Assembly (NCBI GenBank): GCA_002269645.1
Contig: NIVC01003820.1
Coordinates: 11,155 to 75,154 of the forward strand
From: Macrostomum lignano
Lineage: Eukaryota
DNA: 64,000 nt
Reading direction: 5' to 3'
Shown: positions 1 through 64,000 of the stretch, piece by piece
Layout: each line of letters starts with the position of its first letter
Numbering within the stretch: position 1 is the first letter of the stretch
Position numbers and translations under genes: made by a program
Notes under the pieces: model-generated
Databases searched by the model: none
The model's input: the letters and a program-made list of their open reading frames with translations, nothing else
What the model was told of the DNA's origin: nothing

Positions 1-770
<770 letters not shown>

Positions 771-1117
771 TCGTACTAATACAGTTGCGGTTCACAATGA
801 CTTAAGTGCCAGCTAGGCTGTTTACAAGTTCGTACACTTATTCTGTGCCTTTTTCGACAGAGAAACAGAACGATCGCTTTGAAGCAACGAATAGAGAAGC
901 TTAAAAGCAGGTGATTTTCTATCAAAGAGCTCAGCTTGAAAAACGTTTCGCGGGTGCCTTTTCGCACCCAGAGCAGCCACGAATGCATATAAACAAATTT
1001 AACTTTCGCTTCCGTTGCCTTTCCTCGGGTTCGATTTTACTGAGAAGCACTTCAACGTGAAAGGTTGAAAAGCTCATGGCTCAATAGCAAGAAAGCAAGG
1101 GCCATTATGAATTTACC

Positions 1118-2225
1118 ACTCTCTCCCTCCCTCTCTCCCTCTCCATCTCCCCTCTTCCTCTCCATCTCCCCTCTCCCTCTCCATCTCCCCTCTCCCTCTC
1201 CATCTCCCCTCTCCCTCTCCATCTCCCCTCTCCCTCTCCATCTCCCCTCTCCCTCTCCATCTCCCCTCTCCCTCTCCATCTCCCCTCTCCCTCTCCATCT
1301 CCCCTCTCCCTCTCCGTCTCCCCTCTCTCTCCATCTCCCATTTCTCTCCGTCTCCCCTCTCTCTCCGTCGCCCCTCTCTCTCCGTCACCCCTCTCTCTCC
1401 GTCTCCCCTCTCTCTCCGTCACCCCTCTCTCTCCGTCTCCCCTCTCTCTCCGTCACCCCTCTCTCTTCGTCGCCCCTCTCTCTCCATCTCCCATTTCTCT
1501 CCGTCTCCCCTCTCTCTCCGTCACCCCTCTCTCTCCGTCTCCCCTCTCTCTCCGTCACCCCTCTCTCTCCGTCTCCCCTCTCCCTCTCCGTCTCCCCTCT
1601 CTCTCCATCTCCCATTTCTCTCCGTCTCCCCTCTCTCTCCGTCGCCTTTCTCTCTCCGTCACCCCTCTCTCTCCGTCTCCCCTCTCTCTCCGTCACCCCT
1701 CTCTCTCCGTCTCCCCTCTCTCTCCGTCACCCCTCTCTCTTCGTCACCCCTCTCTCTCCATCTCCCATTTCTCTCCGTCTCCCCTCTCTCTCCGTCACCC
1801 CTCTCTCTCCGTCTCCCCTCTCTCTCCGTCACCCCTCTCTCTCCGTCTCCCCTCTCTCTCCGTCACCCCTCTCTCTTCGTCGCCCCTCTCTCTCCATCTC
1901 CCATTTCTCTCCGTCTCCCCTCTCTCTCCGTCACCCCTCTCTCTCCGTCTCCCCTCTCTCTCCGTCACCCCTCTCTCTCCGTCTCCCCTCTCTCTCCGTC
2001 ACCCCTCTCTCTTCGTCGCCCCTCTCTCTCCATCTCCCATTTCTCTCCGTCGCCCCTCTCTCTCCATCGCCCTCTCTCTCTCCGTCCGTGTCCCCTCTCT
2101 CTCCGTCTCCCCTCTCTCTCTGTCACCCCTCTCTCTCCGTCGCCCTCTCTCTCTCTCTGTCACCCCTCTCTCTCCGTCTCCCCTCTCCCTCTCAGTCTTT
2201 CCCTCTCCGAATCTCCCTCTCTGTC
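1118..2225. repeat. CT-rich minisatellite (CTCTCTCTCCGTCACCC-like units), intronic
   Basis: Pyrimidine-only tandem units; the overlapping ORFs are low-complexity S/P/L or E/R/G. Confidence 0.95.
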
Positions 2226-2386
2226 TCGAACTTGCGCTCATATAATCTTCATTCATCTCATTCCCTTTGGTCGATCTCTCTGATAGCATATTTCACTTCT
2301 CCCTCCTTACGCGTCTCCCGTGCCTCATTGTCTCAGTACCCATGCCGTCACTAAGCCTGCGAGTCCCCAGACCATCAAAAACTCAC

Positions 2387-12821
<10,435 letters not shown>

Positions 12822-13295
12822 GTTTCTCTATCGTTGTAAAAGCAAAAAACCCCAAATGTCTCAAAGATCTGCTTTTGTAGCCAGCTTTTATATCTGTCAT
12901 ACGGATCGTTATTGCCAATTATCTGCGTTGGGAAACATTCAGGCCGGCTTCAGGTAATCCGAGAGCAATTTCTCTTCGGTAATTAATCGCCCGGATCATT
13001 AGGACTCAAGCATAACTTGTTGGATAGCAACTAAAATGATGTAAGAAACTCGAGGCAAAATATCGATTTTGGATTTCCTTGTTGGTGCTAATGAGACGCA
13101 GAATTCGTCACCCGAATCCCAAGATTAGCGGTCTTTATCGACGCGTACCCACTGGAAATATTAGAAGCCTCTTCATCAATAGGTGGTGCGCTTTTATTAT
13201 GAATTTCTAACAGCACAAAATCACCTTTTGATAATGTCAATGCATCACAGATCGACCCCGTATTCAGATGATGTATGCCCTCACTGAAGCCTCTG

Positions 13296-13712
13296 CGGCT
13301 GACATGACGCCTCGGTTCTGACACGACGCTTCAGTTCTGACATTGTGCCTCGGTTCTGACATGTTGCCTTGGTTCTGACACGACGCTTCAGTTCTGACAT
13401 TGTGCCTCGGTTCTGACATGTTGCCTTGGTTCTGACACGACGCTTCAGTTCTGACATTGTGCCTCGGTTCTGACATGAAGCTTCAGTTCTGACATGACGC
13501 TTCAGGTCTGCCATGATGCTTCAGTTCTGACATGATGCTTCGGGTCTGACATGATGCTTCGGGTCTGACATGATGCTACAGTTCTGAAATTGTGTCTTAG
13601 TTCTGACATGATGCTTCAGTTCTGACATTGTGCCTCGGTTCTGACATGACGCCTCGGTTCTGACATGTGACGCCTCGGTTCTGACATGTGACTCCTCGGT
13701 TCTGACATATGA
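13296..13712. repeat. Degenerate 18-21-bp minisatellite (core GTTCTGACAT)
   Basis: Recurrent CTCGGTTCTGACATG / CTTCAGTTCTGACA units. Confidence 0.9.
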
Positions 13713-14297
13713 CGCCTCAGGCCTTCAACTACTTAACTAACCAGTTAGTGGTAAAATCCTGTTTTTAAAGTAAAAAACAACAACAACAAATTCCGTTTCT
13801 GATTCAATAAAATTAAAGCAGGTTCAAGATGAATAAATATTTTATACTTTTAGCAGGATCATTTACTTGTGTAGCACAAAAACATACTAATTACGATATT
13901 AGCTAGTTACAGTGCTTACTAAGTAGTATTATAATATTTAAAAACAGGAATATTCAGAAATGAACAGGTAAGTACCGACAAAGAGCAATTAAAAAATGTA
14001 ATAGTGTGCTTTAATAAGTCGAAGTTATGACCAAAACTAAGTATGAGTTTTAATAAATAATAGAGACAAGTTATATGGGTACGACTTATAGCAACTGAGA
14101 GCCCAAGATGAACGGTCAAAGACGGTTTAATAGCATGTTTTTGTAAGAAGTCCAGCAATTTGCTTTTCCAACTAAGCAAAGGTGAATTGTTTCTAGATGC
14201 AAATGCAGCTTATAGCCCATGAACTAATTGTGTTAAGATTCATGGCTAATATGCTGTAGATTAGCTAATGGTTTATACTTGTAGATATGTGATTCAT

Positions 14298-14670
14298 AGG
14301 CCATAGACTAATGTTTTGTAGATGTGTAACTAGTAGGCCATAGACTAATGTTTTTTATATGTGTGACTAATAGGCCATAGACTAATGTTTTGTAGATGTG
14401 TAACTAGTAGGCCATAGACTAATGTTTTTTATATGTGTGACAAATAGGCCATAGACTAATGTTTTTTATGTGTGACTAATAGGCCATAGACTAATGTTTT
14501 GTAGATATGTGACTAATCGCCCATAGACTAATGTTTTGTAGATGTGTGACTAATCGCCCATAGACTATTGTTTTGTAGATGTGTGACTAATCGCCCATAG
14601 ACTCATGGTTTCTAGATGTGAATAATAGCCCATAGACTAATGGTTTCTAGATGTATGGCTAGCTAATACC
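14298..14670. repeat. About 37-bp minisatellite (GGCCATAGACTAATGTTTTGTAGATGTG...)
   Basis: About 10 degenerate tandem units. Confidence 0.9.
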
Positions 14671-14842
14671 CAATAGAATATAGAGGCTATCAAAGATGCA
14701 GCAATTAGCCAACATACAAATAAAACACGTAGGCTATAGGCTTTGTTGGTCATTTGAAAAACAGTAAAACTTTTTTCAATTTTATGACAACAACCGTTTA
14801 GTACTATGAGTAGTTAGTCATAAACAGAATGTTAAAGCTGCG

Positions 14843-16046
14843 TCACTGCTGCGGACCATAGTAGCCGCCTTCGGTTCGCCAGTCAGGCGCTCCGGTCCCA
14901 CTGGTACCTACTGTCGAGTTTTGATGGTGCGACTGCTGCTGCTGAGGCTGGTTGTTGCTGGTGCCTCCGCTGCCCCTGCCACCCCTGCCACCAGTGAAGA
15001 CGGTCAGAATGAGAAATGCTCCGGAAATCAGGGCGCACAGGAGCGACCAGCCGAGCTTGTCTGAGTGGGTCACGGTTCGAGCAATGCTGGCCGCGATCAG
15101 GCCGCTGATGCCTGGTGGGGAAAGTGAGTTTCGGGAAGTGGCTTGGCAGTTTGGGCTTTGGCGGAGAGTGACGCAATGGGTGAGGCGGAGAGTGATACAG
15201 TGGGTGAGGTGGAGAGTGATACAGTGGGTGAGGCGGAGAGTGACACAGTGGGTGAGGCGGAGAGTGACACAGTGGGTGAGGCGGAGAGTGACACAGTGGG
15301 TGAGGCGGAGAGTGACACAGTGGGTGAGGCGGAGAGTGACACAGTTGGTGAGGCGGAGAGTGACACAGTGGGTGAGGCGGAGAGTGACACAGTGGGTGAG
15401 GCGGAGAGTGACACAGGGGGTGAGGCGGAGAGTGACACAGTTGGTGAGGCGGAGAGTGACACAGTGGGTGAGGCGGAGAGTGACACAGTGGGTGAGGCGG
15501 AGAGTGACACAGTGGGTGAGGCGGAGAGTGACACAGTTGGTGAGGCGGAGAGTGACACAGGGGGTGAGGCGGAGAGTGATACAGTGGGTGAGGTGGAGAG
15601 TGACACAGGGGGTGAGGCGGAGAGTGAAACAGGGGGTGAGGCGGAGAGTGACACGACACAGGGGGTAGGCGAGGAGTGACACAAGAGAGACAAAGATATT
15701 ATATATGGACATATGAGTGACACACAGAGTGCCACAAAGAGTGTGGTGAAGAGTGAAAAGTGGGCCATCTGCGGCCGGCCCAGCCCTCACCTGCCAATAT
15801 CATGCAGCCGGCATCCACAAGCAGCACAATATTATTGCCCTCGAAAATGTCGAGAAAGGTGCAGGCAAACGTGAACGCCAGTCCAATAAAGTAAGTTATT
15901 AAACCGATAATTAAAAAGGCGGTCTTCGCGTCATTCTGTTGAGCGTCGAGCAGGAAGACGTCGTTAGCCGACAGCCAGACAATGAAGCCGATTGAAGACA
16001 GAATGAAGGCCAACCGAAGCCACAGCGGCCGTTCATGGAAGATCAT
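14843..16046 (-). CDS. Small four-transmembrane protein, claudin/PMP22-like, 174 aa
   Basis: Exons 16046-15791 (donor G|GTGAGG) and 15111-14843 (acceptor CCACCAG|), phase 1. Four hydrophobic segments and a Gly/Gln-rich tail. Family assignment from topology only. Confidence 0.7.
15165..15665. repeat. 24-bp minisatellite GTGGGTGAGGCGGAGAGTGACACA
   Basis: About 20 units filling the intron of the four-TM gene. Confidence 0.95.
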
Positions 16047-16548
16047 TTGAGGGCCCGATCAGAGTGCCAGCTTTAGCCAACGGAGACGCGCTAGGAGAGT
16101 GCGTTTTCGCTCTCGCTGTTTTGGGATTTTAGACAGCCGGATTGCTGTTGACACAGCCTTGGAGGAGGGCCGCAGCAACTCTTCCTGCCTGCTCGGTGGA
16201 AAATTGCTCCATTGGACGAGGGCAGGTGTACTTGGCAGAACACTTGGGAAGGAAGGTGGCTGGCCACCGGGCGACCACCTCAATTCTGACGCGTGCCGTA
16301 CTTCCTTCTGAGCTAAACCTGCCCTCTACCTCCCCAGTCCTGTGTCCGTGCCCCTCTAGCTTAGGGGGATTATAGTTAGACACGAGCCCCGCCCTAAGCT
16401 GCCCACCCCAGACCATCTGCCAGGTACTGTACGTGCCAGCAAAACCCAATTCTGTACTCCGATCTGCTGCAAAGATAGCCGCGTTGCACTCGGGTGAAGA
16501 AATCAATTCCAATTGTTCATTGCTAAAAACGAGTTCACGCTTTTTCGG

Positions 16549-17975
<1,427 letters not shown>

Positions 17976-18899
17976 CAGTATAAAAGTGGCACATGACAGG
18001 CACCTAATTGCATAAAAATGAAGGAAAGCTTTAAGAACCAGTTCGGTCACATACCATAACTGCGCATATAAATAAGAATTTTAAATAATTAATGCCTTGA
18101 CTTGACATAGCAAAAATGCGTCTTTATGGGCATACCAAGTCTTGATTAATTCGTTTTTTTAGCTCGCAAGTCTTCTGGCAATAATCTAAGACGGAAATTG
18201 GACTGCAAATGAGCTTTCTGCCAGGGTTTCAGTACTGAACCTGCTGTGTCGTACCTACGAGCGTTAAATGATTTTTTGTTTAAGTACACCAATATTCATT
18301 TTTCAGCCTCTGCTGCTACCACACGGTCACCTCTATTTCATAACGGATCAATTTATATAATTTTATAATTTTTCTAATAAATTTAGAAGTGGAATGTACT
18401 CGCGGTTTTCTGAGACATAGTTAATTGGTTGAATCTTTGTTGAAAAAAACAAGAATGTTGTTCTTTTAAAAGCAAATTTCTCAATAGTTTATTTGTGATG
18501 CAAGTTTTAAGCTGTGCATCAAACTACAAATCCAACACTTAAAGTATCCTATGTTTTAATGAACAATCAGCCTACTAACAAGTAGCAAATATGAGACATG
18601 CAATGGGCTGCCTAGGAAAGACTAAGTTAAACTTGAACTGCCATAGTGCAGAACAATACTCTAATTGAAGTTAGTCCAAGGCCGAATCTCTCAACAACTA
18701 TGAAAATTATTTGAAGGCTTAACTTCGCACATTGGATGTGACCACGCATATACTCTGTCAAATTTAAATATTGAAAAATAAGTCTACCAAAGACTGGAAA
18801 AAGCAAAATTCAAGTTAACATACGTTGATAAAGAGAGCCGAGTCCGATCTGTGGCTGTAAATATTACAGAAACTTATGCACTGTAAGCATGAGATGAAG

Positions 18900-19012
18900 A
18901 GCAGAGATCAGAGACACAGTGTGAGACACAAGGCCGAGATCAGAGACACAGGCTGAGACACAAGGCAGAGGTCAGAAACACAGGCTGAGAGACACGGCAG
19001 AGGCACTGCTAT
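18900..19012. repeat. About 3 copies of the 32-bp unit, inverted relative to the 20.4-21.4 kb array
   Basis: GACACAGGCTGAGACACAAGGCAGAGGTCAGA matches the reverse complement of the array unit at 30 of 32 positions. Confidence 0.85.
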
Positions 19013-19489
19013 ATTGCTTTATCTGTTAAAATAAATCAAGCCTAGACAGACTCAAGTCAAATGCGATATCGATGGGTAGCCTACTCACTTGACAACCCCC
19101 CAACCAGCAGCAACAATACGCCACCACGTTCTACTTTATTGCTCCTAGCCTGCTGACGTCAGTCGATTTGACTGGAACCTAGTTTGAGTCAATCTTTTAA
19201 ATAGATAAAGCAGTTTTCTTTTAGTTGAAGCAAATAAAAGCCGTGAATCTCCTGGTCCACCTCCATAATTGCGGACACGCCTCGGTCTTTAATAGGTAGC
19301 ATCGATTCCCCAAATCACACCTGCTCTGCAGTGGGTGCAATTGCAGCATTTCGTTGGATGAAATCGAAAAATGCGGCACCTTTCGCAGCTCCTGACCATC
19401 GAACCCACCGACTTACAGGTGCCTCATCGGTTCTCCAACCTCAACCCAGCTTCTTACCCGCCCGCCTGCAGCTGAAGCCGCATCTCGCC

Positions 19490-19857
19490 ATGCTCAACAC
19501 GCCTCTCCATCTGCTCCTTCTGTGTCTGACGACCGTCGCTCTCCCCGAGTCGCTCCGCCTGACGGCCACAAGTGGCGAAGGTCTGGAAGCTCTCGTGGCT
19601 CAGGTGAGTGGGTCATCCCACAAGATTAGCACTGCCCATGCATGCAAGCACACGCAGCTTTGTCAGCAGCCTCAGCCTCAAAGTTTTCAGCCCACAGTCG
19701 GCCATGGCAGCCCGAGAGACCACCAGTGAGTTCAGTCGCCGAAGTCCACCAGCTTGCTGTGAAGAAGTGGCGCGGGATGAAGAGAGGATTCTGGGATCGG
19801 TACAAGTACTGCAGCAGCTTCTACCAGCCGCTCTCGTGCTGGGGACTGCCTCGCTAG
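19490..19857 (+). CDS. Putative secreted neuropeptide precursor, 72 aa
   Basis: Exon 19490-19603 (gccATG; signal peptide MLNTPLHLLLLCLTTVALP; donor CAG|GTGAGT) joined to exon 19753-19857 (acceptor CCACCAG|) in phase 0 gives ...LEALVAQLAVKKWRGMKRGFWDRYKYCSSFYQPLSCWGLPR*. Other acceptors are possible. Confidence 0.55.
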
Positions 19858-20414
19858 CGGCTGAGCCATCCACAGACCTGACAAGAGGCCTGACACTCCT
19901 GACGAGAGGAGTCTGACAACTATGACTAGCTCTTGTGTTGTGTACAAAGCTCTTCCTTATCACAGTAGGGCCTAGCGGGGCCGTAGCCAAGAGGTCAGTG
20001 GGGTCCGTGACCCCCATTGGCTGACTAAAGAACATGGAGTCCCCTGACCAGCAGCTCCGGCTCTTTCTTCAAAACTTCCTGTGCCCCCCTACTGAAACTC
20101 CTGACTGCTCCTGCAGCCAGTGCCAATACCCGTACAAGTAGGTCTCGAACGCACCAGAAATCGTCTCTAAGCTCTCAAACGCCCCCACACCGAGCCTCAA
20201 TGTCTCAAACTACTCAAAATATTTTATCAAGTGCAATCGGTAGCAAGTCTGCAGGCGTACTGGCTTTTGTATCTTAATAAGCGCTCGCTTTTGTCCAGAG
20301 CAAATATGCAAGAAGGACTTCATTTTAGTTTCTTGGCATCCAAACAAGTGCCTCAAGTACATTATCCACACCCTGATATTAAGGTAGAGCTTGTGTCCCG
20401 TGCTCAGTAGTGGC

Positions 20415-21450
20415 TGTGTCTCTGATCTCTGCTTTGTGTCTCTAATGTCTGAATTGTGTCTCTGATCTCTGAATTGTGTCTCTGATCTCTGAATTGTGTC
20501 TCTGATCTCTGAATTGTGTCTCTGATCTCTGAATTGTGTCTCTGATCTCTGCCTTGTGTCTCTGATCTCTGCCTTGTGTCTCTGATCTCTGCCTTGTGTC
20601 TCTGATCTCTGCCTTGTGTCTCAGGCTGTGTCTCTGATCTCTGTTTTATGTCTCAGGCTGTGTCTCTGATCTCTGCCTTGTGTCTCAGGCTGTGTCTCTG
20701 ATCTCTGCCTTGTGTCTCAGGCTGTGTCTCTGATCTCTGTTTTGTGTCTCAGGCTGTGTCTCTGATCTCTGCCTTGTGTCTCAGGCTGTGTCTCTGATCT
20801 CTGCCTTGTGTCTCAGGCTGTGTCTCTGATCTCTGTTTTATGTCTCAGGCTGTGTCTCTGATCTCTGCCTTGTGTCTCAGGCTGTGTCTCTGATCTCTGT
20901 TTTGTGTCTCAGGCTGTGTCTCTGATCTCTGCCTTGTGTCTCAGGCTGTGTCTCTGATCTCTGCCTTGTGTCTCAGGCTGTGTCTCTGATCTCTGTTTTA
21001 TGTCTCAGGCTGTGTCTCTGATCTCTGCCTTGTGTCTCAGGCTGTGTCTCTGATCTCTGTTTTATGTCTCAGGCTGTGTCTCTGATCTCTGCCTTGTGTC
21101 TCAGGCTGTGTCTCTGATCTCTGCCTTGTGTCTCAGGCTGTGTCTCTGATCTCTGTTTTGTGTCTCAGGCTGTGTCTCTGATCTCTGCCTTGTGTCTCAG
21201 GCTGTGTCTCTGATCTCTGCCTTGTGTCTCAGGCTGTGTCTCTGACCTCTGCCTTGTGTCTCAGGCTGTGTCTCTGATCTCTGCCTTGTGTCTCAGGCTG
21301 TGTCTCTGATCTCTGCCTTGTGTCTCAGGCTGTGTCTCTGATCTCTGCCTTGTGTCTCAGGCTGTGTCTCTGATCTCTGCCTTGTGTCTCAGGCTGTGTC
21401 TCTGATCTCTGCCTTGTGTCTCAGGCTGTGTCTCTGATCTCTGCCTTGTG
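20415..21450. repeat. 32-bp minisatellite TCTGATCTCTGCCTTGTGTCTCAGGCTGTGTC, with 20-bp precursor units on the left
   Basis: About 26 units of 32 bp preceded by TGTGTCTCTGATCTCTGAAT 20-mers. Confidence 0.95.
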
Positions 21451-22119
21451 TCTCTCTCTCCACGCCTCTCTTTCGCCCTTTCTTCATCTACCTCACCAAC
21501 TCCCCCCTGTAAGCGCCTGCTGCCTAGTGCGTGGTGGCGCGCATGGCAATGATTTTACTCCTGGTATTGCTTATGCAATGTACATCCAGTGTGCTTTCTC
21601 GCCGAATAGGTTGTCCCCAGGTGGCTGGAGTCCTGCGAAATTTTTGCCTTTTCCAACTTCAAGTAGTCTAAAGACCCCCATCCATCGCAATGCATTGTAC
21701 AAAAAGGCCTGAAAATCAGTATAATATATAAGGAGAAGTGAGCCTCAAAATAAAATTTCATAATTTCGTAGTAGGACGTGCACTGAGTGCCTCACTCTTA
21801 AGCCCCTTTCCTCTGATCAGGCGGCAGATCGGCCGCAGCAGAGGGCCAGCTGTCTCAACTGTCTCTGCGCTGCGTAGCCGCGAGGACGAGGGGAGGTCGC
21901 CGCTCCTTGAGGCCTGCAGCTGGATGCCAGGGGAAGAGATGAAGCTGAAAGAGTGGTTAGGGAGAGAACTGTTGAATTTTTTGAAATTCAGCCATAAAAA
22001 ATATAAAATTTGACTTTACGAGCCGAACAGTCTTCCTTACACTCTATCTCATATTTGCTTAGCACTCCCCCCTACTGGGGGACGAAACTATCATGTCACC
22101 CCGTTCGATCACACTTCAC

Positions 22120-22780
22120 AATGTTCCATCACCCTCTCCGATGTTCCATACCCTCTCCGATGTTCCAGCACCCTCTCCGATGTTCCATCACCCTCTCCGA
22201 TGTTTCATCACCCTCTCCGATGTTCCATCACCCTCTCCGATGTTTCATCACCCCTCTCCGATGTCCCAGCACCCTCTCCGATGTTGCATCACCCTCTCCG
22301 ATGTTCCAGCACCCTCTCCGATGTTCCAGCACCCTCTCCGATGTTTCATCACCCCTCTCCGATGTCCCAGCACCCTCTCCGATGTTCCATCACCCTCTCC
22401 GATGTCCCAGCACCCTCTCCGATGTTCCAGCACCCTCTCCGATGTTCCAGCACCCTCTCCGATGTTTCATCACCCTCTCCGATGTTCCATCACCCTGTCC
22501 GATGTTCCATCACCCTGTCCGATGTTCCATCACCCTCTCCGATGTTTCATCACCCTCTCCGATGTTTCATCACCCCTCTCCGATGTTTCATCACCCTCTC
22601 CGATGTTCCATCACCCTCTCCGATGTTTCATCACCCCTCTCCGATGTCCCAGCACCCTCTCCGATGTTCCAGCACCCTCTCCGATGATCCAGCACCCTCT
22701 CCGATGATCCATCAACCTCTACGATGTTCCATCACCCTCTCCGATGTTCCATCACCCTGTCCGATGTTCCATCACTCTCA
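22120..22780. repeat. 20-21-bp minisatellite CACCCTCTCCGATGTTCCAT
   Basis: About 32 units; all overlapping ORFs are repeat translations. Confidence 0.95.
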
Positions 22781-23584
22781 TCCTCATTCTTTCTCATTCC
22801 TCTTCATAAACTTTGAGAACCTTTTTGGCCAAGCGAAATTTTTGTAATAAACAAGGCAAAATGTTTTATTCGAGCCTGGAAATTCCCCCGCCCTTCCTGC
22901 ATCCGGTTCTATCCAAGGAACCCTAACCGAAGCTCGGGATGGACCGCCTACTTTACAAATTGATATTTTAGAACTAAACTGGTATTTCTGATCACCGCAG
23001 CGAATTTATGTAAATACAAATACATCGCCACACTCTGGAATACGTTGGTATCAGTACTCTTGGGACTCGAGCAGTGCAAAATCCCAACGGATCCTATCCT
23101 GTACACCAGCGCAAATACCAGTCAAACTTGTTATTGCTTCTGACTTTGCTGTCTACTAAGCCTAAAGTGGGTGGAGATTAAAAAGAATAATTCTCTACAG
23201 TGAAATTGCGTGCGAGATCGACTTCTACTCTATAAAAGACTCCAACTCCTCAATGGCAATTTCCGATCTCATTTCAAACAGCCTCTCTCCGTGAGCAGAA
23301 CTCCATTGCTGCCGCGTCTCCCTACCCGGGAGGCTTTAACCCGAGGCTCCTTTCCTGCCTGCAGCTCATTCATAACTCTTCCTCTGCTTCTGAGAGCTGC
23401 CTTGTACCAGCGCCGCTCTTTGCTTGCAAACTGGAGAGTCGGGGGCCTTGCTATCGATCTGAGACATCGAGAGGGCGGGCAGCCGCTTTGGCTGAGGCGA
23501 ATATTGAAAGTGATAAGAATGCAGCCATGCATGGAGATGGGCACAGTGGGGGAGCAGGGACCACTGGATGTTACACACATTCCT

Positions 23585-24035
<451 letters not shown>

Positions 24036-24408
24036 TGGTAAAGAGGCATGAAAAGCGGCTGTTCGGATCCCAGAGGCACACTCACTCAAATAGCGTGCTA
24101 AACAGCAATTGTTTCTTCAAATTTCGATCGTCATCATGCCAATTGAAAGGGAAAGCGGTTATGCTTTTTGGTAACTGGTAGTAGAGCTCGGGTTGCTTAA
24201 CTAATTTTTTAGCTCCAGTCCGCATCGCAGTAATTTCGAGTAAAGTATTCGATCTAGAAAAGCAATCAAATTATAAAAAAAATGATCAGGGAAGTTTTGC
24301 TTTTTACGAACTATCAAACAAATAAACACTTAGTTTGAATAGTTTTTCAAATTTTAGTTTCTTTTAAAAAACATTTTGGCGCCAATTTAAACAAATAATC
24401 AAACATAC

Positions 24409-24754
24409 CCGACTGGGAAATCTCGCTGGTCTCAACTTCGGCCAGTTTTGCCGCCACCGCAGCTCCGTTGCCGAGGGGCTCAGAGGACACCAGGGACCAG
24501 AGCAGGTCCCCAGCTTGATACCACTGCTCCTCCTCGAGGAAGAAGTTCTCGTCGTCAATGTACGGAATGTCAGAATCCTCAGCTTGATGACTATCCGACT
24601 GTCGGAGCCCTTTGACCTTCAACGGCGTGAGGGAGTCTGGATAAAGTCGGTCAAGACTACTCCCAGCTTCTAGAACTGGGCCGTTTGTAACAATCCGGTC
24701 GATGCAGTGGTTGCCATGGAGACGAGATGACGCCACAGCTTGTCTGTTGCCCAT
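24409..24754 (-). other. Probable exon of an unidentified gene
   Basis: GC-rich open frame (MGNRQ...DIPYIDDENFFLEEEQWYQAGDLLWS...) ending at a G|GTATGT donor; the reading frame is not certain. Confidence 0.35.
24710..24723. promoter_or_regulatory. RFX X-box motif
   Basis: The reverse complement GTCTCCATGGCAAC matches the X-box consensus GTYNCY-AT-RGNAAC exactly. Confidence 0.5.
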
Positions 24755-26013
24755 AGTCAGTAAGCAGACTGCCCCGGCAATCTACACTCCTCTATGCCGC
24801 GAAATCATTAGGCATGCTTTGTGAAGCCGCTTCTCTGGCCGCGTTATAAAATAGAGGATGGGAGAAAAAGGAAATTGGGGAGAGTCTGGGAGAGAGACAG
24901 GAAGGGATCCGATGAGGAACAGGCTGGCATTGCTCGCGAAGGAGCGGACTCGTGGGAGCAGAGGAGATTGGGCCGCCTGCCTGGCTCTGGCTGTTCGCCC
25001 CTCTGCCAATCCACAGCTTTTTCATTAAAACCGATCGCCCATTCAAACTGGGTGTACGCGTTCGGTGCTTCTGGCCCTCTGCACCTGGGTATAGGCCTTC
25101 TCATCTGGGACACGAGAGTTCTCAGACTGCTCATCATTAATGCACTCTCTTCCTGTACTATATTATACACCTATTCCTGACAAACAGACAGATGGAGAAT
25201 GACTTGGAATGGCTGTTTTCATGATCGATTATTGAATAGCAATCGGTGCTTGAATGGAGCAACTAAGGCGTATGTCGAGACTTATAAAGTTGGGCTTATT
25301 TTCCACAAATTTTCAGTGCAAGGCGACAGTTCTCATTACAAAGCAGAGGCAGAAAGACAAGTCAATTACTTGTGGATCTCGTGGAAGAAAACCCATTCGT
25401 GAAAACTGAAGTCACTGTAACAAGCTCCGCGAACGACTGCCGAACACCCAGACGGCAAACGTAAGAACATAATTGCAATATAGTTTGCAAAAATAAACAC
25501 ATAAATTTAAAGTGAGAAGTCAGTTCTGTGGCTACACCTTTTATTCCCATGACTTGAAAATACAGCAAAGTTTTGCTGAGGTTGGAAGTCTTAAGGCTGT
25601 GCTATATTAGTGTTATACTAGAAATTTGCATACCATACAAGCTCTAGCTATGCTCAACTCTGAACTACACTTACTTAATTGCACAACAGAGAGCCATCGT
25701 TTTAAATCATTAATCATTCCTTGTTTTTGCATTCGATGCCGCATTATGACAACAGCGTTGAATCGGTTTTCATCTGACGGATTGCGACGGTGGGCAAGGC
25801 TTCTAAGTGATTTGCCAATATATATCAGCCTCTGTCAGCGAGGCTTTGGATTGGGAAGATTCCGATGATTTGTTGCTTAATTCTGGAGAATAAGGGCGAG
25901 TTCTGACGAGTCGACGACGTAAAAAGCAAGCTAATGGGTGTTCTTTAAGGCAACTATTAGCCATTTTGTTTAGTGGGGATCTATGCCTATAGAACGCAGC
26001 GCAGTGCTGGGGT

Positions 26014-29000
26014 ACCAAGGGGCTTTGGCACCAAGGGGCTTTGGCACCAAGGGGCTTTAGCACCAAGGGGCTTTAGCACCAAGGGGCTTTAGCACCAAGG
26101 GGCTTTAGCACCAAGGGGCTTTAGCACCAAGGGGCGCCAGCACCAAGGGGCGCCAGCACCAAGGGGCGCCAGCACCAAGGGGCTTTAGCACCAAGGGGCT
26201 TTAGCACCAAGGGGCTTTAGCACCAAGGGGCTTTAGCACCAAGGGGCTTTAGCACCAAGGGCTTTAGCACCAAGGGGCTTTAGCACCAAGGGGCTTTAGC
26301 ACCAAGGGGCTTTAGCACCAAGGGGCTTTAGCACCAAGGGGCTTTAGCACCAAGGGGCTTTAGCACCAAGGGGCTTTAGCACCAAGGGGCTTTAGCACCA
26401 AGGGGCTTTAGCACCAAGGGCTTTAGCACCAAGGGGCTTTAGCACCAAGGGGCTTTAGCACCAAGGGGCTTTAGCACCAAGGGGCTTTAGCACCAAGGGG
26501 CTTTAGCACCAAGGGGCTTTAGCACCAAGGGGCGCCAGCACCAAGGGCGCCAGCACCAAGGGGCTTTAGCACCAAGGGGCTTTAGCACCAAGGGGCTTTA
26601 GCACCAAGGGGCTTTAGCACCAAGGGGCTTTAGCACCAAGGGGCGCCAGCACCAAGGGGCTTTAGCACCAAGGGGCTTTAGCACCAAGGGGCTTTAGCAC
26701 CAAGGGGCTTTAGCACCAAGGGGCTTTAGCACCAAGGGGCTTTAGCACCAAGGGGCTTTAGCACCAAGGGCTTTAGCACCAAGGGGCTTTAGCACCAAGG
26801 GGCTTTAGCACCAAGGGGCGCCAGCACCAAGGGGCTTTAGCACCAAGGGGCTTTAGCACCAAGGGGCTTTAGCACCAAGGGGCTTTAGCACCAAGGGGCT
26901 TTAGCACCAAGGGGCTTTAGCACCAAGGGGCTTTAGCACCAAGGGGCTTTAGCACCAAGGGGCGCCAGCACCAAGGGGCTTTAGCACCAAGGGGCTTTAG
27001 CACCAAGGGGCGCCAGCACCAAGGGGCTTTAGCACCAAGGGGCTTTAGCACCAAGGGGCTTTAGCACCAAGGGGCGCCAGCACCAAGGGGCTTTAGCACC
27101 AAGGGGCTTTAGCACCAAGGGGCTTTAGCACCAAGGGGCTTTAGCACCAAGGGGCTTTAGCACCAAGGGGCTTTAGCACCAAGGGGCTTTAGCACCAAGG
27201 GGCGCCAGCACCAAGGGGCGCCAGCACCAAGGGGCGCCAGCACCAAGGGGCGCCAGCACCAAGGGGCTTTAGCACCAAGGGGCTTTAGCACCAAGGGGCT
27301 TTAGCACCAAGGGGCTTTAGCACCAAGGGGCTTTAGCACCAAGGGGCTTTAGCACCAAGGGGCTTTAGCACCAAGGGGCTTTAGCACCAAGGGGCTTTAG
27401 CACCAAGGGGCTTTAGCACCAAGGGGCTTTAGCACCAAGGGGCTTTAGCACCAAGGGGCTTTAGCACCAAGGGGCTTTAGCACCAAGGGGCTTTAGCACC
27501 AAGGGGCTTTAGCACCAAGGGGCTTTAGCACCAAGGGGCTTTAGCACCAAGGGGCTTTAGCACCAAGGGGCTTTAGCACCAAGGGGCTTTAGCACCAAGG
27601 GGCGCCAGCACCAAGGGGCGCCAGCACCAAGGGGCTTTAGCACCAAGGGCGCCAGCACCAAGGGCTTTAGCACCAAGGGGCTTTAGCACCAAGGGGCTTT
27701 AGCACCAAGGGGCTTTAGCACCAAGGGGCTTTAGCACCAAGGGGCTTTAGCACCAAGGGGCGCCAGCACCAAGGGGCGCCAGCACCAAGGGGCTTTAGCA
27801 CCAAGGGGCTTTAGCACCAAGGGGCTTTAGCACCAAGGGGCTTTAGCACCAAGGGGCTTTAGCACCAAGGGGCTTTAGCACCAAGGGGCTTTAGCACCAA
27901 GGGGCTTTAGCACCAAGGGGCTTTAGCACCAAGGGGCTTTAGCACCAAGGGGCTTTAGCACCAAGGGGCTTTAGCACCAAGGGGCTTTAGCACCAAGGGG
28001 CTTTAGCACCAAGGGGCTTTAGCACCAAGGGGCGCCAGCACCAAGGGGCGCCAGCACCAAGGGGCGCCAGCACCAAGGGGCGCCAGCACCAAGGGGCGCC
28101 AGCACCAAGGGCGCCAGCACCAAGGGGCTTTAGCACCAAGGGGCTTTAGCACCAAGGGGCTTTAGCACCAAGGGGCGCCAGCACCAAGGGGCTTTAGCAC
28201 CAAGGGGCGCCAGCACCAAGGGGCGCCAGCACCAAGGGGCTTTAGCACCAAGGGGCTTTAGCACCAAGGGGCTTTAGCACCAAGGGGCGCCAGCACCAAG
28301 GGGCGCCAGCACCAAGGGGCGCCAGCACCAAGGGGCTTTAGCACCAAGGGGCGCCAGCACCAAGGGGCTTTAGCACCAAGGGGCTTTAGCACCAAGGGGC
28401 TTTAGCACCAAGGGGCTTTAGCACCAAGGGGCTTTAGCACCAAGGGGCTTTAGCACCAAGGGGCTTTAGCACCAAGGGGCTTTAGCACCAAGGGGCTTTA
28501 GCACCAAGGGGCTTTAGCACCAAGGGGCTTTAGCACCAAGGGGCTTTAGCACCAAGGGGCTTTAGCACCAAGGGGCGCCAGCACCAAGGGGCTTTAGCAC
28601 CAAGGGGCTTTAGCACCAAGGGGCTTTAGCACCAAGGGGCTTTAGCACCAAGGGCTTTAGCACCAAGGGGCTTTAGCACCAAGGGCTTTAGCACCAAGGG
28701 GCTTTAGCACCAAGGGGCGCCAGCACCAAGGGGCTTTAGCACCAAGGGGCGCCAGCACCAAGGGGCTTTAGCACCAAGGGGCTTTAGCACCAAGGGGCTT
28801 TAGCACCAAGGGGCTTTAGCACCAAGGGGCTTTAGCACCAAGGGGCTTTAGCACCAAGGGGCTTTAGCACCAAGGGGCTTTAGCACCAAGGGGCGCCAGC
28901 ACCAAGGGGCTTTAGCACCAAGGGGCGCCAGCACCAAGGGGCTTTAGCACCAAGGGGCTTTAGCACCAAGGGGCTTTAGCACCAAGGGGCTTTAGCACCA

Positions 29001-30179
29001 AGGGGCGCCAGCACCAAGGGGCGCCAGCACCAAGGGGCGCCAGCACCAAGGGGCGCCAGCACCAAGGGGCTTTAGCACCAAGGGGCTTTAGCACCAAGGG
29101 GCTTTAGCACCAAGGGGCTTTAGCACCAAGGGGCTTTAGCACCAAGGGGCTTTAGCACCAAGGGGCTTTAGCACCAAGGGGCGCCAGCACCAAGGGGCTT
29201 TAGCACCAAGGGGCGCCAGCACCAAGGGGCTTTAGCACCAAGGGGCTTTAGCACCAAGGGGCGCCAGCACCAAGGGGCTTTAGCACCAAGGGGCTTTAGC
29301 ACCAAGGGGCTTTAGCACCAAGGGGCTTTAGCACCAAGGGGCTTTAGCACCAAGGGGCGCCAGCACCAAGGGGCGCCAGCACCAAGGGGCGCCAGCACCA
29401 AGGGCGCCAGCACCAAGGGGCGCCAGCACCAAGGGGCTTTAGCACCAAGGGGCTTTAGCACCAAGGGGCTTTAGCACCAAGGGGCTTTAGCACCAAGGGG
29501 CTTTAGCACCAAGGGGCTTTAGCACCAAGGGGCTTTAGCACCAAGGGGCGCCAGCACCAAGGGGCGCCAGCACCAAGGGGCTTTAGCACCAAGGGGCTTT
29601 AGCACCAAGGGGCTTTAGCACCAAGGGGCTTTAGCACCAAGGGGCTTTAGCACCAAGGGGCTTTAGCACCAAGGGGCTTTAGCACCAAGGGGCTTTAGCA
29701 CCAAGGGGCTTTAGCACCAAGGGGCTTTAGCACCAAGGGGCTTTAGCACCAAGGGGCGCCAGCACCAAGGGGCTTTAGCACCAAGGGGCTTTAGCACCAA
29801 GGGGCTTTAGCACCAAGGGGCGCCAGCACCAAGGGGCGCCAGCACCAAGGGGCGCCAGCACCAAGGGGCTTTAGCACCAAGGGGCTTTAGCACCAAGGGG
29901 CTTTAGCACCAAGGGGCTTTAGCACCAAGGGGCTTTAGCACCAAGGGGCTTTAGCACCAAGGGGCTTTAGCACCAAGGGGCTTTAGCACCAAGGGGCTTT
30001 AGCACCAAGGGGCTTTAGCACCAAGGGGCTTTAGCACCAAGGGGCTTTAGCACCAAGGGGCTTTAGCACCAAGGGGCTTTAGCACCAAGGGGCTTTAGCA
30101 CCAAGGGGCGCCAGCACCAAGGGGCGCCAGCACCAAGGGGCGCCAGCACCAAGGGGCGCCAGAACCAAGGGGCTTTAGC
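26014..30179. repeat. 4.2-kb 16-bp minisatellite with two interspersed variants (ACCAAGGGGCTTTAGC / ACCAAGGGGCGCCAGC)
   Basis: About 260 units, with occasional 15-bp units missing one G. Confidence 0.98.
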
Positions 30180-30184
30180 CAGCA

Positions 30185-30800
30185 CCGAGGTAAGAAACCT
30201 TCGTCTGCTTGACGTGGATGTCCTTATCCAGAAGCAGTTCGCATTTAGAAAGCGGAACCTCCGGCCGCACGGCGACCTCAGCCTGCGAGACCTGGAAGCA
30301 GCGGAAGGCCAGCTGACTCTCTCGAACAGAATCCCTTTGCCCTCCACTAAAATCCAAAAACATTATTCCCCTACGTCATGAATAAGAGGCAATTGGAACC
30401 CCTGTGAAATCCACTTCTTCAATGACGGATCCCAAATCAACTCCGACTCTGGCTACGGCTACTGCTTCGTACCTGGAGGGAGACCGTGGCGACCTTCTCT
30501 CAGCACACTGGTACCTGCTTTACCGTCCTTCAGAAGGGAGAGATCTATATGAAGGAGATCACCCTCCTCTTGGACAGTCAAGCAGCGATCCACGTGTACA
30601 GTCCTCGACTGCATCGCGCAGCTTAACCGCTTCTAAAGGCGCCTCCAACAAGGTGTCCCTGATTGGATCTCCGGGCACTCTGGCCACCCCGGCAATGTGT
30701 CGACGATCGCCTGACCAAGGCTGGCTCAACCTTGCCTTTTACTGGTCCCCGTGGCCCGAGAGTTTCTGCCAGCTCGTCCGCAACTTAAGAGCTGCCGGGC
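30185..30800 (+). mobile_element. Degenerate non-LTR retrotransposon fragment (RNase H domain, LOA/I-group-like)
   Basis: Across frameshifts: IHFFNDGSQINSDSGYG, ITLLLDSQAAI, WISGHSGHPGN, DRLTKAGSTLPFTGP. These are RNase H catalytic motifs followed by the FTGP signature seen in LOA-type LINEs. Confidence 0.7.
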
Positions 30801-31306
30801 GAGCAACCATCCACCTCCTGGACTCTCCAGAATAGGTATTTTACTGTTGGTTTGTCTAATAATAATATGGTTATTTTCTCTGACACGAAATTACGTTAAA
30901 CTAATTGATAAGAATATTTTTGCGTGGAATTCCCTACAGCGTGCAGTTGTTTAGCTGCAGTTTTCTAAAAATAGAAATTACACACGCGCGGCCTCACCTC
31001 GCTTCGCGAAATTGTTCACTTTAAATGTGCTGTACTGTGCACTATGCTAAATGCAATGCAATGCGTTAGTGTTTATTTTAAGCCATGACCAGTACAATTA
31101 CGTCCTTGTTAGTTTGTCAGAACTGCGGATTACCTAATTACTATTATTGTTGATGACTTCTTAGCGCAGAAAACAAGGCACTTTACCCTCTTGCAGTATA
31201 AAAATGGTACTATAGGACATAGGTAGATTGTAAGTCTATAAACATCAAAACCTGTAAAAAACGTAGCCTGCAGTCTACAATCTATAGGTTTAGTTTTATA
31301 CTAATC

Positions 31307-31852
31307 ATGAATTGCCTGCCGATTGCAGAGTTGGTGATGCATTACACACTAATCTGTGTGAGCACAGTCTGCTTGTGCATAGAAATCCAGCTCAATGAGA
31401 TATTCGATGGACTCAACTCTGAGTACAGCAGATACCTCGGCTACATCTGCCCCGTTATGGTGACGCTACTGAGCTTACTCAGGCTAACTGTCATTATCTT
31501 CAAGAATTGTTGCAAAAGAAAGAACAAGAAAAAATCTGGAAGCGGCTGCAGCTGGTGGTGCTTGTTGATGCAGCTTCTGGCTTGGCTCGCCTGCGCCGCT
31601 GGCTTCTTGGCCATGACCGTGCTCATCACCATCGGCCTGCCGCACATTCAAGGCGTCGTCTCGTTGGCGTCATCAGCGACGGTTTCAGACTGTCCAGGAA
31701 TCAACTTGGCCATTCGACTGTGGCGATTTCAAGCGGCAGTGGCCGGAGTGGCGGCTGGCGAGTGTCTGGCTCTCTTCGGCCTGAGAACTGCAGGGCTGGT
31801 GGCGGCCCCGAGACCAAGGGAGGAGGATGGCGTCATTTTCCAAGAAACATGA
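31307..31852 (+). CDS. Intronless four-transmembrane protein, 181 aa, unknown family
   Basis: ATG-to-TGA ORF in AT-rich flanks; four hydrophobic segments with a Cys/Lys-rich loop (KNCCKRKNKKK). Confidence 0.65.
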   Translation: MNCLPIAELVMHYTLICVSTVCLCIEIQLNEIFDGLNSEYSRYLGYICPVMVTLLSLLRLTVIIFKNCCKRKNKKKSGSGCSWWCLLMQLLAWLACAAGFLAMTVLITIGLPHIQGVVSLASSATVSDCPGINLAIRLWRFQAAVAGVAAGECLALFGLRTAGLVAAPRPREEDGVIFQET

Positions 31853-32744
31853 TGGTCGTTTAGACCGGGAGCGGCAAAAAAGCAAATCCCTGTGTAAAAT
31901 TTGTTTGTTACAGTTAATGTTTGCAGTGATGTTATAAGTAGTTCTTACCGAATCTTGTAAAATACAAACGTTTAATCCATGCTTATTTGTTTGACTAAGT
32001 GCCTGTGACTTTTGCTGGCCAAAAGTTACAAACGAGGATTTTAATGGCTCAGTAAAATTTTTATAGCTTTAGTAAATTAGTTCTATTCTTATGTAATTTA
32101 ACTTATCTACAGACATTATAACTAATGATATGCTATATTTTAATCGTTACGAGTTACAAAGATAATAATACAAATTGTACATAAATTTAGAAATACTATA
32201 TTTATAATTATCATGTTGAATTATTAGGGTACTAAACTATTAGCGCTAGACTATAAAATGTAAATTATTATGTAATAAAACAACTGGCATACAGTATAAT
32301 GGATAGCACTTGTAAAAAAAAATACTAATTCCAATACACTTAAAATAGGAAGTCAGGATTTTAGAATTAATGCTCAAAACTGACGGGTCACAATAGGAAT
32401 TTGCCCTGCAAATGCCCAAAAGCAGAACATTTCAAACAAACGCCGTAGATAACAGCTGTGGCTCTACGATCTGCTGTCTGACTTTAGACATCTCTCTTAG
32501 CTCGTAAAGTGTACACGAGTACTTTATAATCGCTTCGATAGCCAGTCAATTGACGTGCTAAAGTTTATCTGAAAAAACTGTCAAAATTTTGTCTATGGCA
32601 CAGAGAAGGCGAATCTTTTCTGCGTTGATGTCAAATTTGAAGTCAAAAGAAGAGAGATCCCGGCCCAACTTCTTTGTTAAAGCTGCTTTAAAAGAAATTA
32701 AAGGTTGCTCTAGACGACTTTTGATTATAATAAAGACAGGAAAG

Positions 32745-34789
32745 ATGGACCAGCAAGAGGACTCAGAAGCGACAGTCGATCTGAAGCAAACATTCTGCTT
32801 CGACTTTCTATCCGGGCCAGAAACTACGGAGGCGGCCAGTCACAGCAATCAGAGCAACCGCACCGACATCATGAAGAAGTACTTAGTCTACATGGAGCTA
32901 CCCAAGATTAGAGTGAGTGTCTGATATCTCAACTAATCTACTGGTAGTAGTTTAGATTTAACAAAAACTTTTGGTATTAAAAAGATTTTCATCACTGTTC
33001 TTACCAAGCCATTTTTATCTACACTGTACAGATTGGAGACTACAGAAAGTCGAGCTGCGTCTCCGGCAACGTGATCCGCTTTCACTTTCTGCTTCGTATC
33101 GCTCGCGATGAAGAGAATATGGTGCTGCGACTGCAACCCATCAAGGCCTACAAAACGCCCGTGGTGAACTTCGCCGTCATCCATCGGCCTTTCCTTGACG
33201 ATGACAGCGCTAAAGGTCCAATTCCAAAGAGTCCCGGTGTGCGCAGCCCGCTGATCAACTACGAAGGCGAAGAGACCAGTCCAGGAGTGCCCGACAGTCG
33301 TACCGATGATATCATTGAAGACTTTCAAAGCGACAAAGCTCAAGCGCCTAGTGTCGAAGATGAACAAAAGCAACAACAGGGACAGAGGCGATCAAGCGAT
33401 GCTAGCATCGGTAAATCTCAACCTAAACTGAAAGAAAGCCCGAAGAGGCGGTCCAGTCAGGCGAGTATCGACAAAGACAAAGTACAGCAGAAATCCTCAG
33501 AGAGCCCGAAGAGGCGGTCCAGTCAGGCGAGTATCGACAAAGACAAAGTACAGCAGAAATCCTCCGAGAGCCCGAAGAGGCGGTCCAGTCAGGCGAGTAT
33601 CGACAAAGACAAAGTACAGCAGAAATCCTCCGAGAGCCCGAAGAGGCGGTCCAGTCAGGCGAGTATCGACAAAGACAAAGTACAGCAGAAATCCTCCGAG
33701 AGCCCGAAGAGGCGGTCTAGTCAGGCCAGTATCGACAATGCCAAAGTACAGCAGAAATCCTCCGAGAGCCCGAAGAGGCGGTCCAGTCAGGCGAGTATCG
33801 ACAAAGCTCAACAAGAGCAGGCAAAGAGTCCCCAGAAACATTCGAGTTCAGAAAAGACCCAGACCCAGCCCTCAGAGAGTCCCAAGCGACGATCTAGTCA
33901 GGCAAGCACCGACGAGCAGCAGCGGTTAGAAGTAGAAGCGCCCGTGAGGCGGCCAAGCCAGACAAGTCTCGACCAGTCTAAAATGGCGATCGTTGATCAG
34001 AGACGCTCGAGCCAATCAAGCACAGGTGCTCAGCAGCAGCGATTTGAAGTTGAGGCGCCCGTTAGGCGGCCAAGCCAAGCTAGCGAAGATCTGCTTCAGC
34101 AGGCCGGGGCAGCAAGGCAGCAAGAGAGTCAAACCAGTTCGGAAAATCGTCAGTCTCAGGTACCGGAGACGTCTCAACAGAGACCTGCCCAGGGCATCTT
34201 GGCTGAGTCTCCAAAAAAGGCCCGACTTGAGATCGAGTCACCGACACCTCGTCAGGACATTTCCCCAGCTAGACTTCTCTCAGACGATAATGCAACCACT
34301 CGCACAGATACGACCGGTCGTCAAAAGCAGCGCCGTCCAAAGAAGTATTTTGTCTACTGCGAGATACCGAAGATCCTCCTTGGCGACTATCGCAACTCCA
34401 GCGTCATCTGCTCTGAGATTATCCACGCGCATTTCCTGATGAAAATTGCCAAAGATGAAGAAAGCAACCAGCCGCGTCTGAAACCGATCAAGCGGTATCA
34501 CCGGCCAAAAGTGAACTTTGCAGTCATTCACCGGTCGCTACTGGTTGACGACGACGCAATCGGGCCGATTCCTCGCAGCCCGAACGTTCGGTCACCGATG
34601 ATCCGCGAGGACGAGCCCGAGGAGGAAGACGACGTTCCGCCAGACAACGTGATGCACGCCACAATGGGCTTCTGCTACGGTCGCCTGCCCCGCTCTAAGT
34701 ACGAGCTGGTCACGCAGTGGTCGTTGGTCAATGGAGACGGTGGTGGACCGCCACTTCCTGAGCTCGTGCTCAGCAAGGCCGATGTGTGA
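32745..34789 (+). CDS. Uncharacterised 641-aa protein with two copies of an unrecognised domain of about 90 aa flanking a Ser/Gln/Lys-rich repeat linker
   Basis: Exon 32745-32912 (donor AGA|GTGAGT) plus exon 33032-34789 (acceptor TGTACAG|), phase 0; internal homology is visible by eye. An upstream in-frame ATG near 32595 is possible. Confidence 0.8.
33437..33806 (+). repeat. 66-bp coding tandem repeat (ESPKRRSSQASIDKDKVQQKSS), 5 full copies and 1 partial
   Basis: In-frame units at 33437, 33503, 33569, 33635, 33701 and 33767. Confidence 0.93.
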
Positions 34790-35381
34790 TTTTGTCAAGT
34801 GCCATTCGGCGTGCTTAGCGGTGAAATCAATAACCACGGCGTTCATTTTTGTTCAGCGTCAGTCATCGAGCGACCGATTTTTCAGTTTTACTTCTTTGGA
34901 ACACTTCAAACAATTTTTTCGTCTTTACAGACAAGTTTTTTTCGGCCTGCGCACTGCAGGTGCAATCAATCGCTCAGAAATTTCCTCTGCAATTTATACT
35001 AATCCTCTTTTACTACCTGTGCCCATACATTGTTTAGACAGAAGCGACCACTAAATTAAACCGGATTTTTTATTTCAACTATACACACTTGCTGAAACAA
35101 AATAAGTCGTTGATGCATCATTTTCACCTAAATAGGCCTTGCACTTTCTATTCCGTCAATTTTTAACCAGCCTTGATTACTTAGATTATTTAAATTACTT
35201 ATTAGCCGATAAGTAGCTCGGATAATTAGGTCCGTAAACTACTATTTTTTAGATCAATCCGATATTCTATTCGATAAATTCTTTATTCGATAAGATTGAA
35301 TAGCTACAAAGAAAACTTTAAATTACAGCGTGTCAATGTCCACATGGACTTGATTATACATCATTCTAGGAAATCGTAATA

Positions 35382-36636
35382 TTGGGTTGTAGCAAAAGTT
35401 TCGAGCGTTTTCTTTAAACTTCTAGCGCTTTCTCTAGAGAAATTTCTGGAATGTTCTATGGGGGTATACGAGTATAAGAGTGACCAGTGCGCACTACCGT
35501 ATCCACTTCATATGCTCAACCTTCAGCTACAATGGTTACGAAACAACACGATCAACGTCACCTCATTCGAGCATCTTTACTTTTCTGCTTCAAGCTGGGC
35601 AACTCAGCAGCTGAGGTGCATCGCAAGTTATGTCAGGCATGTGCCGAAGACTTTCTGAGCGATCAACGCTGCCATGTCTGGTTTGCGCAGTTCAAGAAGG
35701 GTACGACGAATTACTCGAAGGCAAGTAGCTCTCCGGTTACCCACCTGAGCTCGATATCCAGCAGCTTGCCCTGCTTTTCGAAGCTGAGCCATATCTTACA
35801 ACACGTGAAATTGCAGAGTACTTTAAAGTCTCTGCCATGACCACCGACCGCGGCCTTCATCAACTCGGCAAAGTGCACAAGCTTGGTCGATGGGTTCCAC
35901 ACGAACTTTCCCGTGAGAACAAGGATCAGCGCATCATCACATGCACCCAACTCCTGTCCTATCGTCGCAATCCAGGATCGCTCGATACTGGTTACTGGCG
36001 ATGAGGAGTGGGTGGCCAGTTTCAACACCACGCGCAAGCGCCAGTGGCTTTGCATGGCGGATCAGCCACAGCCAACGCCCAAACCTGATCTACACCAAAA
36101 GAAGGTCATGATGTGAGTCTGGTGGAATTCCAGTGGAATCGTCCACTGGGAGCTCCTGCCTCGTAACACCAGCATCACTGCCGATGTCTACTGTGAGCAG
36201 CTGGACAGACTGCATCAGGCTTTTGTCAAGCAGCAGGGCGCTGGCGCTAAAATTCGATTTCTTCACGACAACGCCCGACCTCGTGTGGCGAAGAAGACAC
36301 TACAGAAGCGGCTCGAGCTAGGCTGGGAAGTGATGCCCCACCCTCCCTACTCGCCTGATCTTGCGCCATCTGACTACCATCTGTTCTGCTCTATGCAGAG
36401 CCACATAAATGGTGTGACGTTAAAAGACGAGGAGGAGGTGACAGCCTGGCTCGAGCAACACTTCAAGTCGCTGCCGCCTGAGTTCTTTAAGAAGGGCATC
36501 CACGATCTCATCGCCAGATGGCAACAGGTCATTGATCAGGATGGTGATTATATCCTGGAATAGAAACTGTTAGGACTGGAAAAATGAATTCAAAGTTTGA
36601 GTGCAGAAACGCTCAGAACTTTTGTTACAACAACAA
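35382..36636 (+). mobile_element. Mariner (DD34D) DNA transposon, about 1255 bp, with a pseudogenised transposase
   Basis: Imperfect TIRs TTGGGTTGTAGCAAAAGTTTCGAGCGTTTT and AAACGCTCAGAACTTTTGTTACAACAACAA with TA on both flanks. Transposase 35532-36563 carries WVPHEL, TGDEEW, HDNARP and YSPDLAPSDY; two frameshifts and a TGA at about 36113. Confidence 0.95.
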
Positions 36637-38513
36637 TAACTTAAGTGAGCATTAAATGTAGTGAATTTTTTTAATGAGCCCAGTCTTCAGTTTAACACTA
36701 TATATATGCGATATCAATCTGACGAACTTAAGGGAACTTCAACAGCCAATAGAATGGAACGGGGGTACCAGGATTCCAAAAGTAAAAAACGAGAAAAACA
36801 AACAGTAACTCGGTCAGATTGGCACTCCATCATTATTTTCTTTCCGATCCATGAATACACACAGTTAACAAAATTTTTTGACTTTAGCAACACAGGAGCA
36901 GCAAGTAGCTTTCACTATTAGTTGACAGTAGATAGCAAACAGTTAAATTAGTAATAGTCAGAGTTAGTTTTTACAGTTACACTTTGTTAGTGCAACACAT
37001 AGCAGCGAAGTTAGCAGCTCAAACCGGAAAGTGTGTGACGTCACATTTTTTCAAAAAGCGAACCACGACTGGCAACTATTCTGCATTTAAAACAAAATTT
37101 AATATTTCAATATATACTTACCTTGCCTAATTGATAGTGGCAAATTCCAAAAATGTCTAAAACTGCTAACTACTTTCTAAATAGATACTTTAGAAATAGT
37201 TTTAAACAGAATAAGTAGATAACTCGTGGAAACTATTTGCATCCAATTCTCACCAAAACTATTTTTGGCGATTTTAATTTTTCATCACATTAAACACCCA
37301 CTGAGCGTCAAGTCAATGTTTCAGAAAAATCGGAATTATTTTGTCGACCTAAACTTAAAGAAGCTTGATACTCCGTCTATGAACCCGTCACGGACTACTT
37401 AAGTACTACTTATCTACTAGTGGTCCTTGGAACCCGTCTGTGTGCCGAATTCTGCAATGCTAAGGCTACTCAAGGATTTGTGCAAAACTGCATGGTTGCC
37501 GCGTGAGCTGACGGTGGAGCACAGGACGAGCTGATTGAGCGCTATTTATCAAGTGGTTCAAAATCGTTCATAACTTTGGAAAAATGCAGCCAAGCCTAAA
37601 ATTTTATGGAACCACGACACTTCAAAGTCTACATATTTAAAGTTTCATTCAAATCAGACGCTCTGGACGTGAGCAATAGTACAGAAAGTTTTGCAGCTTT
37701 ATCTTGGACACACAATATCTTGGAGACGTCCAACTGATACGTGTCTAGGAAGTTGCTGGCGCATCACAAAACACTTGTCTGCAGCGTCACGGATATCGAT
37801 ACGTATTTTTGTCTTAAGGGTCTGAACTACGGTGAAAATGCACATACAGGATTGGGAGTCTGAAAAAGCTGTGCACGGATGCATCATCTTTGGCTTTTAT
37901 GTTTGGCGTCCTTTTACTTCTAATTTATTACATGTACGTGTCAACAGTTCTCAACAGTATACGAATTCAAACTCCGACTCCAAATACTCCGAATGGAAAG
38001 AAGATTGTCAGTCGTGCACTCGAACTTCTCTGAGCAATATAAATATTGCCGTGTATTTGATCATAGACTGATGCGTTAGGCAAAATTTTCTGGTCAAAGT
38101 AAATATTTCAGTCTTCGGATTGACTTCAGTTCTCAAGCAGTTTGATCTTCGCAGTGCTCAGCTCCTGAAGACAACACACATCGGTTCGAAACACGAATTG
38201 GCGAATTTTGCTGATTTCTCTCAGAGTCTGGAATTCAAAATAAAAAAATGTTTTGCGCTGATTGTCAAAGTAGTGCCAGAAGAAATCAGGACATATCTGA
38301 TCAAAATTTTCAGAAAAGTAAATGTCCAAAATCTTGTTTGAAACAAACAACCAGGAATAGCAAATGGCGTAATGGCACTTTATACACATACGAGTACTTT
38401 TTGAATCTGCGAATCCGGGATCCTCATCCTTGATCAAAATTCGAACTATAGGACCCAGATTCTAATTTAGAATTTAAATCCGGAATCCTCATCCAGGACT
38501 GAATTCAGAAGTG

Positions 38514-38822
38514 CTATGAGCAGAGTATAAAGGAGCAACAGAGCAGCATCACCCACCGCCAGACGTATCGATCCTTTTTCGACGCTCGTCGCTCAAGGTG
38601 TCGATAGCGTTTGAGCAGCGTCTCGCGAGCAATTTCGTCATCATAGGGCTCGACGGTCTCGAAGCGCCGTTTCAGCGTGAACATGTTGCTCCAGGGACTC
38701 TCGTCACCTCCGTCGTTCGCGGGGACGGCATTGACAACGGCGTCCTTGGCAACGAGGCTGCCGGCAAGGAGCACAGCGCCGGACAGGACCAGCAGGGAGG
38801 CGAAGGCGTTGTTGCCGAGCAT
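38514..38822 (-). CDS. Putative secreted prohormone-like precursor, 102 aa
   Basis: ATG at 38822 follows an acceptor (TCCTCAG| at 38830) that pairs with a donor at 40220 (AAG|GTGAGT), defining a 5'-UTR intron. Hydrophobic N-terminus; basic sites KRR, KR, RR and KK. The C-terminus is uncertain. Confidence 0.55.
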   Translation of the reverse strand: MLGNNAFASLLVLSGAVLLAGSLVAKDAVVNAVPANDGGDESPWSNMFTLKRRFETVEPYDDEIARETLLKRYRHLERRASKKDRYVWRWVMLLCCSFILCS

Positions 38823-38857
38823 GAGTTCCACTGAGGACAGGAAGATTGCGATTGGAT

Positions 38858-40190
<1,333 letters not shown>

Positions 40191-41435
40191 AATAAACTAT
40201 TCATACTGTACAGACTCACCTTCTAATTAGGAGTTTTCAGTTTTACGAATATATCAGCTGGTTTTGGTGAAAGTCACTGCGAACAGCTACAGCTTGATCC
40301 TCTGTTCAGTGCCTTATATAGCAACAAGCTACCAGTATTCGAGCTTGAGCTCCCATTGGCTGCTCGGAAGGGCCCTGGCCCGTGTCTAATTCGAGATTCA
40401 GTCTCGAATGGATCACGCAGCGAGTTTTAGCCCCAAAATTTGAATAAATATTTCAGAGCAAGCAGCTCGCGAATTTGACCCAGTGACACCCCAAATATGG
40501 CCCTTGAAATTCTTGAGGCCTCATCACTTGAAACCCCTCGAATTCCCACGGGATTGAGGAGCAGAACAAAAAGTTTATCCAGAGTGAAACTTTGACTCCG
40601 TCACTGTGGAGCTGACGTATTTCACCGATACGTGGAATCTTGAATGCGTTTTGTTCGTTTGCATAATTAATTTTGTGGGCATGTCAAGCGTGCTCAGCCT
40701 GGGCTGAGTTGGCTCAAATGTGGCTCTGGATGGCTAATCGAGTTTCTGGAGCGAGACTCGGACTGTGTGGCAACCAAAGCCAGCGAAGCTGGAATGGCGA
40801 TGCGGCACAAATGTGTCGCGAATTGCGAAGGCCCTGCTGGTTGGCTTTGATTGACCTATAGGGATACGACCAAGGAGCGGTAGAAGTTGCAGTTGTATCG
40901 CGACTTAAGTAACACCCATGATCAATGGAAAATTGTTTAAAGGCTCAACTAAAACTTTCATTGGTCCTTTGGCGTGACCGTGGATAGACCTACAACACCT
41001 TCGAAGGAGGACAACGTCCCACAATCAGCGTGGAGGCAATTCATTAAGGAAACCACGCCACATGTTGACTTCATGTTACTGATAATCAATCACCGCAATA
41101 AACTGTTTTCAAATTTGTTTGACACACAAAAATAAGATGGTTCCAAAATCATGTTTCCTCCCTGAGAGAAACAGAGCGCTTATTACAAAAGTGGATGACT
41201 AGTACAAGTTTTCTCTCGCTCAAGCTGTCTCTTCGCACGCAATTCGTCAGTTTAGAACTTAATTTATGCGAGCTATAACCACCTTATTTTGAGACAGCAC
41301 TTCTCTGCAAGTCGCTTTTAAACCTAAATGATACTGCAGACTAATTTCGACTATTTTAATTGGCTTAGCCAAAAAATTGTTTAAAAGACTTTTGTCAATC
41401 AGGGACGTGGTAAGGGGTAGGGCTACCAAAACTAT

Positions 41436-41632
41436 GGCGCCCCTTGGTGCTGGCGCCTCTTGTTACTGGCGCCTCTTGGTGCTGGCGCCTCTTGGTGCTG
41501 GCGCCTCTTGGTGCTGGCGCCTCTTGTTACTGGCGCCTCTTGGTGCTGGCGCCTCTTGGTGCTGGCGCCTCTTGGTGCTGGCGCCTCTTGGTGCTGGCGC
41601 CTCTTGGTGCTGGCGCCTCTTGGTGCTGGCGC
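41436..41632. repeat. 16-bp minisatellite CTCTTGGTGCTGGCGC, about 12 units
   Basis: The reverse complement GCGCCAGCACCAAGAG matches the GCC variant of the 26-30 kb array. Confidence 0.93.
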
Positions 41633-43825
41633 CACACCCCATAGTCCAAGCTATGTCAACACAAAAATTACCTTAGCAAAAATATTTCAGTAGGCGAAAT
41701 GACAGAACATACACAGCAAGGACCCCCAAAAGTTACCATTTCGCAAAATTTTATTTCCTTACATACTACCCCTCTGATGGCGTTCTTAGTAGTTCGACTA
41801 GCAATCTAGTGCCCCCCTTCGGGGCAGCCAATAAGCAAGGGACGAAAATTCTTTTTTTATGAATCCTTTTTGCCTCGACATCGAACCAATTCTCCCAGTA
41901 AGAAGCCTTGACATCTCAGCAATCTTCAAATAAGTTAATTTTTGCATATTGAAGCCAAAGGGAGCTATAGGCCTGATCTAAGTCGAAGTCGGAGAAGGGA
42001 CACACATTGTTTTGCAGCAGCCTCTATGTAAAAAACCTATGCGACGTCGCTCACACGTGCCGATCGAAAGTGACTAGATTCCCTTAAAAATATTGAGGCT
42101 TGCATGGTTGCCAATGGTACGAGCGTAATTCGCAAGTGTTTTTGCTATTTTCTAATGATTTAAACCGGCTTTAGTGTGTCTGTGGCTAATAATATAGTAG
42201 TACAGTGGTGTATTAGCGCCTTTTTTTAGAGGCAGGGGGATTGTGTGCACCCTGGCGCACTTTAAGCGACATAGGCACACAACCGGCGAGAGGCATTACT
42301 GCCCATTCCGCCGACTCCCCTGAGCAGGCATACAAGCGCGCGGATACTAAAGCCCTTAAAATATGGCTATATCAATGATATTGTGCCATAGACATTTTTG
42401 CCAAAGCTACGCTCGTATCAATTGGAAAGTAATCGTGACGGGGCGGAGCCATACTCACTACCATAGACATATTTTTGTTTTGCCCATCGAGTAATTAGAG
42501 TTTGGCCATAGACAGTTGGTTGTATCAACAAATTCTCGTGCTTTTCTCTACCGCTTGATTAGCAAGCATTATTTAATGGGCCATCTATGGCTATTAACAG
42601 GCGCCGATATTGGCCTACCAGACAAAAGGGCCATGCTATTGAATATAATCAGTAGTGTTGAGTCAGGCTGTAGCAAAATTGATAGTGTACTGGTATTAAA
42701 TGACCCCAGCAATTTAGTTTTTGGACACTTAATCCCATGCTTGGAACCGAAAAGTCTTTCAAACGAAAAATCATTTTGTATTTTCAAAACTAAAAAAAAA
42801 CAAAGTTAGCTAGATAGTTATAGAGAAAAATATTATATTAATTGATTGCTCGTTTAGGCTTCTAAATTATCTGAAGCTAATGCAACTTTTCAAGTCATGC
42901 AAGTCATGCAATCTCCAGTTGCCTGAGACAAAATTGATTGCTACTTAGGGGGCTGGGGGCAGAGCAGACTATTGTTCCCAACTCTGCAGGTACTTCTGGG
43001 AAAACTGCGGGAGCCTCTTCACCCGCAGCCTCCCGTCGCCTGCATCGCTTTAGCCTTGTCGTCACGCTGCGCGCCCGCGTGAAGAAACGGCAGGCTTTAA
43101 AGCCTAATTTCTTTAGCAGGCAAAGCTCTTCACGCAACAATTGCCTGGCATTGTCTGTCAGGTTTTTGCCATTCCTCAGCAGCTGCAACTCAGGTGCCGA
43201 TAGAGCCGGCTACTTTAAAAAACAGAATCACTCCGTACTGAGAAACGCGCGTGTAAGATGATTTTTTTTTAGAATCTCTTTACTCGCGTGGCTGCAACGA
43301 CAGGTGCCTGTATTGTAGCAGCCAGCTTTGTTATTGGTATCGGTTGCTATTGACAATCGAAATGCTGCGCGCGACTGCCACCTCCTCCGCCCCTGTGCAG
43401 CCTGGACTGAAACCATCTTGAATGAAGAGAGGGAGGACATGCTGAGGGAGTGAGGGAGGAACCAAAGAGAGAGAGGGGGGGGCAGAGAAACGGGGGCCAC
43501 AGGCTTGCACTGGTGGACTAGCAACTCAAGTCATCTGCTTCAGGTGCGCCATTCCCAAGCATTAATTAGCAGTTGCGGTGGGGGAGAATATGCTACTGGC
43601 ATGGACTGGGAGAGTTGGACGGCTGTTGCAGCAGTTTTGGGTGGTTGGCAACAAAACGGATGGGGTGTTTTTTCAACTGGCAATATTAAGCGCGCGGTGG
43701 CCCCAGAGCCAGGCTGCATCCAGCTGCCTTGTCGTTAGTTTGAGCTAAAAAAGAGCCAGCAATCATTAACCGCAGGGTAATAAAATTGACTAGCAGGACT
43801 CAGCCAGATCTGTACCGCCTGAGCC

Positions 43826-47509
<3,684 letters not shown>

Positions 47510-47575
47510 CTTGAGGTTTGAATTCTGAGGACATTGATTTTGAGTAGCCCTGTAGCTAAGACTAGAACTTGCACT

Positions 47576-47702
47576 CGAAAATATTATTCCAAGGACCACT
47601 AGAAGTTACCGTTGTATCAGGATGTTCAAATAATTTTGCAATATTTACGAGTGTTTCGTCCTGATACAACGGTAACTTATAGTTGTCCTTATATTATTCT
47701 CG
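47576..47702. other. Inverted repeat / hairpin (MITE-like) just downstream of the TRAF stop codon
   Basis: Perfect 20-bp stem 47603-47622 / 47659-47678, imperfectly extended to arms of about 45 bp, with a 36-nt loop. Confidence 0.75.
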
Positions 47703-48885
47703 TACAAACTAAGAGGTGTATCTTAAACGGCTTAATAGAAGTGCACTCTCTACCCTGATCCATGAGCACAGCTGCGATGCGTAAAGCCTTACACAGTTAC
47801 AGCTTTGTGAGGTGTGAGGCCTCACACTGCAAAGTCGCACATTTAACCACGTTTGCTGTTCCGTATCGGTAGAGAAATGTATCCTCTGACGCGAATCGCA
47901 TATTTTTCTGCATGTTTTACAACTGTTTTAGATGTACATGGATCGTTACTGCAGTTTACTGCATGTACATGTACATGTAGCTTAATACTGACTCAATTTT
48001 TTTTTCTACAGCAAAAACCGGGACTATACCGGGACCGGGACCGGGAACCGGGACCGGGACTATATATGAGCATCATATATTTTTGTGATCCGCTATTTCT
48101 ATCGGATGTTAGCTTAACAAAAACTGCGAGCCTGGCCATGAACTAAATGTGGAATATTTTTGTTACTCTTTAGCTTATCAGAAAAAGCACTCAAATTAAT
48201 CATTTTTAAGTGTATAATTATTGGACGATCTGATTTTAAAATATAAAAGTAAATACTCTATAGAGGATCCCAACTTTAACGATCAATTTTCTCATATCAA
48301 CTAAATGATAAGCACGCTAGTAACATGTTTGTTATCGTCTTTTAAGATCATGATCATTTACAAGTACGTATATATATATTTCCTTTAATTGCGATCAAAT
48401 ATCTGTAGTAGTGGAGCTACATGTACATGTATACTGAACTACATGCATGTGCTGATCATGCAAACAAAGAATACAGTTACATGTAATTTTTAGCTTAGCG
48501 CACTGTTACATCTAAATGTACTTGGCGAAGATCAGAGTACATGTAGCTCAGCGATAAAGTCTGGCTTGCACTACGAACCCCTTAAGTTAGTTTGAAATTA
48601 CTTCGACGACCATATCTATTAATTTGTGGCTTGTTGTGCACAAAACATAGGCCGCGGGTTGCAATGCGATTCATGCAGCCAGCTGCGGGAGGCCGCGGGC
48701 CATGCAGCCCCCAAAGGCGCAGGGAGTTGTACATGCCTATAGCTGATTATTAGAATCGATCGAGAATCCTTAACATACATATCTATATATGCACATGTGG
48801 GATAAAAAGATGACGACCCTAGAAGACATTGACTTGTTGATTCAACAGATCTTATCTATCTTCTTGGGGCTGCGCAATGCAATGG

Positions 48886-49078
48886 TTTACCCCCGATTCG
48901 CCGAATCCTGATTTGCCGATTCCCAGCTCGCCGAATCCTGATTCGCCGATTCCTGGTTCGCCGAAATTCCCGAGTCGCCTATTCCCGATTTGCCGAAATT
49001 CCTGATTTGCCGAAATTCCTTATTTGCCGAAATTCCTCATTTGCCGAATCCCAACTTGCCGATTTCCTGATTCGCAAA
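48886..49078. repeat. Degenerate repeat of about 14-15 bp (TTCGCCGAATCC / TTTGCCGAAATTCC)
   Basis: About 12 short units; may be the subterminal repeat of a DNA element. Confidence 0.8.
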
Positions 49079-50862
49079 AAGAATATGAAACTCTAAAGTT
49101 TATTAAATTAAATTAAAAAAATTGCTAAAATAACAGGTTGCTGAAATAAAGCTTCCGGCTTTGTTATATTAACAAGAAAATTTAAAGTTTGTGACGTTCT
49201 ATTTTTTGCAAATAGCTAATGCTTAGCTAATATAAAAACGCGAGCGTGTGTGCGCGGAATAACCACGGTCACAGAAGAGGAGTCTTGCTGCGGAACCACG
49301 GATTCTGTCTGGTGCTAGGGTCGTATATATATTAAGCTATGCAAATAGCAATTGCTAATTTCTAATTAATAATTGAGCTATCTATAACTTTCCTTATTGA
49401 TTATTGTTAATGTATTGAGCCTTTGTAAAGAAATTAAATACAATATTATAACATTACAAAAAGCCATTTTGATTTTATTTTGATACAAATCTTGAGAATG
49501 GTTATTAACATTAGGGCCTAATTGCAATAAAAGAGCAATATAAAAAATAGTAATGGATGGAAATTTGGTTTTGATTTAAATAATATTTCAAATTTTGAAC
49601 CTTATTTTGTATTAAAATAATTTCAATTTCAAAGTTTAACACTATTCATTGAAAATCATTTCTAAATTTGGTTATGTTTTAACAATTAAGCATTCGAGAC
49701 CATGTTATATAAAAGAATCTATAGAAAGTGAAAAGAAGTGCAATTCACTGAAAGTAAAGAGGCAAGAATCACCTTTTTATATGGGCATATATACAAGAAC
49801 CATTGTGCACACAAATTTTTCTAGGCCTTGTGGTATACCCACCTCAACCTCTATAAAAGAAAGCACACTGGCTAAACTTATTAGCATAGATTTGAATTGG
49901 CTAAAGACTAAAAATCTTAATGAAATTGATATTTAAAGTCTCTTATAACATGAATTATAAAAGTCGTTCTATTCTAAGTACAATATATAATATTAGCTTT
50001 TTCTATTTCATAGTTTTTAAGTAAGTAATTCCATGTATTTTGGTACAAAAACCAAGATATTTTATAAAAAAACATGTCAGCTTATACATGTAAATGCAAG
50101 TTGTTAAACTTTTATTGTAAAATTTGCAAAAATTTGAAACTGTTTAACCCAAAAAGATTTTGATTCTGATTTAAATTTTTATTTTAATCTTAAATTCAGT
50201 TTTAATACAAAAAAAGTAATTTCATTCTTTCACTATAAAAAGTTGGCCAATTGTAGATAAGTAGAATTAGAAAGCATGTTAAAAGTATAGAAGATCAAGA
50301 CAAACAACATATTTTATTATAGGATCTTAATTTAATAAGTTAGATAATAAACAAAGCCTTAATTGACTGTGATTTGATAGACATTAATTAAACTAATAGA
50401 TTGCAGCTTGAAATAAAATATTGATTATATTATAAGACTAGTTTAATATAGTGAGTAGGTTTTGTCTTTGATAGATTTTGGTTTTATATGGAGAATGCTA
50501 ATAGATTTTTTTATTACAGAGCTACTATTTCTATGAAATATCATAATATATATGATAAATGATTTTTATGTTTCTATTTGAAAAAACTATATATAGATAT
50601 TGATATTAATATGGAAACATGTTAAAGCTAAATTTTAATATTGGCATTTGTATGATATATGTATATTTTGAAATCATTTATAAAATATTTAATTTAAGAA
50701 TATCTTTACCATGGATTCTGTTCCTTGCAGATGTCTGTCTTGGAATTATATAATATATTTTCAAAATTTTGTCAACAGTTACAACAAATTTCAGAGACCT
50801 TAAATTAATGTGCTATTGATTTTGCATTAAAGATCAATATATAAACCTTTTCTGTCTGTAAG

Positions 50863-53800
50863 ATGTCAAGCCAGCTTGATAAAAGTTCAGTTGCATTGGT
50901 TGCCAAGTGCAAACCTGGATTATGGAGCAGGTAAATAAATTATAAATTATTTTTTTCAAATTAGTTTTAATTGTCGTGTATTGCTCTTAGGTTAGAAGTA
51001 AGATGTCCTTTGATTCTCAGACTGGGCTATCATCATCCTCTTAAATCCTCAGCTGCTTTGCAAACCTCCCATATCCTCAGTTGCTATGCCAGCCTCCCAG
51101 ATCCTCAGTTGCTGTGCCAGCCTCCCAAATCCTCAGTTGCTGGGCCAGCCTCCCAGAGTGTCAGTTGCTGGGCCAGCCTCCCAGATCCTCAGTTGCTGGG
51201 CCAGCCTCCCAGATTATCAGTTGCTGGGCCAGCCTCCCAGATCCTCAGTTGCTGGGCCAGCCTCCCAGAGTGTCAGTTGCTGGGCCAGCCTCCCAAATCC
51301 TCAGTTGCTGGGCCAGCCTCCCAGAGTGTCAGTTGCTGGGCCAGCCTCCCAGATCCTCAGTTGCTTGGCCAGCCTCCCAGATCATCAGTTGCTGGGCCAG
51401 CCTCCCAGATCCTCAGTTGCTGAGCCAACCTCCCAGATCTTCAGTTGCTGGGCCAGCCTCCCAGATCCTCAGTTGCTGAGCCAACCTCCCAGATCCTCAG
51501 TTGCTGGCCCAGCCTCCCAGATCCTCAGTTGCTGGGCCAACCTCCCAGATCCTCAGTTGCTGGGCCATCGCCGATCTTCAAGTTTAGTTACTTATTTTTT
51601 CACATGTATTTTATAATTTTTACGAGGAAACGGCAGGAGCAAGAGTAACTATACCTTAGTGTTGAGTGAAAAAATGCTTCGTCATCTGATTAGTAGTGCT
51701 TCCATAATTCCATACTTATTTTCACCCCTCAGACAGGAACGCAAGCAGTGGATGGGGTCCCTGCTGATTGGGTCGGCCTGCCTGTACCTGAGTCGCACCA
51801 TCATGCCGCTGTGCAACGTGCCAATTAGCACCGAGCTCAACTGGAGCAAAAGTACATCCGGTATGGTTCTTGGTGCATTCTTCTGGGGCTACACCTGTAC
51901 TCAGTTTCTAGGCGGCTATTTAGCTGATCGAGTCGGCGGCGAGTTCGTTGTTACCATGGCAGCATTTGGCTGGGCCGCTGTCACCATGGTACATCCACTG
52001 TTGCCATGGCTATCGGATGATCCAAGCGTTCTACTGTCGGCTTTCCTATTGTGCCGCGTGCTCACTGGCGCCTGCCAGGGCTTTCACTATCCCGGCATGA
52101 GCAGCCTCATGGCTCATCGGGTGCAGCTCAAAGAGCGAGCCTACACCTGGAGCGTCGGCAGCTGTGGAGCGCATGTTGGGTGAGCTGCGTAAATATCAAG
52201 ATATGTCACTTGTAATTAAAATTTTGAAAAAAGCAGAGCGTCTACTCTTTTTTCCAGTAGTTTGTCTGCGCAGTGTAACTAAAATTTACATCTGAAATTT
52301 TCTTTCCATTCTCCGGGTTTGCGGCCTCAGGAGTACACTCGTATTGGGGTTAAGAATGAACTACAAGCATTCAACTCGATGTGTTAAAAACTTTAACATG
52401 GTGTATGAGTATATCAGTCATTGTAGTGACACCTCAGTCATTAGAGTCATTAAAGTGACACCTTAGTCATTAGAGTAGTGAAACCTCAGTCATTAGAGTA
52501 GTGACACCTCAGTCATTAGAGTAGTGACATCTCAGTCATTAGACTGACACCTTAGTCATTAGACTGACACATTAGTCATTAGAGTGACACCTCAGTCATT
52601 AGAGTGACACCTCAGTCATTAAAGTGACACCTCAGTCATTAGAGTGACACCTCAGTCGTTAGAGTAAAAGACTGACCCCTTAGTCTTTAGAGTAGTGACA
52701 CCTCAGTCATTAGAGTAGTGACACCTCAGTCATTAGAGTAGTGACACCTCAGTCATTAGAGTAGTGACACCTCAGTCATTAGAGTAGTGACACCTCAGTC
52801 ATTAGAGTAGTGACACCTCAGTCATTAGAGTAGTGACACCTCAGTCAGTAGAGTAGTGACACCTCAGTCATTAGAGTAGTGACACCTCAGTCATTAGAGT
52901 AGTGATATCTCAGTCATTAGAGTGACAACTCAGTCATTAGAGTGACACCTCAGTCATTAGAGTGACACCTCAGTCATTAAAGTGACACCTCAGTCATTAG
53001 AGTAAAAGACTGACCCCTTAGTCTTTAGAGTAGTGAAACCTCAGTCATTAGAGTAGTGACACCTCAGTCATTAGAGTAGTGACACCTCAGTCATTAGAGT
53101 AGTGGCACCTCAGTCAGTAGAGTAGTGACACCTCAGTCATTAGAGTAGTGACACCTCAGTCATTAGAGTAGTGATATCTCAGTCATTAGAGTAGTGACAC
53201 CTCAGTCAGTAGAGTAGTGATATCTCAGTCATTAGAGTAGTGACACCTCAGTCAGTAGAGTAGTGACACCTCAGTCATTAGAGTAGTGATATCTCAGTCA
53301 TTAGAGTGACACCTCAGTCATTAGAGTAAAAGACTGACCCCTAAGTCATTAGAGTAGTGACACCTCAGTCAGTAGAGTAGTGACACCTCAGTCAGTAGAG
53401 TAGTGACACCTCAGTCATTAGAGTAGTGATATCTCAGTCATTAGAGTGACACCTCAGTCATTAGAGTAAAAGACTGACCCCTAAGTCATTAGAGTAGTGA
53501 CACCTCAGTCAGTAGAGTAGTGACACCTCAGTCAGTAGAGTAGTGACACCTCAGTCATTAGAGTAGTGATATCTCAGTCATTAGAGTGACACCTCAGTCA
53601 TTAGAGTAAAAGACTGACCCCTTAGTCTTTAGAGTAGTGACACCTCAGTCATTAGAGTAGTGACACCTCAGTCATTAGAGTAGTGACACCTCAGTCATTA
53701 GAGTAGTGACACCTCAGTCATTAGAGTAGTGACACCTCAGTCATTAGAGTAGTGACACCTCAGTCATTAGAGTAGTGACACCTCAGTCATTAGAGTAGTG

Positions 53801-55345
53801 ACACCTCAGTCATTAGAGTAGTGATATCTCAGTCATTAGACTGACCCCTTAGTCATTAGAGTGACACTTTAGTCATTAGAGTAACACCTCAGTCATTAGA
53901 GTGTCACCTCAGTAATTAGCATCAACCCTGCACCTGCCGCACTGCTCAGCACGCTACTCTGCGGCAGCGTTGGCTCTCTCATAGTCGGCAGCTACGGATG
54001 GCGCGCCGCCTTCATAGTGATTGGTCTGTGCGGCCTCACCTGGGCGTTTGTTGTCAGATCTACTCTGCTCCGGCGTCGGCAGAGGGTGATCGACTACGCC
54101 GTCACCGCCGATCAGCCTGTCGGATCTTCGACCTCGGGCGGTCAGCAGGCTGCTGTCGCCTCCCCAATTGATCAGCACCAGCTGCTTCTAGAAGACACTA
54201 TGCAGCAGAAAGAGAGAGAAGCTGACAAGTTAGCTAGAAAGTTGAGCACCGAGTCGAAAGCAGTTGCCGCTGCCGCCGCTGGCGAGCGCGAAGGTGTGCC
54301 CTGGGGCGCCGTGGTCAGGTCGCCAGCGTTCTGGTGAGTAAACTGAAAGCATTTGTCAGTGTCAATCGAGGAGTTTCATGCCCTCAAAAGCAGTTTCATG
54401 ACCTTCCAAGCAGTTCCATGACCTTCCAAGCAGTTTCATAACCCCAAAAGCAGTTTCATAACCCCACAAGCAGTTTCATAACCCCACAAGCAGTTTCATA
54501 ACCCCACAAGCAGTTTCATAACCCCACAAGTAGTTTCATAACCCCACAAGCAGTTTCATAACCCCACAAGCAGTTTCATAACCTCACAAGTAAATTCAAG
54601 ACCTCAAAAGCAGTTTAATGACCTCACAAGTGGTTTAATGACCTCACAAGTGGTTTCATGACCTCACAAGCAATTTTATGACCTCAGCAAGTTGTTTTTA
54701 AAGAATCTTAACAAATTTTTGCCTAATGTAAAACTTAATTGAATGCTCACAAAATGCCACCCCACCCCGCATCGCAGGGCTATGATCGTTGGTCACTTCG
54801 CCCACGCCAATTCGTTCTTCATCCTGCTCAGCTGGATTCCCACCTATTTTCACGACAACTTCCCCGACGCCCGAGCCTGGGTATTCAACGTCGTACCCTG
54901 GATGGTGACCATTCCCGCGTCGCTGGGGTCCGGACTGCTGGCGGATTGGTTGCTAAGGAAACGATTGAGCGTCACCACTGTTCGCAAGCTGCTGGAAGGC
55001 ACCAGCCTGTTGCTAACCGCCCTGTTCCTCTACCTGCTGTGCCACACCCACTCCTACGCCCAGTCTCTGGCCTGCATGGCGTTGGCAATTTGCGCCTGCG
55101 GCTTTCACAATTCCGGAATTCTGGTGAATCCGCACGACCTCCTGCCGGCGCACGGCGGCGCCCTGTTCGGCGTTATGAACATCTTCGGCGCCGTGCCAGG
55201 CTTTGTAGGCGTCTACATGGTCGGGCACATCCTGGAGACCACTAAGAGCTGGCCGGCTGTGTTTCTCAACACGGCCGCAATCTGCGTTGTTGGCGCCGTT
55301 GTTTATCTGGCGTTCGGCTCGGGCAAACGGATTCGGTTGCGGTAG
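50863..55345 (+). CDS. SLC17A9: Vesicular nucleotide transporter (SLC17 family, MFS), 488 aa
   Basis: Exons 50863-50930, 51733-52179, 53950-54333 and 54778-55345, phase-consistent GT-AG. Motifs WSRQERKQW, FFWGYTCTQFLGGYLADRVGGE, QGFHYP, WIPTYFHDNFP and GFHNSGILVNPHDL. Confidence 0.92.
51065..51570. repeat. 28-bp minisatellite GATCCTCAGTTGCTGGGCCAGCCTCCCA
   Basis: About 18 units in SLC17A9 intron 1. Confidence 0.95.
52430..53915. repeat. 20/23-bp minisatellite GTGACACCTCAGTCATTAGA(GTA)
   Basis: About 65 units with recurring higher-order blocks, in SLC17A9 intron 2. Confidence 0.96.
54395..54685. repeat. 20-bp minisatellite CCCCACAAGCAGTTTCATAA
   Basis: Degenerate array in SLC17A9 intron 3. 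Confidence 0.9.
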
Positions 55346-56829
55346 CGAAGCTTGGACTCCGCGCGCGTGTATTTTCTCTTTCATGTTTTAGTATTATGGA
55401 CTAGCAGTTTTGGCCCCCCCACTGGGGCCTGACCCGGCTTTGTGGATGGAAGCAAGTAGGACGGGAAACTCCGATAGTTTTTTATTATGCTCGTCTTTCG
55501 TTAGTTTGCCTTCGTCAGTTAGTCATAGCCACACGCTGTCCTCCCCCACCACCCTCACCGACCGTTTCTTTTATGGCGACATTTTTAAAGCTTATGTGAA
55601 ATTTTACGATTCAAATCTTTATTCGTCTACTTTCTTCAGTAGTCTAAAATGAAATTCTCACAATTTTTTACAGCTGTCCTAAGACAGAATTTCCTAAAGA
55701 CAAAAAGCCTTTACTCATTTAACGTTCTAATTTATCAGTAGATAAAGACACGGCAAATGGAGGAACCTTTGTTGTCAATTCAAGAATTTTATTGGCTTCG
55801 GACATTGTGCACGAAGTCTACAAAATTTATTTGAGCAATTGAGGATTTTGGGTTCCCCAGCCCTCTAGTATTTTCTAAGAAACTATGTTTCCCGTCCTAC
55901 TCAGAAGATGCATGATCTTGTATAAAGGGATTTCTAACTGTAATCCAAATAGATTAATTATAATATTTAAGCCAGCCCAGTTTTTATGTTTGCACTTATT
56001 TTATTCGCTATTTAGCTGATAGATTGCTAAATGATTCATTTCACTCCGGGTAGATAATGTAATCGTGTTTTATCATCTCTTATCTCTCTCCGTTCGGTAC
56101 TTTCTTTGATTTACGGTGATTGGAACTGTCTATTTTGAAGTGCAATGCAGTCTACCCTGTGGTTTATTCCACAATAAATAATGCTTTGTAATTCTATGCT
56201 GCAAAGCGAACGACAGAAAGAATTGCTTAATTTCAAGTGTCGAATATTTTCGTGATTTTGTTATTATTGTTCCTCACCAGTTTTGAATGCTGAATTTTTC
56301 TTAAAATTTATTTATCCGAGTTCAATCCGAATCAGGAAATATTCTGAATCTTAATCCAGCGCCATTCAGACTAAAATATAAATGTTACTCATACCATCCG
56401 AGCTACTGACAGTAGCCACACGAGATCAAGTTCTTAACTAAAGCAGTTAAGGCATTAAAATTGAAAGTTATTAAAATAAACTTTGCTGTTTCAAGCAATT
56501 CAAAAGATACAGGCATTTTATATTTGTTAAATTTGTTTTAACTGCTCAATACTCATTCAGTGGTGAATATTATTTTCAGTATATTTTGTTTACTAGCGTC
56601 GGCATGAGCTCACAATGAAATAACACGCACGGAAATAGGTAAATGGTACCAAAATAGTAAAAGCATAATCGGATACTCGCAATAACAAAACTCGATGGTA
56701 TTCAGAACTTGAGATGTTTGACTAAACTGTTTACGCCCAAATAAGCGACAGTTTTAGACAACCTTCTTAAACTGCCCTTGGTCTGTTCTTAATCCACGTC
56801 CGAGATACTCTTACTCTTTTCAACTGGCC

Positions 56830-57300
56830 GAACCAGCCTTACAACCCTTAAACCGAAACACCTTTAAACTGCCCGAAACACCCTTTAACTGTCCGAGACA
56901 ACCCTTTAACTGTCAGAGACAGCCCTTTAACTGTCAGAGACAGCCCTTTAACTTTCCGAAACACCTTTAAACTGCCAGAGACAACCCTTTAACTGTCCGA
57001 AACACCCTTAAACTGTCAGAGACAACCCTTTAACTGTCCGAGACAACCCTTTAACTGTCCGAGACACCTTTGAACTGCCCGAAACACCTTTAAACTGTCA
57101 GAGACAAAGACAACCCTTTAAACTGTCCGAGACAGCCTTAAACTGTCAGAGACAACCCTTTAACTGCCCGAAACACCCTTAAACTGTCCGAGACAAGCCT
57201 CAAAGCTGTTGGAAACACCCTAAACTTTCCGAGATCTGAGACACAAACTGCCTGAACCAACTCGTTCAAATGTCCGAGATCCTCAACCAGTCCCAGAACC
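56830..57300. repeat. Degenerate minisatellite of about 21 bp (AACTGTCCGAGACAACCCTTT)
   Basis: Lies between the convergent SLC17A9 and DAP3 3' ends. Confidence 0.88.
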
Positions 57301-57317
57301 CTTTAGTCGTCAGCAGG

Positions 57318-60300
57318 TCACCACTCGCCAGCAATGCGCAAAAGTTCGCCGGCATTGCCATCGGACAGGAATGCCAGTTCAGCCCGCCCAGCATCCGTGG
57401 CAGCTGCTTCGCTGGTTAGCCAGCCGGACTCCGTGTACCAGTTGAGCATATTGCTCATCTCGGCCGGTCCGTACGGCTCCACGTACACGGGCACGAATGG
57501 GTCCAGATAGGCGAAGCCTTCATCTCCCAGCAGCTTGCGCGGCATCCATTCGCGCAGTCTGTCAAACAGGGCGCCCTGCGGCGACACGGACATCACGGCG
57601 GCTCCGTTGTTCCAGTCCGAGTCCAGCAGCTGCTTGAATGCGTCCAGCAGGGTGAGCTGCTTGGCTGTGATGTCCGCCCGCCATGGCGGCTCCTCGCCTT
57701 GTCTGCAGGTGCGGGACGGTGGGAAATACATGCAGTTGCTACCTTTACCGCTCACCCGTAATACCCTCTCCGTCTCCACTCACCCATAATTCCCTCTCTG
57801 TTCACCCATAATACCCTCCGCTCACCCATTAATACCCTCTCCGCTCATCCATAACCCCTCCGCTCACCCATAATACCCTCCGCTCACCCATAATACCCTC
57901 CGCTCATCTATAATACCCTCCGCTCATCTATAATCCTCTCCGCTCACCCATATTACCCTCTCCGCTCACACCCTCTGTTCACCCATAATACCCTCTTCAC
58001 TCACCCATAATCCTCTCCGCTCATCCATAATCCTCTCCGCCCATCCATAATACCCTCCGCTTATCCATAATACCCTCTTCACTCACTCATAATCCCCTCC
58101 GCTCACCCATAATACCCTCTGCTCATCCATAATCCTCTCTGCTCATCTATAATCCCCTCCGCTCATACATAATCCCCTCCGCTCATACATAATCCTCTCC
58201 GCTCATCCATAATACCCTCCGCTGATCCATAATACCCTCCGCTCACCCATAATACCCTCCGCTTATCCATAATACCCTCCGCTCACCCATAATCTACTCT
58301 GCTCACCCACAAGACAGAGACTGCCAGGGCAGCTGTACACTCTACATGAGCGTGTGCATGCCTGCTCAGGGGTCAGGTTGACAACGCCCTCCAGAGAGCT
58401 AACTAACAGAATCTAGTTCAACCCAGGCAAACTTATAAGCAGCTCAACTCACAGCGGAGTCCGTCGAATAGCGTCATTCTTAATACCGGACCGGTGCCAC
58501 CAGAGGCAGTTGGCCACCTCGAAGCACACCAGAGTAGGCATAGGCACGCTGCCCAGCTTGATCTCGTCAATCAGAAACTGCACAGCCGCGCAGCTGTACC
58601 TTGGCCTGGCCAGAGCGTAGTCGATAACCTCCTTCCAGCTGGAGCCGGCAGGCGTGGACTCCTTAGCATTCCAGCTCAGCTCCTTGGTGACTCGAAGGCC
58701 GGGCAATATTTCCTGATTCATTGCGTAGAAATGACGCAACCAAATGCAGCCGTAGCCAGCCGTGTCGAACATGCCAGGCCTGTGGGCGCTCTCGTGCAGT
58801 TCGCGACTGTGGCGCATCCACAGGTGCGCATTGTGCACGGTGACTAGCAGCCAGCCCCGCCTGCGGCAAGCAGCGGCCACGTGACCCATCTTGAGTAGGG
58901 GGCAATTTTTAGAGAGCGGTGTTTAGTTTCCATGGTGATATTACTGAAGCGTGTGAGGGTTTCAGAGGACATTTTGTACTTTTATGTGGGACTTAAAAAT
59001 CTGAATCGTCGTCTAAGGAATTGATTATAAACAGCGATTGAAATGACAATTAAGTATCAAGGACTACCATTAAAGACTCATAAGAGATTGTCAAGGACTA
59101 CCATGAGGGACTCGTAGGTGATTGTCAAGGACTACCATGAGATTATCATTGGAGATTGCCAAGGACTACCATGATATTCTCATTGGAGATTGCCAAGGAC
59201 TACCATGATATTCTCATTGGAGATTGTCAAGGACTACTATGAGATCCTCATTGGAGATTGTCAAGGACTACCATGAGATCCTCATTGGAGATTGTCAAGG
59301 ACTACCATGAGATTCTCATTGGAGATTGTCAAGGACTACTATGAGATCCTCATTGGAGATTGTCAAGGACTACCATGAGATCCTCATTGGAGATTGTCAA
59401 GGACTACCATGAGATACTCATTGGAGATTGCCAAGGACTACCATGATATTCTCATTGGAGATTGCTAAGGACTACCATGAGAATCTCATTGGAGATTGTC
59501 AAGGACTACCATGAGATCCTCATTGGAGATTGCCAAGGACTACCATGAGGGACTCGTAGGTGATTGTCAAGGACTACCATGAGATTCTCATTGGAGATTG
59601 TCAAGGACTACCATGAGATACTCATTGGAGATTGCCAAGGACTACCATGATATTCTCATTGGAGATTGCTAAGGACTACCATGAGAATCTCATTGGAGAT
59701 TGTCAAGGACTACCATGAGATCCTCATCGGAGATTGCCAAGGACTACCATTAGAGACTCATAGGAGATTAGCAAGGACTACCATGAGGGACTCGTAGGTG
59801 ATTGTCAAGGACTACCATGAGATCCTTATTGGAGATTGTCAAGGACTACCATGAGATCCTCATTGGAGATTGTCAAGGACTACCATGAGATCCTCATTGG
59901 AGATTGTCAAGGACTACCATGAGATCCTCATTGGAGATTGTCAAGGACAATTAAGATAGCCAATGCGCTGAGTTTCCAGCTGCTCACCTGCAACGACTTG
60001 CCGCTGCCCCGTCGGCCGTAGAGCACAAACCGAAGGCAGGGCCGCCCGTCGCCAGCGTGCCCGGCCAGCCGCTCGCCAATCTCCAACGCCGGGCGTCGAA
60101 CCATCAGCGCTCGCTGGCCGAGCGTGTCGAACAGGCGCACCAGCTCGGGCCGGCAGAAATGCCTGGTGACGGCCTGCCAGTCGGCCTCCTCCGGTCTGTA
60201 CAACAGGCCAACGTGTCGATCTAGCGAGTGCCGTTCAGGCGCAGATTCGTCTGTCAGTAGCGCGGCGCTGGCGCCTCCGCGCCGATTGACGCACGCGCCA

Positions 60301-61658
60301 AAAGGCGAAAGCTGGCGCCGCCGAAGCAGCCAGTTAGCAATGGAGCGGACAGCAGCTGAAATGGGGAAACGGGATTGATCATGTGATACTGAACCGGTCT
60401 GGCGAAAATAGACTCATCTTATTAGTACATTGCTTGTCCACTAATTAGACTCGGGCGATGCTGATCTACCAAGATTAGACCTTAAGGGGATGAAGACCTA
60501 CCTGATTTAATCCCAAAGCTACCCAATCAGAATCCCCAACCTACCAATTAGAATCCCCAACCTACCCAATTAGAATGCCCAACCTACCCGATCAGAATCC
60601 CCAAGCTACCCGATTAGAATCCCCAACCTACCCAATTAGAATCCCCCAACCTACCCAATAAGAATACCAAAGCTACCCAATAAGAATCCCAAAGCTACCC
60701 AATAAGAATCCCAACCTACCCAATCAGAATCCCCAACTTACCCAATCAGAATCCCCAACCTACCCAATCAGAATCCCCAACCTACCCAATCAGAATCCCC
60801 TACCTACCCAATTAGAATCCCCAACCTACCCAATTAGAATCCCTTAACCTACCCAATTAGAATCCTTCAATCCACCCAATTAGAATCACAACCTACCCTA
60901 TTAGAATCCCCAACCTACCCAATTAGAATCCCCAACCTACCCAATTAGAATCCCTTAACCTACCCAATTAGAATCCTTCAATCCACCCAATTAGAATCAC
61001 AACCTACCCTATTAGAATCCCCAACCTACCCAATTAGAATTCTAAACCTACTCAATTAGAATCCCCAACCTACCCTATTAGAATCCCCAACCTACCCAAT
61101 CAGAATCCCCAACCTACCCAATCAGAATCCCCAACCTACCCAATCAGAATCCCCAACCTACCCAATCAGAATCCCCTACCTACCCAATCAGAATCCCCAA
61201 CCTACCCAATCAGAATCCCCAACCTACCCAATCAGAATCCCCAACCTACCCAATCAGAATCCCCAACCTACCCAATCAGAATCCCCTACCTACCCAATCA
61301 GAATCCCCAATCTACCCAATCAGAATCCCCCAACCTACCCAATCAGAATCCCCAACCTACCCAATTAGAATTCTAAACTTACTCAATTAGAATACCCTAC
61401 CTACCCTATTAGAATCTGCAAGCATAAAAGAGGCATAGAAAAGAATTATAATATGAACAATAAATAAACGCCAACTAAAATCCACGTTTATATAAAATTC
61501 CAAACTGCAGTTACAAACTCGAAATTTCTGTTGCGCCAAGTTAAAGCCAACAAAACAATTTAAACAAGTTTTTTATGCAGACCAGGGTAGCAAGTTGAAC
61601 TTAAACACAGCAAACTTCAGTCTGCTTGCACCAATTATTTACCTGCAGAATCCCACAT
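57318..61658 (-). CDS. DAP3: Mitochondrial ribosomal protein mS29 / death-associated protein 3, about 401 aa
   Basis: Exons 61658-61643 (inferred, ATG...GCAG|GTAAAT), 60355-59988, 58889-58453 and 57702-57318, phase-consistent. Arg-rich presequence, P-loop LYGRRGSGKS, HNAHLW, DWNNGA and LDPFVPV motifs. Confidence 0.9.
57770..58305. repeat. About 20-bp minisatellite GCTCACCCATAATACCCTCC
   Basis: Fills DAP3 intron 3. Confidence 0.93.
59060..59948. repeat. 34-bp minisatellite AAGGACTACCATGAGATCCTCATTGGAGATTGTC
   Basis: About 26 units in DAP3 intron 2. Confidence 0.95.
60510..61420. repeat. About 22-bp minisatellite AATCCCCAACCTACCCAATCAG
   Basis: About 40 units in the inferred DAP3 intron 1. 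Confidence 0.95.
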
Positions 61659-62169
61659 TGGAACTCTAAGGTCGGAAATTTACCAGGTATATTATTTTTA
61701 CAAACGCAAATATTTTTCATTAATTTCAGCAACTGTTTAACAATTCCCCCTTATCCAATAAAAAGTTACAAACAATAAAAATTGAACACAATCGGAACAA
61801 TTATATATAATAATTTATAAGAGTTAGTTAGGATGGACAGTAATGAAACAAAAATATAAATAAGCTTCTCAGCGAATGGCAAATGAAGGAGCTACTAGCA
61901 TTGGCTAGAATGTCTCAATAGTAGCATGCGAGTAGCATTTAGCACAAAAAACGCTACAATACTTTGTACAATTTTTAATCAAATTCTCACTGACTTAACT
62001 TGTGCGCGAGAACAGGCAAGGTTGTATAATGCGAAATTATTCTTGCAGCGATATACAACAGTTGAACACTTAATGGACGCCAGAAAGTAATTTAAACTAT
62101 GCTTATTGAGCTACTCATCCCATAGCGATCCCATAGCGATATATATATATTAGGATTACTACAATAATA

Positions 62170-63295
62170 GTTGATGCTATGGGATCAGGATTGATGCTTT
62201 GGGATCAGGATTGATGCTTTGGGATCAGGATTGATGCTTTGGGATCAGGATTGATGCTTTGGGATCAGGATCGATGCTATGGGATCAGGATTGATGCTTT
62301 GGATCAGGATCGATGCTATGGGATCAGGATTGATGCTTTGGGATCAGGATCGATGCTATGGATCAGGATTGATGCTTTGGGATCAGGATCGATGCTATGG
62401 GATCAGGATTGATGCTTTGGGATCAGGATTGATGCTATGGGATTAGGATTGATGCTATGGGATCAGGATCGATGCTATGGATCAGGATTAATGCTATGGG
62501 ATCAGGATTAATGCTATAGGATAAGCATTGATGCTATGGGATCAGGATTAATGCTATGGGATCAGGATTAATGCTATAGGATAAGCATTGATGCTATGGG
62601 ATCAGGATTAATGCTATGGGATCAGGATTAATGCTATGGGATCAGGATTGATGCTATGGATCAGGATTAATGCTATGGGATCAGGACTTATGCTATGGGA
62701 TCAGGATTAATGCTATGGGATCAGGATTGATGCTATGGGATCAGGATTAATGCTATGGGATCAGGACTGATGCTATGGGATCAGGATTAATGCTATGGGA
62801 TCAGGATTGATGCTATGGGATCAGATCGATGCCATGGGATCAGGATTGATGCTATGGGATCAGGATTAATGCTATGGGATCAGGATTGATGCTATGGGAT
62901 CAGGATTGATGCTATGGGATTAGGATTGATGCTATGGGATCAGGATCGATGCTATGGATTAGGATTGATGCTATGGGATCAGATCGATGCCATGGGATCA
63001 GGATTGATGCTATGGGATCAGGATTAATGCTATGGGATCAGGATTGATGCTATGGGATCAGGATCGATGCCATGGGATTAGGATTGATGCTATGGGATCA
63101 GGATCGATGCTATGGATCAGGATTGATGCTATGGGATCAGAATTTATTCTTCTTTGGATCAGCATTGATTCTGTGGGAACAGCATTGATTCTGTGAGATC
63201 AGTATTGATTCTGTGGGATCAGTATTGATTCTGTGGGATCAGTATTGATTCTGTGGGATCAAGATTGATGGTATGGGATCAGAATTGAGTGAGTC
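62170..63295. repeat. 20-bp minisatellite GATGCTATGGGATCAGGATT and diverged derivatives
   Basis: About 55 units. Confidence 0.95.
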
Positions 63296-63317
63296 TATTG
63301 GATCCAGATTTAATTAC

Positions 63318-63677
63318 TTAAACAGTATGTACGCTAAATGAATCCCATATAATTAAAAGTACGTGTTGCACCAGCATTCGAAAACTTGGGAAAACTGTTT
63401 CAGGATCTTCTAGTTTTCGAGTTTTGTTGTCGTCGAAGAGGGCGGCGGATTCGTTGCCGGGGCACCGTAGCCCGCAACGCCGAAGAAAGCTGCCGTCGTC
63501 GGCTGCAGCAGACGATTCAGCTGCTGCTTTGGCCTGATTTTGCTGCTGCTGCTGTTTCTGTTGCTGTTGCAGCTGTTGCAGACTCTGCTGTTGCATCATC
63601 TGGCGTTGTAGATTTCGTTGCACATCGCCCAGACTGTTGGCTACAAGACGAACAATGCCGCCTAGTAGGGAGCTGAC
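63318..63677 (-). CDS. Exon of an unidentified Gln-rich protein whose upstream exons lie beyond the window end
   Basis: Acceptor GCCGCAG| at 63677, then open frame VSSLLGGIVRLVANSLGDVQRNLQRQMMQQQ...; ends at the stop at 63318 or at a weak donor near 63363. Confidence 0.5.
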   Translation of the reverse strand, partial: VSSLLGGIVRLVANSLGDVQRNLQRQMMQQQSLQQLQQQQKQQQQQNQAKAAAESSAAADDGSFLRRCGLRCPGNESAALFDDNKTRKLEDPETVFPSFRMLVQHVLLIIWDSFSVHTV

Positions 63678-63764
63678 CTGCGGCTTTACAACAGCAACCT
63701 GCGCAGTGGATGGTCAATGCGCTGCAATTTTAACTACCGATATGTTGAAACTCAAGTGATCAAA

Positions 63765-64000
63765 GGCGATTCCTAATGATCAATAGCGATTCCTAAATGA
63801 TCAAGAGCGATTTCTAATGATTCAATGGCGATTATAATGATCAATAGCGAATTCCTAATGATCAATGGCGATTCCTAATGATCAGAAGCGATTCTCTAAT
63901 GATCAATGGCGATTACTAATGATCAATCGGCGATTCCTAATGATCAATAGCGATTCCTAATGATCAATGACGCATTCCTAATGATCAATAGCGATTTCAA
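63765..64000. repeat. 20-bp minisatellite AATGATCAATAGCGATTCCT
   Basis: Degenerate units running to the window end. Confidence 0.9.

What the first reader, a model, noticed from the sequence alone, without database searches (positions are those of the whole stretch)
19490..19857. Candidate novel cyclic neuropeptide precursor (KR-GFWDRYKYCSSFYQPLSCWGLPR)
Seen: gccATG, a signal peptide, a strong donor and a phase-0 acceptor give a 72-aa protein. After a dibasic KR site comes a 23-aa C-terminal peptide with two cysteines spaced C-x8-C followed by W. The ORF track splits this across frames and does not show it. Known: somatostatin, allatostatin-C, urotensin and MCH peptides are C-terminal disulfide loops released at basic sites; MCH has C-x8-C-W spacing and AstC ends in P-I-S-C-F. 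Inference: a possibly undescribed member or analogue of this group; homology is not established.
Basis: partly seen in the sequence, partly recalled or inferred. Interest (0 to 1): 0.7.

Follow-up and report, generated by a model that had tools for sequence, protein, structure and literature searches.

The report
Unverified small cyclic-peptide gene candidate
The sequence can be read as a tiny two-exon gene for a secreted peptide with a disulfide loop, but such a pattern turns up by chance about once in every three to five windows of this size, and I could find no relative or transcript to show the gene is real.

Summary
The model runs from gccATG at 19490 through a leucine-rich signal-like start to a perfect CAG|GTGAGT donor at 19603/19604. 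A phase-0 CAG acceptor ends at 19752 and the stop codon is at 19855-19857. The product is 72 aa and ends in KR-GFWDRYKYCSSFYQPLSCWGLPR (C-x8-C-W).

The pattern is not statistically distinctive. Simulated windows give 0.23-0.46 such models each. The chosen acceptor is one of about 22 AG sites, and two equally good ones put the product in another frame. The proposed intron (149 nt, 58% GC) is unlike the verified introns here (at least 400 nt, 40-46% GC).

Some context favours a real exon. The locus lies in a complex GC-rich island of the kind that elsewhere in the window marks exons or transposon reading frames. A good acceptor-like site sits 18 nt upstream of the ATG. GC3 is 68% and 79% in the proposed frames. 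A perfect CRE lies upstream.

No homologue was found in 5.8 billion or 1.84 billion proteins, in JGI metagenomes, or in the literature. Defining features of MCH, AstC, EP/CCHamide and elevenin are each partly unmet. The closest likeness is the AstC tail, but the ring is two residues longer.

Verdict: a plausible orphan candidate, about 0.35 likely to be real. The host looks spiralian, possibly close to flatworms.

The parts
19154..19161 (.). Perfect palindromic cAMP-response-element-like octamer, TGACGTCA, 329 nt upstream of the ATG
   Evidence: 2 copies in the window against 0.52 expected; 7 of 100 shuffles reach 2. The position is suggestive, but its function is inferred only.
19196..19204 (+). 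TATA-like A/T-rich motif, TTTAAATAG, about 35 nt downstream of the CRE-like site
   Evidence: Read directly. It does not match the strict TATAWAW consensus. Weak, inferred.
19450..19471 (+). Acceptor-like site cttcttacccgcccgcctgcag|, ending 18 nt before the ATG. It could be a cis acceptor for a 5'UTR intron or a trans-splice acceptor.
   Evidence: It resembles the C-rich acceptors of verified exons in this window: CCCACCCCGCATCGCAG|, CGCTCCTTCCAG| and CCGTCCCGCACCTGCAG|. Splicing here would remove the upstream ATGs at 19358 (in frame) and 19371. Inferred.
19490..19603 (+). Proposed exon 1 coding part, residues 1-38. A signal-peptide-like start MLNTPLHLLLLCLTTVA (likely cleavage after Ala17 by the -3/-1 rule) followed by the beginning of the spacer.
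   Evidence: One search gives the translation. This frame scores best of the three over 19466-19600, but the score is about 0. GC3 is 68%, against 62-81% in verified exons.
19601..19609 (+). Perfect consensus donor, CAG|GTGAGT
   Evidence: one of only 4 MAG|GTRAGT 9-mers in the window (2.3 expected by chance).
19604..19752 (+). Proposed intron, 149 nt
   Evidence: Its GC content is 58%. Verified introns of the MFS and TRAF genes are 40-46% GC and at least 400 nt. The acceptor GTCGCCGAAGTCCACCAG| has only 10 of 18 pyrimidines. Atypical.
19753..19857 (+). Proposed exon 2, residues 39-72 plus TAG. KK is at residues 42-43, KR at 48-49 (19780-19785), and the predicted peptide is 19786-19854.
   Evidence: The codon log-likelihood is +6.7 over 34 codons and GC3 is 79%; 8% of stop-free GC-matched windows score as high. 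This frame is the best one from 19754 to 19802.
19810..19839 (+). Predicted disulfide ring from Cys58 (19810-19812) to Cys67 (19837-19839), C-SSFYQPLS-C, followed by Trp68
   Evidence: The disulfide itself is inferred.
18886..19002 (.). Left arm of the flanking satellite: 3.6 units of a 32-nt repeat, inverted relative to the right-hand array
   Evidence: 82-91% complementary to units in 20595-21444.
20415..21459 (.). Right-hand array of the same satellite (20-, 32- and 64-nt periods, about 33 units)
   Evidence: The 1.4-kb segment between the arms is unique within the window.

Best explanation
The locus is a small gene, on its own or trans-spliced, that encodes a 72-aa secretory prepropeptide. 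None of the steps below is shown.

Inferred steps:
1. The mRNA 5' end is created at the acceptor-like site ending at 19471. This happens either by removal of a 5'UTR intron or by addition of a spliced leader, and it makes ATG 19490 the first AUG.
2. A short intron (19604-19752, or another acceptor in the same frame) is removed.
3. The signal peptide (about residues 1-17) directs the product into the ER.
4. A prohormone convertase cuts after Lys48-Arg49.
5. Carboxypeptidase may trim Arg72.
6. Cys58 and Cys67 form a 10-membered-residue disulfide loop.

The result would be a non-amidated 22-23-aa cyclic peptide, GFWDRYKYCSSFYQPLSCWGLP(R). Its monoisotopic mass is 2700.19 or 2856.29 Da when oxidised. 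It would act as an extracellular signal, most plausibly on a GPCR, in the manner of AstC/somatostatin/MCH-type peptides.
For: - All the sequence elements are present.
- The donor is one of only four perfect MAG|GTRAGT sites in 64 kb.
- An acceptor-like site resembling the verified acceptors lies 18 nt before the ATG. Using it would remove two upstream ATGs.
- The locus lies in a 961-nt complex GC-rich island (19238-20198). Of the 18 such islands in the window, nearly all others coincide with Pfam- or homology-supported exons or transposon ORFs.
- GC stays high for 600 nt after the donor, unlike real introns here. That fits a short intron followed by a second exon and UTR.
- The proposed frames have exon-like GC3 (68% and 79%) and are the best-scoring frames locally. 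The alternative ORFs score negative.
- A perfect CRE and a TATA-like motif lie upstream.
- The 8-residue tail FYQPLSCW resembles the arthropod AstC tail YFNPISCF beyond composition-matched draws (0.00075).
- The precursor layout equals that of AstC and MCH-type precursors (PMC8557429 supplement; PMC4772807).
Against: - No homologue was found in any search and no literature string matched.
- There is no transcript evidence.
- Codon scores are equivocal. Exon 1 is at about the 5th percentile of true coding windows. The combined score is reached by 14% of stop-free GC-matched windows. A presumably non-coding frame nearby reaches +7.9.
- The intron is atypically short and GC-rich, with a weak polypyrimidine tract.
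- Competing acceptors at 19691 and 19698 destroy the peptide.
- All three plus-strand frames and one minus-strand frame are open here, so open frames carry little weight.
Confidence: 0.35

Rival explanations
1. This is a chance assembly. The segment is unique, GC-rich, stop-poor non-coding DNA. An ATG, a leucine-rich stretch, a consensus GT and a convenient AG happen to line up, and no such peptide is made.
For: - Simulations give 0.23-0.46 such models per window, so P(at least one) is 0.19-0.33.
- About 19 models per window appear with any GT donor.
- Four overlapping open frames of 75-160 aa in the same 500 nt show that stop codons are simply rare here.
- Codon statistics do not separate the model from noise.
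- There are no homologues.
- The intron composition and length are unlike verified introns.
- True neuropeptide genes are rare, at roughly 0.01-0.05 per 64 kb (my estimate).
Against: - Complex GC-rich islands in this window are otherwise almost always exons or transposon ORFs.
- A perfect donor, a good upstream acceptor-like site, a Kozak purine and frame-specific GC3 enrichment coincide.
- The reversed real sequence gives 0 models.
Confidence: 0.3
2. Only the first exon is real. On this reading, 19472-19603 is an exon bounded by the acceptor at 19471 and the donor at 19604. It carries a start codon with a signal peptide, or an internal hydrophobic segment, of a larger plus-strand gene. Its next exon lies elsewhere, so the Cys-loop peptide is not part of the product.
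For: - Both splice signals around 19472-19603 look like the verified ones.
- The segment is 132 nt, a multiple of 3, and is open in two frames.
- Verified introns here are at least 400 nt and AT-richer, so a distant acceptor would be more typical.
- Uncharacterised plus-strand ORFs exist downstream, for example 31223-31849 and 32981-34786.
Against: - GC content does not drop after the donor as it does in verified introns.
- A minus-strand ORF at 24350-24781 and long satellites lie between this exon and the next plus-strand candidates.
- No homology supports any larger gene.
Confidence: 0.2
3. The island is a decayed mobile-element or pseudogene fragment. The unique 1.4-kb segment would be the loop of a foldback-like structure, or an inverted piece, flanked by inverted satellite arrays. 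The successive locally best frames would then reflect frameshifts in an old ORF rather than splicing.
For: - Inverted 32-nt satellite arms lie at 18886-19002 and 20415-21459.
- The locally best codon score moves from frame 0 (19466-19600) to frame 1 (19634-19680) to frame 2 (19754-19802).
- The gag-like island at 3.1-4.9 kb shows the same multi-frame openness.
Against: - No Pfam match exists for any of the four ORFs.
- There is no second copy in the window.
- There are no terminal inverted repeats inside the unique segment.
- No protein relatives were found for the parts included in the 72-aa query.
Confidence: 0.1

Closest known systems
Allatostatin-C / somatostatin-type precursors
   Same: - There is a single peptide at the extreme C-terminus, after a dibasic site.
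- An intramolecular Cys pair is followed immediately by an aromatic residue.
- The tail FYQPLSCW matches the arthropod YFNPISCF conservatively at all 8 positions (score 29; 0.00075 of random draws). Lottia and Crassostrea tails match at about 0.02.
- The reference sequences are from the PMC8557429 supplement.
   Different: - The ring has 8 residues, not 6. Every AstC seen (arthropod, mollusc, brachiopod, nemertean) is C-x6-C. The candidate looks like an AstC ring with two extra Ser residues after Cys1.
- The precursor is shorter (72 aa against about 90-140 aa).
- It lacks the long helical spacer.
- No profile or sequence homology was detectable.
Melanin-concentrating hormone (MCH)-type precursors
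   Same: - It is a short precursor with a C-terminal peptide of 20-30 aa after a dibasic site. The starfish ArMCHP is 88 aa with a 28-aa peptide (PMC4772807).
- The C-x8-C-W spacing equals that of vertebrate MCH (my own knowledge).
   Different: - Residue after Cys1 is Ser, not Met or Ile.
- The residue two before Cys2 is Leu, not Lys or Arg.
- Invertebrate MCH-type peptides have two more ring residues than vertebrate ones.
- MCH-type peptides are described only from deuterostomes, whereas this host is a protostome (spiralian).
Excitatory peptide (GGNG) / CCHamide
   Same: - Lophotrochozoan EPs have exactly eight residues between the Cys, followed by an aromatic residue and Gly. An example is Aplysia KCHGRWAIHACFGGN-NH2 (PMC12969411).
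- Drosophila CCHamide has ...SCWGAH. The candidate has ...SCWG.
   Different: - EP/CCHamide sits directly after the signal peptide.
- It ends in GGN/GAH-amide (Gly plus a basic site).
- It usually has His in the ring (PMC6617912).
- The candidate is C-terminal, non-amidated and has no His.
- Ring-anchored similarity is not above shuffles (0.24).
Elevenin / L11
   Same: The skeleton is C-x8-C-x-G, for example Phoronis KIDCRKYPFAPRCRGVW (PMC8557429 supplement).
   Different: - Elevenin lies just after the signal peptide and is followed by a long C-terminal remainder.
- The conserved ring motif (K-[YF]-P-F-A-P) is absent.
- Similarity is not above shuffles (0.53).
DUF285 / BspA-like leucine-rich repeat proteins (the only database hits)
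   Same: The repeat core ...C[ST]SFNQPLNxW... matches CSSFYQPLSCW at about 8 of 11 positions.
   Different: - Those are 300-950-aa proteins with 6-9 tandem units, and the E-values come from summing the units.
- The candidate has one 17-aa stretch, a second Cys where they have Asn, and no flanking repeat.
- I judge this a coincidence, not homology.

Membership tests
MCH-type neuropeptide precursor | Single peptide at the C-terminus of a short precursor, preceded by a dibasic site | tested here: met
   KR is at residues 48-49 and the peptide is residues 50-72 of 72. Criterion from PMC4772807.
MCH-type neuropeptide precursor | Met or Ile immediately after the first Cys | tested here: not met
   Ser59 follows Cys58. 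Criterion.
MCH-type neuropeptide precursor | Basic residue penultimate to the second Cys | tested here: not met
   The sequence is Pro64-Leu65-Ser66-Cys67, with no Lys or Arg. Criterion.
MCH-type neuropeptide precursor | Detectable sequence relationship to known members, or a cognate MCH-type receptor | tested here: not met
   phmmer against 1.84 billion representatives returned no precursor-like hit. The receptor question is not testable here.
Allatostatin-C type | C-terminal peptide after a dibasic site, with an aromatic residue right after Cys2 | tested here: met
   KR followed by ...SCW. Reference sequences.
Allatostatin-C type | Six residues between the two Cys | tested here: not met
   The candidate has eight. 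All AstC sequences retrieved (CYFNPISC, CLVNLISC, CLVNVIAC, CQVWIVSC, CFFHAVSC, CLVNLVAC) have six.
Allatostatin-C type | Conserved ring and tail residues | tested here: inconclusive
   The tail similarity to arthropod AstC is significant when anchored at Cys2 (0.00075). It is weaker to spiralian AstC (0.02-0.22). The comparison is post hoc and covers only 8 residues.
Excitatory peptide / CCHamide | Two Cys separated by eight residues (lophotrochozoan form) | tested here: met
   Criterion from PMC12969411.
Excitatory peptide / CCHamide | Peptide located directly after the signal peptide | tested here: not met
   About 32 residues and a KR site separate the signal peptide from the peptide. Criterion from PMC6617912.
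Excitatory peptide / CCHamide | Amidated C-terminus (GGN-Gly plus a basic site in spiralians) | tested here: not met
   The product ends ...CWGLPR-stop, with no Gly-basic amidation signal and no Asn. Criterion.
Elevenin / L11 | C-x8-C-R-G peptide directly after the signal peptide, with a conserved aromatic-Pro-Phe-Ala-Pro ring | tested here: not met
   Only the ring size and the Gly at +2 agree. The position in the precursor and the ring motif differ.
Genuine neuropeptide gene (any family) | Transcribed and spliced as modelled, with neural or endocrine expression | not testable with these tools
   No transcript data for this organism are available. It is absent from the protein collections: the best hits of neighbouring genes are 52-65% identical.
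Genuine neuropeptide gene (any family) | KR site and Cys pair conserved in orthologues | tested here: inconclusive
   No orthologue was found. No sufficiently close relative is in the collections, so this absence carries little information.
Genuine neuropeptide gene (any family) | N-terminal signal peptide | tested here: inconclusive
   A heuristic was used. The 9-residue window LLLLCLTTV has a mean Kyte-Doolittle value of about 2.7 with no charged residue, and Thr-Val-Ala|Leu fits the -3/-1 rule. SignalP was not available. The n-region has no Lys or Arg.

The most novel reading that the evidence does not exclude
The locus encodes a genuine, so far undescribed AstC/somatostatin-superfamily ligand of a flatworm-like spiralian. 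Its AstC-type tail (aromatic-aromatic-amide-Pro-aliphatic-Ser-Cys-aromatic) sits in an MCH-sized C-x8-C-W ring. This would be an intermediate form linking the AstC (x6) and MCH (x8) peptide types, whose receptors are related rhodopsin-gamma GPCRs.
Probability: 0.07. Interest if true: 0.55.

Novelty: new variant of a known kind. Interest (0 to 1): 0.3.

Why it matters
If real, this would be an orphan cyclic neuropeptide in a poorly sampled spiralian lineage. Its ring and tail combination belongs to no described family. It would be a useful ligand candidate for deorphanising AstC/SS/MCH-like receptors, and a data point on how ring size evolves in this peptide group.

If it is not real, it shows how easily a tool-free reading of GC-rich, stop-poor DNA produces a convincing-looking prepropeptide. 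That is worth knowing when calibrating the scan.

Tried and rejected
- **Word-indexed protein search with the 72-aa product.** No candidate at all.
- **Exhaustive phmmer against 1.84 billion representatives.** There were six hits. Five are DUF285/BspA-like repeat proteins and one is a low-complexity artefact. I rejected them as repeat-inflated coincidence.
- **Pfam.** Nothing for the product or for the four alternative ORFs of the island.
- **Rfam.** Nothing at gathering threshold for the whole window, and only noise at permissive threshold for 18800-20500. No tRNA or SINE head was found.
- **JGI metagenome scan with back-translated peptide words.** 600 pattern matches, none confirmed.
- **Synteny attempt.** A 20-kb locus around a TRAF orthologue on a 378-kb ENA contig (L002) has no counterpart of the peptide and is too distant anyway.
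- **Exact-string literature search, and motif searches in the supplements of two spiralian and xenacoelomorph neuropeptidome papers.** No match.
- **Codon-usage likelihood trained on 983 codons of verified exons.** Equivocal.
- **Poly(A) signal search.** There is no AATAAA or ATTAAA within 740 nt after the stop. The three verified genes lack one too, so I dropped this as evidence.
- **Species identification.** Not achieved. The host is only placed among spiralians.
- **EP/CCHamide and elevenin as families.** Considered because of the shared C-x8-C-x-G skeleton. Rejected on precursor layout, lack of amidation, and shuffle tests.

Full report
**What is in the sequence**

- An ATG at 19490 in the context ctcgccATGc.
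- 38 codons: MLNTPLHLLLLCLTTVALPESLRLTATSGEGLEALVAQ.
- A perfect donor, CAG|GTGAGT, at 19603/19604.
- An AG ending at 19752 that restores phase 0.
- 34 further codons, LAVKKWRGMKRGFWDRYKYCSSFYQPLSCWGLPR, and TAG at 19855-19857.

The product is 72 aa. KR is at residues 48-49, and the C-terminal 23-mer has Cys58 and Cys67 separated by eight residues, followed by Trp. The two exons fall in different frames of the mechanical ORF list.

**Host and surroundings**

The window is animal DNA.
- It carries a TRAF gene (RING and MATH exons, 43.8-47.5 kb), an SLC17-like MFS transporter (51.6-55.3 kb), DAP3 (57.3-60.4 kb, minus strand), a mariner transposase and a gag-like element.
- The closest named relatives of the MFS exon are molluscs at 50-58% identity.
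- The closest named relatives of the TRAF C-terminal half are a Macrostomum lignano protein (64%), bdelloid rotifer proteins (52-53%) and nematode proteins.
- The host is therefore a protostome and most likely a spiralian.
- Nothing more than 65% identical to these genes is in the collections. The species and its close relatives are effectively absent from everything I could search, and this limits all comparative tests.
- The genome is extraordinarily rich in micro- and minisatellites.

**Is it more than chance?**

I encoded the pattern as: ATG; a hydrophobic uncharged 9-mer in the first 30 residues; a G|GTRAGT donor or a single exon; any AG acceptor within 1 kb; a total of 45-150 aa; and a last dibasic site followed by 8-35 residues with exactly two Cys spaced 4-12.
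- The real window has two such start codons. One is the candidate and the other is a poor single-exon one at 12820.
- Windows simulated block by block from local second-order Markov chains give 0.42-0.46 per window, so P(at least one) is 0.33.
- Adding a purine at -3 and a YAG acceptor gives 0.23 per window, P = 0.19.
- With any GT donor, about 19 per window pass.
- The reversed real sequence gives none.

The bare pattern is therefore within chance expectation for a reader who scanned the whole window.

**The splice model**

Verified junctions in the window were located by homology.
- Their donors are G|GTGAGC, G|GTGAGT, G|GTAGGT and T|GTGAGT.
- Their acceptors are strongly C-rich: CCCACCCCGCATCGCAG|, CGCTCCTTCCAG|, TTTTAACTTCCGCAG| and CCGTCCCGCACCTGCAG|.
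- Their introns are at least 400 nt with 40-46% GC, against 56-65% in exons.

The candidate compares as follows.
- Its donor is one of only four perfect MAG|GTRAGT sites in 64 kb.
- Its intron is 149 nt and 58% GC.
- Its acceptor, GTCGCCGAAGTCCACCAG|, has 10 of 18 pyrimidines.
- Two acceptors of equal or better quality lie upstream. TTTTCAG| (exon start 19691) gives a truncated 50-aa product. CCCACAG| (exon start 19698) gives an unrelated 110-aa product.
- Eight of about 22 AG sites, including GCAG| at 19710 (exon start 19711), preserve the C-terminal peptide.

On the other side, the sequence cttcttacccgcccgcctgcag| ends 18 nt upstream of the ATG and looks just like the verified acceptors. Used as a cis or trans-splice acceptor, it would remove the upstream ATGs at 19358 and 19371 and make 19490 the first AUG. 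This is inference, not observation.

**Coding signal**

A codon model trained on 983 codons of verified exons gave the following.
- Exon 1 scores about 0 to -2. It is the best of the three frames, but only at about the 5th percentile of true coding windows.
- Exon 2 scores +6.7, near the coding mean of 9.4. Eight per cent of stop-free GC-matched windows reach that score.
- The combined score of 8.4 is reached by 14% of such windows.
- GC3 is 68% and 79%, against 62-81% in verified exons and 51-61% in the alternative ORFs.
- A different frame reaches +7.9 at 19658, so the noise level equals the signal.
- Stretches of 75-160 aa are open in all three plus-strand frames and in one minus-strand frame. 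Open frames as such carry little weight here.

**Context that favours a real exon**

- The locus is a 961-nt, high-complexity island of 57% GC (19238-20198) in AT-rich surroundings.
- Of the 18 such islands in the window, nearly all the others coincide with supported exons (TRAF, MFS, DAP3), transposon ORFs, or long unexplained ORFs.
- GC does not fall after the donor as it does in verified introns. That fits a short intron followed by more exon.
- A perfect CRE palindrome, TGACGTCA, lies at 19154-19161 (two in the window against 0.5 expected), with a TATA-like TTTAAATAG 35 nt downstream.
- The lack of AATAAA after the stop is uninformative, because the three verified genes lack it too.

**Context that complicates it**

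- The unique 1.4-kb segment is bracketed by the same 32-nt satellite in inverted orientation (18886-19002 against 20415-21459). This suggests a foldback-like arrangement or an inversion.
- The segment is single-copy in the window and has no internal terminal repeats.

**Homology**

- The word-indexed search of 5.8 billion clusters found nothing.
- Pfam found nothing.
- The exhaustive phmmer run over 1.84 billion representatives gave six hits below 1e-3. One is a low-complexity artefact. Five are DUF285/BspA-like repeat proteins, whose unit ...C[ST]SFNQPLNxWNVSNV... matches CSSFYQPLSCW in 6-9 tandem copies. The scores are sums over repeats of a 17-residue coincidence, and I do not regard them as homology.
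- A degenerate-pattern scan of JGI metagenomes confirmed nothing.
- A 20-kb locus around a TRAF orthologue on an ENA contig has no counterpart.
- No paper or supplement searched contains the peptide or its motifs in a similar setting.

**Comparison with known families, using criteria and sequences read from papers**

- **MCH-type (PMC4772807).** The C-terminal position and the Cys pair are met. Met or Ile after Cys1 and a basic residue two before Cys2 are not met. Invertebrate members have a larger ring, and the family is described from deuterostomes.
- **AstC (PMC8557429 supplement).** The C-terminal position and the aromatic residue after Cys2 are met. The tail FYQPLSCW is conservatively identical in character to the arthropod YFNPISCF (anchored score 29; 0.00075 of composition-matched draws). 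The match to Lottia and Crassostrea is about 0.02, and to Lingula 0.22. However, every AstC has six ring residues and the candidate has eight.
- **EP/CCHamide (PMC6617912; PMC12969411).** The eight-residue ring and the aromatic-Gly after Cys2 are shared. The peptide is not next to the signal peptide and is not amidated. Similarity is not above shuffles (0.24).
- **Elevenin.** The C-x8-C-x-G skeleton is the same. The layout and ring motif differ (0.53).

The candidate therefore works like the AstC/SS/MCH class of C-terminal cyclic peptides on paper, but it cannot be filed in any family.

**Mechanism, if real (all steps inferred)**

1. Signal peptide cleavage, probably after Ala17.
2. Convertase cleavage after Lys48-Arg49, and possibly at Lys42-Lys43.
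3. Optional removal of Arg72.
4. Formation of a Cys58-Cys67 disulfide.
5. Secretion of a non-amidated 22-23-mer of 2700.19 or 2856.29 Da, acting on a GPCR.

**Weighing**

The prior for a true neuropeptide gene in any 64-kb window is low, and chance models are common. Several independent but individually weak context features raise the odds: the island, the donor, the upstream acceptor, frame-specific GC3, the CRE and the AstC-like tail. My probabilities are:
- About 0.35 that a secreted peptide with this C-terminus is really encoded.
- About 0.3 that it is pure chance.
- About 0.2 that only the first exon is real and belongs to another product.
- About 0.1 that the island is a decayed element or pseudogene.

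The decisive data are transcripts from this species and the orthologous locus in close relatives. Neither is reachable with the tools at hand.

Noticed in passing
window 18886-19002 and 20415-21459: The same 32-nt satellite (TGTGTCTCTGATCTCTGCCTTGTGTCTCAGGC) lies in inverted orientation on both sides of the unique 1.4-kb segment that holds the candidate. The left arm has 3.6 units and the right array about 33. This looks like a foldback-like element or a local inversion.
   Followed up: partly
whole window, e.g. 1-744, 4893-6754, 16549-17975, 26014-30179, 38860-40189, 52454-53919, 59057-59948: The density of micro- and minisatellite arrays is exceptional: more than 30 arrays score at least 300. 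They include kb-long (TATC)n, (ACTA)n and (CTAT)n tracts, a 16-nt unit repeated 261 times, and arrays filling the introns of the MFS and DAP3 genes.
   Followed up: partly
window 8453-12827, minus strand: Probable receptor gene. The first exon (12546-12821) has a clear signal peptide ([26 protein letters not shown]). There is a weak ANF_receptor ligand-binding-domain match at 8453-9211, next to a proline/threonine-rich 26-nt coding repeat.
   Followed up: partly
window 32981-34786, plus strand: A 602-aa open frame with no Pfam match. It has 5.6 copies of a 22-aa repeat (SESPKRRSSQASIDKDKVQQKS) between two diverged copies of a roughly 60-aa unit (…GDYR.SS…F.HF.LKIA.DEE….L.PIK.Y..P.VNFAVIHR…).
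   Followed up: no
window 43823-47506 (+), 51617-55342 (+), 57321-60413 (-): TRAF (RING plus MATH), SLC17-like MFS transporter and DAP3 genes. Their exons are 56-65% GC with GC3 of 62-81%, and their introns are 40-46% GC. None has AATAAA or ATTAAA within about 600 nt after its stop codon.
   Followed up: partly
window 3101-4490 (+) and 35484-36560 (+): A gag-like retroelement fragment with a CCHC zinc knuckle, and a frameshifted mariner-type transposase (Transposase_1, 1.3e-12).
   Followed up: partly
window 24350-24781 (-), 38517-38867 (-), 15702-16557 (-), 31223-31849 (+): GC-rich complex islands with open frames of 117-209 aa and no convincing family match (only a weak Tweety hit at 31223-31849). 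One starts MGNRQ…, which looks like a myristoylation signal. These are probably exons of unannotated genes.
   Followed up: no
window 19233-19238: A canonical AATAAA on the plus strand lies about 250 nt upstream of the candidate ATG, inside the presumed promoter or 5' region. It may be fortuitous, or the end of an upstream transcript.
   Followed up: no
proteins P0014-P0018: DUF285/BspA-like repeat proteins, several with a giant-virus- or protist-like composition, share a CSSFNQPLNxW core with the candidate peptide. Their E-values are inflated by tandem repetition. This is a caution for short-peptide searches.
   Followed up: yes

What the first reader, a model, noticed from the sequence alone, without database searches (positions are those of the whole stretch)
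32745..34789. Protein with a tandemly duplicated unrecognised domain joined by a multi-site phospho-motif linker
Seen: copy 1 KKYLVYMELPKIRIGDYRKSSCVSGNVIRFHFLLRIARDEENMVLRLQPIKAYKTPVVNFAVIHRPFLDDDSAKGPIPKSPGVRSPLI and copy 2 KKYFVYCEIPKILLGDYRNSSVICSEIIHAHFLMKIAKDEESNQPRLKPIKRYHRPKVNFAVIHRSLLVDDDAIGPIPRSPNVRSPMI align almost without gaps. Only copy 1 has an intron. Between them lie more than 300 low-complexity residues with six SPKRRSSQAS units plus further RRSS and RRPS motifs. Known: S-P-x-R/K is the CDK consensus and R-R-x-S the PKA consensus. Inference: a two-headed scaffold or cross-linker whose spacing or charge is tuned by phosphorylation; I do not recognise the domain.
Basis: partly seen in the sequence, partly recalled or inferred. 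Interest (0 to 1): 0.7.

Follow-up and report, generated by a model that had tools for sequence, protein, structure and literature searches.

The report
Flatworm orphan protein with duplicated domain
This is a real, intact gene of the flatworm Macrostomum lignano that encodes two copies of a domain found nowhere outside that genus, joined by a young serine-rich repeat linker; its function is unknown, and the proposed control by phosphorylation is plausible but untested.

Summary
A two-exon gene (32745-32912 and 33032-34789, + strand) encodes 641 aa. It has two 88-aa copies, 55% identical (E 2e-37), and a 361-aa low-complexity linker. The linker holds a 66-bp tandem array of 5.6 units at 97% identity.

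The window is Macrostomum lignano, 95-99% identical to two GenBank contigs. The gene is annotated there as hypothetical proteins Mlig032993 and Mlig015641.

The domain matches nothing in Pfam or in PDB sequences. A profile search of 1.84 billion proteins found only Macrostomum proteins. AlphaFold failed (pLDDT 35), so the fold is unknown.

Paralogues (Mlig032245 and one transcript-like contig) keep the two-copy layout and the copy-1 intron at the same position. Their spacer is short and rich in Glu/Arg. The domains are under strong purifying selection (dN/dS 0.07-0.2).

The repeat array is young and varies in number, 6 units against 4. Even so, a core motif RR[S/P]S[Q/D]xS recurs 11 times and is kept through saturated synonymous change.

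The "two-headed, phospho-tuned" reading is partly supported: the architecture is shown, but the kinases and any phosphorylation are inferred. This is an ordinary lineage-restricted orphan family of modest interest.

The parts
32745..32912 (+). Exon 1 (aa 1-56): variable acidic N-terminus and the first 13 residues of domain copy 1
   Evidence: ATG in a good context (A at -3, G at +4), donor GTGAGT at 32913. The start aligns with MAQQ of paralogue P0003.
32913..33031 (+). Intron, 119 nt, phase 0, GT..AG, inside copy 1
   Evidence: Same position, phase and length in paralogue Mlig032245 (L003/L004). The junction is read through without an intron in transcript-like contig L001.
33032..34789 (+). 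Exon 2 (aa 57-641 plus stop)
   Evidence: Open frame to TGA at 34787-34789. GenBank model P0001 ends at the same point.
32874..33256 (+). Domain copy 1 (aa 44-131, split by the intron), net charge about +8, ends in the motif GPIPKSPGVRSPLI
   Evidence: BLASTP between the copies gives E 2e-37. tblastn coordinates are. dN/dS against the paralogues is low. Beta strands are predicted.
33257..33373 (+). Acidic stretch after copy 1 (aa 132-170, net -9), with a conserved E-D-F motif
33374..34339 (+). Basic Ser/Gln-rich low-complexity spacer (net about +23 to +26) with 11 RR[S/P]S[Q/D]xS cores and 10 S/T-P-x-K/R sites
   Evidence: AlphaFold predicts no secondary structure here.
33437..33806 (+). 66-bp (22-aa) tandem array, 5.6 units, 97% identical: SPKRRSSQASIDKDKVQQKSSE
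   Evidence: TRF; units listed. There are 4 units instead of 6 in the syntenic GenBank contig L002.
33908..34102 (+). Older diverged 117-bp duplication carrying (Q)QQR[LF]EVEAPVRRPSQ[TA]S twice, with an RRSSQSS core between the two
34340..34603 (+). Domain copy 2 (aa 493-580), no intron, preceded by the basic cluster RQKQRRP, net charge about +7
34604..34654 (+). Acidic stretch after copy 2 (net -9)
34655..34786 (+). Conserved C-terminal element (aa 598-641; GF.YG...KY.L..QWSLV...PELVLSK), present only after copy 2
   Evidence: Invariant columns in alignment A2. Strands are predicted.

Best explanation
This is an intact, expressed-type protein-coding gene of the free-living flatworm Macrostomum lignano. 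It is a near-identical copy of BOX15_Mlig032993 / Mlig015641. It belongs to a small protein family seen so far only in Macrostomum.

Shown:
- The layout runs: variable N-terminus, basic beta-rich module D1, acidic patch, variable spacer, basic cluster, basic module D2, acidic patch, conserved 44-aa C-terminal element.
- There is no signal peptide or membrane segment, so the protein is intracellular.
- D1 and D2 arose by a duplication older than the split of the paralogues. Each has kept its own identity under strong purifying selection.
- In this paralogue the spacer was rebuilt by tandem-repeat expansion into a 300-aa basic Ser/Gln-rich tract, presumably disordered. Its length varies among gene copies. 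Its recurring core RR[S/P]S[Q/D]xS is under selection.

Inferred (about 25-30% likely as stated):
- The two non-identical basic modules act as a bivalent binder of a polyanionic or repeated partner. Candidates are nucleic acid or chromatin, acidic membrane or a polymer.
- The spacer sets their reach.
- Phosphorylation at about 22 basophilic and proline-directed serines would turn the spacer from about +23 to net negative. It would then, like the two acidic patches, mask the basic modules or change compaction. That is an electrostatic on/off switch.
For: Gene model and species:
- Searches show 95-99% identity and synteny with M. lignano contigs NIVC01001484.1 and NIVC01001896.1. The same upstream small gene and downstream TRAF gene are present.

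Duplication and architecture:
- The two copies match at E 2e-37.
- The family layout is conserved in P0002, P0003 and P0004.
- The intron position, phase and length are conserved and the intron is absent from the 1467-nt transcript-like contig L001.

Selection:
- Domain dN/dS is 0.07-0.2 with saturated dS.
- Window against L002 shows 20 synonymous and 6 non-synonymous codon differences. There are none at all in D1 or D2, against 2.5-4% substitutions in the intron and flanks.

Orphan status:
- all found nothing outside Macrostomum.

Motif constraint:
- In the 7-codon core, pS is 0.91 and pN 0.11. In the flanks pN is 0.55-0.63.

Charge and location:
- Only beta strands are predicted in D1, D2 and the tail, and none in the spacer.
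Against: - There is no direct evidence for expression of this very locus, for phosphorylation, for any ligand or for a cellular location.
- AlphaFold models are unusable (mean pLDDT 35), so even the fold and the independence of D1 and D2 are unknown.
- The paralogues lack the motif array, so the phospho-switch cannot be the family's core mechanism.
- The array's youth and its variation in unit number also fit a loosely constrained spacer.
- Motif instances were picked with the pattern RR[SP]S, so only the +1 Q and +3 S are unbiased evidence. Two of the instances (aa 362 and 401) are themselves a duplicate pair.
- One near-identical genomic copy (L005) carries a 1-bp deletion that breaks the frame. 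This is either an assembly error or a dying copy.
Confidence: 0.45

Rival explanations
1. The linker is simply a fast-evolving, loosely constrained spacer: a coding minisatellite. The apparent kinase motifs are by-products of repeat expansion and composition, and phosphorylation plays no regulatory role. The family's function lies only in D1, D2 and the C-terminal element.
For: Units are 97% identical. The unit number differs between gene copies, 6 against 4. All 5 non-synonymous differences outside the tail fall in the linker. The paralogues use an unrelated Glu/Arg-rich spacer. The window is full of micro- and minisatellites.
Against: The core RRxSQxS recurs in at least four to five diverged versions outside the young array. 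These have different codons but the same residues (pN 0.11 against 0.55-0.63 in the flanks). About 0.7 RRxS are expected by composition, against 11 seen (one search counts; the expectation is my own arithmetic).
Confidence: 0.3
2. D1 and D2 are not two heads. They are two halves of one pseudo-symmetric globular domain that pack against each other, and the linker is a long inserted loop, as in split domains.
For: D1 and D2 have kept copy-specific invariant residues since before the paralogue split, as expected if they form a fixed heterotypic pair. Every family member has exactly one D1 and one D2 in the same order. Fission-yeast Duc1 is a precedent for a domain bisected by a disordered insert (PMC11449445).
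Against: There is no structural evidence either way, because the AlphaFold models are unusable. Each copy is long enough (88 aa, 4-5 predicted strands) to fold alone. Both copies are strongly basic (+8 and +7), which disfavours direct packing unless the acidic patches intervene.
Confidence: 0.2
3. It is a chromatin or nucleic-acid-binding protein, for example one specific to sperm or spermatids. The S-P-K-R-R units would act like the SPKK minor-groove motifs of sea-urchin sperm histones and would be released by CDK phosphorylation. This is a more specific version of the main explanation.
For: There are seven SPKRR units. The modules and spacer are basic. Basic clusters resembling a nuclear localisation signal lie before D2, KKRKK in the paralogues and RQKQRRPKK here. 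There are 17 SQ/TQ sites. The SPKK motif is established knowledge (Suzuki 1989), recalled here and not tested.
Against: There is no histone fold, HMG box or any known DNA- or RNA-binding domain. No expression data could be retrieved. The paralogues lack SPKK-like units.
Confidence: 0.15
4. The domain is a very divergent member of a catalogued family. UniRef names paralogue P0003 'DUF1769-domain-containing protein'.
For: The UniRef100 name of A0A1I8H7A5. Duc1's DUF1769 is also split by a disordered region and has basic patches.
Against: hmmscan against Pfam-A finds no DUF1769 or any other domain at E<=10 in the window protein, in each copy alone, or in P0001, P0002, P0003 and P0005. The precomputed Pfam fields are empty. 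The nearly identical P0005 is named 'NFACT-R_1 domain-containing', so the names are inconsistent. They most likely stem from weak hits to the charged low-complexity spacer. The profile search of 1.84 billion proteins found no fungal protein.
Confidence: 0.05

Closest known systems
Macrostomum lignano hypothetical proteins BOX15_Mlig032993g1 (PAA67425.1) and BOX15_Mlig015641g1
   Same: Same gene: 99% identical over aligned residues, and syntenic.
   Different: PAA67425.1 is a partial model with a spurious N-terminal read-through and only 3+1 SPKRRSSQAS units; its own contig encodes 4+1 and the window 6+1. Mlig015641g1 is a truncated model, because its contig has a 1-bp deletion. None of these is characterised.
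Paralogues BOX15_Mlig032245g1-3 (PAA55697.1 and others) and the Logan transcript-like contig from SRR30276804
   Same: Same D1-spacer-D2-tail architecture, same intron site, 50-53% identity overall and 60-77% within the domains.
   Different: Short spacer of about 90-130 aa, rich in Glu/Arg/Gln and probably helical. No tandem array and no RRxSQxS series.
Pfam PF08588 DUF1769 / fission-yeast Duc1
   Same: A conserved domain in two parts separated by a disordered region, with basic patches. The name is attached to a paralogue by UniRef.
   Different: No sequence match. Duc1's two parts are not reported to be copies of each other. The family is described as fungal only (PMC11449445).
SPKK-type repeats of sperm histone tails, and multi-site phosphorylated repeat linkers of the Nopp140/treacle or RS-domain kind (recalled knowledge)
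   Same: Tandem short basic Ser-Pro units that match the CDK consensus, alternating with acidic or Ser-rich stretches. Net charge would be switchable by phosphorylation.
   Different: No histone fold, no RRM. The unit is 22 aa with its own core RRSSQAS. No experimental link exists.
HMGB1-like layout: two basic boxes plus an acidic tail (analogy only)
   Same: Two homologous basic modules, each followed by an acidic tract that could fold back on them.
   Different: No HMG box. The modules are predicted to be all-beta. No homology.

Membership tests
Pfam DUF1769 (PF08588, Duc1) | Match to the Pfam profile at or above its gathering score | tested here: not met
   No hit at E<=10 for the window protein, each copy alone, P0001, P0002, P0003 or P0005. 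Precomputed Pfam fields are empty.
Pfam NFACT-R_1 (PF05670; UniRef name of P0005) | Match to the Pfam profile | tested here: not met
   No hit at E<=10.
Any family with a solved structure | Sequence-profile match to a PDB chain, or fold match of a confident model | tested here: inconclusive
   By profile, only a chance hit (E 0.86-0.88). The AlphaFold models have pLDDT 35, so Foldseek (best E 2.4) says nothing.
Macrostomum D1-spacer-D2 family (defined here) | Two copies of the 88-aa domain in the order D1 then D2 | tested here: met
   Present in all members.
Macrostomum D1-spacer-D2 family (defined here) | GPIP[KR]SP..[KR]SP tail on each copy | tested here: met
   Invariant columns G-P-I-P, S-P and S-P across all six copies.
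Macrostomum D1-spacer-D2 family (defined here) | Conserved C-terminal QWSLV...PELVLSK element | tested here: met
   Invariant in the window protein, P0001, P0002, P0003 and P0004.
Macrostomum D1-spacer-D2 family (defined here) | Phase-0 intron after PK[IV][KR] of D1 | tested here: met
   Same position, phase and length (119 nt) in the window gene and in Mlig032245.
CDK substrate motif | [S/T]-P-x-[K/R] | tested here: met
   10 matches, all in the linker. A sequence match only; phosphorylation cannot be tested here.
PKA substrate motif | R-R-x-[S/T] followed by a hydrophobic residue | tested here: not met
   R-R-x-S occurs 11 times, but the +1 residue is Q (10 times) or D (once), never hydrophobic. 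It fits basophilic kinases in general.
SQ/TQ cluster domain (ATM/ATR-type targets) | At least 3 SQ/TQ within 100 residues | tested here: met
   16 SQ/TQ lie between aa 185 and 437. A sequence criterion only.
Phosphoprotein (actual modification) | Observed phosphorylation of the linker serines | not testable with these tools
   No proteomic data are accessible.

The most novel reading that the evidence does not exclude
The 88-aa module is a new fold that arose within macrostomid flatworms. The protein is a bivalent binder of chromatin, RNA or membrane, whose activity is switched by multi-site phosphorylation of a repeat-expanded linker. Repeat number would then act as a heritable tuning knob, varying between the gene copies of this recently duplicated genome.
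Probability: 0.12. Interest if true: 0.55.

Novelty: categorically new. Interest (0 to 1): 0.35.

Why it matters
If the reading holds, it would give three things. First, a clean example of a lineage-restricted domain family with a conserved two-module layout, in a flatworm model that has transgenesis and RNAi. Second, a natural series of spacers (short Glu/Arg-rich against a long phospho-motif array with 4 or 6 units) for asking how linker length and charge tune a bivalent protein. Third, a case of a short linear motif kept by selection inside a rapidly turning-over coding minisatellite.

It does not bear on any long-standing open question. Orphan genes with repeats are common in this genome, so the value is local unless a function is found. 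'Categorically new' here means only that the domain belongs to no catalogued family. The fold could still turn out to be a known one.

Tried and rejected
- **Pfam, NCBIfam and PDB-sequence scans** of the whole protein, each copy and the paralogues found nothing.
- **Three word-indexed homologue searches.** The domain-only query found nothing, not even the known identical protein, which shows the limits of that index. The others found only Macrostomum proteins.
- **Exhaustive profile search of 1.84 billion representatives** returned only P0001 and P0003.
- **Metagenome scan with the domain profile** gave 172 pattern matches, none confirmed.
- **AlphaFold2**, on the full length with 5 sequences and on copy 2 plus tail with 6 sequences, gave pLDDT 35 both times.
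- **Foldseek against PDB** on the poor model gave a best E of 2.4 and was disregarded. The BFVD library was not searched because the model is unusable.
- **DUF1769 lead.** I tried to obtain a Duc1 sequence from the supplement of PMC11449445 for a profile comparison, but the alignment is an image.
- **Expression.** The gene ids are absent from the main text of all papers and from the held, truncated supplements of PMC5816591 and PMC5730564. The SRA run of the Logan contig is not mentioned in any paper.
- **Rfam and tRNA scans of the window** were empty.
- **Rejected: pseudogene or annotation artefact.** The frame is intact, the intron is conserved, and dN/dS is far below 1.
- **Rejected: secreted or membrane protein.** There is no hydrophobic segment.
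- **Rejected: FFAT motif at the conserved E-D-F.** On inspection the residues after the F do not fit the consensus.
Full report
**1. What is in the sequence**

Reading 32000-35600 and splicing in silico gives a two-exon gene on the + strand.
- Exon 1 is 32745-32912.
- The intron is 32913-33031, 119 nt, running GTGAGT...ACAG, phase 0.
- Exon 2 is 33032-34789.
- The product is 641 aa.
- The coding sequence is 54% G+C, against 46% for the window.

BLASTP between the two halves gives 55% identity over 105 residues with one 2-residue gap, E 2e-37. Only copy 1 is interrupted by the intron, between PKIR and IGDY.

Tandem Repeats Finder reports a 66-bp unit repeated 5.6 times at 97% identity at 33437-33806. 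At the protein level there are seven SPKRRSSQAS units, six in the array and one diverged. There are 11 RRxS and 10 S/T-P-x-K/R sites.

**2. Whose gene it is**

The first homologue search returned a Macrostomum lignano hypothetical protein, PAA67425.1 (BOX15_Mlig032993g1). It is 99% identical over aligned columns.
- Its contig (L002, NIVC01001484.1) is collinear with the window at 86-99% identity. It has the same small upstream gene and the same downstream TRAF/MATH gene.
- A second contig (L005, NIVC01001896.1) is 99.3% identical over 5.1 kb.

The window is therefore M. lignano. The gene exists in at least three near-identical genomic copies, which may be haplotypes, products of the recent genome duplication, or different assemblies.
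- The window and L005 have six tandem units. L002 has four.
- L005 has a 1-bp deletion in a CCC run (window 33881) that breaks the frame. That explains the truncated GenBank model P0006.
- The window copy is intact.

**3. The family**

Two further relatives share the layout.
- The Mlig032245 group (P0003, P0004, P0005) is 369-370 aa, apart from the N-terminally truncated 317-aa model P0005.
- P0002 (397 aa) is encoded on a 1467-nt contig assembled from sequencing run SRR30276804.

All members have D1, a spacer, D2 and a conserved C-terminal element (GF.YG...KY.L..QWSLV...PELVLSK) in the same order.
- Copy 1 of one protein is closer to copy 1 of another (63-70%) than to its own copy 2 (51-54%). 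The internal duplication therefore predates the paralogues.
- The intron in copy 1 sits at the same codon boundary, in the same phase and with the same 119-nt length in Mlig032245.
- The intron is absent from L001, which reads straight through the junction and ends with an AATAAA signal. L001 therefore looks like a spliced mRNA.
- This is evidence that the family is transcribed. It is not direct evidence for this locus.

The start codon at 32745 is supported by alignment with MAQQ of P0003. An upstream in-frame ATG at 32596 with no intervening stop cannot be excluded as an alternative start.

**4. Is it under selection?**

Nei-Gojobori estimates on the domains give pN 0.06-0.35 with pS 0.5-0.8, which is saturated. 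Where computable, dN/dS is 0.07-0.21.

Between the window and L002:
- 20 codons differ synonymously and 6 non-synonymously.
- D1 and D2 (490 nt of exon 2) carry no substitution at all.
- The intron and flanks differ at 2.5-4.2%, with indels.

The gene is real and constrained.

**5. Is the domain known?**

It is not known by any test available here.
- Pfam-A gives no hit at E<=10 for the protein, for either copy alone, or for the paralogues. NCBIfam gives none.
- Profile searches of all PDB chain sequences give one chance hit at E 0.86-0.88.
- An exhaustive hmmsearch with a six-copy profile against 1.84 billion representative proteins returned only the two Macrostomum representatives.
- A metagenome scan confirmed nothing.

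UniRef calls P0003 'DUF1769-domain-containing protein' and the nearly identical P0005 'NFACT-R_1 domain-containing protein'. Neither name is reproduced by hmmscan, and the two disagree with each other. I take them to be artefacts of weak hits to the charged spacer; that is inference.

According to PMC11449445, DUF1769 is fungal and in Duc1 is split by a disordered insert. This resembles the layout here but does not establish membership.

AlphaFold2 failed twice, with mean pLDDT 35. The only usable output is that strands, and no helices, are predicted at equivalent places in both copies and in the tail, and nothing is predicted in the spacer. Foldseek on that model is meaningless (best E 2.4).

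Caveat: the protein collections clearly do not hold the many Macrostomum transcriptomes. 'Restricted to Macrostomum' therefore means absent from all other annotated proteomes, including other flatworms. It does not describe the distribution within the genus.

**6. The linker**

In the paralogues the spacer is 90-130 aa of Glu/Arg/Gln-rich sequence, ending in a basic cluster (KKRKK) just before D2. In this gene it is 361 aa and rich in Ser, Gln, Arg and Lys.

It has at least three layers.
- The young 66-bp array.
- An older 117-bp duplication carrying EVEAPVRRPSQ[TA]S.
- Isolated cores.

Listing all RR[SP]S sites with their codons shows that the conserved unit is RR[S/P]S[Q/D]xS.
- The diverged instances use different codons for the same residues: AGG, CGA and AGA for Arg; TCC, TCA, TCT and TCG for Ser; CAG and CAA for Gln.
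- Over six distinct versions the 7-codon core has pS 0.91 and pN 0.11. The seven codons on either side have pN 0.55-0.63.

Two caveats apply.
- The first four residues were the search pattern, so only the +1 Q (5 of 6) and the +3 S (6 of 6) are unbiased.
- Two instances are a duplicate pair.

Even so, the motif looks selected.

Which kinase would act cannot be read from the sequence.
- The serine of RRxS is followed by Q or D, not by the hydrophobic residue preferred by PKA.
- The same serine is an S-Q site, and there are 16 SQ/TQ within 250 residues.
- The +3 serine would suit priming-dependent kinases.
- SPKR fits the CDK consensus and resembles the SPKK DNA-binding motif.

These last points are recalled knowledge, not tests.

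**7. Charge anatomy and likely mechanism**

| Segment | Net charge |
|---|---|
| N-terminus | -7 |
| D1 | +8 |
| Acidic patch after D1 | -9 |
| Spacer core | +23 |
| Basic cluster before D2 | +3 |
| D2 | +7 |
| Acidic patch after D2 | -9 |
| C-terminal element | 0 |

There is no hydrophobic stretch that could be a signal peptide or membrane span; the maximum 19-residue Kyte-Doolittle mean is 0.9. The protein is therefore intracellular.

It has two basic modules, each followed by an acidic tract. The spacer has about 22 candidate phospho-serines, enough to change its sign when modified.

The explanation I favour is a bivalent binder of a polyanionic or repeated partner, with an electrostatic switch in the spacer.
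- I give the architecture and gene status about 0.9.
- I give the mechanism about 0.25-0.3.

The rivals are:
- a neutral spacer without regulation (0.3);
- D1 and D2 as two halves of one split domain (0.2);
- a specifically chromatin- or sperm-nuclear role (0.15, a sub-case of the main explanation);
- hidden membership of DUF1769 or another known family (0.05).

**8. Verdict**

The 'two-headed' layout is a conserved family trait. The 'phospho-tuned linker' is specific to this paralogue; it is supported by motif conservation, but there is no experimental evidence for it.

The family belongs to no catalogued kind. Lineage-restricted genes with repeat-expanded disordered regions are common in this genome, and nothing here addresses a standing question. 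Interest is 0.35.

Noticed in passing
L005 (NIVC01001896.1), equivalent to window 33881: A near-identical genomic copy of the gene has a 1-bp deletion in a CCC run that shifts the frame. GenBank therefore annotates only the C-terminal 268 aa (Mlig015641g1). It could be an assembly error or a decaying duplicate.
   Followed up: partly
L002 10001-12068 against protein P0001: The GenBank model PAA67425.1 has one 22-aa repeat unit fewer than its own contig encodes (3+1 against 4+1 units). It also starts with a read-through of the 5' region without a Met. The annotation of this gene is unreliable in the repeat.
   Followed up: partly
window 32596-32744: An upstream ATG is in frame with the start codon with no stop between them; it would add 50 aa (MAQRRRIFSALMSNLK...). 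The paralogue alignment favours 32745 as the start, and L005 has a 1-bp indel in this stretch.
   Followed up: partly
window 35487-36116 (+): A degenerate Mos1/mariner transposase remnant (HTH_48 at E 7e-15, Transposase_1 at E 9e-6), broken over several frames, lies 0.7 kb downstream of the gene.
   Followed up: partly
window 26014-30179: A satellite array of about 4 kb with a 16-bp register lies upstream of the gene. It is much shorter (about 1.5 kb) in L005 and about 0.45 kb in L002.
   Followed up: no
window 4840-6795, 8682-9860, 14843-15790, 22010-22850, 23270-24090, 38846-40192: There are many long micro- and minisatellite arrays, which create spurious long ORFs in several frames (for example LSIY and RQTD repeats).
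   Followed up: no
window 31307-31852 (+): A 181-aa hydrophobic ORF with no family (weak Tweety hit, E 0.009) is syntenic with a 196-aa gene model upstream of Mlig032993 in L002.
   Followed up: no
window 45114-45440, 51659-52183, 54743-55345 (+), 57318-57779 (-), 3170-4493 (+): Neighbouring genes: a TRAF-type zinc-finger gene (syntenic in L002), two exons of an MFS transporter, an exon of mitochondrial ribosomal protein DAP3, and a retrotransposon gag/aspartyl-protease fragment.
   Followed up: partly
P0003 and P0005 (UniRef100_A0A1I8H7A5 and A0A1I8HIQ9): Two almost identical paralogue entries carry different automatic names (DUF1769 against NFACT-R_1). Neither is reproduced by hmmscan, so they are probably mis-namings driven by low-complexity sequence.
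   Followed up: yes
The word-indexed protein search did not retrieve the identical GenBank protein when queried with the 152-aa copy 2 plus tail alone. Negative results from that tool with short queries should not be trusted.
   Followed up: no
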